Shown here: in pieces, positions 1 through 64,000 of the stretch | Numbering within the stretch: position 1 is the stretch's first letter | Layout: the number at the start of each line of letters is the position of its first letter | Assembly (NCBI GenBank): GCA_028714495.1 | Contig: JAQTMH010000003.1 | Span: 72,496 to 136,495 of the forward strand | From: Patescibacteria group bacterium | GTDB lineage: Bacteria; Patescibacteriota; Patescibacteriia; JAHIZJ01 | Direction: 5' to 3' | Length of the DNA: 64,000 bases | Notes under the pieces: model-generated | The model's input: the letters and a program-made list of their open reading frames with translations, nothing else | Databases searched by the model: none | Told to the model about the DNA's origin: nothing | Program-made: the position numbers and the translations under genes

Positions 1-1741
1 CGCTGAATTCCGCGGTCAGGGCGGCAATCGACTCTCCCACCCTGGCCGGAACTTTGTTAATCTTCCATTCAATCGCGCGGGTAGCCTGATCAAACGCCAG
101 GGGTTCGCCGGCCGATACCACGCCCTGGCCGATCCAGCTGACTGTTTCCGGCAAAGTGGTTTTAATGCTGGCCTTGGTCAATTCATTCGAAGAATTTTTT
201 AGAGTCCAGAATATTTTAAAAACCGTGGCCTCACCTTCCACCGGCGGCAGCGGTCCGACCCCGATAGCCTTGCCTGATCGATCATAATAGCGCGCTTCAA
301 CCGTTAAAGTCGGCTGGCTCAAAATTCTGGCAGCGACCGCCTGGCTGGTAGCCGAAAATGGTACTGGCTCAGTCCCGCCCGAATTCACCCGCTGCCCGCG
401 ATATTCGATACTAGGCCGTATCTCAAAATTTTCCTTGCCTACGAGTTCGGCCGGCGGCGCTTCGAGCAACTCTATTTCCAGGGTTATTTCAGCCTTATCC
501 CCGGGCTTCAGCTCTTTCAAGGCTTCGACTCCTTTCGCGTCCCAGGTAAGAATCTGGCCTTCTCGGGTAGCGTTTTGGGGATTGATCAAATTCTCCCAAT
601 CTAACGCGTTGACCGCGACTTTTTCATTGTTGCTATATAACTCAAAAGTGGCAATTATTTTTCCTTCATCAAGCTTCACGTCTCCGGCGTTATTTACGTT
701 GATCGCGTAAGCCAAAGTATCGCCCCATTTAACGGCCTGGGTATCGGTTTCTTCATTTAGGTTGGCCGTAACCTGAAGTTGTGGTTCGATCATCAGGATC
801 ATGAAATTTTCCTCCAATTGTTTCTTGACTGAGCCGTCTGATTGAGCCAGGCCAAGACTGCACACTATTTCCTGACTGGCACCGGGCTCGCTTTCAAATT
901 GTCCGTTTATCTTAATACTGCCCGATTCGCCAGCGGGCAGACGATCGATTAACCATTCATCGGATTCATGGCTGGGCTCTGGGTCGGCTGAATTCAGCTT
1001 AAACCCGCTGGGCCAAGTAACCGTCAGCTTGATTTGTTCTAAATCTCGCTTCGACACGTTATCATAGGATATTTCATAATCTACCGGCTGGTTGGGAATG
1101 GCCTCGCGGGGACCCTTGAGCTCAAGATTCAGGGTAGATTCTGAAATTACCACTTCCCAATCAATGCTTTTTTGGAATTCAGAATGGAAATTGAGCGGCG
1201 TGTAGGAGAGCGTGGCGGAAAACTTTTTGCTGGAACCAACTTCGCCAATCATCTGCCCGGTAATTTCCAGGGTGTCGTCCGCGTTCGATAATACGTTATT
1301 CAGACGCCACTGGTTGTTGTATTGATTGGCCGGTCCGTAATTGGCCTTGGCGTAGGTAAAACCCTCGGGGTATTGCACTTCAATAATCAGGTCGCTTAGA
1401 GCTGATGATTCTCGGTTTTTTATATTTATGTTGAGGGTAAATTCTTCGCCTGAAACCGCTTGAGTGCCGCCCAGATAGGAAAAATCCACCCCTGACTCTT
1501 CAAATGGCTTAGTCCGATTAAACAAAAAGAAGCCGGCAATCGCGGCTCCCACGGCTAAAATTAAAAAAACAATTAAACTGACCAGGGCAATCTTCCTCCA
1601 ATTTCTGGTCTTCCTTTCCATACGGGTCATATCAAGGGTTTGACCTTTCTCATCGCGGAATATCGCCTTCATTAAACCGTGCGCGCTATCTTCGCCCTTT
1701 TCAACCCTCTTGGCTTCTTTATTTTTCCCTTTGGCCATCAT
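1..1741 (-). CDS. Partial (C-terminus runs off the window) membrane-anchored protein built from repeated beta-sandwich, DUF11-like domains. Starts MMAKGKNKEAK and has an N-terminal TM helix.
   Basis: Continuous minus-strand reading frame from 1741 to the window edge, read by eye. It is absent from the ORF track, presumably because it is edge-truncated. There is a TM segment after the K-rich N-terminus, and terminator and promoter elements lie upstream. Confidence 0.5.
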   Translation of the reverse strand, partial: MMAKGKNKEAKRVEKGEDSAHGLMKAIFRDEKGQTLDMTRMERKTRNWRKIALVSLIVFLILAVGAAIAGFFLFNRTKPFEESGVDFSYLGGTQAVSGEEFTLNINIKNRESSALSDLIIEVQYPEGFTYAKANYGPANQYNNQWRLNNVLSNADDTLEITGQMIGEVGSSKKFSATLSYTPLNFHSEFQKSIDWEVVISESTLNLELKGPREAIPNQPVDYEISYDNVSKRDLEQIKLTVTWPSGFKLNSADPEPSHESDEWLIDRLPAGESGSIKINGQFESEPGASQEIVCSLGLAQSDGSVKKQLEENFMILMIEPQLQVTANLNEETDTQAVKWGDTLAYAINVNNAGDVKLDEGKIIATFELYSNNEKVAVNALDWENLINPQNATREGQILTWDAKGVEALKELKPGDKAEITLEIELLEAPPAELVGKENFEIRPSIEYRGQRVNSGGTEPVPFSATSQAVAARILSQPTLTVEARYYDRSGKAIGVGPLPPVEGEATVFKIFWTLKNSSNELTKASIKTTLPETVSWIGQGVVSAGEPLAFDQATRAIEWKINKVPARVGESIAALTAEFS

Positions 1742-1782
1742 AGTTTATAACTATAACATTTTTTGTCTTTTTGGACAATAAT

Positions 1783-1811
1783 AAAAAAGGCGGTCCGCTC
1801 GAGCGAACCGC
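1783..1811 (-). terminator. Rho-independent terminator: a near-perfect 10-bp-arm hairpin followed by a T-run on the minus strand.
   Basis: cggtccgctc / gagcgaaccg inverted repeat followed by AAAAAA on plus, which is a U-run on minus. Sits just downstream of the small ORF at 1828-1995. Confidence 0.5.
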
Positions 1812-1827
1812 GTGAGACGCGAAACGG

Positions 1828-1995
1828 CTAGAGAAAGAGCGCGGCGCAGAGACTCAGAACGAGGGCCAGCCCCCCAGCGATGGCGAAGAAGCGAACGCAC
1901 CTCTGCTCACCGCTGAGATTCGGTGTATCACGCAGCTTTCTCTTTATCTTGCGAGGAGTGCGAATTTCACCTACATGGTAACTGGGAAAGTTCAT
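1828..1995 (-). CDS. Small (about 55 aa) protein with a C-terminal TM helix. GC-rich. The start is taken at the internal Met, which is preceded by a strong SD (GGAGGGG).
   Basis: ORF track 1828..2037. CAAGGAGGGGACACT-ATG at 1995. A terminator hairpin lies downstream. About 60% GC against a roughly 45% baseline. Confidence 0.4.
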   Translation of the reverse strand: MNFPSYHVGEIRTPRKIKRKLRDTPNLSGEQRCVRFFAIAGGLALVLSLCAALFL

Positions 1996-2081
1996 AGTGT
2001 CCCCTCCTTGGCAGACCGCGTCCGCTAGCCTAAACAACTTCCTGCCTTAACTAAGACAGTATACACGAACTTCGATTAATG

Positions 2082-2891
2082 TCAAGGTTGCGCTGACAGG
2101 AGATGCGATTTTTTTTCAAAATATCGTAAAAACTTGACTGATTTCAGTTCTTTTTCCAGGTGAAATGTCACGTACTGATCAATGAATTTTCTCACCTCTC
2201 GCATCGGCTCGCGCGAAACCTTCAGTCGGCGGATATTACCATATGGCTGTTTGAGAGCATAGCGTAAAATTCTGATAGTCAAACCTGTCACCGGCATAAC
2301 GTTGCGGCTATTTTTTGTACCGCCTTGGCAGGCTGGACAAATTAAGCTGCCGTGTGAAAAATTATAGGCGTTGCCATTCTGCAAAACGCGTCGCCGACAG
2401 ATGCCGCAATGAAAAAGCTCCGGCTGATAACCGACTCGGCTGAATATTTTCAGCACAAATCCGGTAATAACAAGCGATCCTTTAATATAGTCATCGCCTC
2501 TTGATAAACGTATTAAATCCAGATTCTTCCAGGTGGCGCCGACCATTCGAAACATTGTCGGATCGGCGTGCGGCACCGGCAGCAAGCAATCAACGATTTC
2601 CGCGATATAATCCGCCCAGGTTTTTTTTACGATATTCTGGCTCAGAGTTTGAAATCTCTTTATCAGCACTGCCGAAACCACCGTGTCAGTTTGTTTGCCT
2701 GACGCCACTAAAAGCTGGACATACGAAAACGGCTCAAGATGAGCCGCCAGCTTGCTTTTTATCTTAGAGGCGCCTCGGCCCAAAAGCTCGAGCTTTCCCC
2801 GATCAGGCGTCAAAACCACGAACCAGCGGTCGGTTTCCCGGAATGGTCGGCGCCGCAAAACCAGTCCGGTTGTTTTATAAGTACCGGGCAT
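2082..2891 (-). CDS. recO: DNA repair protein RecO
   Basis: N-terminal OB fold (TGLVLRRRPFRETDRW), a CxxC...CxxC zinc finger (CGICRRR...CPACQ), 269 aa. Lies 5 nt downstream of ileS. Confidence 0.75.
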   Translation of the reverse strand: MPGTYKTTGLVLRRRPFRETDRWFVVLTPDRGKLELLGRGASKIKSKLAAHLEPFSYVQLLVASGKQTDTVVSAVLIKRFQTLSQNIVKKTWADYIAEIVDCLLPVPHADPTMFRMVGATWKNLDLIRLSRGDDYIKGSLVITGFVLKIFSRVGYQPELFHCGICRRRVLQNGNAYNFSHGSLICPACQGGTKNSRNVMPVTGLTIRILRYALKQPYGNIRRLKVSREPMREVRKFIDQYVTFHLEKELKSVKFLRYFEKKSHLLSAQP

Positions 2892-2896
2892 GTGAA

Positions 2897-5863
2897 TTAA
2901 TCAAGTTTCTTTAAGCCCAGGGCAATTACCGTCTTTCCCTCTTTGAATTCTTTCTGAACCAGGCTCGTCTCCGGAATCTTGCCGTAAGAAACGCTTCGGC
3001 TGATAGTCTCCTGTTTGACCCAGGCAAGATGCTGCTCCATGGCCAGCTGGTATTTCGCTTCGGCACTATAAAAATAAAACTCGATCGAATCCTTAATCGT
3101 TAAACCCGCTTCCTTTCTTAAGCTGTTTACCTGGCGAATAACTTCCCTGATAAAGCCTTGGTAGTAAAGTTCATCGGTTATCGTGGTATCCAGGGAAACC
3201 GCCACGCCAGCCGCCTCTTTCACCTCCCACTCGGCGCTCTTGAGCAGTTCATTTCTAAAAAATATGTCATGGACATTTACTTCAGCTTTTAGAATATCAA
3301 CAAGTTCAGTCCGGAATGCTTTTGTCCTGACGACCAGCTGGGACAAGGGTTGGCGTACTTTAATACCCCGGCTAGCCCGGGCGGCGTGAACCAGCTCGGC
3401 AATGCGCCTGGTCATATCCATTTCCGCCAACAGTTCCTTCTCTTCCGGCAGATCTTTCAGGTCGGGCCACGGCTCGAGATGAACGCTATCTTTCGCTCCG
3501 CCAACCTCCTGATAAACCGCGTCAGCCAAGAATGGCGTGAACGGAGCCAAATATTCCGTCAAAGTCATTAAAACGTAACCCAGAGTATTTCTTGCCTCAG
3601 CCTGTTCAGATTTTTCGCCGAGCTTAAATCTTTCCCGGCTCCGTCTCACATACCAGGTTGAAAGTTCGGCGATAAAGTCTGCCAGCGTCCGGCCGGCTTC
3701 AGCTATTTGGTATTTGTTCAAACAATCAGTGACTGATTCGCCGGTCTGCCTCAATCTGGCTAAGACCCACCGGTCAAGCACATTCTTGGCTTTGGGCAAG
3801 GCTGGTACCGATGGTTCTGTTTGATATAGCTTATAAAAACTTAGGACGTTCCAAAGGACCAGAAAATTCTTTTTCACGGTTTCCCGCAAGGCCATCGGGT
3901 CAAAGCGCTTGTATTCTCCGGGCTGGTTTACGGTGAAGAAATACCATCTCACCGCGTCAATCCCAAATTCGTTGATGGCGTCATTGGGCTTTACCACATT
4001 GCCCAGGTGTTTGCTCATTTTCCGGCCATCAGCATCCAGAATGTGGCCGAGGCAAACTACGTTTTTATAAGGCGGAAAATTATTGCCCAGGGCGGTTGAA
4101 ATGGCCAGCAGAGTGTAAAACCAGCCGCGCGTCTGGTCAATCGCCTCAGCAATGTAATCAGCCGGGAAACTCACGCCTTTATCAACGCGCTCCTTGTTTT
4201 CAAACGGATAATGCCACTGGGCAAACGGCATCGCGCCGGAATCAAACCAGGTATCAGCCACTTCTGATATGCGTTTCATCTCACCGCCACACTTACAAGG
4301 TATTATTATATCGTCAATAAACGGGCGGTGCGGATCAAACGACTCATCCAGTACTTCCTTTTTACCGCTTCTCTTATTTAATTCCTGATAACTCCCGATG
4401 CATTCCCGTTCTCCGCACTTTTTACACTCCCAAATCGGAATCGGCGTACCCCAGTACCTTTCCCTCGAAATCGCCCAATCCTTTATCTCGTTTAGCCATT
4501 CACCAAACCGGCCTTGTTTGATATATTCCGGCACCCAATTAATTTGCTCATTGTTCTTAATCAGCTGCTCACGCAAAGCCGACATCTTGATAAACCACGA
4601 ATCCTTGGCATAGTACAAAAGCGGGCTGTGGCAGCGCCAGCATTTCGGATAATCATGTTCGTACAATTCTTCCATATAGAGCAGGCCACGTTGTTTAAGC
4701 GAATCAATAATCGCTTGCTCGGTTTTTTTATCCTTTACGTATTGGCCAGCGAACTCTTTAACATCTTTGGTAAAATGCCCATCCGGAGTTACGGTGTGAT
4801 GTTTTGGCAAACTGACTTTTGCGCCGAGTTGATAATCATCTTCGCCGTACATAACCGCGGTATGAACCACACCAGTACCTTCGTCGGTGGTTACAAAATC
4901 AGCAGCGTAAACCTTAAAGGCGTTTTCAAAGCCTTTCACGCTTTCTGGAATCGCACCTGGAAAAAGCGGTTCGTATTCAATGCCAACCAAGTCTTGGCCT
5001 TTTACCCTGTTAATAATATTTATACCAGACTCCATGGGTCTACCACTTTCTATTTTCTTCGATAACGGAAGATTAATAAGCTTCCGTGTTTCATCAGCTA
5101 GAACAAATCTCTCCTCTCCTATTTCAATCTCGATATACTCGGTATCTTTGCTAACCGCCAACCCCACGTTTCCCGGCAATGTCCAAGGGGTAGTTGTCCA
5201 CGACAGAATATAATCTCCTTTTTTGATTTGTCCCTTGTCACTTGTAACTTTAAACTTAACATAAACCGAATTCTCCGTTACTTTCTCATACCCCTGTGCC
5301 ACTTCGTGCGATGACAAGGCGGTCTCGCAGCGCGGACATTGCGGTACGACTTTATAATCCTTAACTAGCAGTTTCTTATCCCAAAGCTGTTTGAAAATCC
5401 ACCACAGCGTTTCGATGTAAGGTTTTTCGTAAGTAATGAAGGGGCGCTCCAGATCCAGCCAATAGCCGATACGTTCGGTCATTTTTTCCCACTCGGCTTT
5501 GTACTTCCAAACGCTGGCCCGGCAGGCTTGGTTGAATTTCTCAATGCCGTACTTTTCAATGTCTTTCTTCCCGGAAACCCCAATCTGCTTCTCCACCTCT
5601 AGTTCAACCGGCAAACCCTGCGTGTCCCAGCCGCCTTTTCGCTCTACGAAATACCCCCGCATGGTCTTGAACCGGCAGATGATGTCCTTAAACGCCCGGG
5701 CTAGCACGTGTCCGATATGCGGCGAGCCGTTGGCTGTCGGCGGCCCTTCGAAAAAAACAAAACGTTTGCCCTGTTTAGTCTGGGCCAGGGATTTTTTGAA
5801 AATATCTTGTTTTTTCCATTTGGCTAGGATGTCCTCCTCTAGCTTCGGAAAGCTCGGTAGCAT
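2897..5863 (-). CDS. ileS: Isoleucyl-tRNA synthetase
   Basis: PPTANGSPHIGHVLARAFKD (HIGH), GWDTQGLPVE, KMSKHLGNVV (KMSKS). Length 988 aa. Confidence 0.9.
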   Translation of the reverse strand: MLPSFPKLEEDILAKWKKQDIFKKSLAQTKQGKRFVFFEGPPTANGSPHIGHVLARAFKDIICRFKTMRGYFVERKGGWDTQGLPVELEVEKQIGVSGKKDIEKYGIEKFNQACRASVWKYKAEWEKMTERIGYWLDLERPFITYEKPYIETLWWIFKQLWDKKLLVKDYKVVPQCPRCETALSSHEVAQGYEKVTENSVYVKFKVTSDKGQIKKGDYILSWTTTPWTLPGNVGLAVSKDTEYIEIEIGEERFVLADETRKLINLPLSKKIESGRPMESGINIINRVKGQDLVGIEYEPLFPGAIPESVKGFENAFKVYAADFVTTDEGTGVVHTAVMYGEDDYQLGAKVSLPKHHTVTPDGHFTKDVKEFAGQYVKDKKTEQAIIDSLKQRGLLYMEELYEHDYPKCWRCHSPLLYYAKDSWFIKMSALREQLIKNNEQINWVPEYIKQGRFGEWLNEIKDWAISRERYWGTPIPIWECKKCGERECIGSYQELNKRSGKKEVLDESFDPHRPFIDDIIIPCKCGGEMKRISEVADTWFDSGAMPFAQWHYPFENKERVDKGVSFPADYIAEAIDQTRGWFYTLLAISTALGNNFPPYKNVVCLGHILDADGRKMSKHLGNVVKPNDAINEFGIDAVRWYFFTVNQPGEYKRFDPMALRETVKKNFLVLWNVLSFYKLYQTEPSVPALPKAKNVLDRWVLARLRQTGESVTDCLNKYQIAEAGRTLADFIAELSTWYVRRSRERFKLGEKSEQAEARNTLGYVLMTLTEYLAPFTPFLADAVYQEVGGAKDSVHLEPWPDLKDLPEEKELLAEMDMTRRIAELVHAARASRGIKVRQPLSQLVVRTKAFRTELVDILKAEVNVHDIFFRNELLKSAEWEVKEAAGVAVSLDTTITDELYYQGFIREVIRQVNSLRKEAGLTIKDSIEFYFYSAEAKYQLAMEQHLAWVKQETISRSVSYGKIPETSLVQKEFKEGKTVIALGLKKLD

Positions 5864-5957
5864 TGTCTTCTTGTCATTTAAAAAAACTGATGGCGCTTTT
5901 TATTATAAAATAAAATTCCCACCAAGGCAAGCGCTTGACCTTGGGAAGCTGTGTTTA

Positions 5958-6341
5958 TTATCTAATAATATGCCGCTCAATTTCCTGGATGATTTTTGCC
6001 AAACTGACACTGGTCTTTATCAGATAGTTCGCGGCACCCAATTTCATTCCCTCGTCCTGACTCTCTTTGTCGTCAACATTGCTGACCAATATGACGGGAA
6101 TATCCTTGGTGCAAGATTTGGATTTCAGCGATTTTAACACCTTAAGCCCGTTTAATCCCGGCAAAATAATATCTAAAATTACCAAATCTGGTTTTGTTTC
6201 GACCACCTTCCGCAGGCCGCGCACGCCCTCGATCTCTGATTCAACCCGATAGCCCGAACGAGTTAATTTATCAGTTAAAGATCTGGCTAGAGTTTGCTCG
6301 TCTTCGATAATTAAAATAAATTTCTTTTTCTGTCCAGGCAT
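5958..6341 (-). CDS. Standalone response-regulator receiver (CheY-like) protein
   Basis: ILIIEDE...DLVILDIILPGLNG...K motif set, 127 aa, no output domain. A terminator hairpin follows at about 5917-5940. Confidence 0.8.
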   Translation of the reverse strand: MPGQKKKFILIIEDEQTLARSLTDKLTRSGYRVESEIEGVRGLRKVVETKPDLVILDIILPGLNGLKVLKSLKSKSCTKDIPVILVSNVDDKESQDEGMKLGAANYLIKTSVSLAKIIQEIERHIIR

Positions 6342-6365
6342 GTCTAATCAATATTTATCACTCCC

Positions 6366-6743
6366 TTATAAATACCCGAGAACGCGATTTACGATTTCGT
6401 CGCCGTTGGTATCGGTTTTCACCAAATAGTCAGCTGCTCCCAGATTTTTCGCCTTGGTCACGTTCAAATCACCGGACAAATTCGACAGGACAATAATCGG
6501 TATGGCCTTCAATTCGGAATCACTTTTCGCCTTTTCTAAAAATTCAAAGCCGTGCATTCGCGGCAAAATCAAATCAAGCAAGACCAGGCTAGGCCGTCGG
6601 ATCTTAAGCTGTTCCAAACCGATTGCTCCATCAGGCGCGTTAATCAATTCAATCCCGCGTTTTTGGAAAAGATCCCCCAGCGCCCGGGCAGTTGGCTCCT
6701 CGTCCTCAACGAAAAGAATTATTTTTGATTCAGCCATAATCAT
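6366..6743 (-). CDS. Standalone response-regulator receiver (CheY-like) protein
   Basis: ILFVEDE...LVLLDLILPRMHG...ADYLVK, 125 aa. In tandem with the previous receiver. Confidence 0.8.
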   Translation of the reverse strand: MIMAESKIILFVEDEEPTARALGDLFQKRGIELINAPDGAIGLEQLKIRRPSLVLLDLILPRMHGFEFLEKAKSDSELKAIPIIVLSNLSGDLNVTKAKNLGAADYLVKTDTNGDEIVNRVLGYL

Positions 6744-6872
6744 CTAAAATTAGCCTAGTTTCATTTTAGCACAATACCACGGGTGGAGCAATAATTCTAA
6801 GAGTACTTAATCCTACCTAAAGTATATATTTTTGCTCAGGGAAAAACTTAAAAAAGGATACGATTTTTAGAC

Positions 6873-6901
6873 TTGACACGATTTCTTTGTTATGCTAATA
6901 T
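6873..6901 (+). promoter_or_regulatory. Near-consensus sigma70-type promoter: TTGACA, 17 nt, TAATAT
   Basis: TTGACA at 6873-6878, a 17-nt spacer, TAATAT at 6896-6901. A strong SD (AAGGAGG) sits before the ATG at 6959. Confidence 0.45.
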
Positions 6902-6958
6902 TTTCAGTTCGTGATACTGCGTGGTTAGTCGTCTATACTAGATAAGGAGGACCCGGAC

Positions 6959-7456
6959 ATGTTCATTGACGCAAAAGAAGCCGATGCAACGATCGAGTAT
7001 GTCAGACACTTGCTGAATCTGATCACCAAGCTTCCAGAGAACGACAAGCCTGGGCGTCGCGGAGTTTATCTCTGCGTCAGGGAACAACAAACCGGCCTGG
7101 TCGTTCTTCTGATGCCGTTCGGACAATTCGAGGACAATCGGTTCGCGGATGGCTGTTTCGACTTCGCTCAGGAGAAGACAATGCGTCTCCTAGGCCATCC
7201 TGATCATATCAGCTCCTGGCAGTCTCGGAGTCCCGATCTGCGGCTCTGGGGCGGCGGCATCGTTTGTCCGAACGTCAGACTGATCGTGGCTCTGTCCGGT
7301 CTGACCGAGGCCGGTGACGAGGCTCTGGCAGTCACCCTGGCCTACAAGATGAATTGGCTATCCAATACTCAGGCAGGCGCCATCACCACGATCAGTGGAA
7401 ACCGAGTGACCCCGGCGCTTCTCACCGCCCTCCACAATTCTCCTCTCACACGCTAG
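6959..7456 (+). CDS. GlcG/HbpS-like (DUF336) putative heme-binding protein. GC-rich.
   Basis: WGGGIVCPNVRLIVALSGLTEAGDEALA resembles the DUF336 GGGxPI...GAIGVSG...DE..A motif. Strong RBS. About 57% GC. Confidence 0.45.
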   Translation: MFIDAKEADATIEYVRHLLNLITKLPENDKPGRRGVYLCVREQQTGLVVLLMPFGQFEDNRFADGCFDFAQEKTMRLLGHPDHISSWQSRSPDLRLWGGGIVCPNVRLIVALSGLTEAGDEALAVTLAYKMNWLSNTQAGAITTISGNRVTPALLTALHNSPLTR

Positions 7457-7536
7457 TAAGCAGGCCCTCCGCGTCTAACCACAAAGCGCTGCACGTTACC
7501 AAAACGCCCGTTGCGAATTTCTCGCGGCGGGCGCTC

Positions 7537-8754
7537 TTATTTTTTCCTGGCTTTAGTTTTGACCTTGGCTTTCTTATTTTTTTCTTGTGGCTGTTCTTTG
7601 TTTTTCCGTTGCTGCGCTATCTTCGTGAATTCTTCGGCGTAGACTTTGAGCGTTTCTTCGGCGCACTTACGCCAGCTGAATTTCTTAGCTTGAATTAAAC
7701 CGGCGGAAGACATTCGCTGGCGAAGCGAATCGGAACTTAAAACCTTTCTCATCGCCTCGGTCAATTCCCTCTCGTTTCGCGGATTGATCAGAAACGCGGC
7801 CTGGCCAGCCACTTCAGGGATCGATGCGACATTAGAAGTGATTACCGGCGTTCCCAGGCACATGGCTTCGAGCACCGGCAAGCCGAAACCTTCATAAAGC
7901 GTGGGAAAGACAAAAGCCGTGGCGTTCTTGATCAAAGCCAGTTTATCCAGATGCGGAATGTAGTTTAAGTAAGCCACTTGGTTGGTCAGCCCAAGCTCCT
8001 TTATCTTTTTGAATATCAGATCGCTCTGCCAGCCGCGGTGTCCGGCCAAAACCAGCTTGTATTTGGCCAGATGTTTCTGCCGAGCTATTAGATTATGGTA
8101 GGCCGACACCAACCTGACCAAATTCTTTCGCGGCTCCAGCGTACCGACATAAAGCAAATACTGGCCAGGCAAACCGTATTTTTTACCCAAGCCTTTTGCG
8201 TCGCCTGGGCATTTCTCCAATTTCATGCCCTCGTGGATAACCTTAATTTTTCCTTCGGGGATCTTGAAAATCTTTACAATGTCATTTTTCGTCGCCTGCG
8301 ACACTCCGATAATCCGCCTGGCTCGCTGCAAACTATGCGGCACTAAAATCGAAACGCTGAATTTCTGGCCGCGCGGAAACCATTCAGGGTGACGATAGAT
8401 TGCCAGATCGTGGACTGTCACGATGCTGGGACGGCTGTAGGTGTAGGGGATGACATTGGCCGGCGAATGGAAGATATCCAATTTCTCACGATTAAGAAAC
8501 GCCGTAATCAGCATATGCGAATAGCTGAAGGGAAGAAATTTCTTATACTGGGAAAACGGGAAATATCTGATTTTCACGTTCCGCTGCTGAAACTCTCGCG
8601 GATCTTTAAAACGGTAATCGAAAAACAAAACGTATTCGTTTTTTTTATCCAGGGCCAGCAGATTTTTTACCAGGTAATAGGAATAATGCCCAACGCCGGC
8701 CCTTTCGCCGGTCTTGGGATTTAAAATTGTTCGGCAATCAATTCCAATTCGCAT
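7537..8754 (-). CDS. Glycosyltransferase family 4 (GT-B) with a Lys-rich C-terminal tail
   Basis: [18 protein letters not shown] signature. 405 aa. Confidence 0.8.
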
Positions 8755-8782
8755 AAACCCTCCCTTAAATATTGGCTTGCGC

Positions 8783-10438
8783 TTACATTGAATTTGGCAC
8801 GGACACTCCCATGAGCTTTAAGCAATTTCGCAAAACCACCCGAGTGGCTTTTATTAGAACGACGCGGTTTTGATTTACCTCGCCCTGGTTAATTACCCGG
8901 CACTGGGTGTAAAAATTGTGAAATAATTCAGCCACCTTGATCGTGTAAAACGGCAAACGCTGCACTTCATATGTTTCGCAAACATCCTTCAAAAGGTCGG
9001 GCAGGCGGAGCAGCTCCTTCAGCAGGTCAATTTCGGCCTGGTGGTCAAATTCCTCGATCCTGCTCGGCTGTTTGGAAATTTTCCGCAGCTCTGACTGCTT
9101 CAGTATACTACAAATCCTGGCGTGCGCATACTGAACATAGTATACCGGATTCTTCTCGGACTTTTCTTTGGCTAAGTCTAAATCAAAATCCATGTGGGTA
9201 TCGCTTGAACGCATCAGGAAAAAGAACCGCGCCACGTCCAGCCCGACGTCATCGACCAATTCTTCCAGCGTGACAAAGGTCCCGCTCCGCTTCGACATCT
9301 TCACTTCCTTATTTTGTGAAATCAGCCGGACCAGCTGGACAATTATGATATCCAAGCGGCCGGGCCAGCCCAGGGCCTTTTTCACCGCTTGCATCCTGAT
9401 AACATGGCCCTGGTGGTCCGCCCCCCAAATGTCCACCACGCGGTTAAATCCCCGTTCGACAAATTTGTTCCAGTGATAGGCGACATCGGATAGAAAATAG
9501 GTATTTTCCCGGTTAGCCTTGATCGCGACACGATCCTTGTCATCTCCAAAAGCGCTGGTCTTTATCCAGGTCGCGCCCTCCTGTTTGTAAATCAAGTCTT
9601 TGGCTTTCAGTTGTTCAAGGATGTTTTTCACCGCGCCCTGGCGATAAAGTTCGCTTTCGTAATACCATTTATTGAATCTGATCTTCAGTTTTTCCTGAAC
9701 CATTCGTTGAATATCGTCAATCATGATTTTCAATATTTTTTCCTTAATCCTTTTTTTCAGGCGGTTCAAATCTTTCAGCTTAACATTGCCTAAAGTCAAT
9801 TTTTTTGCCAAATCCTTGATATATTCACCCTGGTAACAGCGTTCGGGGAAATCAACCTTTAGGCCGTGCTTTTGCAGATACCGGCGGATAACCGACTCAG
9901 CTAAAATCTCGAGTTGATTGCCGATATCGTTAATGTAATATTCGCGTCTGGCTTCATAACCCTGGCTCGAAAAAATTCTGGCCAAGGTATCTCCCAAAAA
10001 GGCTCCCCGGCCATTGCCTAAGTGAATCGGTCCGGTGGGGTTCGCGGAAATGAACTCTACCTGCACTTTTTCATTTTGACCACTGTCTCCCTTGCCATAG
10101 TTGCGGTCAGCTTCGATTATCCTGGTCACTTGCTGGCTCAGCCAAAGCTTGCCCAAAGTAAAATTTATGAATCCGGGCATGACCGCTTCAATCCGCGTAA
10201 ATTTATTTTGAAAATTCCGGCTCAGGCTGCCGATTATTTTCTCGGCTAGGTCCAGGGGATTTCGCGACAACCGGCGGGACAGCTGCAGCGCGATTGATGA
10301 AGAGATGTCGCCGAATGAAGCGTCTTTCGTATACTCAACCGTTTGAAAGAAAAAATCCTGACCTACTTCAGTCTTTAGCTCCGGCCAGAGTTCATGGCAA
10401 ACTCGTTTTAATTGGAGTGATATCTCTTTCTTGAGCAT
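8783..10438 (-). CDS. argS: Arginyl-tRNA synthetase
   Basis: SANPTGPIHLGNGRGAFLGD, MSKRSG, an anticodon-binding C-terminus. 551 aa. Confidence 0.9.
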   Translation of the reverse strand: MLKKEISLQLKRVCHELWPELKTEVGQDFFFQTVEYTKDASFGDISSSIALQLSRRLSRNPLDLAEKIIGSLSRNFQNKFTRIEAVMPGFINFTLGKLWLSQQVTRIIEADRNYGKGDSGQNEKVQVEFISANPTGPIHLGNGRGAFLGDTLARIFSSQGYEARREYYINDIGNQLEILAESVIRRYLQKHGLKVDFPERCYQGEYIKDLAKKLTLGNVKLKDLNRLKKRIKEKILKIMIDDIQRMVQEKLKIRFNKWYYESELYRQGAVKNILEQLKAKDLIYKQEGATWIKTSAFGDDKDRVAIKANRENTYFLSDVAYHWNKFVERGFNRVVDIWGADHQGHVIRMQAVKKALGWPGRLDIIIVQLVRLISQNKEVKMSKRSGTFVTLEELVDDVGLDVARFFFLMRSSDTHMDFDLDLAKEKSEKNPVYYVQYAHARICSILKQSELRKISKQPSRIEEFDHQAEIDLLKELLRLPDLLKDVCETYEVQRLPFYTIKVAELFHNFYTQCRVINQGEVNQNRVVLIKATRVVLRNCLKLMGVSVPNSM

Positions 10439-10788
10439 GCTGATATTATACTAGAAAATTCATTGACAAACAATAGAAAAACCCGCTTTTGAGCAAAAAC
10501 GGTTTTGTCTGAATCAAACCTTTTCCTGTCGTTATTTTCAAAAGACTCTAGCTAACTCGCTACAAGGCTCATTTTTACTAATTTTACATAACAAGATAAT
10601 ATTAGGACTTACGCGTTTGAGCCAAGTTCGAGGAAAAATGCGAGGATTTTGCGAGGCGTAGTCAAACTACGACGAGCAAAAACGTAGCATTTTGACAAAG
10701 AAATTGGCCAAAGCCGCTGATGGAACCGGCTTCGCCGGGCCGAAAGCGGCAAGCGCGTAAGTCCTAAAAATGATAAAATACAATCAAT

Positions 10789-11241
10789 ATGCCAACCTTA
10801 GCTACAAATAAACACGCCCGCTTTCATTACGATATCCTGGACGAATTTGAAGCCGGGATCGCCTTAACCGGCGCTGAAGTAAAAGCCGCCCGGCTCGGGC
10901 AGGTCAATCTCAAGGGAAGCTATGTTTCAATCCACGAAAATATTCCCCTGCTTTTTAATTGCCATATCAGCCCCTATGCCCCGGCCAAGGGCAACCAGCG
11001 CCATTACTTGCCGACTCGGCCGCGCCTTTTGCTTTTGCGTGAGGCTGAGATAAAAAATCTGATCGGTAAAAGCTCGGTTCAGGGCTTGACATTAATCCCC
11101 TTATCTCTTTATACTAAGGGTAGCTTGATCAAGGTCAGCCTGGGACTCGGCCGCGGAAAAAAGCAGCACGATAAAAGAGCAACCGTCAAAAAACGCGAAA
11201 CCGAGCGCAACATCAGACGGGCCTTGAAACGCTCAAGATAA
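10789..11241 (+). CDS. smpB: SsrA-binding protein SmpB
   Basis: NKHARFHYDILDEFEAGIALTGAEVKAARLG...HISPY...RPRLLLL...GKKQHDKR. 150 aa. Confidence 0.9.
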   Translation: MPTLATNKHARFHYDILDEFEAGIALTGAEVKAARLGQVNLKGSYVSIHENIPLLFNCHISPYAPAKGNQRHYLPTRPRLLLLREAEIKNLIGKSSVQGLTLIPLSLYTKGSLIKVSLGLGRGKKQHDKRATVKKRETERNIRRALKRSR

Positions 11242-11246
11242 AACCT

Positions 11247-11636
11247 GGGGATGTCCAACATCGACGGGTAGCCCATTCAAAAACCGGCCAATCAGAGCTC
11301 CAGAACTCTGTCAAAATCTGGAAAAACGACAAATGCCAAGTCGACTTTCGCTAAACTGAAGAATGCTTTCGCATCATTCAGTTTTGCGCCCGCTGTTGCC
11401 TAATAATCAACAGCCATCCGTTCTCTTGACTCCTGATAGGGAGATAACGGGTGTCAAATTATCAGGACGGACGATTTATCCGTTTCAGTAAGTCGTTATC
11501 GGGCTATGAAGCTAGAATGAAGAGGGCTTTTGTCTGTCTTGACCCTTTTCATTCGAATCAATCGAGATAGACTATGTTGGTAGAAGGTTTTTGGAAAACT
11601 ATCCAGACAGGGGTGAAAGGCCCCTCATCTCCACCA
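11247..11636 (+). ncRNA. ssrA: tmRNA (ssrA), one-piece
   Basis: Begins GGGGAUGUCCAACAUCGACGGG (compare E. coli GGGGCUGAUUCUGGAUUCGACGGG). The acceptor stem GGGGAUG pairs with CAUCUCC, giving the G3:U wobble, and the RNA ends CCACCA at 11631-11636. A T-arm-like AGGGG-UGAAAGG-CCCCU is present. A candidate tag reading frame ends ...FAPAVA then UAA UAA at 11401-11406. Located 6 nt after smpB. Confidence 0.75.
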
Positions 11637-11737
11637 TGTACCACTCACAGAGTTTACCCCGATGTCTATCGGGGCTCGGGTACATGGCGGCTAGTGGAAT
11701 AAATTGCTCAAATCACTAACCATTAACTTCATAAGAA

Positions 11738-12241
11738 ATTACCACCTACAAAGTTAGAGTCAATCATTTCATCCGCGTACCACAGGTCAGATTGATTGAC
11801 GAAAACCAAGTTCAACTTGGAGTGGTTAACACCCACGAAGCCCTCCGGATTGCCCAAGAACGGGGACTTGATCTGGTTGAAGTTTCGCCGCTCGCAAATC
11901 CGCCAGTCTGCAAAATAATTGATTTTGGAGCCTATAAGTACCGCCAAGAAAAGGCCGAGCGTAAATCAAAAGCCAAACAAAAGAAAATCGAGCTAAAGGG
12001 CATCCGCCTGACTTTCAAAATCGGAACTCACGATTTTGAACACCGCGTCGGCCTCGCCATAAAATTTCTCGAATGTGGCGACAAAGTCAGGCTGGAAATG
12101 ATTCTGCGGGGCCGTGAAATGCAGCTTCAAACCCGGGCTCGCGAAAAAATCAAAGAATTTATTTCCCGCCTTGGCCCGGTGAAAGTAGAGCAGCCCTTAA
12201 GCCGCTTGGGCAACCGTTTAATTATGATAATCGGAAAATAA
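11738..12241 (+). CDS. infC: Translation initiation factor IF-3. The ORF-track M at 11792 is actually a TTG codon, not AUG. An in-frame upstream extension from 11738 restores the conserved N-terminus, and the true start is most likely a non-AUG codon, AUU at 11738.
   Basis: In-frame sequence upstream of 11792 reads ITTYKVRVNHFIRVPQVRLIDENQVQLGVV, matching the IF3 N-terminus (E. coli ...[23 protein letters not shown]). The reading frame opens after a TAA at 11732-11734. Confidence 0.8.
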   Translation: MTTYKVRVNHFIRVPQVRLIDENQVQLGVVNTHEALRIAQERGLDLVEVSPLANPPVCKIIDFGAYKYRQEKAERKSKAKQKKIELKGIRLTFKIGTHDFEHRVGLAIKFLECGDKVRLEMILRGREMQLQTRAREKIKEFISRLGPVKVEQPLSRLGNRLIMIIGK

Positions 12242-12438
12242 TGCCAAAAATCAAGACTCATAAAGGCACTAAAAAGAGATTTAGAATAACCTCATCTAAG
12301 AAAATCATGGCGCGTCAATCGGGTCAGGACCATTTTAATTCCCGGGAGCGCGGTCGAACGACCCGCAATAAGCGCCGCGATGAGCAAGTCAATGATAGCA
12401 ATAGATCATCCCTAAGAAAATTAATTCCCTATACCTAG
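12241..12438 (+). CDS. rpmI: 50S ribosomal protein L35
   Basis: MPKIKTHKGTKKRFRITSSKKIMARQSG... 65 aa. Overlaps the infC stop (ATAATG). Confidence 0.85.
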   Translation: MPKIKTHKGTKKRFRITSSKKIMARQSGQDHFNSRERGRTTRNKRRDEQVNDSNRSSLRKLIPYT

Positions 12439-12441
12439 AGT

Positions 12442-12786
12442 ATGCGAATCAAACGTGGAACCACCCATCTCAAAAGACGCCGCAGCCTTTTAAATAAAAC
12501 CAAAGGGTATCTTTGGGGCAGGAAGAGTAAAATCAAGCAAGCCAGAATCGCGGTTACCAAGGCCGGCGCCCATGCCTTTCGAGATCGCCGTTCAAAAAAA
12601 CGGGCCTTTCGAAAGCTCTGGCAGCTTCGGATCAACTCCGCCGCCCGCCAACATGGCCTCCCCTACTCAAAATTCATGGACGGAATAAATAAATCAAAAA
12701 TTGGTTTAGATCGGAAAGTTCTGGCTGACCTGGCGATGAACCATCCAAAAATATTCGAAGCGATTGTCAAAGAGGTTCAAAAATAG
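12442..12786 (+). CDS. rplT: 50S ribosomal protein L20
   Basis: MRIKRGTTHLKRRRSLLNKTKGY...AFRDRRSKKRAFRKLWQLRINSAARQHG. 114 aa. Confidence 0.9.
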   Translation: MRIKRGTTHLKRRRSLLNKTKGYLWGRKSKIKQARIAVTKAGAHAFRDRRSKKRAFRKLWQLRINSAARQHGLPYSKFMDGINKSKIGLDRKVLADLAMNHPKIFEAIVKEVQK

Positions 12787-12796
12787 AAAATATAAA

Positions 12797-12826
12797 CAGC
12801 CGATACTATCCTCGGCTGTTTTTTGT
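12797..12826 (+). terminator. Rho-independent terminator after the infC-rpmI-rplT operon
   Basis: acagccga-tactatcc-tcggctgt followed by TTTTT. Confidence 0.6.
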
Positions 12827-12856
12827 TACTCAATATATTGTCTACTCAAAACGATA

Positions 12857-14059
12857 TTACCGATTAAATATCGCGTCCAGTATTTTTACCCGGGTAATGA
12901 GAAAGGCCGGTATTAACCCCGAACCCAGCGCCACCCAGATTATCAGCTCCGCCCGGAATATCAAATCGACCGTGCTAACCGCCAGGGTAGCGTCCCCAAT
13001 CGGCAATTCAAACGGATGGGCGTTAAAATACGGGACCAGGGCGCCGAACAGAATGGCTAGGCCCAGCAAAACGCCAAAAACCGAATAGACGGCCGTTTGA
13101 ATCACATAGGTTGAACGAATTAGGTAGGATTTTATTCCAATCGCCCGCAATACGCCGATCTGCTGACGCTTCGAAGAAATATCGATGTAGATGACTATAA
13201 ATATCGTCACCGCGGCAATGAGAATTGCTACTGAAGTCATCAGGGCATTGATAAAGAGAAAGCTGTCTGTCACTGTGGCCATCAAACCAGCAACTTCTTT
13301 CCAGGTGTAAAACGAAAGATTTAATCCCCTAGCTCGCAATTGGTCAATTACTTCCTGTTCGTCGCCTTTCTCATCAAGCCGAACTACGATATTGGTCGCT
13401 ATGCCTTGATAGTTCGGGGTAATAGAATCTAAAGCCGCTTGGGTAATAAAAGCCCTTTGGTCAGTATCAATGAATTTAGTATAAAAAATTCCCTTGATAG
13501 TAAAGTTCTTGGTTAAGCCATCAAGCGTCAGTTTTACCTGGTCTCCGATTTTCGCGCCTTTGAATGAAAACGCGTCCATTTCAACACCCTCGCCGCCGGC
13601 AATTTGCCGGCCGATGATTATCTGGTCGGTATCAGTCACGTCGAGATAGCTCCCTGACGTCATTTTATTCGCGACATTGGTTACCCGCCGCTCTGCCTCG
13701 GGATCAATCGCCACCACCGGCCAACTGCCGCTTCGGTTATTAAAAGAGATGTTGGCTGGTAAAAATATCTGCGCGCTGGCTGCCTTAACCCGGTCAGTTG
13801 ATTCGATCTTGTTAATTGCCTCGGCCACATTTGGAATCACCTTTTCGCCCTCAGCCGGCGACATGGCCAGATGGCCGGTGTAGGTATCGATAATTTGATT
13901 ATTGGCGCTTTCGATAATGCCGGCAAAAAGCGAGGTGATAAACACCAGATTGATAAACGCGATCGCCATTAAAAAAACTATCAGGAGAAAAGTCCATTTG
14001 TTGCTCCGTTTCAAATACCGCCAGACCAGAAAAAATGGGATTTTGGTTTCTTGAGTCAT
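12857..14059 (-). CDS. ABC transporter permease, FtsX/MacB-like
   Basis: N-terminal TM, a large periplasmic domain, and a C-terminal FtsX-type 3-TM bundle. 400 aa. Overlaps the ATPase gene by 4 bp. Confidence 0.75.
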   Translation of the reverse strand: MTQETKIPFFLVWRYLKRSNKWTFLLIVFLMAIAFINLVFITSLFAGIIESANNQIIDTYTGHLAMSPAEGEKVIPNVAEAINKIESTDRVKAASAQIFLPANISFNNRSGSWPVVAIDPEAERRVTNVANKMTSGSYLDVTDTDQIIIGRQIAGGEGVEMDAFSFKGAKIGDQVKLTLDGLTKNFTIKGIFYTKFIDTDQRAFITQAALDSITPNYQGIATNIVVRLDEKGDEQEVIDQLRARGLNLSFYTWKEVAGLMATVTDSFLFINALMTSVAILIAAVTIFIVIYIDISSKRQQIGVLRAIGIKSYLIRSTYVIQTAVYSVFGVLLGLAILFGALVPYFNAHPFELPIGDATLAVSTVDLIFRAELIIWVALGSGLIPAFLITRVKILDAIFNR

Positions 14060-14733
14060 ACGATTTTACCGTCTGAAAGTTTAATCAGCCGATTGGCGCA
14101 AGCCGTCTCTTCCTGCTCGTGCGTGACCATGACAATCGTATGGCCGTCATCACGGTTAAGGGACTGGAAAATCGTTAGGACGTCTTTGGCCGCCAGCGTA
14201 TCGAGATTGGCCGTTGGCTCATCAGCGATAATTATCTTTGGGTCATTAATCAGGGCCCGGGCAATCGCCACCTTTTGCTGTTCACCGCCTGATAAGCGCT
14301 TGATCAGATGATTCAGGCGGTGCTCCAGTCCCACGCGTTTGAGCAGGCGCCTGGCTCTTTCCCGAACCACGGCCGGCTTGGCCAGCATCATGGCTGGCAG
14401 CATGACATTTTCCAAGGCTGTAAGTTCGGCAATTAAAGCGTAATTTTGAAAAATATAGCCGATTTTATTAAGCCGCAATTCCCGCCGATGTTTATCTGAC
14501 AGTTTCACAACCTCCTGCCCCTCCAGAAATATCTCCCCGCTGTCAGGCCAATCCAGCAAGCCCAGCTGATAAAGCAGGGTCGATTTGCCCGAACCATTGC
14601 GGCCAGTGACAACCATAAAATCTCCCGGCTGTATCGCCAGAGTCACATTCTGCAGGGCTTTTACCTGGACTTCACCCAAGCGGTAGGTCTTTGAAATATC
14701 TTTTACGGCGATCAGATCTTTACTAGTACCCAT
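14056..14733 (-). CDS. ABC transporter ATP-binding protein (MacB/LolD-like)
   Basis: GRNGSGKSTLL (Walker A), LSGGEQQKVAIARAL, IIIADEPTANLD (Walker B). Confidence 0.85.
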   Translation of the reverse strand: MGTSKDLIAVKDISKTYRLGEVQVKALQNVTLAIQPGDFMVVTGRNGSGKSTLLYQLGLLDWPDSGEIFLEGQEVVKLSDKHRRELRLNKIGYIFQNYALIAELTALENVMLPAMMLAKPAVVRERARRLLKRVGLEHRLNHLIKRLSGGEQQKVAIARALINDPKIIIADEPTANLDTLAAKDVLTIFQSLNRDDGHTIVMVTHEQEETACANRLIKLSDGKIV

Positions 14734-14817
14734 ATTACTATAAATAATTGGCTATTCGCTTTTATATATGAAATTTACCACGCTATCAATATTTTTTCAA
14801 ATTATCAAAGCACTCGT

Positions 14818-14846
14818 TTGACGTTAAGCCAATTCACCCCTATGAT
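14818..14846 (+). promoter_or_regulatory. Putative promoter: TTGACG, 17 nt, TATGAT. The -10 ends only 8 nt before the ATG, which implies a leaderless or near-leaderless mRNA.
   Basis: TTGACG at 14818-14823 and TATGAT at 14841-14846. The start codon is at 14855 with no SD. Confidence 0.4.
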
Positions 14847-14854
14847 ATTTATAT

Positions 14855-15648
14855 ATGAACGAAATGGCTACTTCGACAGGCATAATTATCATCGCCACCC
14901 TGGCCGTCAGTTTTGTGGGATTGATGGGCGGTGTTTTATTGATTATTAAAGAGCAATTCACCCGCCGCTGGTCAGCCTATTTTGTGAGTTTCGCCGCTGG
15001 CAGCATTCTCGGTGCCACGTTTCTAAATCTTTTGCCCGAAGCCTTTGACAAGGGAGCGGACAAGACCCGTGACATTATTATGGCTATTTTTATTGGTATC
15101 CTGGTTTTTTTCATACTCGAAAAATTGCTGGTCTGGCACCACACCCCCATGAGGACGAAACTCACGTCCACACCCGGATCTACAGCCATAATCTGGCGAC
15201 TGCCAGGCCATTGATTATTGTCGGCGACGCCCTGCATAATCTTCTGGACGGAGCGATAATAGCCATCGCCTTTATGACTGACACGACACTGGGCCTGATA
15301 ACCTCAGCCGCCGTGATTGCCCATGAAATTCCGCAGGAGATTGGCGACTTCAGTATATTAATCAGCAGCGGCATGGCTAAAGCTCGAGTCCTGATTTGGA
15401 ACATTGCTGGTGCCTTGATTGCGGTTTTGGGTGCGCTCATCGTTATCATCGCCCGGGAAACATTTGAAAATGTTGAAGTTCCAATTCTCGGATTCGTGAT
15501 CGGCAACTTTATCTACATTGCCTTAGCCGACCTTTTACCCACGATTCAGCACGAAAGGAAGCTGACCAATACTCTCAACCAGATCTTTTTGATATTCGCC
15601 GGCATAGGCGTGATCTGGCTTCTTGGCACAATTCTGCCTCACGAATAA
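14855..15648 (+). pseudogene. zupT: ZIP-family metal transporter (ZupT-like) split by a 1-nt frameshift in the His-rich cytoplasmic loop. Either a pseudogene or a homopolymer sequencing error.
   Basis: ORFs 14855..15214 and 15211..15648 together give a ZIP protein (...HEIPQEIGDF...). The downstream frame read upstream of 15211 gives PHPHEDETHVHTRIYSHNLATARPLIIVGDALHN. The shift is within CACCACACCCCC at about 15137-15148. Confidence 0.6.
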
Positions 15649-15658
15649 ATAGGCTACC

Positions 15659-15690
15659 ACAAAACTCCGTGTTATCCACGGAGTTTTGAT
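15659..15690. terminator. Bidirectional terminator hairpin between the convergent zupT and giant-protein genes
   Basis: aaaactccgtg-ttatc-cacggagtttt, flanked by T-rich sequence. Confidence 0.55.
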
Positions 15691-15709
15691 ATTTTCTATT
15701 CTCAAGTTT

Positions 15710-18700
15710 CTAATTTGCCGCGGTCGTGACCTGAACCCCGCCGCGGAATGTCTCGGCATAGGCCATAAACCAGTCTGAAGTCTCTAAGACGCCATTTGTC
15801 AGATTCAGCATTCTGACATTTGGGCCGCCGCCAGAAAGGGGCGAGATAACTATTTCAGACATTTGGTCCGCGTCAATATCAGCCAGTAAAACGTCTAATT
15901 TGGACCTAATAGCTTCACCATAGACCAGCGACCAATCAATTAGTCCGAGGTTCGAGGTTGTGGCGCTGTATTCATAAATCCGGAGGTTGGTTCCAGTCGC
16001 GCTATTTGGTGTTACAATTAAATCTTCGTAATTATCGCCATCAAGATAGCCGGCTGTCACATTGACTCCGCCGCGGAAAGTCTCGGCATAGGCCATAAAC
16101 CAGTCAACCAGACTAAATCCCGCGGTGGCCATGTCGTAGGCATACGTTCTGACGTTTGGGCCGCCGGAAACTGGGACAGTAACAATTTCATCAAGACCGT
16201 CGGCATTGATATCGGCCAGGGTTACCTTGACCCCATCACGGTACGTTTCCTGGTAAGCCATAAACCAATCAGCCAAACTGAATTCCTGAGTAGTCGAACT
16301 GTATTGATAGACGCGGACATTGGGACCGCCTTGGCCAACCGGAGATAACACAACCTCCAGCTTGGAATCGCCCATGACATTGCCAATTGCCAAGTTCACT
16401 CCGCCATTGAATTTCTCGCCATAAGCCATAAACCAATCAACCAGGGTCAAACCTTCAGCCGCGCTCTGGTATTTGTAGACCCGGACATTTGAACCGCCCT
16501 TTTCAGCCGGGACAGTAATAATCTCATCTCGTCCATCTCGATCAATATCAGCAGTTTCCACATTCAATTGTCCACGAAAACCTTCGTTGTAAGCCATTAT
16601 CCAGTCAAGCAAATGCAATTCCCTTGAACCGGTTAGGTAATTATAGACCCGGAGATTCGAACCACCGCCGCTTTTTGGCAAGACCACCAATTCATCACTG
16701 CCATCGGCATTTACATCAGCTGCCTCAACCGTGATTCCATTCTTAAACGCTTCCTGATAGGCAAAGACCTGAGAGATGAATTCACCACTTAGATTGAACA
16801 CCCGGATATGAGGGCTGAATTCCTTGTCTGGATAAGCGATAATTTCATCAGCGCCGTCGCCATTTAAATCAGCGGTTAAAACGTCAAATTTGCCGCGGAG
16901 ATTTTCATTGAAGGCGAAGAACGAAGCAGACACTTCCCCATTCGTGCCAAAGACACGAACTTGAGGACTGCCGTTTTCCGGTACAGTCACAATCTTTTCG
17001 CTGGCCTTGGTCGGTCGGAAAGCTACGGTTCGTGAAATGTCTGTTGAATCACTGTCTGTCTCAGCTGTAACTACCAAGGTATTATATCCCTTTTTCAAGC
17101 CAACAATCATAGCCGAGAAGCTTCCGGTCGAACCAACTGTTAAACTGGTATCAACACCATTCAATTGCGCTGTTACTTCAGCGGTGGCATCAGAAACGGT
17201 CCCGCTGACTGACACTGAATCAGTCGAGGCAACACTATTGTCCGTCGGGCTGGAAAGTGTTAGTTCGAGACCTTCCTCTTCCTGTTCAAGATCAGCGTTT
17301 TGCTTGTTTGTGACTAGGGCAAAATTGGTGAAATGATCTACCAAGAACGAGACAGTGTCATTATCTTTATCAACCGTGACATTATTCACCGTTTTCCAGG
17401 TTCCAGAGGTCTCGTCATAATACCTCGGCGCGATATCATCTTCAGTTATGCCCAGGGCGTCTAACTGCGCGTGAGTGTAGGGAATAGTAATTGTAACATT
17501 TGCCTGAAACGAGGTGATCAATTGATTTTGTGAATCTTTTGCTGTTAAGTCATATGCTAAGGCAATTGGTTTTGACGTAGCCGTAGAAGGCACGCCTTGG
17601 CCTTTTGGCGTGGCTGTCACTGTCACATCGCCGCTGGTATCTAGACTGTAGGCTGGCATATCGATTGTAGTTCCGTCCAATAATTGCATAGTTTTCGATT
17701 CAGTCGAATCAAACGTGGCTGTTTGAGCCGGTGGAATCGTAATGTCCGATTCGATCAAGGCCAAGTCTTGAGCAGCTGTGCCGCTATCAGGAACGGCAAC
17801 ATTAATTTCGTCACTTCGATAAAATTTAGTCACAGTTTCATAAGTGGCGCTGACATGCCAGGCCTGGTTTTTAATAATGTTCAGGCTGTAAGTACCATCA
17901 GAGCTTGCCGTGGTTTCCGAAAAAGCTCCATCCTCTGACCAGGCATTGATATAAGAATTGGCCATTGGTTGATCGTCCAGACTAACTGTGCCGGTAATCG
18001 TGCCATCGGCCTGCCTGAATTGCATTGTCACTTCAGCTGGACTTGAAGGACTTGTCGCCACCGCTTGTGCTTGGGGATAAATATACCCCTGATCTGTTGG
18101 CATTGAGGCTGAAACAAAATAATTTCCCTCTGGCACAGTAACCGAGAAATGACCATTGACATCAGAAATATTCCCCTGATTAAACATCGGACCAAAGAAT
18201 GAATCTGTCGTCGAGCTTCGACCGCCAAGTTCAGTATCAACTGAAACCCAGGCGTTGGACAGAGGCTGGCCGTTTGGATCCAGAATCGTACCACTAACAA
18301 CTGAATCAGCCTTCAGCATGGTTATATTGTGCGTTACCGTGCCATTGGCAATGGCTGTTATGGTGTTATCTTCTCCAAACGAGCTTATATATCCAGAAGC
18401 TGGATCTACCCAATAGCCGATATTCCAATCACCCGCGGCTACAGTTAAGGTGTATGTTCCATTTATAAATTGCGTCCATTGCTGACCGCCTGTACCATTA
18501 TTGGCAAATACTTCTCCCCAGACACTGTTTATCGGATTGCCGTCGCGGTCGAGCAACGAGCCGGAAATTGTGGCGTTGTTTGGCAGAAGCGTTATCACTG
18601 TTCCTTCATGGGTTTCACCCGTGCCAACGGTAACCGTGGCTTCGGCTGAAGGCGTGTAATTAGAGCTCGGGGGCATAAAGAGTCCGATTTGGTAGGTGCC

Positions 18701-20368
18701 GGCTGGCACTTTCAGACTGAAAGCTCCGTTCTCCACCATACCGCCAAGGTCACAGTATCCCATCATATCTCCTTCGGCGCTGACCGAGCGATTTACATCC
18801 CTGGCATAGGCATAGCTACTCAGAGTGTCGAGAGTACTGCCTTCATTGTCCTGGACAGTTCCACTGATAGTAGCGTCTGCAATGGTGAACGTAAAGTCCA
18901 TAGATTCCGTCTCATTGTCGCCAACTACTACCCTTTGGGGCGCCTGGGTTTTCACATAGGTTGTTTGGCCGCTATTCGAAGGGAAAGAGTCGACAAACCA
19001 GGTACCCGCCACTAAGCTTAGGGAATAATTGCCTAAACTGTCTGTTTGAGTATTTCCATAGCCAGAACCGAACATTTGCCAGGCATTTACAAATTCATTA
19101 GCCAATGGATTGCCAACGCTATCAGTAACCTGGCCGGTTATATGGGCGGTTTTTTCTAATAAATATATTGTGCCAATATTCTTCGTCTCCTGGTTGCCTA
19201 TTGGTATTGATGGCACTTCCGGCCCGCCATAATCGTTGCTATTTACCTGGATATTTATCATAAAGGTGCCGTTTGAGGGAACGCCAAGACTGAAATACCC
19301 TTGGGCATCAGCCTGAGTGCTGCCTCCGCCGCCAAAACCGCCCGCGCTCCAGGCATTGATGTTTACTGAATTCGGTGTTGGAATACTGCCGTCTGGATTA
19401 AGCACGCGTCCGGTAATCGTTGAATCGAATACCGTTACCACAAAATCAGCTGTCGCGGTTTCTGCCACGCTGTTGGCTTGGGTAAATGACACGCTGGTTG
19501 GCATGTCGAAATAGCCCCAGTCAGGCGCCCCGCCCTGTCCCCACGATGGCGATAGCATCACTTGAAAATTTCCCCGTCCGATTAACATACTATATCGGCC
19601 ATTTTGATCTGTTTGGTCTTGAGCAAAACCAGATGTCCCATCCATGGAAAAAGCGTTTACCATGGCATCGGTAACTAAGCTCCCGTCCGGTTTTGTGATT
19701 GTTCCCTGGATTGTTTTCATAGCCGCTTCTAGCTGGATCGGCGTAGTGAGATAGTCTGTGTTGGTTGAGCCAGCGGTCACAGTGACCGCCAGACCGATCG
19801 TAGATAGAATTCCATAATCGCTGAAAGACGGATTAATATCTAGATAGTATGTTCCAGATGCCAAATCGGATCCGATTCGAAAATTTCCTGACGTATCAGT
19901 ATTAGCATTTTCAAAATACGTATAAGTGGCATCGCGCAACTGGATACTAGCCGACTGGGCTGGTAAGCTATTCGGATTCAATACGGTTCCCTTGACCCCT
20001 GGCACCACCAAAGCAAGGTTAAGCGTTACCGGCGTACCCGAGTAAGTAAAGCTTGACGCCGGTGGACTTACCTCATCAGGATCGTTTACCCAAACCGTAG
20101 CGTAATATGTGCCGGACTGGGTCAGGGTCGTTTGAATCTGTCCATTCGAATCAGTATATCCATAGTAATAAAATGTGTAGTTGCTTGAATTAATTGCTAC
20201 GCCGGCGCCGGATACGGGTGTGACTTCGTCTGATTTTGTAATCGTTACGGTTAGATTTTCTCCTTCGGCTCTCGCGTATTGCAGGCCGTTTAGGGAATAA
20301 GGTCCTATTAAAACAAGGACTGTCAAAAAAACCATCAGTGTTTTCGCAATTTTTCGATTTGATTTCAT
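15710..20368 (-). CDS. Giant (1552 aa) secreted or surface repeat protein. It has an N-terminal signal peptide, many carboxypeptidase-regulatory-like / Ig-like beta-sandwich repeats, and a C-terminal array of about 8 FG-GAP/VCBS-like beta-propeller repeats.
   Basis: MKSNRKIAKTLMVFLTVLVLIG signal. Repeated ...GTV.D..G.P...A.V... units. C-terminal repeats carry DLNGDGADEII / ADVNADGSDELVV / ADIDRDGRDEIITVP and DWFMAY..F.GG motifs. Confidence 0.75.
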   Translation of the reverse strand: MKSNRKIAKTLMVFLTVLVLIGPYSLNGLQYARAEGENLTVTITKSDEVTPVSGAGVAINSSNYTFYYYGYTDSNGQIQTTLTQSGTYYATVWVNDPDEVSPPASSFTYSGTPVTLNLALVVPGVKGTVLNPNSLPAQSASIQLRDATYTYFENANTDTSGNFRIGSDLASGTYYLDINPSFSDYGILSTIGLAVTVTAGSTNTDYLTTPIQLEAAMKTIQGTITKPDGSLVTDAMVNAFSMDGTSGFAQDQTDQNGRYSMLIGRGNFQVMLSPSWGQGGAPDWGYFDMPTSVSFTQANSVAETATADFVVTVFDSTITGRVLNPDGSIPTPNSVNINAWSAGGFGGGGSTQADAQGYFSLGVPSNGTFMINIQVNSNDYGGPEVPSIPIGNQETKNIGTIYLLEKTAHITGQVTDSVGNPLANEFVNAWQMFGSGYGNTQTDSLGNYSLSLVAGTWFVDSFPSNSGQTTYVKTQAPQRVVVGDNETESMDFTFTIADATISGTVQDNEGSTLDTLSSYAYARDVNRSVSAEGDMMGYCDLGGMVENGAFSLKVPAGTYQIGLFMPPSSNYTPSAEATVTVGTGETHEGTVITLLPNNATISGSLLDRDGNPINSVWGEVFANNGTGGQQWTQFINGTYTLTVAAGDWNIGYWVDPASGYISSFGEDNTITAIANGTVTHNITMLKADSVVSGTILDPNGQPLSNAWVSVDTELGGRSSTTDSFFGPMFNQGNISDVNGHFSVTVPEGNYFVSASMPTDQGYIYPQAQAVATSPSSPAEVTMQFRQADGTITGTVSLDDQPMANSYINAWSEDGAFSETTASSDGTYSLNIIKNQAWHVSATYETVTKFYRSDEINVAVPDSGTAAQDLALIESDITIPPAQTATFDSTESKTMQLLDGTTIDMPAYSLDTSGDVTVTATPKGQGVPSTATSKPIALAYDLTAKDSQNQLITSFQANVTITIPYTHAQLDALGITEDDIAPRYYDETSGTWKTVNNVTVDKDNDTVSFLVDHFTNFALVTNKQNADLEQEEEGLELTLSSPTDNSVASTDSVSVSGTVSDATAEVTAQLNGVDTSLTVGSTGSFSAMIVGLKKGYNTLVVTAETDSDSTDISRTVAFRPTKASEKIVTVPENGSPQVRVFGTNGEVSASFFAFNENLRGKFDVLTADLNGDGADEIIAYPDKEFSPHIRVFNLSGEFISQVFAYQEAFKNGITVEAADVNADGSDELVVLPKSGGGSNLRVYNYLTGSRELHLLDWIMAYNEGFRGQLNVETADIDRDGRDEIITVPAEKGGSNVRVYKYQSAAEGLTLVDWFMAYGEKFNGGVNLAIGNVMGDSKLEVVLSPVGQGGPNVRVYQYSSTTQEFSLADWFMAYQETYRDGVKVTLADINADGLDEIVTVPVSGGPNVRTYAYDMATAGFSLVDWFMAYAETFRGGVNVTAGYLDGDNYEDLIVTPNSATGTNLRIYEYSATTSNLGLIDWSLVYGEAIRSKLDVLLADIDADQMSEIVISPLSGGGPNVRMLNLTNGVLETSDWFMAYAETFRGGVQVTTAAN

Positions 20369-20644
20369 TTTTTTATTGTTATTTTTTTATATATAAAAAA
20401 CCGTTTACTTTAAAACGGCTATTTCAAACCACTGAATATAATTGAAGAAAGTCCTTTTTTAACCCCTCCATTTTGATTTTGTCTTTGCTTTTTATATTCT
20501 TACATCTTTATTATACTCCCAAAACAGCGTTTTGTCAATAGTTTAGTCATAATTATTCAAACATTAGTTCTGGTTAATATTCACTTATTATTCATTTTCC
20601 TGTATAATACTTTTAGGCGTAATCATTAACCAAATTCAAAACGC

Positions 20645-21100
20645 ATGAAATCAAAAACAGCCTTAATGGCAATCCTGGTCACTTCTTTGGCCGGCGTCAT
20701 CTATTCAGGCTACCTCACCTATAATAACTACTGGGGTGGCGGATGCGAGAAAGCGATTGTAAGTTGCAGCGGCGGCGGACAGCCAGTAGAGATTTTTGGA
20801 CTGCCAACGTGTGTTTACGGTTTCTTTATGTTTCTAATTGTAGCCATTCTCTCGATCATTGGCCTGGGCCAGGATAAAAAAACCTATCTCAAATCAATTT
20901 TCGTTATTTCACTTATCGGCACCCTCTTTGCCCTTGGCGTAACAATATACGAAATGTGGATAATGGAAAATCCAGCGACAACCCTGCCAGCTTGCGCTTA
21001 TGGATTTTTCATATATCTAATCGCCTTAATCTTCGCTTCACTTGGTTTCCGTGGAATGAAGACGACTCCTCCGGCAGTCATCACTCCGCCGCAAGTATAA
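20645..21100 (+). CDS. Small 4-TM integral membrane protein with a Cys-containing loop (GGGCEKAIVSCSGGG) and an internally duplicated LP(T/A)C(V/A)YGFF motif. TM1 looks VKOR-like but there is no CXXC.
   Basis: 151 aa. TM1 ...SGYLTYNNY is reminiscent of the VKOR family, but the catalytic CXXC is absent. Confidence 0.4.
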   Translation: MKSKTALMAILVTSLAGVIYSGYLTYNNYWGGGCEKAIVSCSGGGQPVEIFGLPTCVYGFFMFLIVAILSIIGLGQDKKTYLKSIFVISLIGTLFALGVTIYEMWIMENPATTLPACAYGFFIYLIALIFASLGFRGMKTTPPAVITPPQV

Positions 21101-21117
21101 ACTTGGCAGATATAATC

Positions 21118-21150
21118 AAAAGAGGACATCGAATGTCCTCTTTTGTTGTT
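21118..21150. terminator. Bidirectional terminator hairpin
   Basis: aagaggacat-cga-atgtcctctt with flanking T-runs. Confidence 0.5.
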
Positions 21151-21180
21151 ATAAAACTTTTTTGAACCTTTCCGAAAAAA

Positions 21181-21927
21181 TCACAACTGGCTCGGAGACA
21201 AAGGTTCCAATGGGATCGGCGTGCCTTCGGGTGCGTATTCGATCTTCGTGCCAGCCGGCCAGATAAACTGCACGTCCTCCGGCATTGAGAGATCGAGGTA
21301 GATATCCGCGCCACTGACCTTCATATTTGTCAGATTCGATGCGTCGCTGAAATTCGCCGTGTGCGTGCCAGTAACTGACTTTATATAATTAATCGAACCC
21401 TGGTTCGCGCCGTAGTTAAGCGTGTCGCTGCCGCAAACCCAGTTCCCCGGCTCGCCTGTGACAGTCTCATGAACAGTACCGCTTGGTTTGGCTGGTCCTT
21501 TGCTGGGCAGATCATTCGGTCCAACTTCGAGATCAGTGAGATTGAGATCAATCCAGCCATCAATATAAACAACCTGGTCTTTAGTTGTGTTACAGCCGCT
21601 ACCGATTAAAATTTGGGATGAGCTTTGGACCTGGCTGAAATAAATCTTCCAAGGCACGAAATACGCGTTGTTCTTTATTGTTTCAGCTTCAGGCACTGGC
21701 CGGCCGACAATGTATGTAGTTGTGGCTACACCGCCCGAGACAACTGGCGGAGTCGACCCTCGATAAAAGATTACGTAGTCGGTTCGATCAGTTATACCCG
21801 CTCCCTGATTCTGACTTCCGCTGTTAGCTGATTTATTGTCATTTGACGTATCCGTTTTTTTAGCACAGCCAGTCAAAATCAAAAAAAACACCAAACAAAT
21901 GGCTACTAAGGTGGTTCTTTTTAGCAT
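21181..21927 (-). CDS. Lipoprotein (lipobox LTGC) with a low-complexity N/S/Q linker
   Basis: MLKRTTLVAICLVFFLILTGCAKK... Confidence 0.6.
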   Translation of the reverse strand: MLKRTTLVAICLVFFLILTGCAKKTDTSNDNKSANSGSQNQGAGITDRTDYVIFYRGSTPPVVSGGVATTTYIVGRPVPEAETIKNNAYFVPWKIYFSQVQSSSQILIGSGCNTTKDQVVYIDGWIDLNLTDLEVGPNDLPSKGPAKPSGTVHETVTGEPGNWVCGSDTLNYGANQGSINYIKSVTGTHTANFSDASNLTNMKVSGADIYLDLSMPEDVQFIWPAGTKIEYAPEGTPIPLEPLSPSQL

Positions 21928-21981
21928 AGCTTAAATATTTAATACTAATAAATAATCTTCATCCGCCAGTTAAATACGGAG

Positions 21982-22779
21982 TTACTCGCTCACCGTGATT
22001 GGCACTGATTGAGCTTCAACTCCGTTCAAGTAAATTTTCATGCTGTACTCGCCCGGAGTCGAGGGCAAACTGAAACAGCAGGAACCGTTGGTGCTGTTTC
22101 CAGCCTGGAGTTGGCTTTCTGGTCCTACGGCCTCAACCACGTTACCGGCGCTGTCGACAATAGCGCGGGAATATTTATCGTTGGCTGTAAAATTTCCAAT
22201 AACACCTATGCCATACAGGTCGCCGACCTCGAATGTGTTTGTCACTTCCATATTGACGTTCGGTGAAAACGTGGTGCCAGCTGGCAGACGCTGGAGCTCT
22301 ACTCTTGTAATTCCGGTAGTGGACGCGTTAGTGTTGGTATTTGCGCTAGCCGGATTTAAATTGACAACGTTTACGGTGATGCTGCCGCACTCGCGATCCT
22401 TACATGTCAGCTGATAGGTTCCACCTGGATCAGTGTTGTTGATTGATGTGCTGAACGTACCGCTAGTGGATACCGCGCCAGTGCCTTTAAATTCAAAGTC
22501 GACTGGCTGGTCATCGCTGGCCAACGTTACCCGAACGATATCTCCGGCATAAAAAGTCATAGTGGTGTAATTAAACCTGTCGTTTACCAGCTTAAGCGTA
22601 AAGACTTTTGTATTGCCAGACATAGTAAAAGGCGCCTCTCCACCAATTGCGTTTGTATTACTATTTGTGTTCGCGTTGTTTGTATTTACATTGTCAGTGC
22701 TTTTTTTCTTTTGCCCACAGCCGGACAATATTAAAACCAACATCAAGAAAAGGGCAATGAATGTGGCTTTCTTTCGCAT
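21982..22779 (-). CDS. Lipoprotein (lipobox LSGC) with an N/T-rich linker
   Basis: MRKKATFIALFLMLVLILSGCGQKK...NTNNANTNSNTN. Confidence 0.6.
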   Translation of the reverse strand: MRKKATFIALFLMLVLILSGCGQKKKSTDNVNTNNANTNSNTNAIGGEAPFTMSGNTKVFTLKLVNDRFNYTTMTFYAGDIVRVTLASDDQPVDFEFKGTGAVSTSGTFSTSINNTDPGGTYQLTCKDRECGSITVNVVNLNPASANTNTNASTTGITRVELQRLPAGTTFSPNVNMEVTNTFEVGDLYGIGVIGNFTANDKYSRAIVDSAGNVVEAVGPESQLQAGNSTNGSCCFSLPSTPGEYSMKIYLNGVEAQSVPITVSE

Positions 22780-22992
22780 TTTATTAAAGTTATTTATTAA
22801 ACTCCAGCTACATTATATCACAATTTTTCAATTCAATAAAACCGTGTCGCCAGAACAAAATACAGAAATCCGCAATTATTTGAAGTGATATAATTAACCT
22901 AACAATATTACCGGGGAATATTATTAACCTTTTAGTTAAAAGGTTTACTTGATTATTGTATCAGAAAATCACCAGGCTAGCGATTTTATTAT

Positions 22993-23021
22993 TAAAAAAG
23001 ATACGAGATTGCTCTCGTATC
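22993..23021 (-). terminator. Rho-independent terminator ending the GC-rich operon
   Basis: gatacgaga-ttgc-tctcgtatc, followed on the minus strand by TTTTTT. Confidence 0.5.
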
Positions 23022-23031
23022 GAAATGAACA

Positions 23032-23937
23032 TTAGAGACTAGGCCGGGTGTCTCGGAGATATTCCATGAAGTACTGGGCATCTCGAGTACAACCCTTGGG
23101 CAGTCGTGGAACATCGCGGCACAGCACTGGCCGACCCGAGCATTCGCCCACTGCCTGCCAGAGCTTGATGCTCTGATCCAGCACAAACCTGGAAAAATCA
23201 ATCACGCAGTCAGTCGGAATCGAAGCGCCGCTGATCGGATCGCCGAACGGCAGGCAATACGGCAAAGCCACTTCTGGCTCGCACGGAATCACCTGGCTAT
23301 CAACCCGACGACCTGCGGTCCTCCCGGATAAAGGAACGCCGACATAAAAGTCCCGCTCGCAGACCCAATCAACTACAGCTGGGTACTCGCGCACACCGAC
23401 CAGCTCCACCCATGGATGCTTGGCCAGAAGCTGGTTTTCCGGCCGGCCAATGATTATCCCGACGATGACTTGACTGACCACATAGCCATTTTCCCGCATT
23501 AGTTCGGTTATCCGAAGCAGGGTGCCGCCTGAATAGCAACCGTCGTCAACCAGTGAAATCGGACGACCCTTGGGTAAAGATCTGATTTGGTCAACTAATG
23601 ACTCGAAGCCGGCACGACGCGATTCGCCTAGAATCTGGGTCGTGCTGATATCAGCCACGCGGTTGCACTCCAGATGATAGGGCGTCTGGTTGTAGATCTG
23701 GTCGATCGAGACAACGATCGTTCCGGCGGCTCGGGCAGCAATCGCGGCTTGCAGTTTTCCGCTCAAATCAGCCAGTTCGATAAGTTCAAGCGGCCGAAAG
23801 ATCGTTCGCAGATAGCCAAGCAGCTCCTGCTGGAGGGTCCGGAAAAAGTCCGAACTCGGACAGCTGAAGCCAACACGCTCGGCCCATCTGCGCATGAGGA
23901 ATTCCAGATCCTCGGTTACGAGGTAGGGTGGCTTCAT
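23032..23937 (-). CDS. Type-I phosphoribosyltransferase-like protein (PRPP-binding motif) with N- and C-terminal extensions. GC-rich.
   Basis: PISLVDDGCYSGGTLLRI matches the VLLVDD..TGGT PRPP loop. 301 aa. About 58% GC. 4-bp overlap with the upstream gene. Confidence 0.5.
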   Translation of the reverse strand: MKPPYLVTEDLEFLMRRWAERVGFSCPSSDFFRTLQQELLGYLRTIFRPLELIELADLSGKLQAAIAARAAGTIVVSIDQIYNQTPYHLECNRVADISTTQILGESRRAGFESLVDQIRSLPKGRPISLVDDGCYSGGTLLRITELMRENGYVVSQVIVGIIIGRPENQLLAKHPWVELVGVREYPAVVDWVCERDFYVGVPLSGRTAGRRVDSQVIPCEPEVALPYCLPFGDPISGASIPTDCVIDFSRFVLDQSIKLWQAVGECSGRPVLCRDVPRLPKGCTRDAQYFMEYLRDTRPSL

Positions 23938-24773
23938 GCTCTCCTCCTTTTCCCTAAGGGTTTCGTGGAAATCCGCTGTAGGATTTCCAGAGCTCCAGCT
24001 GTGATCGGCTCCGTAGCCACAAAGTCAGCGACCGCCTGTAATTCAGCGGCAGCATTGCTGACAGCGCAAAGTAGGTCTACATGTCCTAAGAGCCTGGCGT
24101 CGCTCCTGCCATCGCCAATGGCGATCACCCTGTATCCACGATACTTCCGCCGTAGCACGGGAACGGCAAGCTCTTTGTCTAACCCGGCACTTGATAGAAT
24201 CAGCACACCACATTCAGCATTGGCATCGATGTCCACCAACTCGGTTATTCCCAGTCTATCGAGAACCACTTTCACGGTCCCGACCACGCTGGGATAAGCT
24301 CCATAATCAGGAGTCAGCTGGTTTGTCCAGACATGCAGGCCAAAGCCACAGAGACGGAATGGATTGATGACAATCATCGTGCCTGACCGCGCATCTAGCC
24401 CGCGTTGGTTCGACAGGAGATCAAGGTAGTATTCCTCAGTCAGGGCGAAGTCTGGAAAAGCGCTCCGGAGTGAAGATATAATCAGCTGCTTGACCGAATG
24501 CCAGCCGATTACCTGCTGTCGAGTAAGTAGGTGACTGCCGGACAGCGTCGAGACAATGGCTCCTTTTTCACTGACGATCGGACCGGTAAAACCGAATATC
24601 CCCATCCAGCGCCGAAGCGGCTCATACGGAGTATCCGAGTTTAGCCCGAAAAGATCGCCCGCCTCCATCATCTGTCGAACCAATAGTTTGAACGCGTCTA
24701 GCTGGATTGTCGGCTGATAATCCCGACCGATAAGACTCATGTCGAGATCGCAGAGAATCAGTCTGGGTCTCAT
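23934..24773 (-). CDS. HAD-superfamily phosphatase (HAD-IIB / Cof-like). GC-rich.
   Basis: LILCDLDMSL (DxD motif I), IAIGDGRSDARLL (motif IV). 279 aa. Confidence 0.65.
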   Translation of the reverse strand: MRPRLILCDLDMSLIGRDYQPTIQLDAFKLLVRQMMEAGDLFGLNSDTPYEPLRRWMGIFGFTGPIVSEKGAIVSTLSGSHLLTRQQVIGWHSVKQLIISSLRSAFPDFALTEEYYLDLLSNQRGLDARSGTMIVINPFRLCGFGLHVWTNQLTPDYGAYPSVVGTVKVVLDRLGITELVDIDANAECGVLILSSAGLDKELAVPVLRRKYRGYRVIAIGDGRSDARLLGHVDLLCAVSNAAAELQAVADFVATEPITAGALEILQRISTKPLGKRRRA

Positions 24774-25783
24774 ATGGCCACCTCAGCCAGCGAAGAGATT
24801 AGGCGACCGGCCTGTTCCTGCATGGCTTCGATCAGCCAGACCCGTTCAGGATCTAGACAATAGTCACAACGGCAGGCGGCATAGGCACTGTAGTAGACCG
24901 CGCAGCACAATTCATAGAGCTGAGGCGTAAATATCCCCGCCTCAATCATCAGTTGCCGTGCCCTTTTGATTCTGCGCAAGGCGCCAAGATGGAATACAGA
25001 TCCCACAGTCTTTCTGATCTCCAATTCCTTGCGTCTGAGCGAGGCTTCGAGAGCGGCTAGGTCAACTGCGATGTTTCCGTCCGCCAAGCGCTCTTTGGAC
25101 CAAGGCAACGCCATCTTCGGGTCAATGAATCTGACCCGTGGCTGGTCAAGCGATTCGCTAACCAGCACATTGATAGCGACATTATCTTTCAGCGCCATCG
25201 AAGAAGACCAGCGTTCGAAAAACCAGGGAAAACGCTTTTGCAGCCGATCCAGCGCTGGGTTCAATCCGGTCATTTTCGCCCTTTCCAGATTTACCCGAAA
25301 CGCGCTCAGGCATTCCTGGAAAAACGTCTCTTGATCGTCTTGATTGCCGCGACTGGTCAAACTGTAGATCATTCTCAGCTTGTCAATCACCTGGCCGACG
25401 ATGTTGCCGATCTGAGATTGGCGTCGCTGGATGATTGGATGGTGACACGGCAGTGTTTCAAGCCATTCGCACAGGTCCAGGCAAATCGCCTCAAGCGTCC
25501 GTTCCCCCGCCACTTCCAGAAACAGCACTCCTTGATCATCCGTTTGGTTGACGAGTCGAAAATCAGGCAGAAACTCACCATATCGATCACCCAGCCGTGC
25601 CTGAAGAGTCCGATAAGCAGCCACATCGCCATTCAAGATGTCCAGCCGGCCGGCCTTCACCACGCCCCGGACCAGAAATGTGTCAGCGCCAGAAGCACCC
25701 TCTTGCCTGTCAAATGTCATCAAGCTGACTGCCGCTGATGCCGAACCAATCAAACCCTGCTTTGCTAAACCCAAGAATTCCAT
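24770..25783 (-). CDS. Hypothetical protein, possibly a small-molecule kinase of the APH/choline-kinase fold (weak). GC-rich.
   Basis: ALKDNVAINVL (D-x4-N), RFIDPKMA...DLAALE, reminiscent of the HGDxxxxN / IDxE.A / DLA motifs. RBS GGAGGGGAG. 337 aa. Confidence 0.35.
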   Translation of the reverse strand: MEFLGLAKQGLIGSASAAVSLMTFDRQEGASGADTFLVRGVVKAGRLDILNGDVAAYRTLQARLGDRYGEFLPDFRLVNQTDDQGVLFLEVAGERTLEAICLDLCEWLETLPCHHPIIQRRQSQIGNIVGQVIDKLRMIYSLTSRGNQDDQETFFQECLSAFRVNLERAKMTGLNPALDRLQKRFPWFFERWSSSMALKDNVAINVLVSESLDQPRVRFIDPKMALPWSKERLADGNIAVDLAALEASLRRKELEIRKTVGSVFHLGALRRIKRARQLMIEAGIFTPQLYELCCAVYYSAYAACRCDYCLDPERVWLIEAMQEQAGRLISSLAEVAI

Positions 25784-25939
25784 GGTCTCCCCTCCTCGTT
25801 TGTTGGTCAGTTTTCAAAGAGCCATTATAGTCAATGAGTGACTAGCAAATTTATTCGAGCCGTTTCCTTTAGTCTTTCATCAAATCAATGCTTCAGGTAT
25901 TCAAGGGAATTTAGTATATATAATCCAGTTTGTCAATGC

Positions 25940-27058
25940 TTAAGAAACCAAAGCATTTTTCTGCAATATTATGGCTTGTTTTAACACCTCGAAACTGGCT
26001 GGCCTCAGTTCCCAAATCACGCACAATTTACCATCGCTATTGGCGCTGATCATCTCCAGAACCGTCTTGGCTGATTTGAAAACAAATCCGACTGGAATGT
26101 GGTCGTCAATTACCACATCCCTGACGATTTGCCGCTTGTACCAAAAATCCGCTTTGGCTTTTTTGAGCTGATCCGGGCTGGCTTCTTTCGTAAATTCTTT
26201 GGTTGTCAGAGAATCAGACAGGTGCACTGCTTTTATCCTTTTTAATATTTCGGGATTATCAGCAAGTTCCTTTTTAATTCTCTGGTCAATCGAATCCGGT
26301 CTATCACCTGCTTCTTGCCCTAACACCGCAACACTGTGTGCTGTATCAAAAGTAACACCTACTTCATTTAAGTCACGGTTTATAAATATTTCCCTAAAAT
26401 CCGCCAGCCGCCGCACGCCCCTATCAATCGCACTGCCGTTTTCAAGCGTTAATAGTTTGGCAAAACCAGAATCGCGCTTTATCAAGTCTTCGGTAAATTG
26501 CCGAACTGCGCTGATCACTGCCTGATCAGAATATTTCCGATCGCCAAATAAAATATCATCATAATCAATCTGATTCGCGTGCCAAGTAGCAACCCTGGCA
26601 TCCAGCTCGCCAGCGATATCTAACTCTCTAGTTAAACGTTCAATCATTACTTCTGGTTTATCGCCGCTGAAATATTTTCGGACATTGGCTGGAGTATAAA
26701 AAGTACGCAGCAATCTCGCCTGATCTTGCTTGTAAAAAGGTATCCAGCTGGCCCAGTCTGATAAGTGGACAGTTAAATTTCCCTGAAATCTGATTTTCTT
26801 CAGCGGATTTGGATCAAAATTCTCGGTAAAACCGATAAAATCCTGGATCCGAATTTCCATTCCGTCAAAGCCCTGTTCCAGGCACCAGTTTTCAATTCTC
26901 GACAAATCCCTGTTAAACTCCTTGATAATCAGTGAGTTGACTGACAACAGCTGAAATCTGGCCGACTTTTCTTTCTTCCAAAGCAAATCAAAGTCTGCTG
27001 GCGGTTTGAGCGCCTTGAACTTTTCCTCGATTAATTTGTCTTTGCTGGTTAATTCCAT
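25940..27058 (-). CDS. Xylose-isomerase-like TIM-barrel protein (sugar-phosphate isomerase/epimerase or AP-endonuclease-2 family)
   Basis: Motifs VHLSDWA, VATWHANQ, LLTLEN, VTFDTAHS, VHLSDS. 372 aa. Confidence 0.55.
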   Translation of the reverse strand: MELTSKDKLIEEKFKALKPPADFDLLWKKEKSARFQLLSVNSLIIKEFNRDLSRIENWCLEQGFDGMEIRIQDFIGFTENFDPNPLKKIRFQGNLTVHLSDWASWIPFYKQDQARLLRTFYTPANVRKYFSGDKPEVMIERLTRELDIAGELDARVATWHANQIDYDDILFGDRKYSDQAVISAVRQFTEDLIKRDSGFAKLLTLENGSAIDRGVRRLADFREIFINRDLNEVGVTFDTAHSVAVLGQEAGDRPDSIDQRIKKELADNPEILKRIKAVHLSDSLTTKEFTKEASPDQLKKAKADFWYKRQIVRDVVIDDHIPVGFVFKSAKTVLEMISANSDGKLCVIWELRPASFEVLKQAIILQKNALVS

Positions 27059-27063
27059 ACAGG

Positions 27064-27822
27064 TTATTTGCTTAAAAGTTCAACCGCCCGTAAAGCAACC
27101 TTGATAGCTTTATCCACGCCTTGATCTGCCTCGGCTGAAGTCTCCAATTTATAAATTAAACCGGGGTCTTTCGCAATCTCGTCCAGCGGTTCAGTGGTAT
27201 TGACCGATAAAACCGTGCCGGCTTTTAAACCTCGCAGCTGGGCTAGCGTAAACACAGCCGAGCATTCCATTTCCGAACTCACTAGCTCGCCTTTTTTATA
27301 TTCAGGCAAATCCATCAGTTTTAAGAAATTATCAGTTGGCTCGTAAAATGAATCGTGCGTGCGGTTTGTGCCGATGAAATATTTAATATTTAATTCTTCA
27401 GCTGCTTGCTTCAAAGCCCGAAACACCTCAGGGTCGGGTTTGGCTTCGAATTCCTCGCCGACATATTCTTTGGTGGTGCCTTCCTGTCGGATCGCCTTAT
27501 CTGGAATAATTAAGTTCCCTGGAACAATGGTTTTCTTCAGGGCGCCGCAAGTGCCAATACGGATGAATATCTTGGCGCCTACCTTAGCCAGCTCCTCAAC
27601 GGCAATGGCCGCCGAGGGAGAACCAATGCCCGTCGAAGTGGCGGAAATTGGAATGCCTTTATATTTACCCGTGTAGGTCAAAAATTCCCTGTTAAAAACA
27701 ACCTCACGGGATTCGTCCCAATATTCGGCGATTCTCCTAACTCGAGCTGGATCGCCTGGAATCAAAACAATTTCGGCGATATCGCCTGGTTTAATTCTCA
27801 GATGTGGTTGTAAATTTTCCAT
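27064..27822 (-). CDS. Nucleoside phosphorylase of the PNP/UDP family-1 (DeoD/Udp-like)
   Basis: IPGDPARV...GIPISATSTGIGSPSAAIAVEEL...RIGTCGAL...SSEMECSA. 252 aa. Confidence 0.8.
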   Translation of the reverse strand: MENLQPHLRIKPGDIAEIVLIPGDPARVRRIAEYWDESREVVFNREFLTYTGKYKGIPISATSTGIGSPSAAIAVEELAKVGAKIFIRIGTCGALKKTIVPGNLIIPDKAIRQEGTTKEYVGEEFEAKPDPEVFRALKQAAEELNIKYFIGTNRTHDSFYEPTDNFLKLMDLPEYKKGELVSSEMECSAVFTLAQLRGLKAGTVLSVNTTEPLDEIAKDPGLIYKLETSAEADQGVDKAIKVALRAVELLSK

Positions 27823-27840
27823 TGGTTTGCTTTATTTATT

Positions 27841-28136
27841 AAAAAACTCTCATTCCTCGACAAGTTATTAAAAATAATAACTAGCTAAGGAACGAGAGTT
27901 TACTCCCGCGGTCCCATCCTTATTTCCGGTCTTTACCTTAAATCAGGCAACAACCAGACACTTATTTCAAGCTTCACGATGCGTGACCACCGTTCCCGGT
28001 TTTGACCGGGACTGCTTAAGAGGTGTGTTCAATGGTTTTCTGGGCCTGGCTTCCACTGTCCCAAGCTCTCTATTCAGCCAGAAATGGCCATTTACTATGC
28101 CTCTTTGTTAGCGCATTTGAATTAAATTATCAAGGT
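27841..28136 (-). promoter_or_regulatory. T-box riboswitch leader, His-specific (specifier CAC, antiterminator bulge UGGG), with its own promoter and an intrinsic terminator directly before the nucleoside phosphorylase gene
   Basis: Stem I UGGCUGAAUAGAGAGC... and specifier loop GAA-CAC-A are visible on the minus strand. The T-box sequence AAUAAGGAUGGGACCGCGGGAG is the reverse complement of 27907-27920. The terminator is AAACUCUCGUUCCU...AGGAAUGAGAGUUU plus U6 at 27841-27898, with UAGCUAGUUAUUAUUUUUAAUAACUUGUCG intervening. The antiterminator alternative is AAGGA[UGGGACC]GCGGGAG/CUCUC/UCCUU. The promoter is TTGACT, 18 nt, TAATCT. Confidence 0.75.
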
Positions 28137-28188
28137 AAATATAAGATTACACCATTGGCCTATTTCTAGTCAAATATCGGTTGTGGAT

Positions 28189-28220
28189 AAAAAAAGCCGT
28201 TGAGCAAGTTACTCAACGGC
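28189..28220 (-). terminator. Rho-independent terminator of hisS, overlapping its stop codon
   Basis: gccgttgag-caagtta-ctcaacggc followed by U7 on the minus strand. Confidence 0.55.
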
Positions 28221-29600
28221 TTCAAGAAGTGAACGAATGTGCGAAATCAATTGGTCGCGCGGAACCGAGTGCTGTTTGCCTGCTGCGCCGAATGTGGTCC
28301 GGAGGTTCTTCACGGAAGCTTCGCCTCGGCTGAGCTCATCAGGACCGACCACGATCGCGATCGGTATCCGCTGAACATCGGCGTATTTGAACTGACGGCC
28401 GATGCGCGTTTCCTCACCCATGTAGAGCTCAGTATTCAGGCCCTCTCGTCTAAGCTCCGTGGCCAGCTGCTGGTAGACACCCAACTGGTTTTGATCAAAG
28501 ACGGTGACCAGAACCTGGGTTTTGCTAGGCGCTGTTCCAACCAAGCCGAGCTGTTCCAGGGCGGCGAAGAGCCGATCTACGCCGATCGAAGCACCGGTAG
28601 CAGGAATGCTGGTTTCGCTGAACCGGCCGATAAGTCCATCAAACCGTCCGCCGGAAAACACGCTGCCCCAGGTCGGCAAATCCAGAAGCCTCGTCTCAAA
28701 CACCGGACCGGTGTAGTAAGCCAGACCTCTGGCAATTGACAGGTCGATGATGAAACGCTCGGGCGGGATGCCTTGGGCTTTGAGTCCGGACAGAATCTGT
28801 TCCAGCTCGACGATCCCTTCGTCAACGGCCGAGCAGCCATTGAAGAAGCGCCTGAGCTGTTCGATCGTCTCAACCGGACTTCCTCCTGAAATGCCGACGA
28901 ATTCCATAATCCGATCAGCAATTTCCGGAGCCAAACCGATGCAGCGAGCACCGGCAGGTACTTCTCTCTGATCCACGCCTTCAGGCCCTTGCTTGGTCAG
29001 GGTGGCTTTGACTTCTTCGAGGCCGACTCTCTCGATCTTGTCTAGGGTCCGGAAGATGTCCGTGGCCCAGAAAGGATCGAGGCCCAAGAAAACCATCAAA
29101 GCGTTCAGGATCTTGCGGTTGCTGAAACGGATCAGGAAACGGGTAAGCCCCAGCTCAACCAAAGTGTCGTGGATGATGGCGATGATTTCAGTGTCAGCGG
29201 CCATTGAGCTGGTGCCGACAGTGTCAATGTCGAATTGCACGAATTCGCGGAAGCGTCCAGGTGCCGGTTCATCGCCGCGCCAGACCGGTCCGACCACGTA
29301 CCGTTTGAACGGTCGGGGCAGATCCGGGTACAGGGCGACAAACCGAGCCAGAGGTATGGTGTGATCGAAACGCAGTCCGGCTGGACGTCCTTCAGGATCA
29401 TCAAATCGGAAGATCTTAAGTTCGCTTGCATCAGTCTCTTCGCCGAGGAGAATCCTACGGTCTTCAATCGCCGGCGTCTCAATCGGTACAAAGCCATAGC
29501 GTTCATAAACGCGACGGATCTTCTCGATTAACGCTTGCCTGGCAATCATTTGAGCCGGCAGGTAATCTCGAAGTCCGCGCAGAAGTCGTGGTTCAATCAT
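28209..29600 (-). CDS. hisS: Histidyl-tRNA synthetase (class II). GC-rich. The start is taken at the internal Met so as not to overlap tRNA-His.
   Basis: RGLRDYLP, FREFVQFDID (motif 2), GGRFDGL, GASIGVDRL (motif 3), an anticodon-binding C-terminus. AGGTGA sits 10 nt upstream of ATG 29600. The ORF-track start at 29687 would overlap the tRNA. Confidence 0.85.
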   Translation of the reverse strand: MIEPRLLRGLRDYLPAQMIARQALIEKIRRVYERYGFVPIETPAIEDRRILLGEETDASELKIFRFDDPEGRPAGLRFDHTIPLARFVALYPDLPRPFKRYVVGPVWRGDEPAPGRFREFVQFDIDTVGTSSMAADTEIIAIIHDTLVELGLTRFLIRFSNRKILNALMVFLGLDPFWATDIFRTLDKIERVGLEEVKATLTKQGPEGVDQREVPAGARCIGLAPEIADRIMEFVGISGGSPVETIEQLRRFFNGCSAVDEGIVELEQILSGLKAQGIPPERFIIDLSIARGLAYYTGPVFETRLLDLPTWGSVFSGGRFDGLIGRFSETSIPATGASIGVDRLFAALEQLGLVGTAPSKTQVLVTVFDQNQLGVYQQLATELRREGLNTELYMGEETRIGRQFKYADVQRIPIAIVVGPDELSRGEASVKNLRTTFGAAGKQHSVPRDQLISHIRSLLEAVE

Positions 29601-29637
29601 CTTCTGATCACCTGCCTTTCTTGATACGCCAGAAAAG

Positions 29638-29716
29638 ATGGGGGGCCGGACGGGAATCGAACCCGCGACCTCTTGATCCACAGTCAAGCGCTCTGACCAA
29701 CTGAGCTACCGACCCC
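29638..29716 (-). tRNA. tRNA-His (anticodon GUG) with genomically encoded G-1, C73 and CCA
   Basis: GGGGGUCGGUAGCUCAGUUGGUCAGAGCGCUUGACUGUGGAUCAAGAGGUCGCGGGUUCGAUUCCCGUCCGGCCCCCCA. Cloverleaf checked by hand. G-1:C73. Confidence 0.9.
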
Positions 29717-29736
29717 CAACACCACGAAGAGCCAAA

Positions 29737-29812
29737 AGACTGGGGCGAGACGGGAATCGAACCCGCGACCTCTTGATCCACAGTCAAGCGCTCTGACCAA
29801 CTGAGCTACTCG
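29737..29812 (-). tRNA. Second tRNA with a GUG anticodon. Its 60-nt core is identical to tRNA-His but the acceptor stem differs (GGGCGAG/CUCGCCC). It keeps C73 but has C at -1 and no encoded CCA.
   Basis: CGGGCGAGUAGCUCAG...GGUUCGAUUCCCGUCUCGCCC-C. The interior is identical to the upstream tRNA-His. Confidence 0.7.
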
Positions 29813-29858
29813 CCCGTTTTCCCGGCCTGAGTTTGTAACAGACCGGGAACTTGTGCAC

Positions 29859-31478
29859 CTAGAGCGCCGCCGCAACCGCTTGCCGCAAAGCGCCGCTCTG
29901 GATCAGCTTCAACATCTTCTGATGGTCAGCCATGAGGAATCGATCATCATTCATCTCCTCGATGGCCGACCGGATCACCTGAAGGGCGACACTGGTACCG
30001 CGACCGAGCTTCGGATCATTGAGCGACTTCTGAGTCAGAGTAATGCCCTGGGCCGCTCCGATGAGCTCCCACGCGATCACCGCGAAAGCCAGCTCGATCA
30101 CCCGACGCATGTGCCGAGCCGAGATTGAAGCCATGCTGACATGATCTTCCTGGCCAGCTGAGGTCGGGATCGAAATCGCCTTGGCTGGATAGCACATTAC
30201 TGCGCATTCAGCGACTAGGGCAGCCACCGCGTATTGGGCAATCATTAGCCCGGTATTGAGGTCTGACTCACCAGCCAAATCAGCTGGCAAGCCATAGCTC
30301 GATTCCGGGTTCAGCAGAGCGTACAAACGAGAGTTCGAGATGTTAGCCAGGCACTGGGCGGCCAGTTTCATCTGCTCACTGGCATGCCCGAGCGGTTCTC
30401 CGTGGAAATTGCCACAAGACACTGCGACAAACTGCTCGCCAACTTGGAAGATCAGCGGATTGTCAGTCGCCGAGTTTGCCTCGATTGACAGAGCTTCCTT
30501 TGCCCGATCAATGATTTCTCTGACCGGGCCGGCCACTTGCGGATAGCACCGGTAAGAATAGGCGTCCTGAACGCGCGGCACCTTCAGATCATTCGGCTGA
30601 GACTTCACATGCTCAGCTGGCAAATCGACCAGTCGACAAGCATGGGTCATCCGCTCTGAACCAGCAGTCAGCTGACGAATCTCTGCTGCCACCTGGATCT
30701 GACCCGGATAGGGTCTGGCCAGGTGAACCCGTTCGTCAAACGCAGCTGTCTCACCGCGGATCGCTTCGAGCGAGAGCGCAGCTGCCAAATTCGAGTACCA
30801 AAGCAGAGACTCAAGGTCAGCCTGTCCCAGAATTGCCTGGGCCAGAATGAAAGTCGAACCATTGGTCAGAGCCATGGCTTCCTTGCCTTTGAGAACGATC
30901 GGCTGCAGATCAGCGGCAATCAGCGCATACTTGGCCGTCATGAATTCACCCTGATACCAGGCACGCTGTTCTTCCGATCCCATGAGCGTTGCCGAGACAT
31001 GCGCCAGTGGACAGAGATCGCCACTGGCACCGACTGAGCCGATCTGCGGAACATAGGGAATCACGCCGGCATTGTAGAGATTGACCAGACTCGCGCAGAG
31101 TTCAGGCCGTACGCCGGAATGCCCCTTGGCAAAGGAATTGGCCCGCAATACCAGTGCCAGTCTGACTACCTCGTCTGGGAACGGTTCGCCAAAACCAACG
31201 CAGTGAGCCGGAATGTAGTGCCTCTGATACGCGGTGATTTCTTCACCGGGAATCATGACGCACTTGCGACTGCCGCAGCCAGTGTTGAAACCATAGACCG
31301 CGTGATCTTGGCCGTAAGCGACCAGACCATCACGAAACTGACCAATCTCCTGCATTCTTTCCCCGGTGATTTCAACCCGGGGAAAAAGGTGAACGCCGGT
31401 AGCATCATCCTCACCCCGGGCTGCCAGAAGACAATCGGGCAAACCGAGATTTTCGCCATCGAGCCTGATATCGCGCAT
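29859..31478 (-). CDS. MIO-dependent aromatic amino acid ammonia-lyase / aminomutase family (HAL/PAL-like). GC-rich.
   Basis: GSVGASGDLCPLAHV (the Ala-Ser-Gly MIO triad), YGFNTGCG, NPLIFQVGEQ. The start is at the internal Met preceded by AAAGGAGA. The position equivalent to the HAL Ser-His selectivity pair reads Ala-His. Confidence 0.7.
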   Translation of the reverse strand: MRDIRLDGENLGLPDCLLAARGEDDATGVHLFPRVEITGERMQEIGQFRDGLVAYGQDHAVYGFNTGCGSRKCVMIPGEEITAYQRHYIPAHCVGFGEPFPDEVVRLALVLRANSFAKGHSGVRPELCASLVNLYNAGVIPYVPQIGSVGASGDLCPLAHVSATLMGSEEQRAWYQGEFMTAKYALIAADLQPIVLKGKEAMALTNGSTFILAQAILGQADLESLLWYSNLAAALSLEAIRGETAAFDERVHLARPYPGQIQVAAEIRQLTAGSERMTHACRLVDLPAEHVKSQPNDLKVPRVQDAYSYRCYPQVAGPVREIIDRAKEALSIEANSATDNPLIFQVGEQFVAVSCGNFHGEPLGHASEQMKLAAQCLANISNSRLYALLNPESSYGLPADLAGESDLNTGLMIAQYAVAALVAECAVMCYPAKAISIPTSAGQEDHVSMASISARHMRRVIELAFAVIAWELIGAAQGITLTQKSLNDPKLGRGTSVALQVIRSAIEEMNDDRFLMADHQKMLKLIQSGALRQAVAAAL

Positions 31479-31789
31479 GACCGTTTCTCCTTTTGTGAGA
31501 AGCCCGCGAGCGACTGGTTTCGTTCTAGCAGTACGAGATTCCGTTCTCGGCCATAGACTGACCTCCTCGTGTTTGGATGGTTTGTTTGCGTAGTGGGTAA
31601 TTACAAGATAATCCTGCCCGCTTAACAAGCAAGATTATTGTCAATGTACTAGCTTTTCCAAGAATAACTCATCTTATCACGGGCCCAGAATCACTGTCAA
31701 TTAGCCCTTATGCACATAGCTTACTACATAATATTCTCAATAAAAAAGGCCGGGGGTTCATACACCCTGACAAAGTACTGGGTACGATA

Positions 31790-31987
31790 TTAAACTGATT
31801 TAATAACCTGCACTCTCCCCACTTCCCCGGTTTCCAGGCGTACCTTGATCCCGTGCGGATGATTTGGCGAACTCGTCAAAATGTCTTTGACTACGCCTTC
31901 AGTTAGTCGTCCAGTGCGTTGATCCTGCTTTTGCACGATCTCCACGCGCAAGCCAGGATAGATGTTATCGCGGATTTGATTGTCCAT
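31790..31987 (-). CDS. YwbE-like small protein (DUF2196 / TIGR03833 family)
   Basis: PGLRVEIVQKQDQRTGRLTEGVVKDILTSSPNHPHGIKVRLETGEVGRVQ. 65 aa. Confidence 0.5.
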   Translation of the reverse strand: MDNQIRDNIYPGLRVEIVQKQDQRTGRLTEGVVKDILTSSPNHPHGIKVRLETGEVGRVQVIKSV

Positions 31988-32028
31988 CGTATAAATTTAT
32001 TGTTAAATCAAGAAAAACGGCACTTAGT

Positions 32029-32559
32029 TTATTTTTTCGCCATCTGGATTAAAACATCAGCCGCCTTTAAAACGTTCGCCTGGAACTTTTCGTCCGCCAG
32101 CTTCGGATCTTCGGGAAAATCTATCACCCGGCTGACATTGATTGAGAATTGGGAAACGATTAAGCCGAGCTGCCGTAACACCGGCAAAAGATTTTCAACC
32201 ACCCGAGTACCGCCGAAAATTCCCTTTGACACTCCACAGACTACCACCAGCTTGCCAGTATAATTGTCATAATCCTGGTCAAGCAACATTTTCAGTTCAC
32301 CAGGATAACCATGGTTATACTCCGGCGTAACAATTAAAAAGGCGCTGGCTCGTTTAACAATCTCCTGCCACGGTTTTGTGAGTTTGTTATTTTCCGAAGG
32401 CGGTATCGTTCGACCGTGAATATATTCTTTCACGTCAATCAGTTCGATTTCGATATCTTCGCGCGATTTAAGAATGTGAAGCACTGCCTGGGCGACCTTT
32501 TCAGATTGCCTACCCTCTCTGGCAGTGCCGAGCACAATTGGAATATATGGTTTTTCCAT
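32029..32559 (-). CDS. NAD(P)H-dependent FMN reductase (flavodoxin-like fold)
   Basis: LIVTPEYNHGYPGELK hallmark. 176 aa. Confidence 0.75.
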   Translation of the reverse strand: MEKPYIPIVLGTAREGRQSEKVAQAVLHILKSREDIEIELIDVKEYIHGRTIPPSENNKLTKPWQEIVKRASAFLIVTPEYNHGYPGELKMLLDQDYDNYTGKLVVVCGVSKGIFGGTRVVENLLPVLRQLGLIVSQFSINVSRVIDFPEDPKLADEKFQANVLKAADVLIQMAKK

Positions 32560-32718
32560 AAGTTAATATTTACTGGTATTTCTCGCGTTTATAAGTATAT
32601 CAAATAAATACGTATCAGGCATCTTTCTGTACAGCTATTTGACTGAATAAAACCAATATACTAATATGCCCGTGCGGTTGTTTTTTCCTTTTTGTACCTT
32701 CATCCCTGGGAGGGAAAA

Positions 32719-33141
32719 ATGGGTGAACCACGTGTTCCTTCTGGACTCGAAGATCTAGCCAGAGGCGCTTCTTACTCGCCGGCGATTGATCTGCCGCCTG
32801 GATCTGAGCTCGTACCCTTTTCCGGCATTGTCGATACACTTCAAGAAGGTGAAGAATCAATCCCTTCTGATCTAGCCTCCCAGACCAAACGCGTCCTTGC
32901 GAAGATGGTTTCGCAGGTTCAAGCTATGGGCTTGACCGCGAGCAACATTGTCAAGGTTACCGTGCTTCTCGTCTGTCCCAAGTCTGAGTTCCCAGTGTTC
33001 AACAAGGCCTGGACAGAATTCTGGGGTACGGCTTTCCCGCCTTGCCGCCGGGCCCATGGCGTAACCTGGGTACCAGGCACTGGCACGCTGATCGAAGTTG
33101 ATCCGATCGTGGTCCGTTTCCCAGAAGAGCCGACTGCCTAA
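32719..33141 (+). CDS. RidA/YjgF/TdcF-family enamine/imine deaminase
   Basis: ASYSPAIDLP...FSGIV...IVKVTVLL...FN.AW.EFW...P.R..V. Start taken at the MGEPRV Met. Confidence 0.65.
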   Translation: MGEPRVPSGLEDLARGASYSPAIDLPPGSELVPFSGIVDTLQEGEESIPSDLASQTKRVLAKMVSQVQAMGLTASNIVKVTVLLVCPKSEFPVFNKAWTEFWGTAFPPCRRAHGVTWVPGTGTLIEVDPIVVRFPEEPTA

Positions 33142-33158
33142 TCAAGCGGCCAGCTCGA

Positions 33159-33190
33159 ACCCCCTCTCTGAATGGTCAGAGAGGTTTTTA
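33159..33190 (+). terminator. Terminator after the ridA-like gene
   Basis: cctctctga-atgg-tcagagagg followed by TTTTTATT. Confidence 0.5.
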
Positions 33191-33257
33191 TTATGAACAA
33201 GCAAATTATTATTAAAAAAACCGCTAAAGATTTAAGCGGCAATATTATATTTCTTAA

Positions 33258-34289
33258 TTAGGAAAAACTTAACTCACCCGGATATACCCAAATTTCCTTG
33301 AAGTTTTTTAGAGGTATTAGATCGGATTTCACAACCTCATGATCCTGGTTTTTAATTTGCTCAAACTGCTTGGGCGATAGAATTCGGTCAATATAACCGT
33401 CTCCCCTCTTTTCTAACACGCCAAAACCGGTCCAGAATTTCGCTACTGAATTTGAGGTTGTGCCGATTGGAATGGAATTATACTTGGGTAGCGGCGTGGC
33501 GGATAAATCAACCTTGCCTAATCCGCGTATCGCTTCATGAACCCGGGATAACCGGCAATAACCGTCATGGGCAATCGGGCCCATTTTTATTTTCTCCTGC
33601 TTCTCGTTCTCGTTCAGCCGCTTCCAATCTTCAGCGCCTTGCCACTGCAGATTAAGATTGGACGTTGCCTCTCTTTTTTTCTTGCGTTCTTCAGGCCAAT
33701 CTTTATATTCTTGCTTTACTTTATCTATAAAAGGCTCAAGTTCGTCGAGATATTCTTTTTCATTAGGATAAAGCTCGGCAAACGATCTTAATTCCAGCTT
33801 GATATTTCCCGGCAAATGCTCCAGAAATTCACCAAGTAATTTATTAAACGATTGGCGGTAGATTAAACAGTCTTTTTCCGGTATATTGCTCTGTCGTTTC
33901 ATAATTGAGGGATGAGCTGCCCAGTAGGTCATGATTACTCCAGGCTCATAAGCCTGCACAATGAGAGTAATGTATTTCAACATATAGCAAATATTAAAAA
34001 ATTCCGCCCAATCAACCTCCGGGGAGGTCTCAAAACTCCAGAGTTTATACCCGCCGAAAAAATAGGTAGTATTAATCGGCAGATGTTTAGTCACCGCATA
34101 GTGGATAGATTCTTTCAGCTCTTTAACGTAATCTTCACCGACCTTCCATTTGCGGAATTTTTTTGACATGAGACAGCGATAAATAAATGCTTCTGGTCCG
34201 TTTTTATCCAAAAATTCCCGGTCCGCTGTTTGCGGTTCGGTTTTGGAAGAATTTACTTTTTGACTTTTTAAATAATCCTCGACGGTCAT
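33258..34289 (-). CDS. Hypothetical protein (about 343 aa). The ORF-track N-terminus overlaps tRNA-Gln, so the start is moved to the Met at 34289.
   Basis: MTVEDYLKSQ... No recognisable motifs. Confidence 0.45.
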   Translation of the reverse strand: MTVEDYLKSQKVNSSKTEPQTADREFLDKNGPEAFIYRCLMSKKFRKWKVGEDYVKELKESIHYAVTKHLPINTTYFFGGYKLWSFETSPEVDWAEFFNICYMLKYITLIVQAYEPGVIMTYWAAHPSIMKRQSNIPEKDCLIYRQSFNKLLGEFLEHLPGNIKLELRSFAELYPNEKEYLDELEPFIDKVKQEYKDWPEERKKKREATSNLNLQWQGAEDWKRLNENEKQEKIKMGPIAHDGYCRLSRVHEAIRGLGKVDLSATPLPKYNSIPIGTTSNSVAKFWTGFGVLEKRGDGYIDRILSPKQFEQIKNQDHEVVKSDLIPLKNFKEIWVYPGELSFS

Positions 34290-34323
34290 TTTCAAAAAAA
34301 GTCCTTTCAATATAGCGAGCTTA

Positions 34324-34394
34324 GCTCCGGGGCCTGGACTCGAACCAGGATACCCGCCTCCAAAGGGCGGTGTCCTACCATTAGACGACCCCGG
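34324..34394 (-). tRNA. tRNA-Gln (anticodon UUG)
   Basis: UCCGGGGUCGUCUAAUGGUAGGACACCGCCCUUUGGAGGCGGGUAUCCUGGUUCGAGUCCAGGCCCCGGAG. U1:A72, G73. Anticodon loop CUUUGGA. Confidence 0.85.
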
Positions 34395-34516
34395 AGCAAA
34401 ACTCATTATAAGTTTTTTATTTCTATCGCCTCGAAACGATAGCGCTGACATCCGACCTAATCAAAAAAGGGCGCATCAACCCTATCCTATCAAACATTCG
34501 CAAATATTTCAAATCC

Positions 34517-35851
34517 TTAATTGAATATAACGTAGATACTTGCCAGGGCTACTAAAATCATAAAGATAGTGACGATCCAGCCGAGAAAATTAATCCCTGG
34601 TTTATTCACGTATTCACCCATCCGCTTCTTATCGTTGCTGACCAAGAGTATGAAAACCATGATTATCGGGGCAATCAGGCCGTTGATAATCGCCGCGTAG
34701 ATCAGGGCTTTGATCGGATCAAACCCGGCGAAATTGAGAATTAAACCGATAATGATTGAAGCGATAATGACCCCATAAAAAGCATAGGCATTTTTCAATT
34801 TCCGATACAGCCCCTCGCGCCAGCGGAAACTTTCAGACAGTACATAAGCCGCCGATCCAGCCAGTACCGGGATGGCTAGCAGCCCAACGCCAACCACTCC
34901 GAGAGTAAAAAGCAGCGAGGCGTATTTTCCAGCTAAGGGGCTAAGGGCTTCGGCCGCCTGAGCCGCTGTCTGGATATCGGTAATTCCAGCTGGGTGTAAA
35001 ACCGCTCCCGCTGTCAGGATTATGAAAAACATCACCAGATTAGAAAAAAACATGCCGATCCAGACGTCCCGGCGCATGTTTTTTATCTCAGGCCAGTTAT
35101 TTTCCTGCGATCGGGCTTTGATCGTGGTTTTGCCATCGAGTATTTCCTCCTCCACCTCCTGTGAAGTTTGCCAGAAAAAAAGGTAAGGCGAAATGGTCGT
35201 GCCGAGTATACCGCAGACGAGGAGAATCTGATCGCGCGTTAATTTTAATGAAGGCGAAACAGCGTGTCTGGCGATATCGCCCCAATCAACACCCTTTAAC
35301 GTCAAAGCGGTAATCACGTAGGCCAACAAGACCAGGGCTAAGACTTTTAGAATTTTCGAATACTGGCGATAAGACGTGAATATTTCCAGGATCAGGATAA
35401 CCGCGGTAAAGCCAATCAGCAGAAGGGCGTATTTTAATTGCGGGGCTAATAACTCCGTCGCTTTTGCCATCGCTCCCAAATCGGCCCCAATGTTAAAAGT
35501 ATTGGCGACAAAAAGAAGCGCCGCGCAGACATACAGCATCCAGCGCGGAAAATGAAGACGAATATTAGAGGCTAGACCGCGGCCAGTGACTAAGCCAATC
35601 CGGGCGCACATCTCCTGGATAATGGCCATAAAAGGAAAGGTAAAAACAGCCAGCCACAGCATTTGAAAACCATAACGGCTCCCGGTTTGGGAGTAGGTGG
35701 CAATGCCCGAGGGATCGTCATCAGCCGCTCCGGTCGTCAAACCCGGCCCGAGCCCATGCCAGAATTTGCCGAGACGCTTCAAACGAAATCCGAGATGGTG
35801 TGAAGATTTTTTTCGCGCGAATGTTTTTTCTTGTGTTTTTGTCATGCTCAA
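34517..35851 (-). CDS. mntH: NRAMP-family divalent metal (Mn2+/Fe2+) transporter
   Basis: GPGLTTGAADDDPSGIATYSQTGSRYGF. Multi-TM. 444 aa. Confidence 0.8.
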   Translation of the reverse strand: MSMTKTQEKTFARKKSSHHLGFRLKRLGKFWHGLGPGLTTGAADDDPSGIATYSQTGSRYGFQMLWLAVFTFPFMAIIQEMCARIGLVTGRGLASNIRLHFPRWMLYVCAALLFVANTFNIGADLGAMAKATELLAPQLKYALLLIGFTAVILILEIFTSYRQYSKILKVLALVLLAYVITALTLKGVDWGDIARHAVSPSLKLTRDQILLVCGILGTTISPYLFFWQTSQEVEEEILDGKTTIKARSQENNWPEIKNMRRDVWIGMFFSNLVMFFIILTAGAVLHPAGITDIQTAAQAAEALSPLAGKYASLLFTLGVVGVGLLAIPVLAGSAAYVLSESFRWREGLYRKLKNAYAFYGVIIASIIIGLILNFAGFDPIKALIYAAIINGLIAPIIMVFILLVSNDKKRMGEYVNKPGINFLGWIVTIFMILVALASIYVIFN

Positions 35852-35878
35852 GATAATGAAACGGCCTGGTGTTTAATT

Positions 35879-36790
35879 TTACACCCGTAAATGCCGCCCA
35901 ATCGCGATCATCGATGAGATTACGGCCAAAAGCAAGGCGATAATTATCTGCAAGGCGAAAATTTCCAAAAACCGATCGGAGAAATAAGTTACTAAATCAA
36001 GATTGTATCCTTCAAAAAAGTTGGTAACTTGAGGTGAAATTATTTTTAGCAGCGGGTAAAGAATCCCCAGCGACAAACCGGTGCTGATGACGGCGTAAAG
36101 AACGCTTTCGAGAATAAAGGGCCCGCGGATAAACCAATTGGTAGCGCCGACTAAGCGCATTATTCCAATCTCCTCGCGGTGGGTATAAATGGTGATTCTG
36201 ATGGTATTGAAAATCACCAAGATAGCGACAACCACGAAGACCAGGCTGAGCACCAAGGCGATTTCGTAAATCCGGTCAGTTATGTTGTTTAACCGGTTGA
36301 TAATCGTCTGATAATCCTCGATGTCTTTCTCATATATCTGCTCCGTGTAATTTGGATCGTTTAAAACGTTTAAGATGTCGTTATACTGTTCGAGGTTTTT
36401 TGACTGAATAATCAAGGTCCCGCCCAGGGGATTGTCTTTTAAAATTTCCAGGGTTTCCTGAATAACCGGGTCGTTTACGTGCTTGGCTTTGAATTCTTCC
36501 AACGCCTGATCTTTGGGAATGTAGCGTACGTCTTTTACGCTTGAGAGGGTTTCCAGCCGCGACTCGATGGCTTTTATTTCAGTCTCTGACACCTCAGGAT
36601 AAAAATAGACGCTTAGATCAACCTTTTCCTTCACTGATTTGATTGCCTGATCGCCGATGATGTTGATCGTTCCGACCAAACTGATCGAAAGCAGGGTTAA
36701 AACCATGATTAAAATAGTGGCCGCGGAAAGCCAGATATTCCGATAAAAGCTCTGAAAGGCGAATTTGAGTGCGCGGAAAAAAGAAATCAT
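35879..36790 (-). CDS. ftsX: Cell-division ABC transporter permease FtsX
   Basis: N-terminal TM, a periplasmic domain, a C-terminal 3-TM bundle. Directly downstream of ftsE. Confidence 0.8.
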   Translation of the reverse strand: MISFFRALKFAFQSFYRNIWLSAATILIMVLTLLSISLVGTINIIGDQAIKSVKEKVDLSVYFYPEVSETEIKAIESRLETLSSVKDVRYIPKDQALEEFKAKHVNDPVIQETLEILKDNPLGGTLIIQSKNLEQYNDILNVLNDPNYTEQIYEKDIEDYQTIINRLNNITDRIYEIALVLSLVFVVVAILVIFNTIRITIYTHREEIGIMRLVGATNWFIRGPFILESVLYAVISTGLSLGILYPLLKIISPQVTNFFEGYNLDLVTYFSDRFLEIFALQIIIALLLAVISSMIAIGRHLRV

Positions 36791-36807
36791 GTTTCTATAA
36801 TCTTAGG

Positions 36808-37488
36808 CTAAAGCAAATATTTCCCTTCCTCTTGATCAGAGATTATCTGTCCCTGATCAAGGGTGATGACCCGTTTGCGCAAGGCATTTACGATGTCATG
36901 ATTGTGCGTGACCAAAACTACCGTCGTGCCAAATTTATTTATCTTGAGAAGTAAATCGATAATTTCCTGGACATTGATTGAGTCAAGATTGCCGGTCGGC
37001 TCATCGGCGATAATGATCTTCGGCCGATGAACCAAGGCTCGGGCAATGACGACGCGTTGCTGTTGGCCTCCGGAAAGCTCATTGGGGAAACGATCAAGTT
37101 TATCCTCGAGATTTACGATTTTCAGAGCCTGCGGAACAATATTACGAATCTTTACCGGCTCGGCTCCAGCCACTTCGAGAGCAAAGGCCACGTTTTCGTA
37201 AACGGTTTTCTTTTTCAAAAGCTTAAAATCTTGGAAGACCACGCCGATTTGCCGTCTCAAGGTCGGTATTTCAGCCTGTTTAATATTGGTAATATCCCAG
37301 CCGCCGACGATAATGCTGCCTTTAGACACGTTTTCCTCGGCAATAATCAAGCGGGCCAGGGTGGTTTTGCCTGTGCCGGATTGACCGACAATCGAAACAA
37401 ACTCGCCCGGCTTAATACGCAAATTCACGTTTTTTAGCGCGGCGGTGTTTGGTTTATAGATCTTGCTGACGTTTTTAAAGCGGATCAT
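36808..37488 (-). CDS. ftsE: Cell-division ATP-binding protein FtsE
   Basis: GQSGTGKTTL, LSGGQQQRVVIARAL, IIIADEPTGNLD. Confidence 0.9.
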   Translation of the reverse strand: MIRFKNVSKIYKPNTAALKNVNLRIKPGEFVSIVGQSGTGKTTLARLIIAEENVSKGSIIVGGWDITNIKQAEIPTLRRQIGVVFQDFKLLKKKTVYENVAFALEVAGAEPVKIRNIVPQALKIVNLEDKLDRFPNELSGGQQQRVVIARALVHRPKIIIADEPTGNLDSINVQEIIDLLLKINKFGTTVVLVTHNHDIVNALRKRVITLDQGQIISDQEEGKYLL

Positions 37489-37494
37489 GGAATT

Positions 37495-38724
37495 TTAAAT
37501 GATTTTTTCAACCCTCACCCGAATCACCCCGGCTCGGCAATTACCAATATCGTTAAAAGCTTTTTTTGCCAGATCAATCACCCGACCACGAACAAACGGC
37601 CCTCGGGAAACTACTGTCACGATAACCGTTTTGCTATTTTCCAGATTGGTAACCCGCAAACGGGTGTCGAGGTTAAAATCGTTGCTAGCAGCGCCATAAG
37701 GTTTGCTACTACCATACCAGCTGGCCATCCCCTCTAGTGCTTGGACCTCTTCGCTTTCGAAAACCCCGACCATGGCGTATGGTAAATGGATAAAACCTTG
37801 TACTTGCTTCTGATCATAAAAGGTCTGGCCAGGCAGCTCGATCCAGCCAACCTTAACCGAATCCCAATAGCGGATAGTCTTTTTTCTCAAATTCGGCGAC
37901 TGGTAAGCCAGCCAGAGTGAAATCGGCCGTTTAAGCAACGAGTTATCCTCGGTCTTTAGTTGAAAGCGGAAAAGCGGTGAAACCAGCCGAAGATCATCCG
38001 GCACTGCCGCTGGCAAGCCGGGCGAATCCTCGAGAGTAATAATTGTCCGGCTGACTACCGCGTCCGGAGTCAGTTCTAATTGAAAAGACGCATCAGTAAA
38101 AGCAACCTTTGCGCCCTTAGCCGCGTCAGCAGCTAAATAATCAAATTTGGCCGGAGCGTGAACCGGATTCGGCTCTTCAAACACCGCGATCAGAGAGTAC
38201 GGCAAATAGCTTATTGCCTGAACATAATTTTGATCCCAGGCTACCCGGCTCGGCAAAGCCCGCCACTCACCGCTCAGTCTATTCCAAAAATAGATTTGCT
38301 TGTCTCTATAGTTATCAGACTCATAGGCCAGGGTCAGGGCTAAAGGCCGTGAAAATTCTAAAGGCGTTACGCCATTGGTAATGTCGTATTCAAAAATTTC
38401 GCTGACCAACGTTTTATCCTGAGGCAAGGTCACCTCCTCGGTTTCGAACTTCTTTAGTGTAACAACAACTTCTTGATCTAAGGCTCCTGGCATGATTCCC
38501 AGCCGGAATATTCCATCACTGGTTGAGGTTGTATAGCCGCGCTCGACGGTTATATTGTCCAGAGTGATCTCGTTTACCGTCTCCTGAGCTTGAACCGGAT
38601 TCCCTATTAAAAAAAACAAAAATACCGCAAAAGCAATATATAAACATTGACGAACACTAAATTTTTCGGCTATAATAGTCATTGTTACTACTCTCATTAA
38701 AGCGCCAAATTCGTTTCTTGTCAA
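37495..38724 (-). CDS. Membrane-anchored protein with a C-terminal RlpA-like double-psi beta-barrel domain
   Basis: ASWYGSSKPYGAASNDFNLDTRLRVTNLENSKTVIVTVVSRGPFVRGRVIDLAKKAF... Signal or TM at the N-terminus. Confidence 0.6.
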   Translation of the reverse strand: MTRNEFGALMRVVTMTIIAEKFSVRQCLYIAFAVFLFFLIGNPVQAQETVNEITLDNITVERGYTTSTSDGIFRLGIMPGALDQEVVVTLKKFETEEVTLPQDKTLVSEIFEYDITNGVTPLEFSRPLALTLAYESDNYRDKQIYFWNRLSGEWRALPSRVAWDQNYVQAISYLPYSLIAVFEEPNPVHAPAKFDYLAADAAKGAKVAFTDASFQLELTPDAVVSRTIITLEDSPGLPAAVPDDLRLVSPLFRFQLKTEDNSLLKRPISLWLAYQSPNLRKKTIRYWDSVKVGWIELPGQTFYDQKQVQGFIHLPYAMVGVFESEEVQALEGMASWYGSSKPYGAASNDFNLDTRLRVTNLENSKTVIVTVVSRGPFVRGRVIDLAKKAFNDIGNCRAGVIRVRVEKII

Positions 38725-38729
38725 TTTAA

Positions 38730-38805
38730 GCGGGAATAGTTCAGTTGGTAGAACGTCTCCTTCCCAAGGAGAAGGTCGCGGGTTCGAGTCCCGTTTCCCG
38801 CTCCA
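38730..38805 (+). tRNA. tRNA-Gly (anticodon CCC), CCA encoded
   Basis: GCGGGAAUAGUUCAGUUGGUAGAACGUCUCCUUCCCAAGGAGAAGGUCGCGGGUUCGAGUCCCGUUUCCCGCUCCA. U73. Confidence 0.9.
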
Positions 38806-38866
38806 CCTGATACTGCGGAGAAAGTCGCCTCGCCACTCGCGAGCGGCGGGGTTACCCGCTCCTATC

Positions 38867-39265
38867 CTAGAGATATCCCTGAATCTTTTGAACGAGCGCC
38901 GCGGGTGAAAATTCAGCCTTGAGTAGATAATCCGTCACTCCCAATTCTTCAGAAGTAGTTCGATCCTCATGAGTGTCAATATTGCTGAAAACGACTACCG
39001 GCAATTCCCTAGTTTCAGGCAAATGCCTAAGTTCGCGCAACAAGTCAAAACCGACCCGACGATCATAAGCTACCATTTCGCCCTCTCGTTCAGGGATTAT
39101 CAAATCCAGAAGAATTATTTGAGGACGCTTCTCCATGGCTAATCGCCAGCCCTCTTCCTTGGTCCGAGCGGTTAAGAGATTAAAGGGCGAGTGGCGCTGA
39201 AAGGCTTTCCGATAGATCTCAACTATCTGCGGCTCGTCTTCAATGAGAAGAATTGTTTGAGTCAT
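38867..39265 (-). CDS. Standalone response-regulator receiver (CheY-like) protein
   Basis: ILLIEDEP...IILLDLIIPEREG...DYLLK. 132 aa. Confidence 0.75.
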   Translation of the reverse strand: MTQTILLIEDEPQIVEIYRKAFQRHSPFNLLTARTKEEGWRLAMEKRPQIILLDLIIPEREGEMVAYDRRVGFDLLRELRHLPETRELPVVVFSNIDTHEDRTTSEELGVTDYLLKAEFSPAALVQKIQGYL

Positions 39266-40049
39266 GGCTCTTGGTTAGAATAAAGGTTAAGATCTTTTTA
39301 AAAATCATTTCCTTGTCAAGGCCCTGGTCGTAACTGTGTCTCGAATTATCAGCCCAAACAAGTTCCTTTTCACCCGAGCCGATTGTCTGGTGAATAAACC
39401 GCGCGCTCGTCGGCTTAACGACTGCATCGAGACGTGATTGAATAATCATGATCGGCTGTCGGACCAGCTTGATGCTCTGGCGGGTTTTCACGACTAAGCG
39501 GTACATCCGTTGAAGCGCCCGCAGAGGTATTACGGTATATTTGCCGCGTCTCTCGTAATCAGCGCGCTTCTCTGGCTTGACCCAAGGCTTCTTGATACTT
39601 TTAAACATTAGGCTGGCCATCGGATTGATGAAACGATGGAAATATTCCTGAGGAAAAAACATCGGGGTGTTGACGGTGACTATTCCTTGCGGCTTGACTA
39701 GGTTTAAACTTGAGGCTTCAAGAGCTAAATTTCCTCCGAATGAAAATCCGACAATGAAATTTGATTGACACCATTTTTCCAAGTGATTCATGCCCTGAAC
39801 GACGCTGTTCAGCCAGTCTTCCGCTGTCATCCGATTCAGATCATCCGGGCTGGTAACGTGCCCGGGCAGCCGCCAGCCGGCCACGGTAAAGCCATGCCCA
39901 GCCAAATATTCACCCAATTCTCTCATATCGGCTGGACTTCCGCTGAAACCATGGAGCAAAAGCACGCCGACTTCTGACTTCTGACCTTGAAAAAAGAATG
40001 CCCGAGATAAATTTTTATCGGTCATCTGGCTTTTTTCCATCTTCTCCAA
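39240..40049 (-). CDS. Alpha/beta-hydrolase-fold esterase or lipase
   Basis: VLLLHGFSGSP...VGFSFGGNLA (GxSxG). 269 aa. Confidence 0.7.
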   Translation of the reverse strand: MEKMEKSQMTDKNLSRAFFFQGQKSEVGVLLLHGFSGSPADMRELGEYLAGHGFTVAGWRLPGHVTSPDDLNRMTAEDWLNSVVQGMNHLEKWCQSNFIVGFSFGGNLALEASSLNLVKPQGIVTVNTPMFFPQEYFHRFINPMASLMFKSIKKPWVKPEKRADYERRGKYTVIPLRALQRMYRLVVKTRQSIKLVRQPIMIIQSRLDAVVKPTSARFIHQTIGSGEKELVWADNSRHSYDQGLDKEMIFKKILTFILTKSHDSNNSSH

Positions 40050-40084
40050 ACAGTAAAATCATCCAATCTGGCCATTTTTTGCCG

Positions 40085-40160
40085 GCCGACCTAGCTCAAT
40101 TGGTAGAGCAACGGTATCGTAAACCGTAGGTTGTGGGTTCGATTCCCACGGTCGGCTCCA
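40085..40160 (+). tRNA. tRNA-Thr (anticodon CGU), CCA encoded
   Basis: GCCGACCUAGCUCAAUUGGUAGAGCAACGGUAUCGUAAACCGUAGGUUGUGGGUUCGAUUCCCACGGUCGGCUCCA. Confidence 0.9.
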
Positions 40161-40189
40161 AAAGACAACCAGATATAAACTTCGTCCGC

Positions 40190-40222
40190 TAAAAACACCC
40201 CAGCGTACTACCGGGGTGTTTT
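40190..40222. terminator. Bidirectional terminator hairpin
   Basis: aacaccccag-cgtacta-ccggggtgtt flanked by T-runs on both strands. Confidence 0.5.
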
Positions 40223-40228
40223 TATTAT

Positions 40229-41437
40229 CTAGATGATGAAATTAAATACTCTGACTATATCCAATTTATTATCCAACCAAGAATCGAGATCTACCCGGAC
40301 TAAGATGTGTCGAACGTGAATAACTTCTTCTCCATTGCTGCTGGTGTCCTCTGAATCAACACCCTTAATTTTTTCATCAACCTTAATGATATGATAACCG
40401 TAACGGGTATGGACAATCTCGCTGACTTTCCCTTCCTCCAGACTAAAGGCGGCGTCAGCGAACACCTGATCCAGGTCAGTCCGGCTGACAAAGCCGAGGT
40501 CTCCGCCTTCGCCCGTTGCTTGATCTTCATTGTATTGGTCAGCTACCTCTTCAAAAGTCTTATTCTCTTTGGTTATCTTAGCATAGGCTTCTTCGATTTT
40601 CTGTTTGGCCGCTTGATTGTAGTTTAGGCTATCGTCGAACGACAGTTTTTCCTGCATCTTCTCACGAAATATGTAGGTTTTCAAAATACTGCTAGTGAAA
40701 TCACTGATTGTCCAGTTATACAATTCTTGCAACGACTGCTCCAATAATTCGCGGCTGCCCGTACTGACGATAACCTTGTCCAGCTCTTGCTGAAGTTCTT
40801 CGTCCGTCACGGATATTTTCATCGCCTTGGCTTGCTGTTTCAAGACTGATTCTTTAATCAGCTTGTTTATTATCATCGATCTCAGATCATCTTCTCCTGG
40901 AATATCGACAACTTCCGGATTCATCTCATTTTGTTTTTGATAATAATTTTTCAGGGCGGCCAGATCTTTGTTGAAACTTTCATAAGAAACCGCTTGATAA
41001 TTGACAATCGCCGCCGGAAACGGCAAGGCTTTGACTATCTTTTGGGTAATCTTGTCGTGCCATTTCAATTGGTACAGACCGAAGCTGAACACGCCTACGG
41101 CCAAGATAAAAATAATGATCACCGCCAATACGACCAGCCCGATTTTTTGGCCCACCTTGGTTCCGCCGGTTGATTTAGCCTTAGTTTTCGACTTGGGTTT
41201 GGGTTTATCAGAGACAGACGAGACTGGTTTGCCCTGCTCGCTGTCTTCTTTAATAATATTAAGGATTTCCCGACGCGCCTCGGCCGTTTCCTTTTCTTCC
41301 GAGGGTTGGTCTTGGGCCAGGGCTGGCTTTGGAACGATTTTCGACTCGTCTTTAGCCTCTGTTTTTATCTCGCCTTTTTTAACTGTTTTCTGACCATTCG
41401 TCTTTTTCGGAATGGACTTAGAACTTGCTTTGGGCAT
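40229..41437 (-). CDS. PpiC/parvulin-type peptidyl-prolyl isomerase (PrsA/SurA-like) with an N-terminal K-rich disordered region and a TM anchor
   Basis: C-terminal GEGGDLGFVSRTDLDQVFADAAFSLEEGKVSEIVHTRYGYHIIKV. Confidence 0.7.
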   Translation of the reverse strand: MPKASSKSIPKKTNGQKTVKKGEIKTEAKDESKIVPKPALAQDQPSEEKETAEARREILNIIKEDSEQGKPVSSVSDKPKPKSKTKAKSTGGTKVGQKIGLVVLAVIIIFILAVGVFSFGLYQLKWHDKITQKIVKALPFPAAIVNYQAVSYESFNKDLAALKNYYQKQNEMNPEVVDIPGEDDLRSMIINKLIKESVLKQQAKAMKISVTDEELQQELDKVIVSTGSRELLEQSLQELYNWTISDFTSSILKTYIFREKMQEKLSFDDSLNYNQAAKQKIEEAYAKITKENKTFEEVADQYNEDQATGEGGDLGFVSRTDLDQVFADAAFSLEEGKVSEIVHTRYGYHIIKVDEKIKGVDSEDTSSNGEEVIHVRHILVRVDLDSWLDNKLDIVRVFNFII

Positions 41438-41453
41438 AATTTATCTATTTAAT

Positions 41454-41861
41454 TTATCGTTTTGCGAAAAAATATTTCCACCATTTGGAGGGCAACCGGG
41501 TATCTTGAGCTGAAGCATCGTCAGCATCATCAGTCCCGGTCTCATTTTGATTGGTCTGGACCTGTGGAATGTTAAGCGCCGACTCCCCCTCCCTTTGAAG
41601 CCCCAGCTTCAACCGAGCCTCTCGTTCTTTGAAGTAATCCGACTGAAAGTAGGCGATCAAACCGGACAATTCGGCCTTGCGCGCTTTTAGCGTTTCAACC
41701 TCGGATCCCAGTTTATCAATTTCCCGCTTGACTTCCCAGCGCCGGATAATTTCTTTCGTCAGGGCCACGGAAAATAAGACAATCACCGCCACTTCAAACA
41801 AAAGCAGCCAGCGGGAGGAAAATATTCTTCTCCAAATACCTGTTTGTTTCTTCACACTCAT
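41454..41861 (-). CDS. FtsB/DivIC-like septum-formation initiator (TM followed by a coiled coil)
   Basis: Single TM, then EIDKLGSEVETLKARKAELSGLIAYFQSDYFKEREARLKLG. Confidence 0.5.
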   Translation of the reverse strand: MSVKKQTGIWRRIFSSRWLLLFEVAVIVLFSVALTKEIIRRWEVKREIDKLGSEVETLKARKAELSGLIAYFQSDYFKEREARLKLGLQREGESALNIPQVQTNQNETGTDDADDASAQDTRLPSKWWKYFFAKR

Positions 41862-41906
41862 GGGAGAATTATAACAAAGAAGGAAATACTTGACAAGCCG
41901 CGGCCA

Positions 41907-42530
41907 CTATTTTGATTTCTTTCTTGTTTGGCCAGATGACCGCTCCATCAGCTCTTTAAATTTTTCTTCTCCCAGACCTTCTTTTATTCTAGTCACTAAA
42001 TCGACTAAATCTTTGGCGGTCAGGTCTTGAGGCTGTTTAACTATTTCTGTCTGCAGGCGGATAATCACGTCCTGAATCTTTTTTGGATTAGCGATGCTTT
42101 TAATCTCGAGATTGGCTTGCGTCCCGGCTGTTTGAATCTCGAGATCGCCATAATTAAACAAGGTCGGCATAAAACCATTAATCTTGAAACTGACGTCCTG
42201 TATCTTATCGTAAGTCGTTTCAGAAACAACGCGGTTAAAAAGGCCCTTTTGGTCGAAATCGATGAGTCTTTGTTTGGTAATGACCAGGGCGTTCAAAAAA
42301 TAAATCACTGACTGCCTAAAGAAATAAAGCAGTCCGAAAAAGATTAGCATGATGAAAATAAATACCCCCCACCGGCCCAGGCGAAATAGCGGATAGAGAA
42401 AAAAGAACGCGCTGAATACTATCACCAGAGATAAAATCAGATGGGGCGCGAAAGTCAGATTATAGCGTCGGACGATCAAGATCGCCTCTTCCCCTTCTTT
42501 CAAATGTTTGCTAAAATAATTCTCGAACAT
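41907..42530 (-). CDS. Membrane protein with a bacterial PH domain (bPH_2 / DUF304, YdbT-like)
   Basis: Two TM helices followed by a PH-like domain. Confidence 0.5.
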   Translation of the reverse strand: MFENYFSKHLKEGEEAILIVRRYNLTFAPHLILSLVIVFSAFFFLYPLFRLGRWGVFIFIMLIFFGLLYFFRQSVIYFLNALVITKQRLIDFDQKGLFNRVVSETTYDKIQDVSFKINGFMPTLFNYGDLEIQTAGTQANLEIKSIANPKKIQDVIIRLQTEIVKQPQDLTAKDLVDLVTRIKEGLGEEKFKELMERSSGQTRKKSK

Positions 42531-42661
42531 AACTTAATCTATATGTTGGTCAAAAAACATCGTCGTAACATCAGAATTATCTGGTTGGTGATAACGATCC
42601 TTGGCGTATTTGCCATGGTGTTTTTCACGATAATGCCCGCGTTTCGCTAGCCTGATTAGAA

Positions 42662-44467
42662 CTATTTTCGCCTCAAAAGGGACAGAAAGGCGCCTGGTGG
42701 AATATCGACTCGGCCCGTTTCTTTCATGCGTTTCTTGCCCTTTTTTTGTTTATCCAGAAGCTTTCTTTTTCGCGTTACGTCCCCGCCATAGAGCTTGGCT
42801 GTGACATCCTTGCGCAACGGAGCCAGGCGGCTCGCGGCGATTATCTTGCCGGATATCGCTGCCTGGATCTTCACTTCAAAGAGTTGTTTGGGTAAAACCT
42901 TCTTTAGATTTTCGACTGCCAAACGGCCCTGGGCGTAGGCTTCAGACTCGCGTACAATCGTAGTCAGCGGTTCGACAACCTCGCCAGCCACTAGAATGTC
43001 CAGTTTTATCAGATCAGCCGGCCGGTAGTCGAAAAATTCGTAGTTCATTGAGGCATAGCCCCGCGTGGCACTTTTCAGTCTATCATAAAAATCCAATATA
43101 ACGCTAGCCAACGGCACTTGGCTGTGAACTACCACCCGCTCTGGATCAAGGTATTCCATCACCTTGTATTCACCGTGGCTTGATTGTATCAGCTTCAATA
43201 TCGGACCAATATAAGCTGACGGGCTGACAATGTCCAGCTTAAGCCAAGGCTCCTCGATCGACTCGATTTCCGCCGGCTCAGGCAATTCCTGCGGGCTGCG
43301 GACCGAAATCATCTCAGCCAGATATCTCTTTTTCACCCGATAGGCAACGGTCGGGGCCATGACCACCAAATCAATCCCGTATTCCCGCTGAAGCCGTTCC
43401 TGGACAATTTCCAAATGCAACAAACCCAAGAAGCCTGCCCGGAAACCAAAACCCAGGGCTGGAAAATTTTCCGGTTCAAAAACAAAAGCGGCGTCATTCA
43501 GCTTTAGCTTTTCAACTGCCTCGCGCAGCTTGGAGTATTCAGCTCCGTCCTTTGAATACAAACCGGCGAACACCATCGGCTTAACCTTTTTATATCCAGG
43601 CAAGGGCTCTGGGTACGGCAGGGCCGCTCGTACAATGGTGTCGCCCACGTGGCACTGAGACACTTCTTTTAAGCTGGTTACGATATAGCCGATCTGACCA
43701 GCGTTTAAAAAGTCCCGTTTCTCAAGCGTAGGTTTAAATATACCCACCTCAAGCACTTCAGCTTCTCGGCCAGTCTGGAGAAATCTGATTTTATCGCCAG
43801 CTTTTATTTCTCCCGCGAACAATCGGATGTAGGCCACCACCCCGCGATACTCGTCATAGATTGAATCAAAGATGAGGGAGCAAGGGCTGTCACTCTTGGC
43901 TTGACGCGGCGCTGGAATAGTTTTTATCACCCGTTCAAGAATTAGATCGACGTTTTTGCCTGTCTTGGCTGAAACCGGAATTATATCATTTGGTTCAACT
44001 CCCAAAAGCTTTACCAAATCAGCTGACACCTTGGCCACGTCAGCATTGGGCAAATCTATTTTATTGATGACTGGAATAATCTCCAAATCCTGCTCTAGCG
44101 CCAAATACAGATGCGAAAGGGTTTGGGCCTCAATACCCTGGCTGGCGTCCACCAGGAGAATCGCGCCCTCGACCGCGGCGAGAGTGCGGGATACCTCATA
44201 GGAAAAATCTACGTGGCCCGGCGTATCAATCAAATTCAAAAAATATTCACGGGAATCCTTGGCCCGGTAGCGCATATGCACGGGCTGTAGTTTAATCGTT
44301 ATGCCACGCTCCCGCTCGAGATCCATCTGGTCCAGGAGCTGGTTTTTCATCTCTCGTTTCGATACCGTACCCGTCAGTTCAAGAAAACGATCGGCCAGGG
44401 TTGATTTCCCGTGGTCAATATGAGCAATGACGCAAAAATTTCTTATCGCCTCAAGAGGAATTTTCAT
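42662..44467 (-). CDS. lepA: Elongation factor 4 (LepA)
   Basis: NFCVIAHIDHGKSTLADR, DTPGHVDF, and the LepA-specific C-terminal domain. 601 aa. Confidence 0.95.
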   Translation of the reverse strand: MKIPLEAIRNFCVIAHIDHGKSTLADRFLELTGTVSKREMKNQLLDQMDLERERGITIKLQPVHMRYRAKDSREYFLNLIDTPGHVDFSYEVSRTLAAVEGAILLVDASQGIEAQTLSHLYLALEQDLEIIPVINKIDLPNADVAKVSADLVKLLGVEPNDIIPVSAKTGKNVDLILERVIKTIPAPRQAKSDSPCSLIFDSIYDEYRGVVAYIRLFAGEIKAGDKIRFLQTGREAEVLEVGIFKPTLEKRDFLNAGQIGYIVTSLKEVSQCHVGDTIVRAALPYPEPLPGYKKVKPMVFAGLYSKDGAEYSKLREAVEKLKLNDAAFVFEPENFPALGFGFRAGFLGLLHLEIVQERLQREYGIDLVVMAPTVAYRVKKRYLAEMISVRSPQELPEPAEIESIEEPWLKLDIVSPSAYIGPILKLIQSSHGEYKVMEYLDPERVVVHSQVPLASVILDFYDRLKSATRGYASMNYEFFDYRPADLIKLDILVAGEVVEPLTTIVRESEAYAQGRLAVENLKKVLPKQLFEVKIQAAISGKIIAASRLAPLRKDVTAKLYGGDVTRKRKLLDKQKKGKKRMKETGRVDIPPGAFLSLLRRK

Positions 44468-46082
44468 TTTTCTTTTGACCTAAGCTGCCAAATAGCTGGA
44501 TCCTGGCCTTGATTAACCAATGCCTGATAATTTCGATTTCCTCGCACTGTAAAATAATGGCGACCACTAAATATACAAAAGCGCCGATTCCGACGGCCGC
44601 GAGTGTCTGCGTCAAAACGCCATAGAAAGTCTGCATATCCACTAATGGGGCGATAAAATATTTCATCCGCTGGATGACAAAGCCCATCGCCGTTGAACAA
44701 ACCAATATCTTGAAAGTCGAGCGAATTATCAGGCTGTCGTCCAGATCGCCGACCGCCACCCGGAGCGTGACCAGCAGCAAGAGCATATTGACGATACTGC
44801 TGATCGAAAAGGCGAAGGCGAGACCGGAAATCCCCCAGGAGCGGCTCAATAAAATCCCCAGGACAATATTGAGGACCATGGCGATCATACTGATGATTAC
44901 CGGGGTTTTGGTATTCTGAAAAGCGTAAAAAGACCGGGCCAGCACCGGAATCAAGCTTTGGGCGAATAGCGACAAGGAAAAAATTCCCAGGGTCTGAGCC
45001 GTGAAAATCGTATCCGTCCAGTTAAATTCACCCGCCCCTAAAATTAAACGGACGATCTGAGCTCGCAGGATTAATATCACCACTGAAACTGGAATTATCA
45101 AAAACAGGACGCGGCGAAAAGTCTGGGAAAAATGATAGACAAATCCTGGCCGGTCCTGCTCGGCAAAAGCTTTGCTAAAAACCGGAAAAGACGAAATCGC
45201 CAAAGACACCCCGAAAACGCTGATCGGAAAGCTCTGCAGATTATTGGCAAGATTGAAAATGGCCACGCTCCCCGATCTCAGGGTTGAAGCAATCACATTA
45301 ATCACCACCTGGTTCAATTGGACCACGCCCAAGCCCAAAGCCCGCGGCACCATCAGTTTGCCGATTTTTCTCACGCCGGCATGAGCTGTATCGAAAATCC
45401 ACTGATAGCGATAACCAGTGCGCCTAACCGCCGGCAGCTGGACAAGCAGATGAAGCAATGACCCAAAAACCACGCCCAGCGCCAAACCCCGTACTCCCCA
45501 GGCTGGGACAAGAACGTAAATACCAAAAATAATTCCCAGGTTGTACATAATCGGGGCCAGCGAATAGGCAAAAAACCTGCGGAAGGAATTCAAAACTCCG
45601 CTCATTACATTGCTGATACCGAAAAACACTATGCTGATCAGCATCAGCCGGGTCAGGTTAACGGTATCAGCCTGCTTAGCCGCCGAAAAACCCGGAGCGA
45701 TTATTCTCATTAAAAACGGCGCCAAGATAAACATTATCGCCCCTAATATAACTAAACCTACCACGATCAGGTTCAGGACCGAGTTGGTAATCCTCCAGGC
45801 CACGCATTCAGCTTCTGGTTTTTCCTTCTCCCGGTACCAATATTCCAAAAAAATCGGGATGAACGAGGAGGAAAGGGCGCCTAAAACCAGGATATTAAAA
45901 ATAAAATCAGGCAGGCGAAATGCCGCGTAATAAACATCCAGGGTGTCGCCGGCTCCGAAGCTCGACGCCAAAAGCCGATCCCGCAATAAGCCTACGAGCC
46001 GGCTTAAAACCGAGGCCGCGCCTACGACAATCGCGCCGCCGACAATGGTTGTTTCAAGCTTCTGGAATAACTTTTTTAGCAT
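44451..46082 (-). CDS. murJ: Lipid II flippase MurJ (MviN, MOP superfamily)
   Basis: ...VLSRLVGLLRDRLLASSFGAGDTLDVYYAAFRLPDF... 14 TM. 543 aa. Confidence 0.85.
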   Translation of the reverse strand: MLKKLFQKLETTIVGGAIVVGAASVLSRLVGLLRDRLLASSFGAGDTLDVYYAAFRLPDFIFNILVLGALSSSFIPIFLEYWYREKEKPEAECVAWRITNSVLNLIVVGLVILGAIMFILAPFLMRIIAPGFSAAKQADTVNLTRLMLISIVFFGISNVMSGVLNSFRRFFAYSLAPIMYNLGIIFGIYVLVPAWGVRGLALGVVFGSLLHLLVQLPAVRRTGYRYQWIFDTAHAGVRKIGKLMVPRALGLGVVQLNQVVINVIASTLRSGSVAIFNLANNLQSFPISVFGVSLAISSFPVFSKAFAEQDRPGFVYHFSQTFRRVLFLIIPVSVVILILRAQIVRLILGAGEFNWTDTIFTAQTLGIFSLSLFAQSLIPVLARSFYAFQNTKTPVIISMIAMVLNIVLGILLSRSWGISGLAFAFSISSIVNMLLLLVTLRVAVGDLDDSLIIRSTFKILVCSTAMGFVIQRMKYFIAPLVDMQTFYGVLTQTLAAVGIGAFVYLVVAIILQCEEIEIIRHWLIKARIQLFGSLGQKKNENSS

Positions 46083-46380
46083 ATAATCAGTCCAATTCTA
46101 CCACCTTTTACCCTATCTATCAATAAAAACACTAGTCCCGTTGAAATTAGGTGACTAGCTTATTTCTGCCGAATTGAGAGGAGAATGTTTTTTACAAACT
46201 GCCAATCTTGAAATCCTGAGAAGAGAGTTTGTGCCGCCAAAAATGGAGGCAAGGATTCCACAATAACAATTTGTGACAATGCTTCCCTCGGATTCGGCAG
46301 GAATTAACCAATCACGGATGTGTATAACTTTCGGGTTTCAATTATGTATTATACTCCTCGTTAAATATTTGTGAAGAACA

Positions 46381-46414
46381 AAACGTAGGTGAACAAGCGC
46401 TTGTTCACCTACGT
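46381..46414. repeat. Perfect 34-bp palindrome AACGTAGGTGAACAAGC|GCTTGTTCACCTACGTT
   Basis: Read directly. Two 17-nt half-sites with no spacer. Confidence 0.9.
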
Positions 46415-46474
46415 TGGGAAACAAAAAAGGGGGCGAATCCGCAAGATACGCAGACACGCCCCTTGAACCATTCC

Positions 46475-46588
46475 CTACCACTGCCCGAGGAAATAGGCTA
46501 AGTCCTCTGGCTTGAAGATAAGGACGTACAGCACGAACGCCGCTGCAGCGATCAGCAGACCGAGGCCGATCTTATCACTCCGTGACAT
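46475..46588 (-). CDS. Candidate small hydrophobic peptide (37 aa) MSRSDKIGLGLLIAAAAFVLYVLIFKPEDLAYFLGQW
   Basis: ATG preceded by GGAAGGGGGTGG. A single TM. It is below the ORF-track size cutoff, so it was found by eye. Confidence 0.3.
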   Translation of the reverse strand: MSRSDKIGLGLLIAAAAFVLYVLIFKPEDLAYFLGQW

Positions 46589-46869
46589 CTGAACCACCCC
46601 CTTCCGTGGGTAGTGAAGACCTATCTATTTCCAAAGACCAATCTGAAGACTTGAGCTCGTTGTAAAGAACAATTTGTTACCCAAGTCTTCAGATTGATCC
46701 TCTTACTTTCTAACCGACTTCAGTCGGGTTTTTGGACCTTACGCCACTAAAGTGGCTTTGAAGAGAAAAGTCCCACCTGAGCATTTTATCACACAAAGGC
46801 GATAAAAAGCTCGGGTAGGAGGAGCAGCTTATTCCAAGGGCGAATAAGCTGCTCCGAGTAGGTCATCGA

Positions 46870-47298
46870 TCAGCCACGATTGGCAGGGCCCGCCATGACC
46901 AGAACCATGTTCCTAAGGTAGCGAACCCTATTGGCCGCCAAAGCGATCCTGGCCGCGTTCCGCCGAGCATCCTCGTCCTGACCATCGAGGCGCGGAAGAA
47001 CTTCCCTCCTCAGGACATCCCCCAGCACATCGAGTGTCCTGGCACCGGTCAGCTTGTGCAGGGCGGTCTTGCAGGAGTTGCAGAGGACGAGGATCACCCC
47101 ATCCTCGCGATAGGCGACGTGCATGACCCCTGGATCACCTTCGGTGCCGCATTCTTCGCCGCAGCAGCCCCACTTGGTCATGGCGCGGATCTCGTCAGCG
47201 GTGAGCGACACCGTACGCATGCCCGCGATGAGAAACCTCTGCGTCGCACGCTCGAAAGTGACCTCAGCCGGATTCACACTGACACTCGGACTTGACAT
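46870..47298 (-). CDS. Hypothetical Cys-rich protein with a possible zinc ribbon (WGCCGEECG...CNSCK). GC-rich islet.
   Basis: 142 aa. About 60% GC. A 14-bp-stem hairpin (GGAGCAGCTTATTC...GAATAAGCTGCTCC) lies immediately 3' of the stop. Confidence 0.4.
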   Translation of the reverse strand: MSSPSVSVNPAEVTFERATQRFLIAGMRTVSLTADEIRAMTKWGCCGEECGTEGDPGVMHVAYREDGVILVLCNSCKTALHKLTGARTLDVLGDVLRREVLPRLDGQDEDARRNAARIALAANRVRYLRNMVLVMAGPANRG

Positions 47299-47836
47299 GA
47301 TTCACCTCCATGCTTCAAACGACCAGACGACCAAACATCAAGTTGGGCATTTCTGCTCAACCTCAATGCCTTTTCAAGGAACGCATTTGGAGGCGGTAGC
47401 TTTGCTTATCCCAGACTAGCTGGGAACAAAGCTGGATAAGCTGACAGGACAGTTCCAGTTTTTCAACCGGAACAAGGATTGTCCAATCAAGCCTCACCCT
47501 CCCCTCCAAATGTCTTTTGAGAAATATTTAAATTTTCAATTCTGTAGCCGATGCTTCAGCTTCGGCTTTAGCCGCCAAAAAATGGGTGCGAGAATAGCTT
47601 CTTTTTCTCGTCTTCTGTGGTCTTATTGAAGAGAGAACTCTATTAAGAAGCCTAAAGCACCCATTTTTTGACAGCCAAGAGAATACAAAATTTACGCTCT
47701 TCTCTCTTCTCAGTTTGATTTTGAAAAAACCTGGCCACTAATTAACGTGTCACTATATACCCATATTTCATTTTTGTCAAGAGTAGAGCAAACAAAAAAG
47801 GCTTAGATTAGCCTAAAAATATGGTTTATGGAAAAT

Positions 47837-50185
47837 TTATTTCTCGAAAACCACGCCGAAATATATATCGTTCTTTAAGACATCCTCAAGAATAATTCCT
47901 TCAGCGTCACTCTTAAGTTTTGAGCTTTCCGGCCATTGCCAAGTAATCTGATAATCGTCGGGATAACGAATTCGCGAGTGAAAAACACTGTCAAAGCTGC
48001 CAGACTGTTTCTGGACTAAAAGACTGTAGGGCGCTGAATTGTTCATCACGTTATCAAGCCTGACGGTAAACGGCAGACGATAAACCAGTTTGACGGTCAC
48101 GCTTGAGCCTGGTTCCACTTGAACCCAATTTCCGAAAACCGTCTTGCCGAATTCATCATTTATCCGCGTGCCAGTTCGTTCGTCAATAATCACCTGTCCC
48201 TCGATTTTTGTCAGATCAGGATCATTCTCATAACCGTCGGCCGGCCATTGAAACAGCTTGGCGTCCGGCTGGGTAAATCCTTCAGCCTCGAGCAGGGTCG
48301 AGCCGCGCGGCACATAGAGTCTTAGAAAATCAATATTTTTTACGCCAGTCCAAGGATCATCCTTGAGGCCATTATGCACCCGGGTGATTTCAACCGAGGC
48401 GATTGTTTCTCCGCCCGGCTTAATTTCAATCTCATGACTCACGGTTTGATCAATAACCGCGTCAGTTTTACCCCCGCTGATATTGCTGTTGACCACCATC
48501 AGATAGTCGCCCGACGTCTGTTTCACTTCACCGGCCCAATCAAGCTCGTTTATTTTTTTCTGGGCCGCTTCGTCCCCGAGGTAAAAAAGCAGGTCGCGAT
48601 TCGACAAGGCGTCGCTGAAAGCTTCTAAAATGGTGAAAAATTGCTTTTGGTCGCCGGCAAAGACCTTTTGCAGCAAGACCGGCACTAAATCAGCGATAAA
48701 CTGCTTCGGCTGGTTGGTGGCGCGATCGTATTCATTTTCAACTTCGTTTAAAGTTACGTCAATGAAATTCTCGCTGGTGACGGTTACTCCGTATTTTTCC
48801 TGCATATCTATTGAACCGGTAATTTTCAAGAGGTCGATAATCACGTCTGGCGTCAAGCTGATGATACCGTCAACAGTCGGACCCCCGCTTTTTTCATAAA
48901 ACCACATTATCTTCTTGGCCGAGGCCGGAAAATCCGGGAACCAATTGGCGTCCTGGATATACCAGTGGGGATTGACCAAATGCAAAGGACCGGGTGAAAT
49001 CACGTGCTCCTTTAACTGGCCCTGGAGATCATAGGATCCGCCGCCCGGCACCTCGAGCTTAACCAATTGACCCTGGTCAATATCAACCAAGGCCAGGCTG
49101 CCGATAAAACCGCCGGTCGCGCGCAGCTCACGGTTATTTTGAAAAATCAATAGATAGCGTTTCGGCGCTTCGCCTCCCAGCAATGAATAGAAAACTTCGC
49201 TGAACGTCAGAAATTTATCAAAGTCCTGTTGCAGCAATGGTAAAGACTCCTGCACCCTTCTCATTTCAGATTGGTAATTCTCGGGAAGAGCTGAAACCTC
49301 GACTTCTTGTAAATGCTTGTTGGCCTCGCTAATGCGGTCACGGGCTGGCTGGAGCAAAGATCGGCTGTCTTTGAGTAGTTTGGTTAAATCATTTTTGGCT
49401 AATAAATTTTGCCCCGCGGCCACCTCCGGATTTATTAGCTCGATCACCCGAGTCACGTCTTGGCCGGCTAGAGCAATCGCCTGCCCCGCCTCCAAGAGAT
49501 GTTCGCCTGAAGCAAGAACTTTGCCCTTAAAAGGGATGTATTTCAATAAAGTGAACAATGTGCCGCCCATGCGGTTGAGCTCCTTTTCGGCCAAAAGAAA
49601 GGTATCAGAGGCGTCCGAAAAACGCTCCTGCGCCAGGTTATAATCGCTCTCAGTGGCCGCCTCGCCGGCCAAAACCAGTTGATCAAAGGCCTTAATTGAG
49701 ATATTGACAATCCGGCCGCGGAGCTCGACCAAATGCTGATAGCCCCAAAAGCCGAAGATGGGCAAAACTAAGGCTAGGCAGACAACAACGAAAATCGCGA
49801 GAGGCTTTAAGCGCGCCGGCTCAAGTCTCAACCGCGGTTTAGGAAATTCAAACTTTACAGACTTTTTAGCCTTGGCTGATCTTTGTTTGTCTGGCCCAAA
49901 AGCCGCCGGCTCGACCATCTCAATCTTGGCCAAAGGCTCGCTGGCTTTTTCGGGCCCAGGTTTTGAATTTAAATTCTTTGCCCAATCCTTGAGTCGGCCA
50001 ATGCCGGAACCGCTTTTCTTTTTCTGCAGTTCGGTCTTAAGCTTTTCAATTTCCTTCTGCAGCATCAGTTCGCGCAGGTTGATGACGTTGGTATCAGGAA
50101 CCCGGCCGCTCTGGATGGTTTGAGCGGATTGATTTAGCCAGATCTTTTTGGCTACTGGTTTCTTTTTTTTCTTCGGACTGTTCAT
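47837..50185 (-). CDS. DUF4012-domain membrane protein (commonly associated with polysaccharide loci)
   Basis: RELRATGGFIGS hallmark. N-terminal K-rich region and a TM. 782 aa. Confidence 0.7.
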   Translation of the reverse strand: MNSPKKKKKPVAKKIWLNQSAQTIQSGRVPDTNVINLRELMLQKEIEKLKTELQKKKSGSGIGRLKDWAKNLNSKPGPEKASEPLAKIEMVEPAAFGPDKQRSAKAKKSVKFEFPKPRLRLEPARLKPLAIFVVVCLALVLPIFGFWGYQHLVELRGRIVNISIKAFDQLVLAGEAATESDYNLAQERFSDASDTFLLAEKELNRMGGTLFTLLKYIPFKGKVLASGEHLLEAGQAIALAGQDVTRVIELINPEVAAGQNLLAKNDLTKLLKDSRSLLQPARDRISEANKHLQEVEVSALPENYQSEMRRVQESLPLLQQDFDKFLTFSEVFYSLLGGEAPKRYLLIFQNNRELRATGGFIGSLALVDIDQGQLVKLEVPGGGSYDLQGQLKEHVISPGPLHLVNPHWYIQDANWFPDFPASAKKIMWFYEKSGGPTVDGIISLTPDVIIDLLKITGSIDMQEKYGVTVTSENFIDVTLNEVENEYDRATNQPKQFIADLVPVLLQKVFAGDQKQFFTILEAFSDALSNRDLLFYLGDEAAQKKINELDWAGEVKQTSGDYLMVVNSNISGGKTDAVIDQTVSHEIEIKPGGETIASVEITRVHNGLKDDPWTGVKNIDFLRLYVPRGSTLLEAEGFTQPDAKLFQWPADGYENDPDLTKIEGQVIIDERTGTRINDEFGKTVFGNWVQVEPGSSVTVKLVYRLPFTVRLDNVMNNSAPYSLLVQKQSGSFDSVFHSRIRYPDDYQITWQWPESSKLKSDAEGIILEDVLKNDIYFGVVFEK

Positions 50186-51303
50186 TTTTGCTGTTCGTAA
50201 AGCGCCAGGGTTTGTTCGGCCATTTTTGGCCAGCGATACGTCTTAACTTGCCGATAGCCCAGCTGGCGCAAATTATCTCTGGCTGGTGAGTCGTTTATCA
50301 AATCTGAAAGCACTTTTACTATAGCATGTTTGCTTTTTGGATCAAAGTAGGCGGCGCCTCTGCCTAACACCTCGGGCAGACAGGAAGCCGAGGACGCGAC
50401 CACCGGCAACCCATACTGCATCGCCTCAAGCGGCGGCAAGCCAAAGCCCTCGGCCAGCGAAGGAAAAACATAGAGCATCGCTTTTTGATATAATCCGGGC
50501 AAATCCTCGTCTGGAATATAGCCTGGGAACACCACTCGGCTGGCAAAACCCATTAATTCGCTTTTATTTTTCAGCCGGCCATAGAAATAATCCAAGCGTC
50601 CGACCAAAACCAGTTTCAATTCGGGAAATCTTTCCTTAAGCTCCGCGAAGGCTTCGAGCAAAAGCTCTAAATTTTTATGCGGGTAAGCATTGCCTACGTA
50701 TAAAATGTAGGGTTCATTGATTTTATATTTTGCCAAGACGTCTTGAGCCGGGGTTGGCGTGGCGCTAAAAGGCTCGGCGGCTTCATAAGTCACCGCCACC
50801 TTATCCGGGTTTAAGCGGAAATAGCTGACCAATTCCCTTTTGGTGTATTCCGAAACCGTGATCACTTTCCGGCTCCGTTTTACGGCCGAGGAGATCACCC
50901 ACTGATAGCCTAAACGTTTAAGAAGATATCTGGCTGGCCCGAGGGTGGTGGCTCGGGTTGTCGGAAAATGCGTAATGATTAAATCGTGAATCGTGACTAT
51001 AAAAGGCTGGTAATAAAATAGGGGTACGTTAAAATGGGGGAAATGCATGAGATCCAGCTTTTGGGCTTTGATTAGCCTAGGAAAGGACACTTGCTCTTTC
51101 AAAGAGTACCAGCGAAAAGGCGCTTTGATTTTTCGGAAGCGGGGGTTTTTAGGTTGGTAATAATCCCAATTCTCTTCACGCAAAAAAATCGTGTATTGAT
51201 TTAACGAGTCGATAATTTCCAGATTTTTTACGAGCTTTTCGGTGTAACGGCCGAGGCCCTTGCCCTCTGGACCGAAAAATCTCGCGTCAATTCCGATGTG
51301 CAT
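50182..51303 (-). CDS. Glycosyltransferase family 4
   Basis: EGFGLPPLEAMQYGLPVVAS. Confidence 0.85.
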   Translation of the reverse strand: MHIGIDARFFGPEGKGLGRYTEKLVKNLEIIDSLNQYTIFLREENWDYYQPKNPRFRKIKAPFRWYSLKEQVSFPRLIKAQKLDLMHFPHFNVPLFYYQPFIVTIHDLIITHFPTTRATTLGPARYLLKRLGYQWVISSAVKRSRKVITVSEYTKRELVSYFRLNPDKVAVTYEAAEPFSATPTPAQDVLAKYKINEPYILYVGNAYPHKNLELLLEAFAELKERFPELKLVLVGRLDYFYGRLKNKSELMGFASRVVFPGYIPDEDLPGLYQKAMLYVFPSLAEGFGLPPLEAMQYGLPVVASSASCLPEVLGRGAAYFDPKSKHAIVKVLSDLINDSPARDNLRQLGYRQVKTYRWPKMAEQTLALYEQQK

Positions 51304-52441
51304 ATATATTGGCAGTAGTTTCTAATAAATTCAAAGTTCGCTCGGCTGTCTTGGCCCAGGAATATTTTTCAGCCAATTCTTGCCGGTGATTCATTAAACG
51401 CTGTTTTAGGCCGGGGCTGTTTAACACCTGACGCATGGCTTCAGTCAATTCCGCTACATTGTACGGCTGGATCATTATCCCGGCTTCGCCTACAACTTCT
51501 GGCAAAGAGGCTGAGGCGGAAATTATAACTGGAGTGCCGGCCATCAGACTCTCCAGCGGCGGAAAGCCAAAGCCCTCGTAAACCGACGGGTAGACAAAGA
51601 CTTGGGCCAGCTTCATTAAGCAGACTTTTTCCGACTCAGAAACATAGCCGATAAAACGAACATCTTCTCTGTTCTTCAGGCTCAATCTCAAACGCTCCAA
51701 TTGGGAATGTTGCCACGAAGATTGTCCCGCCAAAATCAACTGGAGCGGCCTAGGGTATTTTTCCTTGAATAAATCAAAAGCCTGGAGAGTCGCCATCAAA
51801 TTCTTTCTCGGCTCAAGAAAACTCAGTGAGAAAATAAACGACTGGTTAAGCCGATATTTTTCTCGAACCGAAGCAAGGTCTCGACCAGTAACTGAATTGA
51901 ATTTCCGAGCGTCCACTCCAGGATAAATCACCTTGATCTTATCCGCGGAGACTCGGTAAAGTTCGACCAAATCCCGCTTGGTGCTTTCGGAAACGGCAAT
52001 AATCCCGTCAGCGCGTTCGACCAGGCGTCTCGGAGAGATAAACCGGTGCCACAGCCGGCGTTTCCAAGAGAGAAACTTCGGGTATAATTCAAAGGATAGA
52101 TCGTGAATGGTCAGAACCAAGGGGCAGTCCGGCGACAGGCTCAAAAAATTGAGATTGGGCGCGAAAAAAACATCGCATCGTCCAATCAGTGAATCTAACG
52201 CCGGTCTTTTTAAAAAAACCAGGCTGGAGTTGAATAGCTTATTCGGCCAGCGGGTTGTTTTATAATTAACATTTGGATAATCAAAATCCACGCGCTCAGT
52301 CTGAGCCCAGGCATTTAGAAACAAAGTGTATTCATTTTTCTTATCTAACTCAAAGAGGCGTCTTAAAAGCTGCTCGGCGTATCTCGTGACGCCGCCGGGC
52401 TTAGGTTCGGCTAGTGAGCGAATGTCAATGCCTATTCGCAT
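51287..52441 (-). CDS. Glycosyltransferase family 4
   Basis: EGFGFPPLESLMAGTPVIIS. Confidence 0.85.
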   Translation of the reverse strand: MRIGIDIRSLAEPKPGGVTRYAEQLLRRLFELDKKNEYTLFLNAWAQTERVDFDYPNVNYKTTRWPNKLFNSSLVFLKRPALDSLIGRCDVFFAPNLNFLSLSPDCPLVLTIHDLSFELYPKFLSWKRRLWHRFISPRRLVERADGIIAVSESTKRDLVELYRVSADKIKVIYPGVDARKFNSVTGRDLASVREKYRLNQSFIFSLSFLEPRKNLMATLQAFDLFKEKYPRPLQLILAGQSSWQHSQLERLRLSLKNREDVRFIGYVSESEKVCLMKLAQVFVYPSVYEGFGFPPLESLMAGTPVIISASASLPEVVGEAGIMIQPYNVAELTEAMRQVLNSPGLKQRLMNHRQELAEKYSWAKTAERTLNLLETTANIYAHRN

Positions 52442-53058
52442 CAGACCGGATCGCTTTTAAAATATCGCACCAGGTAGATTAAACCAAGGCTTAAGAATAA
52501 ACCAAGCATCAGGCCAACAATCGTGTTCAAAACGACCGCCGGATTGGCCTCGACTATCACCGGCTGACTGCCAACCACCTCGAATAGGGCTTTTTGATCG
52601 GCTGTCCGATTAAGATCAGCGCCTCGTTTCTGAACCACCTCAATAATTGACTGGGAAATCTTTTCAGCCGTGGCGCGATCCCGCTCCCGGAATGTTAACA
52701 CAATGTTCTGGGAAGAATATTTCTTGGTTTTAAACCGGTTGGTAAAACGCTCGAGTGAGTCAATCTGTGGGTCAACCTTGGCCTGATCATAAATTTCCAA
52801 AAGGACCGACGGGGTGTAAAACCAGCTGACCACGGTCTGCGAAAAAAGGTCGCTGGCCTGAATCGCGTAGTAGCCGTCAAACTGGTATTCGGCTGTCTCC
52901 TGCTTGTTTACCCGGTTGACCGCGAAAGAGATAGAGGTTTTGTAATACGTCGGTGAATACTGGCTGAAGACGTAAGCGGCCGCCCCCACAATTAAAGTCA
53001 GCGCCAAGATAATAACTAGATTCTTTTTTAAAATGGCTTTATGCTCGGAAAATGTCAT
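52441..53058 (-). CDS. Wzz/PCP-like chain-length-determinant protein (short form, N- and C-terminal TM)
   Basis: A TM helix at each end with a periplasmic domain between. 205 aa. Sits in a glycan-synthesis cluster. Confidence 0.5.
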   Translation of the reverse strand: MTFSEHKAILKKNLVIILALTLIVGAAAYVFSQYSPTYYKTSISFAVNRVNKQETAEYQFDGYYAIQASDLFSQTVVSWFYTPSVLLEIYDQAKVDPQIDSLERFTNRFKTKKYSSQNIVLTFRERDRATAEKISQSIIEVVQKRGADLNRTADQKALFEVVGSQPVIVEANPAVVLNTIVGLMLGLFLSLGLIYLVRYFKSDPV

Positions 53059-53083
53059 GGGTTAGATATTTATGGATAAATTA

Positions 53084-54169
53084 TTATTTGATTCGCTGGC
53101 TAATGAAATCTTTTATTTTCTGTTTGAAACGGGGCAAGCTGAATTCTTCGGCGTGGCGCCGGATTGTTTCCGGGTCAAAAGTTTCAGGTTTGAAACGCAA
53201 AACGGTGTCGGCCAGAGCGGCCCAATTCTGATCCTGGAAGAGAACGCCGGTTTTACCATCTACCACCGTCTCCAGAGCGCCACCCTTGGCATAGGCAATT
53301 ACCGGCCGGCCTGAAGCCATCGCTTCAATCGCCGTAATGCCGAAATCCTCTTCCTGGGGGTAGAGGAAGGCTTTGGCGTGGCGCATGAGCTCAGCCTTTT
53401 GCTCTTCGGTGACCGAACCAAGAAATTCGATATTCGACTTAGCCATCTTTTTCAGCCTCTCCTCCTCGAGGCCGCTGCCAAAAACCTTTAGCGGCAGACC
53501 GAGCTGATTGAAGGCTTGAATGGCCAGATCGAATCTTTTGTAGGGCACTAAGCGTCCGCCGATTAAATAATAGTTGCCGACATCCTTGGCGATAGAAAAT
53601 TTTTCAATATCAACCGGCGGATGGATCACCGTGCTGGGTCGGCGGTAATATTTTTCAATGCGCTTTTGCACCGCGACTGAATTCGCGATAAATTCATCAA
53701 CTCTCTGAGCCGCCATTTGATCCCAGATTCTGATCCGGGGCAGGAAAAACGGAATCAGCCGCTTGATGAAACGGGGGTAATGAAGTTCTTTAATATAACT
53801 ATGGGTATCGCTCCAGAGATAGCGGGTCGGCGAGTGGCAATAACATATGTGCAAGGCATCCGGCTGGGTTATCACGCCCTTGGCAAAAGCCGAGGCCGAA
53901 GAAAGAACCACGTCGAATTCCGTCAAATCATACTTCTCGACCGCCGTGGGCATCCAGGGTAAAAACCACTGGTAGTGCCGGATGCCGAGGGGCAATTTTT
54001 GTAGAAATGAGGTTTTAATTTTTTTATCGCGAAAAACGGGGTTGGCATGATTGCGATCGTAAACCAAAACATAGATCGGAGCGTCTGGATAGATTTCCTG
54101 AAAGGCCTGTAAAACCCTTTCAGCGCCCCCGTCCTGTGCCAGATGTTCATGGATCAACGCGATTTTCAT
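53084..54169 (-). CDS. Glycosyltransferase family 4
   Basis: EEDFGITAIEAMASGRPVIAY. Confidence 0.85.
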   Translation of the reverse strand: MKIALIHEHLAQDGGAERVLQAFQEIYPDAPIYVLVYDRNHANPVFRDKKIKTSFLQKLPLGIRHYQWFLPWMPTAVEKYDLTEFDVVLSSASAFAKGVITQPDALHICYCHSPTRYLWSDTHSYIKELHYPRFIKRLIPFFLPRIRIWDQMAAQRVDEFIANSVAVQKRIEKYYRRPSTVIHPPVDIEKFSIAKDVGNYYLIGGRLVPYKRFDLAIQAFNQLGLPLKVFGSGLEEERLKKMAKSNIEFLGSVTEEQKAELMRHAKAFLYPQEEDFGITAIEAMASGRPVIAYAKGGALETVVDGKTGVLFQDQNWAALADTVLRFKPETFDPETIRRHAEEFSLPRFKQKIKDFISQRIK

Positions 54170-54173
54170 AAAT

Positions 54174-55568
54174 TTAACTTGCTGATTTGGTGCTTAAGAC
54201 CACCAGGGGCGTCCGTAAAATAATTTTAATATCCAAAAGCGGCGACCAATGCTCAATATAATATATATCCAAACGCGCCTCATCGTCAAAGCTTAAATCC
54301 GACCGGCCGGAGATTTGCGCGAATCCGGTAATGCCAGGTTTAATAGCCAGCAGTTTTCGGTAGTCGTGACGATAACGACTGACCTCTTCTGGCTCATGGG
54401 GTCGCGGCCCGACCAGGCTCATCTGACCCTTCAAAACGTTAATGAGCTGGGGCAACTCGTCAATGCTCGTCCGCCTAATAAACCTGCCGAAGCGGGTAAT
54501 CCGCGGGTCGTTTTTCATCTTAAAAAGCGGGCCGTCACGACGTTCATTGTACTTCATTAATTCCTTTTTCATGGCGTGGGCGTCTTTTACCATGGAACGG
54601 AATTTAAAAAGCCTAAAGGGTTTACTTCCCTCGCCTACCCGATCAAGCTCCACGAATACCTGCCCAGGTGAATCAAGCTTGATTAAAATGGCTATTACCA
54701 GAAAAAATGGGCTCAAGATTATTAAGGCAACCAGGGAAATAATCGTATCGGCGACCCGTTTCGAAATCCGGCCCCAGCCATCCAAGGCTGTGCGCTTGAT
54801 CTCGATCAGCGGGCGACCGGCCACGGTTTCAATCCGGATATTGGAAATCTTGGCGTCAAGCAGGTCAGCCGCGTATTTGAAACCGACGTGGGAATCATTG
54901 CAGACGTCTAAAAGTCTCATCCGTTCTTCTCGCCCAACTCCCGGATCAGCTAGTATCACTTCATCGACACTCTTGGTTCGAAACATCTCACGAAGTTGAT
55001 TTAACGACTGGTCATCAACTTGTTTTATCTTTTCGACAACAGAGTAGCCTAAATTCAAATTATATCGAAAAAGCTCGCTGATATGGTCGGCCGTCTCGCC
55101 GATTCCGATCAAAACCACGTTTCTCAAACCATAGCCTCGACGGAACAGCGAATGCTGGATATTTCTGACAACTAGCCGGCCAAGGCTTACAAAAACCATG
55201 GCCAAGACCCAGCCACCTAAGATAATAAACCGTGAGGAGAATAATTCGCGCTGAAAGAAAATCAATAATATAATCAGCAAGACGCCGGTGGAACAGCCCA
55301 AAATTATTTTCACAAACTCATCGAGAAATCGGCGCGTGCTCTGGATCGCGTAGAGCCCGCTAAAAATGAAAACTACCACCCAGACTACTCCGACAATTAA
55401 TAGAATCGAAAAATACTCCCGTAAAGGAAGCTCATAGACAACCGGCCTCAAAGTCGCGATTTCAGAAAAACGCAAACGGTAAGCTACCAAACCAGACACC
55501 AGAATCATCAGATAATCAACCGGCACTAAAATTGCGCTGAAAACTAATTCAGATCGCTTCATTGCCAA
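54174..55568 (-). CDS. Polyprenyl-phosphate glycosyl-1-phosphate transferase (WbaP/CpsE-like initiating sugar transferase)
   Basis: Multi-TM N-terminus. C-terminal bacterial sugar-transferase domain with ...KPGITGFAQISGRS. Confidence 0.85.
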   Translation of the reverse strand: MAMKRSELVFSAILVPVDYLMILVSGLVAYRLRFSEIATLRPVVYELPLREYFSILLIVGVVWVVVFIFSGLYAIQSTRRFLDEFVKIILGCSTGVLLIILLIFFQRELFSSRFIILGGWVLAMVFVSLGRLVVRNIQHSLFRRGYGLRNVVLIGIGETADHISELFRYNLNLGYSVVEKIKQVDDQSLNQLREMFRTKSVDEVILADPGVGREERMRLLDVCNDSHVGFKYAADLLDAKISNIRIETVAGRPLIEIKRTALDGWGRISKRVADTIISLVALIILSPFFLVIAILIKLDSPGQVFVELDRVGEGSKPFRLFKFRSMVKDAHAMKKELMKYNERRDGPLFKMKNDPRITRFGRFIRRTSIDELPQLINVLKGQMSLVGPRPHEPEEVSRYRHDYRKLLAIKPGITGFAQISGRSDLSFDDEARLDIYYIEHWSPLLDIKIILRTPLVVLSTKSAS

Positions 55569-55611
55569 AAATTAAAGCGTCTTAAGAAAACCTGTAAGCC
55601 GAATTCTGTCC

Positions 55612-55725
55612 CTGAACCACTCACTTCGCTTCGCGAAGCTCGGGTTCAGGGCTCTGCCCATTAAATATAGTGGGCAAGGCCCTGAATCCCGAGCGACGCA
55701 CCGCGGAGCGAGTGGTTCAGAGGAT
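55612..55725. repeat. Copy A of a roughly 113-bp repeat with 18-nt inverted arms, located inside rnpB
   Basis: cctgaaccactcacttcgcttcgcgaagctcgggttcagggc...cgcaccgcggagcgagtggttcag. About 85-90% identical to the copy at 56215-56328. Confidence 0.9.
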
Positions 55726-56214
55726 GACCATCTATCTAGTCCTGACGTTGCCGTCAGGCTCAAGCAACCTACCCGCCCCGTACCGATCCTAATGGGTCTG
55801 GTACAGGGCCTATTCGGTCTTGCACCTGGCAGGGTTTTTCACGCCAGGCCATTGCTGGCTCAGCCTGTGGGCTTTTACTTTTGCCCAACACCCTTTCGGA
55901 TATTGAGTTTATTCCACACAAAGGTGGACCCACTCTTTTCACCCTTGCTTTTTGCCTGTTAAGTCATTAACAGGCCAATTAGCGGTTTTGTCTCTGTGAC
56001 ACTGTCCCTGGGCTTCTGAGAATCCAAAAAGTCTATAGCACTTTTTAAATCCTCCTTACTCCCGCCTTCATTTCGAAGGTGCCATTGTCCCGCCCACCTT
56101 TCCAGCCATGGTCAACGATAGACATTGGTCAAAGGCGAAGCCGCCTAGCGGCTAACGCATCAGTGAATAACAGCCATTGATAGAAAGGTGGGCGGGGGTG
56201 TTCGGACTTTCCTC

Positions 56215-56328
56215 CCTGAACCACTCACTTCGCTTCGCGAAGCTCGGGTTCAGGGCTCTACCCATATAAAGTTATGAGCAAAGCTCTGAATCCCGAACGA
56301 CGCACCGCGGAGCGAGTGGTTCAGAGCG
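56215..56328. repeat. Copy B of the roughly 113-bp repeat, at the P3 position of rnpB
   Basis: Same arms as copy A. The interior hairpin has diverged with partly compensatory changes. Confidence 0.9.
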
Positions 56329-56486
56329 GCCATCCGGTCTTCTTAAGACGCCTAAACCATAACGTAAAATCAATATTTTGTCAACCTCAATAAAATGGGG
56401 CGGAGTAAACCCCTTATTTTTTGCGTAGGTGATTTTTCTACCGCTACCCCTTACGCCTGGCCGATAGATTTAGGTGAGGAAAATAT

Positions 56487-56900
56487 CTATTTAAGTTTTT
56501 TATCCAGCGCCTCGTTGACTAATCGGTCAGCCACTTTGTTCTGCTCACGGGAAATGTGTTTAAATTCCACCTTCTTAAACTGCTGGACCAGATTCCAAAC
56601 TTTTACAAAATACGGCCCCAGCTGGTGGTTTTTGACTTTGTATTTCAAAGTCAGTTGTTTGACCACCAGTTCGCTGTCCAAATAGCAGATCGCGGTCTGG
56701 GCGCCCAATTCCCTTGCCTTGGCCAGGCCCAAACCAACTGCCCGATATTCAGCTTGGTTATTGGTCAGCTCGCCCAAATATTCGGAAATCGTCTCAATTG
56801 CCTTTTTATCTTCGCTGGCGTATATCACAACGCCCGCGGCGGCTGGACCGGGATTGCCCCGGGCTCCGCCGTCTGAATAGATTATCACGCTTTTATCCAT
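56487..56900 (-). CDS. rnhA: Ribonuclease HI
   Basis: IYSDGGARGNPGPAAAG, NNQAEYRAV, YLDSELVV, SREQNKVADRL. 137 aa. Confidence 0.85.
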   Translation of the reverse strand: MDKSVIIYSDGGARGNPGPAAAGVVIYASEDKKAIETISEYLGELTNNQAEYRAVGLGLAKARELGAQTAICYLDSELVVKQLTLKYKVKNHQLGPYFVKVWNLVQQFKKVEFKHISREQNKVADRLVNEALDKKLK

Positions 56901-58605
56901 GGGATGGTTTTATATCAATCATTTTAAGCTGAAGCTCGCGCGTGCCATTCCACTCGTTGAAGCCGATTTCATAAGCCACGTCAACCTTATCCTGTCTAGT
57001 TAATTTATCGCCCCACTCGCCAAAGCCGAAGCCAATCAGCCGCCGCGCCACCTGCGATTTGTCGCGCACAACTAGACGCAGGTGTTTCTGGTCAGCCCCG
57101 ACTTGCTCCCAGTCTATCACTTCGGCTGAGCGCGTCACGAATCTCGGTATCGGATTCCCCTCGCCGAATGGCGCGAAGGTTTCAAGAGCCTCTGTCAGCG
57201 TCCAATCAATTTGCCCAAACGTTAATTCAGCTTCGAGCTCCAGCTTGGGTTTTAAGTCTACCTGCTTCAATTGACTGGCCGCCAGTTCTTGGAGTCCTTT
57301 TTTGAATTCGGAAACAGTCGCCCCTTCCTTCAGAGTAAATCCGCAAGCTTGCCGATGGCCGCCGTAGTGGCTCAATAAATGCTCCAGCTTTTTCAAAGCC
57401 TCGGTGATGTGAAATTCCGGCAAACTCCGGCCTGATCCGATTATCTGGTTCTGGCGCTTGCCGATTATCACCGTGGGCCGATGATATTCGTCAGTCAGCC
57501 TGGAGGCTACCAAGCCGACCAAACCAGCCGGCCAATCCCGCCCCTGGGCCACCAGCAAATATTGTTCTGGCGTTACTTCGCCAAGCTGAGTTTTAGCCTC
57601 CTGGGTTATTTTTTCCGTGAGGCGCTGGCGCTCCTGATTCATCTTGTGAAGATTTAGAGCCAGCCGGTCAGCTTCTTCCTTCAGCCCGGTGATGATCAAT
57701 TCATAGGCACTGTTGGCGTGATCAACTCTGCCAGCCGCGTTGAGCCTGGGTACGATTTGAAAAGCTACCGCCCGTGAATCGATTGCTTCGGACTTCAGGC
57801 TCATTACCGCATAGAGCGATTGCAAACCCACCCGACGGGTTTTCTGCAAAACGATCATCCCGTATTTCGCCAGGGTTCGATTTTCTCCCACCAGCGAAAC
57901 GTAATCTCCGATCGTCCCAAGCGCCACCAAATCCAAAAGCCATTTTTCCATAGATTCTTTCATCTGCCGCTTTTTGAATAAGGCCTGCGCCAGTTTAAAG
58001 GCGACGCCGGCGCCGCTGAGCTTTTGAAAGGGGTAATTATCTCCCACGCACCAGGGATTGATAATGCTAAAAGCCCGCGGCAATTCCGGATGAGGCATGT
58101 GGTGATCAGTAATAATTACTTCCAGGCCGAGCTGGTTGGCCAAAGCCACTTCCTCAATATTACTGGTGCCGCAGTCAACCGTGATGATCAATTTGGTGCC
58201 GTTTTTTGCCAACTCTTTGACTGTCTGAATATTTAAGCCATAGCCCTCGATTTGGCGGTCTGGCAGATAAACTTCGACCTGGCAATCAGGCTCAATTATC
58301 TTCAAGGCGCTGACCATGATCGCCGCCCCGCACACTCCGTCAGCGTCATAATCGCCATGGACCACGATCGGCTCTTTCTCTTTCAAAGCCTTAAAAATGC
58401 GTTCAACGGTTTTTTCCATGTCACGGAATAAAAATGGGTCGTGGATATCCTGGCCGTAATCTGGATTGGTAAATTCGTCAATGGCTTCCTGGGTACTCAA
58501 GCCGCGGTTGTAGAGCAATTGCAAAATAACCGGATGAATTTCCGGGAAAGAATCTTTATACGATTGCGGCATTGGCTTGGCGATCAGCCAACTTGATTCC
58601 TTCAT
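56893..58605 (-). CDS. recJ: Single-stranded-DNA-specific exonuclease RecJ
   Basis: VHGDYDADGVCG (DHH motif I-II), ITDHH, a DHHA1 domain and a C-terminal OB fold. 570 aa. Confidence 0.85.
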   Translation of the reverse strand: MKESSWLIAKPMPQSYKDSFPEIHPVILQLLYNRGLSTQEAIDEFTNPDYGQDIHDPFLFRDMEKTVERIFKALKEKEPIVVHGDYDADGVCGAAIMVSALKIIEPDCQVEVYLPDRQIEGYGLNIQTVKELAKNGTKLIITVDCGTSNIEEVALANQLGLEVIITDHHMPHPELPRAFSIINPWCVGDNYPFQKLSGAGVAFKLAQALFKKRQMKESMEKWLLDLVALGTIGDYVSLVGENRTLAKYGMIVLQKTRRVGLQSLYAVMSLKSEAIDSRAVAFQIVPRLNAAGRVDHANSAYELIITGLKEEADRLALNLHKMNQERQRLTEKITQEAKTQLGEVTPEQYLLVAQGRDWPAGLVGLVASRLTDEYHRPTVIIGKRQNQIIGSGRSLPEFHITEALKKLEHLLSHYGGHRQACGFTLKEGATVSEFKKGLQELAASQLKQVDLKPKLELEAELTFGQIDWTLTEALETFAPFGEGNPIPRFVTRSAEVIDWEQVGADQKHLRLVVRDKSQVARRLIGFGFGEWGDKLTRQDKVDVAYEIGFNEWNGTRELQLKMIDIKPSHG

Positions 58606-59039
58606 TTGCGTATGGGTCTTAGACTATTTTTTTGAACATACTTTTCTGCCTGCCGGAGCAGATATTTATAATTGCGATGCTTAAAAAACCGACTAGCCTC
58701 TTTAAACGTGCACCATTTGTACGCGGAATGTTCTCGCGACAGACGTATTCGTTCCCGCGTAAAGCCGAGAAAATAGGTTACCGTGCGCAAAAATAAACAC
58801 CCCTGGGCCCGAAAACGATAGTGAATTATTTCCCGAAAACCCTTTTCGATCTCGATATTTTTTATCCCAATCTCCTCCCCTGCCTCTCGCCGGGCGGCCC
58901 TCATCTCTGATTCACCCCTTTCAATCTTGCCTTTCGAGTATTCCCAAATGCCATATTGCCTTTTAAAAAGAATCAACACCTTGCCAGTGTTTTTATGAAC
59001 AACAATAATGCCGGCGGCCAAACTGCGTTTTTTCTTCAT
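58602..59039 (-). CDS. NUDIX hydrolase
   Basis: GKIERGESEMRAARREAGEEIGI (Nudix box). Confidence 0.8.
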   Translation of the reverse strand: MKKKRSLAAGIIVVHKNTGKVLILFKRQYGIWEYSKGKIERGESEMRAARREAGEEIGIKNIEIEKGFREIIHYRFRAQGCLFLRTVTYFLGFTRERIRLSREHSAYKWCTFKEASRFFKHRNYKYLLRQAEKYVQKNSLRPIRK

Positions 59040-60214
59040 GAACTTTTCTTAATGAATTTGGCGGCGGCGCGGGCTATGATATATTCTTCGCTCGTTGGTA
59101 TAACCAGGACTTTTGTTTCCTTCGGCTTCCTCAACCCCTGGAGGATTAATCGCCTAACCGTGGAATTGCGTTCGCCGATGCCGGCCGTGAAAACTATTGC
59201 GTCAGTCCGCGGCAGTAATGATAAATACGAACCCAAATATTTTTGGACGCTGTAAACGAATACCTCAAGCGCCTGTTTTGCCCGCTGCCGTTCTATTTTA
59301 TTGAACTTCCTTCTGGCCCGAAATCCAGGAACGAGCCAACCGGCCGCTATTAAAACCTCCCGTAAATCAGAGCTTAAACCGCTTAGACCTTGCCAGCCAG
59401 ATTCTTTATTGAGAAGCTTTTTAAGCTCGGGAAGAGACAGACCTAATTCGTCAAGCAAATAAAATACCGCTCCCGGATCAATATCGCCAGAGCGCGTAGC
59501 CATAGTCAAGCCGGCCAAAGGCGTGAAACCCATGGTCGTATCAATTGAGCGGCCGTTCTGAATTGCCGTTAAACTGCAACCGCTGCCCAAATGGCAGGTA
59601 ATGAGATTTAGCTTGGCTAAGGGCCGGCCCAACCTTTTAGCCGCCTCTTCAGCCACGTACTGATGGGAAAGGCCGTGAAAACCGTATTTGCGAATCTGGT
59701 GTTTAGAGTAATATTTAAGCGGCAGGGAGTACAAAAAGGCTTTCGGCTTCAGCGTCGAGTGGAAGGCCGTGTCAAAATGCGCAATGTTCTTTATCCGAGG
59801 CAACAGTCTTAAACAGGCTCTGACCCCATCCGCGTTGGCCGGATTGTGCAAGGGTGCCAGCGACGAGTAACGCTCGATGGTTTTTAAAATTCTGGGGCTA
59901 ATAAGGACGGGCCGAGTTAATTTTTCTCCGCCGTGGACAATCCGATGTCCAACAATGTCAATGCCAAAGTTAAAGCTTTTTATTTTACCCAAGACCAGAC
60001 GTAAAGCTTCGGTATGATTTCTAATCCCAGGCGCGAAATTCACATGGACTAGGCGTTGACCAGCCGCTTGGTATTCGAAAAATGAATTTTTCAAGCCGAT
60101 ACGCTCAACTATCCCCTTCAAGCGCTCACGCAAACCAGCTAATTCGAAAAGTGTGAATTTCAGGGTGGCGCTGCCAGAATTTATTACTAAAATATTTTTT
60201 GGCCTATTTTTCAT
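59036..60214 (-). CDS. ackA: Acetate kinase
   Basis: ILVINSGSATLKF, HRIVHGG, AHFDTAFH, KYGFHGLSH, CHLGSG, FTAGIGE. Confidence 0.85.
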   Translation of the reverse strand: MKNRPKNILVINSGSATLKFTLFELAGLRERLKGIVERIGLKNSFFEYQAAGQRLVHVNFAPGIRNHTEALRLVLGKIKSFNFGIDIVGHRIVHGGEKLTRPVLISPRILKTIERYSSLAPLHNPANADGVRACLRLLPRIKNIAHFDTAFHSTLKPKAFLYSLPLKYYSKHQIRKYGFHGLSHQYVAEEAAKRLGRPLAKLNLITCHLGSGCSLTAIQNGRSIDTTMGFTPLAGLTMATRSGDIDPGAVFYLLDELGLSLPELKKLLNKESGWQGLSGLSSDLREVLIAAGWLVPGFRARRKFNKIERQRAKQALEVFVYSVQKYLGSYLSLLPRTDAIVFTAGIGERNSTVRRLILQGLRKPKETKVLVIPTSEEYIIARAAAKFIKKSS

Positions 60215-60516
60215 AACTGATTGAGTATTGATTTTAAACGTTCAGCTTCTTCGACCACCACCGGCGAGTCGTATTCCCCGGCGTGAGCACGAACTCCTTC
60301 GTAAACCGGTTTTTTCGCGTCGAGGTGAAGATTCGCGGACAAACCGTTTGGGCTAAAATCCTGGATATAAAGGTGTAGCCGTGGAAAGGGCGTCCGGCGC
60401 AGCTGACGAATATAGCTAACTTCGCCTGTCCGCCGATTGAAAATTTCAAAATAGCCGCAGCGCCTCATTAACATTCGCTCGTTTTCACGAAACGCCTTAG
60501 CCAGAACAATTTTCAT
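60211..60516 (-). CDS. Hypothetical protein (101 aa) between ackA and pduL
   Basis: ORF with 4-bp overlaps on both sides. No recognisable motif. Confidence 0.3.
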   Translation of the reverse strand: MKIVLAKAFRENERMLMRRCGYFEIFNRRTGEVSYIRQLRRTPFPRLHLYIQDFSPNGLSANLHLDAKKPVYEGVRAHAGEYDSPVVVEEAERLKSILNQL

Positions 60517-61112
60517 TTTTCCCCGCCTTTCAAAAGCACCACGCCGTAGGCCCGGCCCTTAACACCCGCGGCGTTAGCTTCGTCAGTATCAATTTGAAAA
60601 GAAAGCCGATCAATGCCCGGGTGGCTGCGCACCACCACTCGGTGAAAAGTCAGCGACCGCTGACCTTCGATTTTAACGCTGACCAGTTGGCGGTGCTTCA
60701 AACCATATTTTTTGGCTAGTTTAGGCTCAAGATGGAGGTGTCTTTGGGCAATAATTACGCCACTGGTCATTTTTATCGACCCGCGCGGTCCAATCACTTT
60801 CACCCCGCCGCTTGTGCCGGTCAAATCCCCTGACCTCCGCATTAAGGGATTTAGTTCGAGAAAATAGGCGTCGGTCCTAGAAATTTCTAGCTGGGTTTTT
60901 AGACGGCCCGGCCCCACAACCCTGACTTTGGGAAAAACTCCGCCGGGGCCTGCTACTTTGACCGTTTCCTTGGCGGCATACTGGCCGGGCTGGGAAATTT
61001 TTCTAAGTAAAGTCAATTTGTAATTTTTGCCAAATAGCCTGAAAAGATCTTTTTGGAACAAATGGATGTGACGCGCTGAAACTTCGATTAGAGTACGAAA
61101 GTTTTTTTTCAT
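60513..61112 (-). CDS. pduL: PduL-type phosphate acyltransferase (phosphotransacetylase analogue)
   Basis: Two PduL repeats with SARHIHL... and AQRHLHL... 199 aa. Confidence 0.7.
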   Translation of the reverse strand: MKKNFRTLIEVSARHIHLFQKDLFRLFGKNYKLTLLRKISQPGQYAAKETVKVAGPGGVFPKVRVVGPGRLKTQLEISRTDAYFLELNPLMRRSGDLTGTSGGVKVIGPRGSIKMTSGVIIAQRHLHLEPKLAKKYGLKHRQLVSVKIEGQRSLTFHRVVVRSHPGIDRLSFQIDTDEANAAGVKGRAYGVVLLKGGEK

Positions 61113-61113
61113 A

Positions 61114-62139
61114 TTACCAATCTTTTTTATAAATTTTTCTGGCCCGTTCGAGAATTGACGATCTAGACAATAAGCCAGGTTGAGCGCCGATTACCGAAAC
61201 AACTGAACTGCTGTTGACCATGGCTAGGCGCAGAGCGCGCCGGATGTTGTTTTTAAAAAGGATAATCCCGGCTACAAAAGTCGAACTGAAGGCATCGCCG
61301 GCGCCGGTCGTATCAACGACTTTTACCTTGACGGCTTTTTCATGATAGCGGTTCTGTCCGTCAAAAACATAGGCCCCGCGCTCGGCGTCTGTTATCGCGA
61401 CAATTTTTGGTCCCCAGCTTTGAATAGCCTTGAGCAATGGCCAGGGTTGATGGATCTGGCCGATTGAGCCGTGGCTTGAACGCACCAATTCGATCGCTTC
61501 GCTTTTATTCAGAAACAATACTTGGGCAAGGCGGAAAAGTGAAGCCAAGCCGTGTCGTCCCCGCTTGAGCTGTGTTTCGCCTGGATTCCAGGCCAGCCGG
61601 GTCTTTTTGTGTGATTTAAGATAATCAACCAGATTACGGGCCGTGACCTGCCAATGTCTGTCACTGAGCGAGGAGACATAAAACCACTTGGCTCTGGCCC
61701 GCTCAAGCTCAGTCTGGGTCATTTTCATGTTGTCATTGGCCCCACGGTATAAAAAGGCCACGTGTTCTTTCGTCTTTTCGTCAATCACAAAAAAGGAAAA
61801 ACCGGTCGAAAGTTTCTGATCGTATTCGATATACTTGGTGGTGATGTTTTCATCGGCCAATTCGGTTTCAATGATTTTTCCGTCTTTGTCAGATCCGACT
61901 CGGACAAAAGCCGCGGTCTTTAATCCCAACCGGGCAAAACCGACGGCCGTATTGCATCCCCCGCCGCCAAACACAAAATGCGTCGAACTGGGCATGATCT
62001 TCGCGCCGTATTCAAAGCCGATTAAATTCTGAGGCGAAACTTCCTGGCCACCCGGAATCAATGAGCCGGCAGTGGTGTAAAACATTATATCGCGGGTCGC
62101 TCCGCCAATTGTTACGACCGAGTAGGTCTTTCGAAACAT
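61114..62139 (-). CDS. PfkB-family carbohydrate or nucleoside kinase (ribokinase-like)
   Basis: DTTGAGDAFSSTFVAGI, GGGGCN. Confidence 0.8.
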   Translation of the reverse strand: MFRKTYSVVTIGGATRDIMFYTTAGSLIPGGQEVSPQNLIGFEYGAKIMPSSTHFVFGGGGCNTAVGFARLGLKTAAFVRVGSDKDGKIIETELADENITTKYIEYDQKLSTGFSFFVIDEKTKEHVAFLYRGANDNMKMTQTELERARAKWFYVSSLSDRHWQVTARNLVDYLKSHKKTRLAWNPGETQLKRGRHGLASLFRLAQVLFLNKSEAIELVRSSHGSIGQIHQPWPLLKAIQSWGPKIVAITDAERGAYVFDGQNRYHEKAVKVKVVDTTGAGDAFSSTFVAGIILFKNNIRRALRLAMVNSSSVVSVIGAQPGLLSRSSILERARKIYKKDW

Positions 62140-62142
62140 AGT

Positions 62143-63720
62143 TTATTCTTTAGTGATAAAACCATCGGGGAAATGACAGAGTGGTTTACCCGTCATTTCG
62201 GCAGGCTGCTTAATTTTATATAAATTTAATATTGTCGGCGCGATGTCTCCGCTTACGCCGTTTTTCTTTAAGCGTAAATTTCGGTATTGCTCGGATATAA
62301 TATAAAACGGGACCGGATTACTGGTATGATTGGTGTTTACTTCTCCCGTCTTGAGATTAAATTTTTCCTCAGCATTTCCATGGTCACTGGTAATAAAAAC
62401 TGTCCCGCGCTTAGCCAAGGCCGCTTTAACTATCCGACCAACGCACTCATCAACCACCTCAATAGCCTTAATCGTTGCCCCGAGATTGCCGGTATGGCCA
62501 ACCATATCGGGATTGGCGAAATTGACGCCGTAAAAATCATACACATAATTTTCAATATTATTAACCACGACCTGCGTAATCTGGTAGGCGCTCATTTCCG
62601 GCTTTTCATCGTAGGATCTGACATCGGGCGACGGAACCAAAACACGATGTTCGCTGGCGACTGGATCGGCGTAGCCGCCATTCATGAAATAAGTCACGTG
62701 AGCGTATTTTTCCGATTCGGCGATATAAAGCTGATGAAAATCCTTTAAAGCCATGGGCAGAGTTCCTTTCAAATCAGCGCTGGGAAAAGCCGTCAGAATT
62801 CCCGGCAAATCTGGACCGAAATCAGTCATGGCCACGAACCGCAATCCCCTGATGATTCTTTTGCGCTTGAAGCCGGCAAAATCGGGCTGAACGAAAGACT
62901 TGGCTAATTGCCGTGTCCGATCCGACCGTAAATTGTAATAAATAATTGAATCGTTGTCATTCATTACGCCGATTGGCTTGCCTTTGTCCGTAATAACCGT
63001 GGGGTGGATGAATTCATCGCTTTCCCCCCGGTTATAGGCCGTGACAATGGCTTTTTCGGGATCGGTATTTTTAATGCCCTGGCCGAGGGCCAGCGCGTTG
63101 TAAGCAAGCTCAGTACGGCTCCAAACCTTTTTCCGGTCCATGGCGTAGAAACGCCCCTGGAGCGAGGCAACCCTCACTTCCGGAAACTTCTTTAGCACTA
63201 CCAGCAAATCTCTGAGATAACCGACTGAGGCGTACTGGGGCGAATCGCGCCCGTCAGTGAAAAGGTGCAAAAAGACCTTTTTCACCCCCTCGCCGTGAGC
63301 CATGGTGATTAAGGCCAATAAATGGTCGGGGTCGCTGTGGGCGCTTTGCTCGGCTGTCAGTAATCCCATAATGTGCAGGTTGGAGTGGTTGCGCTGGGTA
63401 TGGCCAATCGCCTCACGGAACGCCGGATTTTTGAAAAAGGTTCCGTCGCTGATTGCCTTCGAGATTATCACCGAATCCTGGTCGACAATCCGGCCAGCCC
63501 CGATGTTCATATGTCCGGCTTCTGAATTTCCATCCTGGCCCACCGGCAAGCCAACTTCGCGGCTGGATGAATTTAGCTGGGTATGGGGATAAGCTTCGAA
63601 CTTGTCGAAATTCGGTTTCTTGGCCAATAAAATGGCATTGCCGCGACTAGGCGGAGCAATACCCCAACCGTCCATCACGATCAGGACAACCGGCTTATTT
63701 TTAACTTTTTTGGCTATCAA
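62143..63720 (-). CDS. gpmI: 2,3-bisphosphoglycerate-independent phosphoglycerate mutase
   Basis: VVLIVMDGWG, SDHGNAEE, HTSNPVPF. 525 aa. Confidence 0.9.
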   Translation of the reverse strand: MIAKKVKNKPVVLIVMDGWGIAPPSRGNAILLAKKPNFDKFEAYPHTQLNSSSREVGLPVGQDGNSEAGHMNIGAGRIVDQDSVIISKAISDGTFFKNPAFREAIGHTQRNHSNLHIMGLLTAEQSAHSDPDHLLALITMAHGEGVKKVFLHLFTDGRDSPQYASVGYLRDLLVVLKKFPEVRVASLQGRFYAMDRKKVWSRTELAYNALALGQGIKNTDPEKAIVTAYNRGESDEFIHPTVITDKGKPIGVMNDNDSIIYYNLRSDRTRQLAKSFVQPDFAGFKRKRIIRGLRFVAMTDFGPDLPGILTAFPSADLKGTLPMALKDFHQLYIAESEKYAHVTYFMNGGYADPVASEHRVLVPSPDVRSYDEKPEMSAYQITQVVVNNIENYVYDFYGVNFANPDMVGHTGNLGATIKAIEVVDECVGRIVKAALAKRGTVFITSDHGNAEEKFNLKTGEVNTNHTSNPVPFYIISEQYRNLRLKKNGVSGDIAPTILNLYKIKQPAEMTGKPLCHFPDGFITKE

Positions 63721-63734
63721 CTGGCTTCTTCCTT

Positions 63735-64000
63735 TTAATTATTCTCGATATGGTCCTCAATCTCCATCAAACGATTGTATTTCACGACCCGCTCGCCTCG
63801 GGAAACTGAACCGGCCTTCAAGTAATCGGCTTTTAGGCCAACCGCCAAATCGACGATTGTGGTATCAGTAGTTTCCCCTGACCGGTGAGACACGACCACT
63901 TGGAAATTGTTTTTCTTGGCGAATTCAACCGTGTCAATCGTCTCGGTAATCGTGCCGATCTGATTTGGCTTGATCAATATGCCATTGCTGGCTTTCCGCT
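63735..64000 (-). CDS. eno: Enolase, C-terminal part (the gene continues beyond the window edge)
   Basis: KPNQIGTITETIDTVEFAKKNNFQVVVSHRSGETTDTTIVDLAVGL...KAGSVSRGERVVKYNRL. The frame is open through position 64000. Confidence 0.85.
   Translation of the reverse strand, partial: RKASNGILIKPNQIGTITETIDTVEFAKKNNFQVVVSHRSGETTDTTIVDLAVGLKADYLKAGSVSRGERVVKYNRLMEIEDHIENN

Follow-up and report, generated by a model that had tools for sequence, protein, structure and literature searches.

In Lactobacillales and Listeria, histidine-specific T-boxes control the his and hisXYZ operons, and the YerC/YecD family is that of the histidine repressor HisR, which uses histidine as co-repressor (PMC9413887). 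Here we describe a locus of an ultra-small CPR/Patescibacteria bacterium in which a His T-box stands before genes of a different kind. The locus lies within a 64,000-nucleotide stretch of DNA (the window; whole-window GC 0.478), and its features are listed below in the direction of transcription.

28209-31478, minus strand: block of HAL, two tRNA-His genes and hisS, GC 0.56-0.57
29859..31478, minus strand: histidine ammonia-lyase (HAL, a MIO enzyme), PF00221 at 498 bits
29742..29815, minus strand: tRNA-His (GUG) copy 1 (ARAGORN, Rfam), C at -1, C73, no encoded CCA
29639..29715, minus strand: tRNA-His (GUG) copy 2 (ARAGORN, Rfam), G at -1, C73, encoded CCA
28209..29603, minus strand: histidyl-tRNA synthetase gene hisS, TIGR00442 at 355.9 bits (cut-off 286.75)
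28193..28223, minus strand: intrinsic terminator 3' of hisS
27885..28118, minus strand: His-specific T-box leader, RF00230 at 90.6 bits, E 2e-20
27844..27901, minus strand: terminator of the T-box (hairpin plus U-tract), with a 5' arm that overlaps the 3' half of the antiterminator
23032-27822, minus strand: operon of the five genes that follow
27064..27822, minus strand: hexameric NP-I family nucleoside phosphorylase (PNP/UP-like; PNP below), PF01048 (PNP_UDP_1) at 140 bits
25940..27058, minus strand: xylose-isomerase-like TIM-barrel protein (TIM below), PF01261 at 30.0 bits against a cut-off of 31.1 (borderline)
25784..25939, minus strand: 156-nt spacer with a GAGGAGGGG Shine-Dalgarno sequence, the point of GC transition
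24770..25783, minus strand: APH/MtnK-fold small-molecule kinase of 337 aa, from a CPR-specific family
23934..24773, minus strand: HAD-IIB (Cof-type) phosphatase, PF08282 at 38.6 bits
23032..23937, minus strand: atypical type-I phosphoribosyltransferase (PRT-like below), the invariant core of the module, PF00156 at 26.1 bits against 26.3
23000..23021, minus strand: operon-ending terminator-like hairpin with a T-run

The leader resembles those of the his and hisXYZ operons in its RF00230 match, CAC specifier, antiterminator/terminator switch and predicted induction by uncharged tRNA-His. Its score lies 2.4 bits under the RF00230 gathering score of 93. The specifier reads GAA-CAC-A, and the UGGG bulge complements the CCCA end of a C73 tRNA-His after CCA addition. 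The terminator folds at -33 kcal/mol (z = -4.5), an energy reached by 0 of 200 shuffles. GAACACA is present in all orthologous leaders of five other genomes, and in L009, L010, L012, L013 and L015 the PRT-containing operon lies behind such a His T-box leader. The His T-box proposed in a preliminary description of this DNA is thus real, and there is strong support from these sequence features for a predicted switch that allows RNA polymerase to read through only with uncharged tRNA-His. Unlike the operons of Lactobacillales and Listeria, this one belongs to a CPR bacterium and has its leader downstream of hisS, not before that gene; its genes (PNP, TIM, kinase, phosphatase and PRT) include no histidine biosynthesis enzyme or transporter. 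HAL lies outside T-box control in the window.

All five co-oriented open reading frames of the preliminary description were found, as was its 156-bp gap with a Shine-Dalgarno sequence before the last three genes. Other details required correction: ATGA overlaps occur at two of the four junctions (APH-like/HAD-IIB and HAD-IIB/PRT-like) and not at three, the PNP/TIM junction being a 5-nt spacer. The GC content given for the first two genes, about 45%, agrees with our values (PNP 0.46, TIM 0.43), whereas about 58% for the last three was too high (0.54, 0.53 and 0.56). The five-gene extent was also too small, as the same strand carries HAL, both tRNA-His genes and hisS immediately upstream. Terminator-like hairpins were located 3' of hisS and 3' of the PRT-like gene, while a search of the 156-nt gap found no terminator and one promoter-like match (25936-25908), which might act as an internal promoter. 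The identical gene order recurs in L011, on an unrelated contig with a uniform GC of 36%; in L012 and L015 a His T-box stands before PNP-HAD-IIB-PRT, and in L013 directly before HAD-IIB-PRT. Together these arrangements strongly support the prediction that the five genes form a single transcription unit, with the GC-rich trio linked to the genes upstream of it.

The sister genome L010 is 91-96% identical to the window, and comparison of the two bears out the earlier view of a mosaic operon under a His T-box, as it reveals both a block insertion and a cassette replacement. HAL is absent from L010, and the GC-rich HAL-tRNAHis-tRNAHis-hisS block, ~3.6 kb, was inserted in the window version. The inserted block is bounded by 13-nt direct repeats, one of which forms the tail of the hisS terminator while the second lies at 31740-31752. 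The TIM, APH-like and HAD-IIB stretch of the window replaces a divergent TIM and AstE/AspA cassette of L010, and the 156-nt spacer is the probable recombination joint. Since L010 has a PRT-like gene of 94% identity at the corresponding position, that gene predates the swap.

Within the inserted block, translation of HAL likely begins at Met51 of the 589-aa open reading frame. Its score against the hutH equivalog is 471 bits, under the cut-off of 539. The ASG MIO motif is conserved, and in an alignment HAL keeps the equivalents of Pseudomonas putida Y53, H83, N195, Q277, Y280, R283, F329 and E414, which we take to be histidine-binding. HAL has a GC of 0.567 in the window, and in several lineages it opens the operon. 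The two tRNA-His copies are 97% identical over 68 nt. As in hisZ-hisG, a HisRS-type gene adjoins a PRPP-dependent transferase under histidine control. However, the window synthetase (GC 0.559) differs from HisZ in being a full HisRS, with the HGTP anticodon-binding domain and a score that exceeds the cut-off of the hisS equivalog, and the type-I fold of the PRT-like protein differs from the type-IV fold of HisG. Both L008 and L017 have true hisG alongside the PRT-like gene, which is therefore not a simple replacement for hisG.

The protein assignments of the preliminary description stand, and none of the proteins was placed in a well-known unrelated pathway. PNP belongs to the PNP/UDP family by its PNP_UDP_1 match, scores 214 bits against the uridine phosphorylase equivalog (under the cut-off of 280), has Thermus thermophilus PNP (1odi) as its top PDB match and is 96% identical to its L010 counterpart. 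The borderline xylose-isomerase-like match of TIM is accompanied by a score of 33.4 bits in its ortholog P0041. A search of PDB sequences found no TIM relatives. Only four homologs were found, each beside PNP in a PRT-like module, and the invariant residues are E206, D238, H279 and E350. TIM thus appears from gene context to be an accessory member of the module that always adjoins PNP. The HAD-IIB phosphatase has readable DLD (residues 9-11) and GDGRSD motifs, and orthologs hold the same position in L011, L012, L013, L015, L008 and L002.

For the 337-aa protein a weak APH/choline-kinase-like signature had been noted. A Pfam search of the protein itself gave no match; some of its homologs (25-32% identical) match PF01636 (APH). 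Structure prediction with AF2 gave a model (pLDDT 81.7) with Foldseek matches to APH(3'), MTR kinase and glucosamine kinase at E ~5e-5. The modeled fold is bilobal, as in 5-methylthioribose kinase, APH(3') and glucosamine kinase, with which the protein shares the catalytic Asp/Asn pair, the Mg-binding Asp and the ATP-binding Lys, at 10-16% identity and TM-scores of 0.4-0.5. Family invariants are K43, D200, N205, D221 and C-terminal YAACRCDYCL, a three-cysteine motif unique to the family, and the window protein has LKD instead of HRD. The catalytic motifs of the kinase and the phosphatase are intact.

The core of the PRT-like protein shows the PRT fold with an intact PRPP loop (LVDDGCYSGGT). 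Only ~40% of the protein aligns with type-I PRTs (orotate, adenine, HG and uracil PRTs, PurR and PyrR). The extra terminal regions noted earlier were confirmed as N-terminal helices and a ~110-residue C-terminal region, neither with a type-I PRT counterpart, the latter carrying the invariant motifs DWVCERDF, GVPLSGRT and LPYCxPFGDP. None of the NCBIfam equivalogs was reached (15.7 bits, cut-off 200). The family is large, unnamed and metagenome-only, with 404 clusters at E<=1e-30, and fusions of GNAT-PRT and HAD-PRT were found. These comparisons strongly support its assignment as a putative new type-I PRT family, the invariant gene of a CPR-restricted module. A literature search found no description of the PRT-like module; it is widespread, undescribed and built around this new phosphoribosyltransferase family.

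Around the PRT-like gene, partner genes are exchanged as cassettes. Three non-homologous N-ribosidase cassettes, PNP, SLOG/LOG (motif SGGSGTxxE intact) and IU-nucleosidase (IUNH), substitute for one another; the other cassettes are HAD phosphatases, the APH-like kinase, GNAT with AstE/M20/M42 deacylases, and HAL. The minimal module is hisR-LOG-PRT. There is strong support, from gene order, for reading the window operon as one cassette variant of a conserved CPR-restricted module. Like nucleoside-building sets such as that of angustmycin biosynthesis (AgmE, AgmF, AgmB), the module brings together a LOG-type phosphoribohydrolase, a PRT-like transferase of type I and a HAD phosphatase; a sugar isomerase and a kinase are sometimes present as well. 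In contrast to those actinomycete-confined clusters, the module is linked to hisS, tRNA-His and HAL, is widely distributed in CPR and is regulated via histidine sensors; no pyrophosphokinase or dehydratase was seen in it.

The link of the operon to histidine, previously called unexplained, is now backed by four independent lines: T-boxes, HisR, leader peptides and linkage. Among the non-redundant PRT-like loci with a length of 8 kb or more, 26 in number, every one has the PRT-like gene next to hisS/tRNA-His (18/26) and/or a histidine-specific regulator (14/26), and linkage partners comprise hisS, tRNA-His, HAL and hisG. An N-ribosidase is present in 22/26; four loci have the PRT-like gene and hisS with no N-ribosidase nearby. 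His T-boxes occur in six genomes. As in the HisR (YerC/TrpR-family) regulon, related loci carry a YerC-family gene and the palindrome cACTTTA-N6-TAAAGtg directly upstream of the module. YerC/YecD-family genes (TIGR02531, 78.8 bits, above cut-off) hold this position in at least 10 loci, published-type HisR boxes were found in 8 distinct loci, and 12 of the 14 sites matching at least 12/14 positions in ~0.75 Mb searched are located at the module. Three loci carry a different palindrome, AATGTrTTAACACATT. The window itself has neither a hisR gene nor a HisR box and uses the T-box instead. His-His leader peptides with attenuator folds are present in L011, L047, L027 and L017, and shuffled leaders of the first three contain such an ORF in 1-3% of cases each. 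The same targets are preceded by a T-box in some genomes and by HisR or a His-leader attenuator in others, a pattern also seen in Firmicutes.

Because the module is under T-boxes, HisR or attenuators, or fused to a hisS-tRNA-His unit, its predicted membership in a histidine-limitation regulon is strongly supported. This membership has not previously been described. By analogy with the his and hisXYZ operons of Firmicutes the module should raise histidine supply, and it most likely helps these bacteria obtain histidine. Our explanation as a whole, a histidine-limitation module supplying histidine via PRPP-dependent N-ribosyl and N-acetyl intermediates, we consider probable. The mechanism taken alone, a phosphoribosyl handle with trap-and-release, is a tentative proposal. 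The substrate would be free L-histidine or an immediate imidazole relative, on an imidazole nitrogen of which the PRT-like enzyme would place a 5-phosphoribosyl handle from PRPP; in many variants GNAT would acetylate the alpha-amino group. HAD phosphatases may convert the ribotide to the riboside, the APH-like kinase may do the reverse, and TIM could be an accessory sugar or sugar-phosphate isomerase. PNP, or elsewhere a LOG-type hydrolase or IU-nucleosidase, would remove the ribosyl group and release the base, and AstE/M20/M42 deacylases would take off the acyl group. The net result would be an energy-coupled trap-and-release, or protect-transform-deprotect, cycle that pulls histidine into the cell or the unfavorable HAL reaction (urocanate + NH3 to histidine) towards histidine, with the product passed to the neighboring HisRS. 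Such a cycle, which puts groups on only to take them off again, is futile unless it has a kinetic coupling to uptake, to HAL reversal or to HisRS, and to our knowledge a coupled cycle of this kind has no precedent for an amino acid. The undescribed histidine- or imidazole-related route suggested earlier is therefore supported by regulators and linkage, with its chemistry at the level of a proposal.

It is also conceivable, although unlikely, that the module plays an accessory part in the canonical de novo pathway to histidine. When histidine runs short, PNP, LOG or IUNH would cleave ribose phosphate off nucleosides or nucleotides, or remove AICAR formed as a by-product, while ribose phosphates would be shuttled by the phosphatase and kinase, and the PRT-like protein would feed or parallel HisG, for instance by regenerating the adenine nucleotide consumed by HisG or as a second ATP/purine PRT. 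Operons for his biosynthesis are typically under T-box, HisR and attenuator control, and the products of LOG and PNP, R5P and R1P, are PRPP precursors. Additionally, hisG-LOG-PRT-like is co-operonic behind the His-His leader peptide of L017, and hisG, hisE and hisI sit in the L008 cluster, a hisG context that is equally compatible with a role alongside de novo synthesis. However, hisG occurs in only 2/26 loci, and no hisA, F, H, B, C or D was present in any Pfam-annotated flank. The GNAT-PRT fusion and the recurrent GNAT with AstE/M20/M42 point to a substrate bearing an amino group, for which this reading has no explanation, and HAL is likewise left without one.

That the cluster makes, or protects against, a nucleoside-type HisRS inhibitor seems quite improbable. 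PRT, LOG and HAD would assemble an unusual nucleoside, much as angustmycin is made, and the PRT core is weakly similar, in sequence and fold, to adenine phosphopsicosyltransferase (7f06). GNAT, deacylase and kinase would provide pro-drug or self-resistance functions, the linked hisS would be a resistant target copy, following the logic of an aminoacyl-tRNA synthetase gene inside an antibiotic gene cluster, and the T-box would sense HisRS inhibition. Consistent with this, L008 and L029 have two hisS copies and the hisS block of the window is a recent insertion. In contrast, a histidine co-repressor and His-codon attenuators suit supply genes rather than antibiotic clusters, the minimal module consists of no more than hisR-LOG-PRT, the presence of tRNA-His beside it points to a housekeeping unit, and the module occurs broadly over CPR lineages. 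No ligase, ATP-grasp or NRPS gene adjoins the module in annotated flanks, and a PADLOC search gave no matches. In L017 an AMP-binding gene is found ~1 kb downstream of the PRT-like gene.

The tight tandem of PRT-like gene, hisS and tRNA-His at many loci, with encoded G-1 missing from 14 of 16 linked tRNA-His genes, could suggest that the PRT-like protein acts on tRNA-His or HisRS, for example in a PRPP-dependent modification compensating for the missing G-1 identity element. We find this very improbable, as the recurrent partners (PNP, LOG, IUNH, HAD, GNAT and deacylases) are small-molecule enzymes, the fusion partners are GNAT and HAD, and no RNA-binding domain was detected. Least credible is an accidental mosaic, in which T-box-PNP-TIM serves ordinary nucleoside salvage and the GC-rich trio is an unrelated, merely co-oriented horizontal insert: GC does rise from 0.43 to 0.54 at the gap with its promoter-like match, and the cassette exchange relative to L010 is real, but the order kept in L011 at uniform GC, the PRT-like gene of L010, the T-box placement in L012, L013 and L015 and the terminator-free gap largely refute it.

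The window belongs to a metagenome-assembled genome of Patescibacteria. Five open reading frames lie on the minus strand at 23032-27822, as the preliminary description reported, and encode a PNP-family nucleoside phosphorylase (PNP), a TIM-barrel protein (TIM), a 337-aa APH-like kinase, a HAD-IIB phosphatase and an atypical type-I phosphoribosyltransferase (PRT-like). The features of the operon and its upstream flank are, in order of transcription:

29742-29815 and 29639-29715, minus strand: two tRNA-His genes
28209-29687, minus strand: hisS, open reading frame as called mechanically
28193-28223: terminator-like hairpin on the 3' side of hisS
27885-28118, minus strand: His T-box leader, 5' of PNP
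PNP/TIM junction: spacer of 5 nt
TIM/337-aa junction: 156 nt, with the Shine-Dalgarno sequence GAGGAGGGG
337-aa/HAD-IIB junction: ATGA overlap
HAD-IIB/PRT-like junction: ATGA overlap
23032-23937, minus strand: PRT-like gene
23000-23021: terminator-like hairpin 3' of the PRT-like gene

Two junctions are ATGA overlaps, where three had been described. The gap of 156 nt with a Shine-Dalgarno sequence before the last three genes was described correctly; it contains one promoter-like match and no terminator-like hairpin. GC content is 0.46 for PNP, 0.43 for TIM, 0.54 for the 337-aa gene, 0.53 for HAD-IIB and 0.56 for PRT-like, against 0.478 for the whole window, so the earlier value of about 45% holds for the first two genes while that of about 58% overstates the 0.53-0.56 of the last three.

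The leader of the operon is predicted to be a canonical transcription-attenuating His T-box. It matches RF00230 at full length in a local scan (model positions 1-219, 90.6 bits, E 2e-20), 2.4 bits below the curated gathering score of 93 and hence unreported at Rfam's threshold; orthologous leaders score 77-93 bits. A His T-box lies 5' of the PRT-containing operon in six genomes, namely the window and the related loci L009, L010 (from the sister genome), L012, L013 and L015. The window leader and its five orthologs all carry the specifier GAA-CAC-A, a His codon followed by a purine, together with the T-box bulge UGGG, and in L013 the T-box stands directly in front of HAD-IIB-PRT. The bulge complements the CCCA end of a C73 tRNA, and both adjacent tRNA-His genes have C73. 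A U-run follows the terminator hairpin (-33 kcal/mol, z = -4.5), which shares its 5' arm and the sequence CUCUCGUUCCUU with the antiterminator, making the two folds mutually exclusive. The leader sequence strongly supports a model in which uncharged tRNA-His would stabilise the antiterminator, allowing the five genes to be transcribed to the terminator at 23000. A weak T-box match with a UGGU bulge (38 bits, E 7e-5) was also seen in L018 at 14902-15199, where it closely follows hisS-tRNA-His and precedes the gene for a low-molecular-weight phosphotyrosine phosphatase.

No T-box was detected in the related loci L011 and L027, even at E<=0.5, and both carry HisR and His-His leader peptides in its place. 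The regulator is a TrpR-like protein of the YerC/YecD family (TIGR02531, 78.8 bits against a cut-off of 42.2), encoded directly upstream of the module, by which we mean the PRT-like gene and its exchangeable partner genes, in L011, L047, L027, L028, L016, L013, L021, L018, L037, L038 and L049. In Firmicutes the YerC family is known as the histidine repressor HisR, which has histidine as co-repressor and cacTTTAnnnnnnTAAAgtg as operator and alternates with His T-boxes and His attenuators before his and transporter operons (PMC9413887). When about 0.75 Mb of sequence was scanned for the operator at a threshold of at least 12 of 14 positions, 14 sites were obtained, 12 of them at the module. The loci below combine a hisR gene with a near-perfect cACTTTA-N6-TAAAGtg box.

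Positions of predicted HisR boxes in related loci
L013: 5738 and 8715
L016: 9542
L018: 13152 and 13170
L021: 15079
L028: 8909 and 9268
L037: 1392
L038: 3870
L049: 8577

One of the L013 boxes lies ahead of hisR and the other just ahead of the T-box. In L018 and L021 a box is found between hisR and hisS, and hisS itself may be HisR-controlled there. The combination of a hisR gene and an operator was not found in the window, which has the T-box. An alternative palindrome, AATGTrTTAACACATT, occurs in L011 (7886-7901, 8253-8270), L027 (3794-3817) and L047 (131-156), 5' of hisR and in L011 also 5' of the leader; it may represent the operator of a divergent HisR subgroup.

Additionally, a single short leader ORF with two adjacent His codons was identified in L011 (8285-8347), L047 (471-521), L027 (4123-4185) and L017 (5063-5116), the last preceding a hisG-LOG-PRT operon. 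The peptides include ...NHHRQTSF..., conserved between L011 and L047, as well as ...QHH... and ...KHH..., and the ORFs are followed by alternative terminator/antiterminator-type hairpins and a U-run. In shuffled leaders a His-His ORF arises in 1-3% of cases for each of L011, L027 and L047. We regard these leaders as candidate ribosome-mediated His attenuators in Patescibacteria (CPR).

A hisS gene and/or a His-specific regulator is present in 26/26 loci, and the module is physically linked to hisS and tRNA-His, often to histidine ammonia-lyase (HAL) and twice to hisG. Because T-boxes, HisR with its boxes, His-His leaders and this linkage coincide, we are confident that the module belongs to a histidine-limitation regulon. 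The connection to histidine, which the preliminary description had left unexplained, thus has four independent links behind it. In studied bacteria, genes under such control supply histidine. Judged by its sequence, the five-gene operon lacks the canonical histidine biosynthesis gene set hisG/E/I/A/F/H/B/C/D, and tblastn with L008 proteins as queries returned no hisG, hisE or hisI homologs in window positions 12001-44000 (32 kb around the operon).

Immediately 5' of the operon, and in its orientation, are HAL, the two tRNA-His genes and hisS, each with a GC content of about 0.56, so that the unit is larger by these four genes than previously reported. The hisS gene is bona fide (TIGR00442, 356 bits against a cut-off of 287); its mechanical ORF begins 28 codons further upstream at a TTG and reaches into tRNA-His copy 2, and translation almost certainly starts at the ATG of position 29603. 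HAL retains the ASG MIO motif and all residues equivalent to the substrate contacts of the P. putida enzyme. Since every histidine-binding residue is conserved, HAL most likely handles free histidine and urocanate.

Both flanks of the sister-genome contig L010 match the window at 91-96% nucleotide identity, but L010 lacks window positions 28195-31758, which hold HAL, both tRNA-His genes and hisS. Terminator tails form a 13-nt direct repeat, CGGC(C/T)TTTTTTAT, at the two ends of this block (28187-28199 and 31740-31752). The block looks like a recently inserted, GC-rich "histidine cassette" with its own synthetase and tRNAs. Window positions 23950-27014 (TIM, APH-like and HAD-IIB) correspond in L010 to a TIM gene 50% identical to that of the window and an AstE/AspA-type deacylase gene, whereas the T-box, PNP (96% amino acid identity) and PRT-like (94%; GC 0.58 in L010) are common to both. 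The GC-rich PRT-like gene is therefore older than the cassette swap. The comparison indicates that the middle cassette was replaced and the hisS block inserted recently, and in this sense the mosaic origin claimed earlier is real.

Conservation of the gene neighbourhood, proposed earlier as a check, is seen in L011, a JGI contig of uniform composition (36.5% GC) that repeats the order PNP-TIM-APH-like-HAD-IIB-PRT; the operon does not appear to be an accidental mosaic. L047 is syntenic with L011 (hisR ... PRT-like-ArgRS-GT4) and has AstE-LOG-HAD-GNAT where L011 has PNP-TIM-kinase-HAD-IIB, which is another cassette swap. Homologs of the 337-aa protein (25-32% identity) were found in CPR genomes only, for example in Uhrbacteria, within the cluster hisS<->HAL-LDcluster4-APH-like-HAD-HAD-IIB-PRT-like-GNAT-M20, where LDcluster4 is a SLOG/LOG-type protein. 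The smallest form of the module is hisR-LOG-PRT in L049. Related genomes were examined as 10-kb flanks around the module. In two Uhrbacteria-like loci, L006 (11633-11870) and L007 (7223-7460), the HAD-IIB gene of the cluster is fragmented, the PRT-like gene is missing and a PMM-type HAD-IIB gene adjoins hisS, a state that suggests module decay or replacement.

Genes at 26 non-redundant loci of at least 8 kb with a PRT-like gene, counted by panel tblastn
hisS: 18/26
HAL: 12/26
N-ribosidase: 22/26 (PNP 9, SLOG/LOG 13, IU-nucleoside hydrolase 2)
HAD-IIB: 14/26; HAD-IA-type phosphatase: 7/26
APH-like kinase: 7/26
GNAT: 9/26
AstE/AspA: 6/26; M20: 9/26; M42: 2/26
TIM: 4/26
hisG: 2/26

The PRT-like protein (301 aa), the invariant member of the module, has a match to PF00156 that is limited to the PRPP-binding part (26.1 against 26.3 bits); 20/27 family members match this profile. 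It has the PRPP loop LVDDGCYSGGT, with D131, D132 and G137 invariant among 27-29 sequences, and the core alpha/beta fold of type-I PRTs. Its AF2 model is of high confidence (pLDDT 94.6), and structural alignment with characterised PRTs covers just 119-156 residues, leaving N-terminal helices and a C-terminal third with no solved counterpart. This agrees with the earlier account of a type-I PRTase-like protein with extra regions at both ends. None of the characterised subfamilies (OPRT, APRT, HGPRT, UPRT, PurF) includes the protein, the best NCBIfam score being 15.7 bits against a cut-off of 200. The N-terminal helices and the C-terminal third carry the invariant motifs DWVCERDF, GVPLSGRT and LPYCxPFGDPxxGAS, and a zwitterionic acceptor would fit a protein with so many invariant Asp, Glu and Arg residues. 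Profile searching across 1.84 billion representatives, clustered at 50% identity, gave at least 404 PRT-like clusters at the threshold of E<=1e-30, a number that rises to 1388 at E<=1e-3. Ten representatives were checked, and all come from metagenome or assembly collections, with clusters named only "hypothetical protein". Natural fusions place a GNAT (homolog P0051, 475 aa) or a HAD-IA-type phosphatase (homolog P0089, 516 aa) N-terminal to the PRT-like domain. Identity as a PRPP synthase was rejected, as the similarity is confined to the ribose-phosphate loop, with no support for a second ATP-binding domain.

PNP matches PF01048 (PNP_UDP_1) at 140 bits over profile positions 1-232 of 233, and its nearest PDB relative is the T. 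thermophilus PNP. It does not reach the uridine phosphorylase equivalog (214 bits, cut-off 280), and its region DSFYEPTDNF is without the GQxxR insertion that supplies the uracil-binding Gln and Arg. At the position of DeoD Asp204 it has Asn, like the T. thermophilus enzyme. TIM scores 30.0 bits against a PF01261 cut-off of 31.1 and its ortholog P0041 scores 33.4; a Glu-Asp-His-Glu set is invariant in the family, and single-sequence and profile searches of PDB sequences for relatives gave noise only.

The 337-aa protein is identical to NCBI PHI73_03455 and matches no Pfam family, PF01636 included, at E<=1, while its homolog P0004 reaches 31.6 bits against PF01636, above the cut-off of 23.2. 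Foldseek with its AF2 model (pLDDT 81.7) gave a probability of 1.0 to APH(3'), MtnK (5-methylthioribose kinase) and glucosamine kinase, and K43 (ATP-binding), D200/N205 (Dx4N) and D221 (Mg-binding) are invariant in the family. The weak APH/choline-kinase-like signature noted earlier belongs to a predicted kinase fold with its catalytic residues. The family also has an invariant C-terminal motif, YAACRCDYCLxPERxWL (window residues ~300-317), absent from APH and MtnK, whose three cysteines may form a metal or redox site. HRD, found in every other member, is replaced by LKD in the window protein.

HAD-IIB matches PF08282 (Hydrolase_3) at 38.6 bits against a cut-off of 20.9, with DLD at residues 9-11 and GDGRSD, and the LOG motif SGGSGTxxE is kept in the LDcluster4 proteins. 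TIM, APH-like, HAD-IIB and PRT-like reach no NCBIfam equivalog, and membership in a known pathway was rejected on this basis. An anti-phage defence system was rejected as well, since PADLOC models gave nothing at E<=0.01 against seven module proteins.

Enzymes that install a group recur alongside enzymes that remove it, and this pairing and the GNAT-PRT and HAD-PRT fusions suggest that the module acts on one small molecule. PRT would be opposed by PNP, LOG or IU-nucleoside hydrolase, GNAT by AstE, M20 or M42, and the kinase by HAD. The target would need a phosphoribosylatable ring nitrogen and an acylatable alpha-amino group, and within a histidine regulon these two groups point to histidine or a close relative. 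The cycle would be driven by PRPP and, in many genomes, by acetyl-CoA too. Usable histidine could be gained by pulling scarce histidine into the cell or by pulling the unfavourable HAL reaction towards histidine. We tentatively propose, as a possibility that falls short of probable, that CPR have a previously undescribed PRPP-dependent route for securing histidine, which would join de novo his synthesis and dedicated transporters as a third solution. A new enzyme family, acting as a histidine/imidazole phosphoribosyltransferase, would work with interchangeable N-ribosidases to pass histidine, or a precursor (urocanate via reversed HAL), through N-ribosyl/N-acetyl intermediates, under three histidine sensors and in cassettes with hisS and tRNA-His. 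The specific chemistry that we propose, a trap-and-release or protect-transform-deprotect cycle, we hold to be less likely than not.

The main alternative, which we think quite improbable, is that the module is an accessory to de novo synthesis that mobilises ribose phosphate or PRPP, disposes of AICAR or regenerates adenine nucleotides. It would account for the hisG that is co-operonic in L017 and for hisG, hisE and hisI in L008, but leaves GNAT, the deacylases and HAL unexplained. Moreover, hisG occurs in those two loci only and hisE and hisI in L008 only, and no other his genes were found in the Pfam-annotated flanks. An antibiotic or immunity cluster, a tRNA-directed function and an accidental mosaic are weaker explanations. 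Histidine storage, with ribosyl-histidine made at times of plenty, was rejected, as it does not fit a synthetic PRT that is repressed by histidine and induced by starvation. The same regulation rejects catabolism of histidine via a urocanate ribotide, which is further disfavoured because HAL keeps all of its histidine-binding residues and so would work on free histidine.

The T-box, HisR and His attenuators described here are ordinary members of known families, and all three occur in CPR, for which we found no report of such control; nor did we find a description of the module. Its enzymes come from known superfamilies, and the set matches no known histidine pathway. The regulatory logic is that of T-box- or HisR-controlled his and hisXYZ operons, whereas the gene set differs. 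Like hisZ-hisG, the module joins a HisRS-type gene to a PRT, although the PRT fold differs and a true hisG co-occurs. The enzyme types resemble the LOG/PRT/HAD nucleoside-building set of angustmycin, with different regulation and distribution. We assign the module to the amino-acid-starvation-controlled supply operons; the chance that its underlying chemistry is categorically new is substantial, though less than even.

CPR are viewed as amino-acid auxotrophs with minimal metabolism, and how their amino-acid needs are supplied is largely unknown. Four independent genomic signals tie one PRT family to histidine and yield a testable hypothesis for an orphan enzyme family, which also covers a route of histidine acquisition in a major uncultured radiation. 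A PRPP-coupled trap or HAL reversal, if it proved true, would be a kind of biochemistry new to amino acids. The locus is furthermore a clean natural case of operon evolution, with cassette swaps between near-identical genomes.

The comparison also brings to notice that the canonical encoded G-1 is mostly missing from module-linked tRNA-His genes. An encoded G-1 is the norm in bacteria, and we found no paper on this position in CPR. In 14/16 hisS-linked tRNA-His genes (the window pair and those of loci L002-L023) G-1 is not genome-encoded; C, T or A stands in its place, with C73 or A73 as discriminator base. Of the window pair, one copy combines G-1 with an encoded CCA, while its partner has C-1 and lacks the CCA. 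A further RNA gene, a tmRNA, lies in the window at 11247-11636 (RF00023, 104.7 bits), and L011 and L015 also have a tmRNA, no more than about 5 kb away from the module.

Follow-up and report, generated by a model that had tools for sequence, protein, structure and literature searches.

The window analyzed here (a 64-kb stretch of DNA from a Patescibacteria group bacterium) very probably contains a working tRNA-His T-box riboswitch that gates a five-gene operon. The leader is located on the minus strand between hisS and a PNP/UDP-family gene, and none of the enzymes encoded by the operon that follows it is established as acting in the synthesis, uptake, or charging of histidine. The riboswitch is a textbook case; its novelty lies in the target and in the host phylum.

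Anatomy of the T-box leader

In a permissive Rfam scan, the covariance model RF00230 matched positions 27885-28118 (-) with a score of 90.6 bits and a model coverage of 1-219. The E-value of this match was 1.9e-20 in a search of 601 nt and 2e-18 for the whole window. The curated gathering score of RF00230 is 93 bits, which is a curation threshold and corresponds to no structural feature. Because 90.6 bits is below this score, routine annotation misses the T-box, and it was absent from the output of an Rfam scan of the window at gathering thresholds. No second T-box was found in the 64-kb window by the RF00230 scan. The leader has the following elements.

27885..28118, minus strand: T-box leader (RF00230), covariance-model match, 90.6 bits
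28018..28106, minus strand: Stem I with AG bulge, distal loop, and specifier loop (covariance-model alignment)
28066-28074, minus strand: AG bulge AAUAGAGAG, with AGAGAG in the bulge (covariance-model alignment)
28048-28062, minus strand: distal loop, ACAGUGGAAG aligned to the model (covariance-model alignment)
28030-28024, minus strand: specifier loop GAA-CAC-A (S-turn GAA, codon, purine), with CAC at 28027-28025
27994-28012, minus strand: Stem II hairpin (covariance-model alignment)
27973-27993, minus strand: Stem IIA/B region, nearly invariant across leaders (covariance-model alignment)
27925..27959, minus strand: Stem III (covariance-model alignment)
27887..27921, minus strand: antiterminator helix, bulged fold, -13.2 kcal/mol
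27907-27920, minus strand: 14-nt T-box sequence AGGAUGGGACCGCG, with the UGGG bulge at 27913-27916 in the antiterminator
27845-27900, minus strand: terminator hairpin, -29.3 kcal/mol by folding, z = -8.5
27841-27846, minus strand: U6 run 3' of the terminator hairpin, last U 18 nt from the ATG at 27822

A sequence-only reading of this DNA had described a full T-box leader on the minus strand and proposed a scan with RF00230. The match is significant though below the gathering score, and each element listed in that reading is present in the sequence. The specifier GAA-CAC-A, read as CAC (His), survives structural alignment, with Stem I covarying around it. The antiterminator and terminator are mutually exclusive, as that reading also held: the CUCUCGUUCCUU strand, which is the 3' strand of the antiterminator by folding, is common to both helices (-13.2 vs. 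-29.3 kcal/mol). The U6 run had been placed about 20 nt before the ATG of the PNP/UDP-family gene. The computed distance is 18 nt, too short for a promoter downstream of the leader.

The leader shares with class I RF00230 T-boxes the long Stem I, the AG bulge, the distal loop, and the S-turn specifier loop, as well as Stem II, Stem IIA/B, Stem III, the 14-nt T-box, the UGGN bulge, and the competing helices. At the base of Stem I, the window has UAA...UAAGC whereas the model has UGA...GGAGC, and a GA/K-turn is not evident in the covariance-model alignment. GAGC at the base of Stem I is kept in L002 and L130, two of the related leaders described below. Except for the gathering score and a clear K-turn, all T-box features tested were found in the window leader, and the riboswitch is an ordinary class I (transcription-attenuating) T-box.

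Conservation and covariation of the leader

Six further Patescibacteria lineages have the same leader 5' of the same operon family. These leaders were reached via the contigs of homologs of two operon proteins, the TIM barrel and the PRTase-like protein. Their RF00230 scores range from 77.2 to 92.9 bits (L004, 92.9; L002, 88.3; L010, 77.2; L129, 86.7; L130, 92.6; L131, 81.6), all below 93, and GAA-CAC-A and AGGAUGGGACCGCG are present in all six. Since L129-L131 were retrieved by protein and not by RNA pattern, their identical specifier and UGGG are independent observations.

In an alignment of the seven leaders (the window, L004, L002, L010, L129, L130, and L131), RNAalifold found compensatory changes in 36 of 77 pairs, and 91.7% of the alignment cells pair in Stems I, II, and III and the terminator. 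Double changes occur in 36 of 64 pairs, compared with 18.6 +/- 2.7 after shuffling (0 of 500 shuffles reached the observed number) and at most 17 in slid registers. Compensatory pairs account for 20 of 23 in Stem I helices 1-4, 5 of 7 in Stem II, and 6 of 12 in Stem III. The upper stem of the terminator also covaries, and a hairpin with a U run is present in all seven leaders. The specifier heptamer GAACACA and the T-box core do not vary among the seven. The antiterminator and the T-box core, being invariant, provide no covariation evidence of their own. Covariation combined with an invariant specifier and core thus supports the structure, the specifier, and the terminator well beyond a reading of a single sequence.

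Seven lineages retain GAACACA, the core, and a terminator while many pairs carry compensatory changes, which argues against a leader that is decaying or mis-assigned, i.e., one that is non-regulating or not His-specific (the neighboring frames would be AAC for Asn and ACA for Thr). The score below the Rfam gathering threshold and the degenerate K-turn speak for this explanation, yet we regard it as highly improbable.

Boundaries of the leader and independence from hisS

The region upstream of the leader contains the following features, given in the direction of transcription.

29859..31478, minus strand: histidine ammonia-lyase-like gene (HAL), first of the HAL-tRNA-His-hisS block
28209..29600, minus strand: hisS, HisRS with anticodon-binding domain, TIGR00442 356 bits, above cutoff
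28189..28223, minus strand: hisS intrinsic terminator, 14-bp stem and T run (terminator scan; sequence)
28182..28190, minus strand: invariant 9-mer TTATCCACA, 8 nt 5' of the -35 (sequence comparison)
28173-28168 and 28149-28144, minus strand: putative sigma-70-type promoter, -35 TTGACT, 18-nt spacer, -10 TAATCT (sequence)

The hisS terminator insulates the T-box unit from hisS. The sequence-only reading had placed a promoter of the leader just past this terminator. The sequence is indeed present there, but the -10 hexamer is weak, as TAATCT matches TATAAT at only three of six positions. For this reason, the promoter is unlisted by the consensus scan, in which sites in the leader region were no more frequent than chance. 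In the leader alignment, the -35 is kept in six of seven leaders and the -10 keeps TAnnnT, and it is from this conservation that the putative promoter is proposed. The 9-mer TTATCCACA, which is identical to the DnaA-box consensus, has the same spacing in the window, L004, L010, and L129, lies at 10 nt in L002, and occurs as TTTTCCACA in L130. The arrangement TTATCCACA-N6-12-TTGAC is absent from the other ~120 CPR loci listed. This element is a possible candidate for a protein-binding site.

Control of the PNP-like operon, and not of hisS, by the His T-box had also been claimed before, and it is borne out by the strong hisS terminator, by the single T-box in the window, and by the L004 locus. 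The flanks of L004 are ~95% identical to those of the window, and the leader, the promoter region, and the PNP gene (91% identity) are kept with no hisS nearby. L004 lacks the entire 3.56-kb HAL-tRNA-His-hisS block (window 28195-31758; GC 0.54 vs. about 0.46), and its middle cassette consists of TIM' and AstE instead of TIM, kinase, and HAD. Since L004 keeps the leader without the hisS block, the leader belongs to the operon as an autonomous 5' element rather than to hisS as a trailer. The window scan found no T-box 5' of HAL or hisS; only a conserved promoter is present there.

Cognate tRNA

Two tRNA-His(GUG) genes, found by ARAGORN and Rfam, are located 1.7 kb upstream of the leader, between the lyase gene and hisS.

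29742..29815, minus strand: tRNA-His(GUG) copy 1; C73, C at -1, CCA not encoded
29639..29716, minus strand: tRNA-His(GUG) copy 2; C73, G-1 and CCA both encoded

Copy 2 is the cognate ligand of the T-box. The GUG anticodon corresponds to the CAC specifier and both copies have C73, so that the NCCA end is compatible with UGGG. The earlier argument for tRNA-His from UGGG and C73 stands in part: both are present, but the argument is weaker than stated. C73 of mature tRNA-His can pair with G-1, and TBDB deliberately leaves discriminator matching unused for His T-boxes for this reason, while listing CAC as the preferred His specifier (PMC7778990). In addition, tRNA-Gly and tRNA-Thr of the window have U73, which could wobble with G. 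For these two reasons, UGGG is supportive but not decisive, and the fourth T-box pair (the last G of UGGG with C73) is uncertain. The same wobble with U73 of tRNA-Thr would speak for a leader read in the ACA frame, but the only tRNA-Thr in the window has the anticodon CGU, which would not read ACA.

Genes of the operon

The terminators after hisS and after gene 5 bracket the unit, and the transcription unit thus comprises five genes.

27064..27822, minus strand: gene 1, NP-I family nucleoside phosphorylase (PNP/UDP_1), 252 aa, Pfam 140 bits
25940..27058, minus strand: gene 2, xylose-isomerase-like TIM barrel, 372 aa, Pfam AP_endonuc_2, 30 bits
25908..25936, minus strand: promoter-like site TTGACA-17-TAAATT between genes 2 and 3 (156-nt gap), consensus match only
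24770..25783, minus strand: gene 3, APH/choline-kinase-type small-molecule kinase, 337 aa, homologs carry PF01636
23934..24773, minus strand: gene 4, HAD-IIB (Cof-type) phosphatase, 279 aa, domain and family matches
23032..23937, minus strand: gene 5, divergent type I phosphoribosyltransferase-like (PRTase-like) protein, 301 aa, family matches and predicted fold
23000..23021, minus strand: operon-closing intrinsic terminator (terminator scan)

The membership of gene 1 in the NP-I family is certain, and the PNP-like protein is a normal NP-I hexamer-type enzyme. Its scores with TIGR01718 (214 bits vs. a cutoff of 280) and TIGR00107 (120 vs. 232) are both below the NCBIfam cutoffs, and its closest solved structures are the PNP of T. 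thermophilus (1odi) and the UP of S. pyogenes (3qpb). Gene 2 has only four homologs among 5.8 billion proteins; its predicted model (pLDDT 79.5) has ketose 3-epimerases, YcjR, Art22, and C-glycoside deglycosidase subunits as its best folds. Gene 3 encodes a DxxxxN...IDPK motif. Sequence searches of the PDB with the TIM barrel and the kinase gave no match. Gene 5 is the most constant member of the operon family, with an invariant VDDG...SG PRPP loop and an invariant CERDF motif (an extra C-terminal motif). Its model (pLDDT 94.5) has XPRT, OPRT, and APRT as best folds; for both the PRTase-like and the TIM-barrel models, these structure comparisons indicate the fold class only. The promoter-like site before gene 3 may make genes 3-5 partly independent of the T-box.

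None of the five operon proteins matched his, transporter, or aaRS families in Pfam/NCBIfam-type searches, and no his-gene homologs were found elsewhere in the 64-kb window. A role of the operon in recycling or detoxifying AICAR from histidine biosynthesis was considered and set aside; no his genes are visible in the window, and hisG and hisE are the only ones in some carriers of related modules. Regeneration of PRPP by the PNP, the kinase, and a reversed PRTase was likewise considered and set aside.

Each of the PNP, kinase, HAD, and PRTase activities is generic to nucleoside salvage, and the PNP-like protein looks like an ordinary NP-I phosphorylase. It is conceivable that the T-box works but gates a general module for nucleoside scavenging or starvation, which would supply ribose-1-P and PRPP from host nucleosides and use uncharged tRNA-His as a mere proxy for starvation. 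Histidine synthesis consumes PRPP and ATP, a cost that makes such co-regulation plausible. However, the rarity and divergence of the PRTase-like and TIM-barrel families do not suit housekeeping salvage enzymes, and the gene neighborhoods described in the next section also speak against such a module.

Association of the operon with histidine genes

The five genes had been described as having no obvious link to histidine. This description did not hold up: in several lineages, the operon shares synteny with hisS, HAL, and tRNA-His, and in others, which lack the T-box, it is preceded by a HisR-type regulator. At least six lineages have the operon core (PNP-like or LOG-like, HAD, and PRTase-like) next to hisS and HAL. 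Directly 5' of the T-box, HAL-like and hisS genes are found in the window, L002, L129, L130, and L131, with tRNA-His genes alongside in all of these but L131. L133 (Uhrbacteria) has no T-box; its HAL-headed enzyme set is encoded on one strand in the order HAL, LOG-like, APH-kinase, HAD, HAD, PRTase-like, GNAT, and M20, with hisS adjoining and divergent. The HAL-like protein of the window is closest to the HAL of P. putida (1gkm, 2e-85), and the ASG triad and the SH/QEDH-aligned residues are conserved. A role of HisRS as a HisZ-like partner of the PRTase was considered and set aside; the protein keeps the anticodon-binding domain and passes the hisS equivalog cutoff.

In L005-L008 and L132, the position of the T-box is occupied by a 99-aa PF01371 (HisR-type) gene. 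The best solved relatives of its product are 3frw, 3g1c, and 3kor (E 1e-14 to 2e-18; 2e-17 for 3g1c), and no E. coli TrpR, by chain name, was present among its PDB matches at E <= 1. The structure 3g1c is HisR of E. eligens, and HisR is a TrpR-family repressor with histidine as its co-repressor (PMC9413887). With a HisR-type gene in place of the T-box, two unrelated histidine sensors guard homologous operons. The Firmicute HisR operator core TTTAnnnnnnTAAA is absent from L005 and L008 and occurs once in L132. Taken together, the His T-boxes of seven lineages, the HisR-type genes of L005-L008 and L132, and the HAL/hisS neighbors in six lineages indicate that the operon is probably part of a histidine regulon that is widespread in Patescibacteria. 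The repeated clustering with HAL and hisS specifically, the replacement of the T-box by a HisR-type regulator, and the accessory AstE, M20, and GNAT, which point to amino-acid-conjugate chemistry, make the nucleoside-scavenging module rather unlikely.

The same neighborhood could also be read as a biosynthetic cluster, in which HAL, the two tRNA-His genes, HisRS, and the operon produce a histidine- or urocanate-derived nucleoside-like signal or antimetabolite and HisRS is a dedicated or resistant copy. PRTase and HAD recur together with a TIM barrel, a kinase, and a LOG-like protein in pathways of nucleoside-like metabolites. The HAL-tRNA-hisS block differs in GC content (0.54 vs. 0.46) and varies in presence between genomes with flanks ~95% identical. 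The TIM barrel is similar in fold to ketose 3-epimerases, and the PRTase-like protein weakly matches 7f06, the adenine phosphopsicosyltransferase of a nucleoside-antibiotic pathway, although this match is not significant (E 0.059). On the other hand, induction by a T-box when histidine is scarce is the wrong logic for a pathway that consumes histidine, and homologs are found inside ordinary hisS-EamA operons (L028 and L090). Moreover, no second hisS is demonstrable, and in the small genomes of CPR, the HisRS is probably the housekeeping copy. We consider a biosynthetic cluster improbable.

T-box cores in other CPR genomes

A scan of GTDB representative genomes with a 19-nt core returned at least 119 loci, almost all in Patescibacteria; as the query contained UGGG, this element is common to the scanned set by construction. 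Among the 126 cores listed, the downstream genes on the same strand include hisG (41), hisS (36), EamA (24), hisD (20), M15 (12), LOG-like (11), and M20 (10), and a tRNA-His gene is located 90-290 nt 3' of ~33 cores. M20, M15, and AstE hydrolases also stand first after His T-boxes at other CPR loci. In L028, a short His T-box core is followed by PRTase-like, PNP-like (47% identical to that of the window), hisS, and EamA genes, and in L090 by PRTase-like, LOG-like, hisS, and EamA genes. PNP and LOG, which occupy the same slot in L028 and L090, both cleave N-glycosidic bonds.

Most CPR leaders with the core, among the loci listed, have the specifier in the terminal loop (GUCACGA) of a hairpin of 4-6 bp. 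More than 86 such short-form leaders show CAC in the GUCACGA loop 5' of tRNA-His, hisS, or hisG, which is further evidence against a non-His reading of the window leader. Terminator-type hairpins follow these short forms, in many cases together with a tRNA gene, and on these grounds the short forms probably act on transcription and not on translation. The specifiers GCC and GTT obtained with a naive GAA-NNN-R pattern were spurious; with a rule that demands canonical Stem I closure, CAC was obtained in the PNP-type leaders only, and the short hairpin form explains the rest. A metagenome scan with the Stem IIA/B block ACGGTGGTCACNCATCGTGAA gave only a chance match inside a coding region (L128). 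When a profile of three leaders was run with nhmmer against the other CPR loci, the core alone was aligned and specifiers could not be placed. T-boxes are widespread in CPR, mostly in an ultrashort-Stem-I form that is barely detected by Rfam. A search for T-box together with Patescibacteria, CPR, or Saccharibacteria found no paper, a result that covers the searched literature and not all literature.

Comparison with known systems

The known targets of His T-boxes in Firmicutes are hisS, his operons, and the hisXYZ/yuiF transporters; in the same source, the term "phosphorylase" is absent and "phosphoribosyltransferase" is used only for HisG/HisZ (PMC9413887). In contrast to the Firmicute His T-boxes, the window leader occurs in a CPR host, precedes a PNP-like/TIM/kinase/HAD/PRTase-like operon, is located 3' of an unregulated hisS, scores below the Rfam cutoff, and has no clear K-turn. 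Ultrashort-Stem-I (class II) T-boxes are those of ileS in Actinobacteria (PMC7778990). The GUCACGA hairpin of most CPR leaders resembles this form, whereas the window leader has a long Stem I. The HisR (YerC) regulon has the same role, namely repression when histidine is plentiful, but its mechanism is protein-DNA and it is absent from the window.

Lactobacillus has a hisS-hdc histidine decarboxylase cluster, in which the aaRS gene lies beside an amino-acid-consuming enzyme with a T-box before the aaRS. Like this cluster, the window has hisS next to an enzyme that consumes histidine (HAL) and a His T-box in the same locus. However, the T-box of the Lactobacillus cluster is 5' of the aaRS, whereas hisS in the window has no T-box and the T-box belongs to a separate downstream operon. 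The angustmycin/psicofuranine pathway (PDB 7f06) is an example of PRPP-scaffolded pathways composed of PRTase, HAD, a sugar-epimerase TIM barrel, a kinase, and a LOG-like protein. These are the same enzyme classes as in the operon, but there is no significant sequence relation (E 0.059), and the regulation and phylum differ.

Proposed mechanism and function

From the RNA anatomy, the conservation and covariation, the cognate tRNA, and the synteny reported above, we infer tRNA-dependent switching and a metabolic role as follows. Judging by the anatomy, transcription would start at the leader's own promoter just 3' of the hisS terminator, and the CAC specifier in Stem I would read the GUG anticodon of tRNA-His. 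The free 3' end of uncharged tRNA-His would pair with the UGGG bulge and hold the weak antiterminator, allowing readthrough into the operon. With charged tRNA-His, the much stronger terminator would form 18 nt before the ATG. The operon would be switched on by histidine starvation, a form of induction that fits awkwardly with the adjoining histidine-degrading HAL.

Our best guess, made with low confidence, is that the operon raises or spares histidine via a ribosylated, phosphorylated, or acylated imidazole compound, and the pathway probably works together with the neighboring HAL and HisRS. Across lineages, the module is made of add/remove pairs: PRTase vs. PNP/LOG, kinase vs. HAD, and GNAT vs. 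AstE/M20. These pairs suggest a ribose or acyl handle on which a base is carried, modified, or released. As both regulators would switch the operon on at low histidine and M20, M15, and AstE follow His T-boxes, histidine supply or sparing is favored with low confidence. We tentatively suggest, at a little less than an even chance, that PRTase-like, PNP/LOG, and HAD proteins (with or without kinase, TIM barrel, AstE/M20, and GNAT) together with HAL and HisRS represent a new ribose-scaffolded, histidine-linked pathway particular to Patescibacteria. Ribosylated imidazole compounds might serve such a pathway as the source from which histidine (or urocanate) is released or made, under two unrelated sensors, the T-box and HisR.

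The His specificity of the T-box provides a functional label for five genes of no assigned role, and the same histidine label is given independently by the HisR-type regulator and by the synteny with HAL, hisS, and tRNA-His. Patescibacteria are a very large group, mostly uncultured, and little is understood of their amino-acid economy; this label turns hypothetical proteins into a testable hypothesis of histidine acquisition. If the proposed pathway is real, organisms presumed to be plain histidine auxotrophs would have a dedicated, non-canonical route of histidine supply.

Modular differences around the histidine T-box operon

Compared with L004, a locus carrying the same operon family behind a long-Stem-I leader, the window has flanks of approximately 95% identity and two differing segments.

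28195-31758: an additional block (GC 0.54) containing a histidine ammonia-lyase-like (HAL) gene, tRNA-His genes, and hisS
23951-27013: a swapped operon cassette (TIM, kinase, and HAD genes in the window vs. TIM' and AstE in L004)

The extra block and the swapped cassette indicate recent modular recombination. Within the block, two tRNA-His genes with differing acceptor stems are arranged in tandem, and such a pair is also present in L002, another locus of this operon family. One copy in the window encodes G-1 and CCA, and the other has C at position -1 and lacks CCA. Duplicated tRNAs are unusual in the small genomes of Patescibacteria (CPR).

29639-29716 and 29742-29815, minus strand: tandem tRNA-His genes
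31626-31700, minus strand: promoter region of the HAL-tRNA-His-hisS block (counterpart in L002, 4590-4670)

The block promoter (TTGACA, 18 nt, TG-n-TAAGAT) is conserved, as is a 55-nt stretch with 87% identity between the window and L002, the coding regions being about 68% identical. Nothing T-box-like was found in these two promoter regions.

Conserved sequences associated with the leader

The 9-mer TTATCCACA, identical to the DnaA-box consensus, is invariant at 8-10 nt upstream of the T-box promoter -35 element in five lineages; its counterpart in L130, a further long-Stem-I locus, is TTTTCCACA.

28182-28190, minus strand: TTATCCACA in the window
3760 in L004, 8865 in L002, 3725 in L010, and 4937 in L129: TTATCCACA in the other four lineages

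Among the matches listed, the arrangement TTATCCACA-N6-12-TTGAC was not found in the other approximately 120 CPR loci. Another copy of the 9-mer in the window (20955-20963, minus strand) is probably due to chance.

For the leader itself, RNAalifold predicts about 13 base pairs between an invariant stretch of IIA/B, ACGGUGGUCAC.CAUCGU, and the T-box core, AAGGAUGGGACCGCG (columns 145-162 and 220-234 of alignment A3; roughly 27975-27992 and 27907-27921 in the window). Because every pair is invariant, A3 offers no covariation evidence for this helix, which may be artefactual or may represent an additional interaction in the OFF state.

Some loci have a HisR-type regulator gene in place of the T-box, with the following gaps before the PNP or AstE gene.

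L005, 8213-8511; L008, 903-1140; L132, 5027-5179: gap from the HisR-type gene to the PNP or AstE gene

In this gap, a palindrome of 18 bp, CAATGTGTTAACACATTG, is a candidate operator; it has no mismatch in L008 and one in L005. The gap also has a small ORF containing NNHH and conserved hairpins with U runs. The combination suggests a possible additional attenuator in these loci.

Elsewhere in the window (55579-56100, minus strand), a match to bacterial RNase P class A RNA scored 92.3 bits, below the gathering score of 100; it probably contains insertions, since it spans 522 nt vs. 367 model positions. Many TPA-assembly contigs titled 'uncultured Gammaproteobacteria bacterium' (L010, L018, L021, L028, and others) have CPR-type gene content. 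One contig so titled is the same as that of L002, whose proteins cluster with Patescibacteria; such records are probably mislabelled.

Short-form leaders and their downstream genes

At least 86 of the 129 CPR leaders having the common T-box core (loci L009-L127) have an ultrashort Stem I, namely a covarying hairpin of 4-6 bp with a 7-9 nt loop. The loop displays CAC within (A)GUCACGA or GUCACGCC, followed by GAGCUG. Against Rfam, these leaders scored about 44 bits or were undetected. No paper on T-boxes in CPR was found in the searchable library.

L054, 5646-5833, minus strand; L028, 2332-2519, plus strand; L017, about 150-292, plus strand: short-form leader examples

In Saccharibacteria (L022, L027, L073, L100, L106, L062, L072, and L125), His T-box cores precede truncated gene sets, for example (in this order) hisG, hisE, a 250-aa protein without a Pfam match, and GNAT, or hisG and then a LOG-like gene; these operons lack the remaining his-pathway genes. 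On the opposite strand, an M15 (VanX-like) dipeptidase gene follows another such core.

Among the matches listed, the tRNA-His gene itself lies 90-290 nt downstream of a His T-box-like leader in approximately 33 genomes (L009, L014, L015, L025, L035, L036, L039, L042, L044, L054, and about 23 more), often followed by hisS-EamA. Given this gene order, the riboswitch would gate transcription of its own ligand.

Follow-up and report, generated by a model that had tools for sequence, protein, structure and literature searches.

We analyzed a 64-kb stretch of DNA from a CPR bacterium (the window). A GC-rich block at 28189-31640 carries, on the minus strand, a gene for a MIO-dependent ammonia-lyase, two tRNA-His genes, and hisS, and is followed by a His-specific T-box with its operon (Table 1). 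The four elements that a first-pass annotation had placed in this block, namely a histidyl-tRNA synthetase, a canonical tRNA-His, a variant tRNA with a GUG anticodon, and an HAL/PAL-family MIO enzyme, are all present.

Table 1. Features of the GC-rich block and the adjoining T-box operon, from high to low coordinates.
Feature	Position	Strand	Evidence and remarks
Predicted sigma-70-like promoter of the MIO gene	31671..31700	-	TTGACA, 18-nt spacer, TG, TAAGAT; 10/12 matches
MIO 5′ leader, about 190 nt	31479..31670	-	Contains a hairpin and a uORF
MIO-dependent ammonia-lyase, HutH-like, 539 aa	29859..31478	-	PF00221, E 2e-149
7-bp hairpin between MIO stop codon and tRNA A	29819..29849	-	TTCCCGG...CCGGGAA; no U tract
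tRNA-His(GUG), copy A	29742..29815	-	74.4 bits, Rfam tRNA
tRNA-His(GUG), copy B	29639..29716	-	72.1 bits, Rfam tRNA
hisS, histidyl-tRNA synthetase (HisRS), 463 aa	28209..29600	-	TIGR00442, 356 bits (cut-off 287); PF13393 and PF03129
Predicted intrinsic terminator	28193..28223	-	14-bp stem and T run; overlaps the hisS stop codon
T-box leader, specifier CAC (His)	27840..28118	-	Bulge UGGG; terminator hairpin and U tract
Family-I nucleoside phosphorylase (PNP), uridine-phosphorylase-like, 252 aa	27064..27822	-	PF01048, E 9e-41
Xylose-isomerase-like TIM-barrel protein, 372 aa	25940..27058	-	PF01261, 30 bits, just below cut-off
337-aa protein	24770..25783	-	GC 0.536
HAD-IIB (Cof-type) phosphatase, 279 aa	23934..24773	-	PF08282, E 1e-9; GC 0.533
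Divergent type I phosphoribosyltransferase (P305), 301 aa	23032..23937	-	PRPP loop ISLVDDGCYSGGTL; GC 0.562

The MIO enzyme is most likely a histidine ammonia-lyase of the HutH-like type. Its best NCBIfam models are those of HAL (NF006871, 477 bits; TIGR01225, 471 bits; both under cut-off), and the PDB structure that it matches best is that of P. putida HAL (1gkm, 2e-85). It keeps the ASG triad, all residues aligned with Y53, H83, N195, Q277, Y280, R283, F329, and E414, and all the HAL catalytic and imidazole-binding residues. In the relatives L006 and L174, a urocanase lies in the same cluster, as in hut genes (hutH-hutU). The window differs from hut operons in three respects: hutU, hutI, and hutG were not found in its 64 kb, its MIO protein scores under the HutH equivalog cut-off, and its MIO gene precedes tRNA-His and hisS instead of lying in a hut operon with a HutC or HutP regulator.

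Several noncoding elements accompany the MIO gene. The TTGACA...TAAGAT...GAAAAG block is also kept 5′ of MIO in L003, L006, and L007. The leader holds a hairpin (31608-31638) and, at 31525-31554, a uORF of 9 codons that has a strong ribosome-binding site. The hairpin arms recur in L003, where they carry G-U changes, and an Rfam search with this leader returned no match. The hairpin between the MIO gene and tRNA A has counterparts in L003 (CCCGG/CCGGG) and, with a compensatory change, in L091 (CCCAG/CTGGG), and may have a role in processing or stability.

The two tRNA-His genes differ in their acceptor ends. tRNA B has the canonical bacterial form, with an encoded G-1 paired to C73 and an encoded CCA. 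tRNA A, the variant, has G1:C72, C73, a C at position -1, and the 3′ trailer AGU, and encodes neither G-1 nor CCA. The copies are identical over positions 8-65, and their acceptor differences are confined to pairs 4-69, 5-68, and 6-67. A-type genes occur at the equivalent position in L009, L003 (two copies), and L091; in the same three loci, a B-type gene lies directly upstream of hisS. A tRNA-His gene beside hisS is typical of the window's HisRS family; the two adjoin in about half of ~170 loci encoding such an enzyme.

This family is eukaryote/Bacteroidota-like: the best PDB matches of the window HisRS are human cytoplasmic HisRS (4g84) together with 3net and 6nhi, which the PDB table lists simply as “histidyl-tRNA synthetase/ligase.” The protein is 100% identical to one annotated in a Patescibacteria MAG, and its motif-2 loop is WRGDEPAPGRFREF. 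In the window, L009, L003, and L091, a C73 tRNA-His is found together with the loop motif RGDEP. In the sister loci L004-L007 and L092, the tRNA-His has G1:U72 and A73 without G-1, and Lys replaces Glu in the loop (RADKP; RKDKP in L007). Loop and tRNA type vary in step across 83 hisS-adjacent tRNA-His genes. Within the lineage, tRNA-His alternates between the G-1/C73 and U72/A73 types, the HisRS motif-2 loop varying along with it, and enzyme and tRNA appear to co-evolve.

An alpha-proteobacterial delta-G-1 HisRS/tRNA-His pair was reportedly described by Wang et al. in 2007 for Caulobacter crescentus. The corresponding identity set (no G-1, G1:U72, A73; Yuan et al. 2011, PMC3064791) is the one carried by the sister loci, and the enzymes belong to the same family, those of Rhodobacterales being 39-41% identical. 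The acceptor-reading loop of HisRS varies with the tRNA in the CPR lineage too. Because both tRNAs of the window have G1:C72 and C73, and one of the two has an encoded G-1, the window does not belong to the delta-G-1/A73 type; its operon holds two acceptor-end types, and its RGDEP loop differs both from the delta-G-1 form (R-x-D/E-K-P) and from the R-G-E-R form of other C73 enzymes. tRNA identity rules likewise shift with synthetase type in CPR that have archaeal-type TyrRS or TrpRS and matching tRNA identity (Mukai et al. 2017, PMC5370408). Histidine enters that study solely via the alpha-proteobacterial case, whereas the variation found here lies inside one bacterial HisRS family and one CPR lineage.

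Downstream of hisS, the T-box matches RF00230 at 27885-28118 with 90.6 bits (E 2e-20), just below the gathering score of 93; orthologous T-boxes score 87-101 bits. GAACACA and AGGAUGGGACCGCGGGA are unchanged in seven loci, and compensatory changes in 29 of the 68 predicted pairs support the structure. A His T-box operon had been proposed next to the block. The T-box, with its CAC specifier, is indeed there, but we reject histidine biosynthesis as the function of the operon, which encodes a nucleoside phosphorylase, a phosphatase, and a phosphoribosyltransferase. PNP, the first gene under the T-box, has a host-like GC content; its product scores 214 bits against TIGR01718 (under the cut-off of 280) and is 66-80% identical among module loci. 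The TIM-barrel gene, also host-like in GC, has a counterpart in L003 only (62% identity) among loci with tabulated gene content. The 337-aa protein, which has no Pfam or NCBIfam match, is 31% identical to a 317-aa protein beside MIO in L174, and a HAD phosphatase gene also follows PNP in L004, L006, and L007. P305, encoded by the last gene, belongs to a family of 27 proteins, of which the three with a named source are labeled Patescibacteria, “bacterium,” and “hypothetical protein.” Its AlphaFold2 model (pLDDT 94.8) finds OPRT, APRT, and XPRT cores in Foldseek, with about half of the protein covered.

Firmicutes His-specific T-box regulons comprise hisS, the his operon, and histidine transporters (TBDB, PMC7778990). 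The leader in the window is canonical in its CAC specifier, T-box sequence, and alternative terminator/antiterminator. It differs in its CPR host and in its place, downstream of hisS and not in front of it, over genes for PNP, the HAD phosphatase, and the divergent phosphoribosyltransferase; in L005, the T-box stands over genes for a CntK-like racemase, an M20 peptidase, and an epimerase.

We propose that the block would form a single transcription unit, starting at the promoter near 31700 and stopping at the terminator (28193-28223), where the GC-rich unit ends. It would encode the HAL-like enzyme, two tRNA-His needing excision from the transcript, and HisRS. tRNA B is the canonical bacterial tRNA-His, and tRNA A the G-1-less, CCA-less C73 form that other CPR have too. 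The T-box would sense uncharged tRNA-His and switch on the genes for PNP, the HAD phosphatase, and the lineage-specific phosphoribosyltransferase, an operon to which the TIM-barrel and 337-aa proteins would have been added in the window.

Each of the eight other distinct loci examined from related CPR (L003, L004, L005, L006, L007/L008, L009/L010, L091, and L092) has the same order of MIO, one to three tRNA-His copies, hisS, and the T-box. In four of these (L004-L007), the cluster adjoins smpB/tmRNA, and in three of the four, argS and a GT4 gene lie downstream. This conservation indicates that the GC-rich stretch is probably the core of a histidine-handling locus kept by one CPR lineage, in several relatives at a fixed place. 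It is extremely unlikely that the block is an assembly artifact, that is, a metagenomic chimera joining a GC-rich contig to the host at the conserved tRNA/hisS. Three points would suit a chimera: the sequence comes from a MAG, 58 bases are identical between the two tRNA copies, and an assembly gap interrupts a third copy in L003. However, host-like sequence lies on both sides of the block in a single 203-kb contig, and an independent Logan contig (L001), whose MIO protein is identical to that of the window, crosses the host-like/GC-rich junction from FMN reductase through DUF2196 to MIO. Furthermore, the GC-rich genes are joined to an AT-rich T-box in the independent assemblies L009, L003, and L091, and PNP follows the T-box in L009 and L003.

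The GC content of the block, 0.560 compared with 0.473 in the rest of the window, is the highest among all 3452-bp segments (mean 0.477, sd 0.020; ~4 sd above). The break against a 43-48% background described earlier is therefore real, although the figure of ~58% given for the block was slightly high (measured 56.0%). hisS (GC 0.560) and the MIO gene (0.567) have GC1 of 0.64-0.65, GC2 of 0.43-0.44, and GC3 of 0.61, versus a mean GC3 of 0.53 (sd 0.04) for host genes. The excess lies mostly at codon positions 1 and 2, with GC3 just ~8 points over the host. Neither composition nor codon usage is uniform: relative to the rest of the window, synonymous codon usage gives G = 118.5 for MIO and 94.4 for hisS (df 41), versus 40-55 for similarly sized window genes, and the composition-normalized tetranucleotide correlation between the block and its own window is 0.51, versus 0.69-0.92 for control 3.3-kb pieces. 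L173 and L174, both GC-rich CPR loci, give 0.65-0.71 with the block, and L091 gives 0.85. The block is closer in tetranucleotide signature to GC-rich CPR genomes than to its own host flanks. Two more GC-rich patches, at 23032-25783 and 6959-7456, lie elsewhere in the window. The MIO and hisS cassette is also GC-rich in L003, L009, and L091; in L003, GC3 is 0.60 in the cassette genes versus 0.35-0.41 in the flanks.

A compositional break beside tRNA genes is shared with tRNA-associated integrative islands, and horizontal acquisition at, or together with, tRNA-His had been suggested for the block. The second tRNA would then be a by-product of a recent foreign island from outside the host lineage. 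The sharp GC step at gene boundaries, the tandem tRNA-His genes, and the codon-usage and tetranucleotide outliers would all fit, and HisRS is nominally nearer to Bacteroidota/Ignavibacteriota (~50% identity) than to other CPR (41-45%). We nevertheless regard such an island as very improbable. As first noted, the window shows no integrase: a Pfam scan of its ORFs of at least 150 aa, apart from IleRS, ArgRS, and LepA (identified by synteny or their N-termini), found no integrase or transposase domain, and a search for att-like direct repeats flanking the block found none. Both tRNAs are complete and internal to the block, the conserved order contradicts a recent arrival (four of the eight loci share the same chromosomal position), and genes for this family of HisRS are often linked to tRNA-His. 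In our trees, all distance-based (NJ), HisRS falls in a CPR-specific module clade (bootstrap 94), with the window sub-clade (98) nested inside and the Bacteroidota and Acidobacteriota groups outside. Trees and searches place the nearest HisRS and MIO relatives in CPR and in no other phylum; of the ~50 closest MIO matches, all those with a named source are from CPR. Thus, of the earlier interpretation, the compositional break stands and the island integrated at or bringing tRNA-His does not.

We consider it probable that this is a histidine locus of the CPR lineage whose GC-rich cassette was replaced via exchange with GC-richer CPR relatives, and not an integrase-mediated insertion from another phylum. 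The GC-rich composition would be a property of the MIO-tRNA-hisS cassette in the sub-lineage of the window, L009, L003, and L091, and exchange would best account for it. Between the window and L009, synonymous divergence is ~0.76 in MIO and hisS versus ~1.8 in the adjacent PNP gene, and identity at four-fold sites is 0.52 versus 0.32 (Fisher p = 0.001). The outlier composition of the block, its likeness to GC-rich CPR, and this low divergence fit cassette exchange among CPR relatives. Likewise, the odd composition and the mismatched tRNA-His pair suggest an enzyme-tRNA cassette swapped among related CPR.

Vertical descent throughout, with MIO, hisS (and P305) kept GC-rich by a persistent gene-specific force, seems to us rather unlikely. 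Candidate forces are amino-acid or codon constraints and, if conserved tRNA and hisS sequence anchors a locus prone to recombination, GC-biased gene conversion. NJ trees of PNP, HisRS, and MIO concur within the sub-lineage, as (window, L009), L003. There is thus no clear topological conflict, and it is rates and composition that argue for exchange, whose direction and timing are inferred. Stronger codon constraint, and not younger age, could lie behind the lower synonymous divergence seen in the GC-rich genes. GC-richness is common to orthologues that are 62-83% identical in amino acids, with window-L003 synonymous sites near saturation, which is hard to square with a single old transfer and later amelioration. 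The concentration of the GC excess at codon positions 1 and 2 also favors descent, as does the slight GC surplus of the MIO and HisRS genes over PNP in L006 and L007. On the other hand, the orthologous MIO and HisRS genes of L004-L007 are host-like in composition, so these proteins can do without GC-rich genes. In L003 and L091, an EamA-like gene of unrelated function inside the block is GC-rich; in L006 and L007, it is AT-rich. A gene-specific force is also at odds with the tetranucleotide fit to GC-rich CPR genomes and with synonymous divergence that is uneven along the locus.

Replacement by exchange is further suggested by the MIO tree, in which the window, L003, L091, P0124, L173, and L174 form a clade (bootstrap 100), despite the outgroup positions of the PNP of L173 and the HisRS of both L173 and L174. 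The HisRS of the window clade (39-46% identical to those of L173 and L174) is unrelated to theirs, and a single L173-like donor therefore cannot account for the whole block. L091, a 4.3-kb contig, is the sole GC-rich candidate with both MIO and hisS.

The GC-rich block (28189-31640) is clearly set apart from the rest of the window. It has 56.0% GC against 47.3% elsewhere in the window, the highest value of any stretch of the same size, about 4 sd above their mean. Synonymous codon usage is likewise aberrant in MIO and hisS, its two protein genes (G statistic, 41 df: 118.5 and 94.4, versus 40-55 for genes of similar length). Furthermore, its composition-normalised tetranucleotide signature correlates with the rest of the window at r = 0.51, compared with 0.69-0.92 for control pieces of the same size. 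Because both protein genes deviate in codon usage, not in GC alone, and the tetranucleotide correlation is this low, the compositional break described in the first-pass annotation is confirmed by all three measures, although at 56% GC rather than the 58% given there. The block has the deviant base composition and codon usage of an integrative island. Other GC-rich genes of the window are the last three of the T-box operon (23032-25783, GC 0.53-0.56), of which P305 is also GC-rich in the related locus L003, and a 165-aa plus-strand ORF that lies between GT4 and ileS (6959-7456, GC 0.564, codon-usage G 77.5).

All four elements that had been assigned to the block, a MIO-type (HAL-like) ammonia-lyase, two tRNA-His(GUG) genes (copies A and B) and hisS, are present on the minus strand. 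With a promoter-like site upstream of MIO, a strong terminator at the end of hisS and no terminator-like element between the two, the block coincides with what is probably a single transcription unit.

Features of the histidine cluster in the window
Feature	Position	Strand	Description
Promoter-like site	31671-31700		Conserved; upstream of MIO
MIO-type ammonia-lyase	29859-31478	-	First gene of the block
tRNA-His copy A	29742-29815	-	C at -1 (29816), C73, G1:C72, AGU trailer; no encoded G-1 or CCA
tRNA-His copy B	29639-29716	-	G-1 at 29716, C73 at 29642, CCA at 29639-29641
hisS	28209-29600	-	Passes the TIGR00442 equivalog model (356 bits, cut-off 287)
Terminator	28193-28223		Strong; overlaps the hisS stop codon
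T-box leader (RF00230)	27885-28118	-	90.6 bits, E 2e-20; directly downstream of the block
T-box operon genes, in order			Uridine-phosphorylase-like NP-I (PNP), xylose-isomerase-like TIM barrel, 337-aa protein, HAD-IIB phosphatase, P305
P305	23032-23937	-	Type I phosphoribosyltransferase (PRTase)-like, 301 aa, family of 27 proteins

The same gene order is found in relatives of the window. MIO, one to three tRNA-His copies, hisS and the T-box follow one another in L003, L004, L005, L006, L007/L008, L009/L010, L091 and L092, so that the core order is present in 8/8 other distinct related loci (the L092 contig ends ahead of any T-box position), not patchily as expected of an island. The neighbours of the cluster in L004-L007 are smpB and tmRNA; in three of these four loci, argS and a GT4 gene follow downstream. 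All four genes are present in the window too, where a rearrangement of about 12 kb has displaced them. In relatives, smpB and tmRNA stand immediately ahead of MIO. Window smpB (10789-11241) and tmRNA (11247-11636) are found past the opposite end of the His cluster, which indicates that the rearrangement was local. The roughly 12 kb that separate them from it (within 10789-23000) encode a 1552-aa surface protein, a MacB/FtsX-type ABC transporter, a VKOR-like protein and two lipoprotein-like ORFs.

No integrase or recombinase was found among the Pfam-scanned window ORFs of at least 150 aa (a set without the IleRS, ArgRS and LepA ORFs), as the first-pass annotation had stated. No att-like repeat occurs at the block border, and the only significant repeat is that of the tandem whole tRNAs in mid-block. 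A tRNA-His gene stands beside hisS in about half of the roughly 170 loci of this HisRS family, across several phyla. Given the conserved order, the widespread tRNA-hisS linkage and the lack of integrase and att sites, we regard the linkage and the order as ancestral features, not signs of integration. The proposed horizontally acquired island at tRNA-His is thus only partly supported: the compositional break stands. The block shares this with tRNA-associated islands but differs from them in having no integrase, att repeat, edge tRNA or patchy distribution.

The HisRS phylogeny also argues against acquisition of hisS from another phylum. The cluster loci form a clade (bootstrap 94) containing a nested sub-clade of the window, L009, L091 and L003 (98), and the clade adjoins other CPR and Thermomicrobiales, outside Bacteroidota and Acidobacteriota. 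The nearest named relatives of the enzyme are from Bacteroidota and Ignavibacteriota. It has the class II core (PF13393, residues 9-344) and the HGTP anticodon-binding domain (PF03129, 362-457), and HisZ models score far below their own cut-offs. Its best solved relatives are two bacterial entries (3net, 6nhi) and human cytoplasmic HisRS. The window comes from a Patescibacteria (CPR) metagenome-assembled genome: on a 203-kb contig, proteins with the annotation 'Patescibacteria group bacterium' match its HisRS and MIO at 100% identity. An exact look-up of the HisRS sequence gave no record in spite of this identical protein. Among the matches listed in a scan of metagenome contigs, HisRS relatives have at most 53% identity, and a scan of genome contigs gave a single close relative, L011, which is the L003 locus. 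The L003/L011 record (CAZQLY010000001.1) bears the title 'uncultured Gammaproteobacteria bacterium', probably a wrong label, since both the genes it carries and its nearest relatives are CPR-like.

What, then, made the block GC-rich? Contigs from independent assemblies cross the junctions, which makes an assembly chimera unlikely. Orthologues of the block genes are also GC-rich in L003 (GC3 0.60 versus 0.35-0.41 in the flanks), L009 and L091 (GC3 0.65-0.70), and are of host-like composition in the sister loci L004-L007. In L003 and L091, the block contains an unrelated EamA-like gene that is GC-rich as well. Window MIO shares a clade of 100% bootstrap with MIO of L091 and of the GC-rich CPR genomes L173 and L174 (GC 0.57-0.58), whereas L173 PNP and L173/L174 HisRS are more distant than their L004-L007 counterparts. 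The block's tetranucleotide signature matches L173/L174 (0.65-0.71) better than its own genome. Furthermore, 52% of four-fold sites in MIO and hisS are identical between the window and its closest relative, L009, versus 32% in the adjacent PNP (24% expected by chance; Jukes-Cantor distances about 0.76 and 1.8; Fisher P = 0.001). The best-supported explanation is that a MIO-tRNA-hisS cassette was exchanged with GC-richer CPR relatives. Against a simple exchange, however, the neighbor-joining (NJ) topologies of PNP, HisRS and MIO are concordant within the sub-clade, its HisRS is unrelated to that of L173/L174, and GC-richness persists even where the synonymous sites of orthologues are close to saturation. 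A persistent gene-specific bias is a less probable alternative.

Two other approaches to the exchange were set aside. Raw identities had hinted at a topology conflict (PNP joining the window with L003, HisRS joining it with L009), which NJ bootstrapping did not confirm; the rate-based test at four-fold sites was used instead. Muto-Osawa/Lawrence-Ochman regressions are meant to date amelioration, and this dating was dropped because the host control genes themselves could not be fitted.

G-1 of tRNA-His is among the most nearly universal of tRNA identity marks, and characterised cases of its loss come mainly from certain alpha-proteobacteria and a few eukaryotes. Positions 8-65 are shared by both copies in the window, and three acceptor pairs differ between them through compensatory changes. 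Copy B is a canonical bacterial tRNA-His, with an encoded G-1 opposite C73, and copy A is not; it is the 'variant' tRNA with a GUG anticodon that had been noticed earlier. All four loci of the window sub-clade carry an A-type copy (no G-1, C73, no CCA) and a B-type copy (G-1, C73, CCA). In L003, which has three copies, an assembly gap of N interrupts the third.

Neither copy belongs to the delta-G-1 identity set (no G-1, G1:U72, A73) characterised for Caulobacter and of alpha-proteobacterial type (PMC3064791): A has C73 and G1:C72, and B has G-1. This set is found instead in the sister loci L004, L005, L006, L007 (its copy B) and L092. The motif-2 loop of HisRS follows the tRNA. In the window sub-clade it reads RGDEP. 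Other CPR enzymes whose tRNAs have C73 show R-G-E-R, nearly all enzymes beside U72/A73 tRNAs show RADKP or a near variant (RKDKP in L007), and those of Rhodobacterales, whose tRNAs lie outside our survey, show RNEKP. That survey of hisS neighbourhoods from many phyla (L012-L172; examples are L014 5871-5945, L017 5853-5929 and L021 5877-5952) included 83 hisS-adjacent tRNA-His genes. Most of these (about 56) are of the U72/A73 type, which is present in Bacteroidota, Thermoanaerobaculia/Acidobacteriota, Planctomycetota and CPR. Delta-G-1 tRNAs are almost always paired with an R-x-[D/E]-K-P loop, and C72/C73 tRNAs with R-G-[D/E]-[E/R/K]-P. In the literature searched, we found no description of U72/A73 tRNA-His without G-1 outside alpha-proteobacteria and, for CPR, no publication that deals with tRNA-His identity, HAL or His T-boxes.

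At the position of copy A, L092 has a degraded tRNA-like remnant (~975-1040) upstream of an intact delta-G-1 tRNA-His, suggesting an ancestral state with two copies, of which copy A can be lost. Directly 5' of copy A is a short conserved GC hairpin (29819-29849; also at ~9570-9600 in L003 and ~1475-1500 in L091) with a compensatory change (CCCGG/CCGGG to CCCAG/CTGGG) and no U tract; it may be a processing or stability signal. In L173 (GCA_040960375.1, 17408-20908), two tandem hisS genes, 45% identical, flank one tRNA-His (C at -1, C73, CCA).

The T-box adjoining the block carries the His specifier CAC, as first proposed. At 90.6 bits it is below the Rfam gathering score of 93, which its orthologues in L009 (96.3) and L091 (101.4) pass. 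It has the specifier GAA-CAC-A with a purine after the codon, AGGAUGGGACCGCGGGA with the UGGG bulge, and a terminator hairpin with U tract that competes with the antiterminator. Across seven loci, its elements are invariant or covarying, with 29 compensatory pairs. The UGGG bulge is present in all T-boxes compared, including those whose neighbouring tRNAs have A73. We had viewed this invariance as an anomaly in A73 genomes, a view toned down because TBDB applies no discriminator matching to His T-boxes, as C73 may pair with G-1.

The operon under this T-box does not encode histidine biosynthesis but a phosphorylase, a TIM barrel, a protein of unknown function, a phosphatase and the PRTase-like P305. 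P305 has a PRPP-binding loop (ISLVDDGCYSGGTL) and the PRT core fold: its AlphaFold2 model (pLDDT 94.8) matches OPRT, APRT and XPRT cores in Foldseek with probability 1.0 over about half of the protein (target-normalised TM-scores 0.4-0.5), and its PF00156 score is 26.1 bits (cut-off 26.3). Sequence searches with the 337-aa protein and P305 gave no functional assignment beyond the PRT core. The cargo differs in L005 (6370-10575), where the His T-box precedes a CntK_N (histidine-racemase-like) plus acetyltransferase protein, an M20 peptidase and an MR_MLE epimerase, with no PNP, HAD or PRT genes under it; this predicted gene content suggests histidine salvage. L173 and L174 have no T-box, and their PNP, HAD, LOG and PRT-like genes lie between MIO and hisS; upstream of the tandem hisS of L173 are MIO, PNP, HAD, LOG-like and two P305-like genes. 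Together, the L005 cargo and this placement make the link of the phosphorylase-phosphatase-PRTase genes with histidine robust.

The MIO enzyme is closest to histidine ammonia-lyase. It keeps the Ala-Ser-Gly triad that forms the MIO cofactor (GSVGASGDLCPLAH, aligned to GSVGASGDLAPLAH of P. putida HAL, its closest solved structure). The substrate and catalytic residues of HAL, which we take to be Y53, H83, N195, Q277, Y280, R283, F329 and E414 (P. putida numbering, 1B8F/1GKM), are identical at 8/8 positions in a phmmer alignment to 1gkm, H83 and E414 included. HAL models score best (TIGR01225, 471 bits; NF006871, 477), far above aminomutase, TAL and PAL models (at most 303). The scores are below the HutH equivalog cut-offs (539 and 524). 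Urocanase adjoins MIO in L006 and L174, a context in keeping with the predicted deamination of L-histidine to urocanate. Among its roughly 50 closest matches, every source-named protein is from CPR. At the equivalent position, L004 (8206-9795) and L007 (6157-7752) have a different MIO enzyme with only 37-42% identity to the CPR type; it clusters with Firmicutes HAL (bootstrap 98 with Desulfosporosinus), which looks like in-place displacement by a foreign homologue. L005 MIO appears degraded, as a 445-aa ORF with no Pfam match and a 95-aa fragment.

In the mechanism we propose, the HAL-like enzyme, both tRNAs and HisRS would be co-expressed. Owing to its G-1:C73 pair, copy B would keep G-1 after RNase P cleavage, a behaviour that is established knowledge (summarised in PMC3064791). 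Copy A would mature without G-1 and require CCA addition; charging by HisRS and repair by a Thg1-like enzyme are candidate routes, and no Thg1-like enzyme able to add G-1 to this tRNA was found among the window ORFs scanned. A build-up of uncharged tRNA-His would lead to T-box antitermination, and the phosphorylase-phosphatase-PRTase operon would be made.

Tentatively, and with the odds against the reading as a whole, the locus might represent a lineage midway through a change in its tRNA-His identity rules. Close CPR relatives would alternate between G-1:C73 and delta-G-1 G1:U72/A73 identities with a matching HisRS motif-2, and the window would hold two functionally different tRNA-His species in one operon. 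The G-1-less copy A, with its free C73, could be the preferred ligand of the UGGG T-box. The matched HisRS-tRNA cassette would move between CPR genomes as a unit, since the pair must stay compatible, and the T-box would run an undescribed PRTase-phosphatase-phosphorylase pathway through which these auxotrophs acquire or save histidine.

Each component belongs to a known kind; what is new is the presence of two tRNA-His types, identity sets that switch along with the HisRS loop, and the unusual cargo of the T-box. The U72/A73 system without G-1 is apparently widespread, with examples in Bacteroidota, Acidobacteriota, Planctomycetota and CPR. Two HisRS motif-2 loop positions co-vary with it, and it can switch both ways between close relatives, a natural series for testing how a synthetase-tRNA pair alters its recognition rules without killing the cell. 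The His T-box stands over genes outside histidine biosynthesis, charging and transport, and its cargo is a lead to the histidine-starvation response of minimal-genome amino-acid auxotrophs. For genome scans, a sharp GC step at tRNA genes can be an exchanged conserved housekeeping cassette rather than a mobile island.

The MIO leader (31479-31670), which is about 190 nt long, may be a regulatory element. Its hairpin (31608-31638) is partly conserved in L003, and a strong ribosome-binding site accompanies its 9-codon uORF (31525-31554). The leader has no Rfam match, and conservation in its alignment is restricted to the promoter-proximal part. Elsewhere in the window, a 397-aa ORF (33258-34451; 347 aa and no Pfam match when shortened) runs over a tRNA-Gln gene (34324-34395), so its true start must lie downstream.
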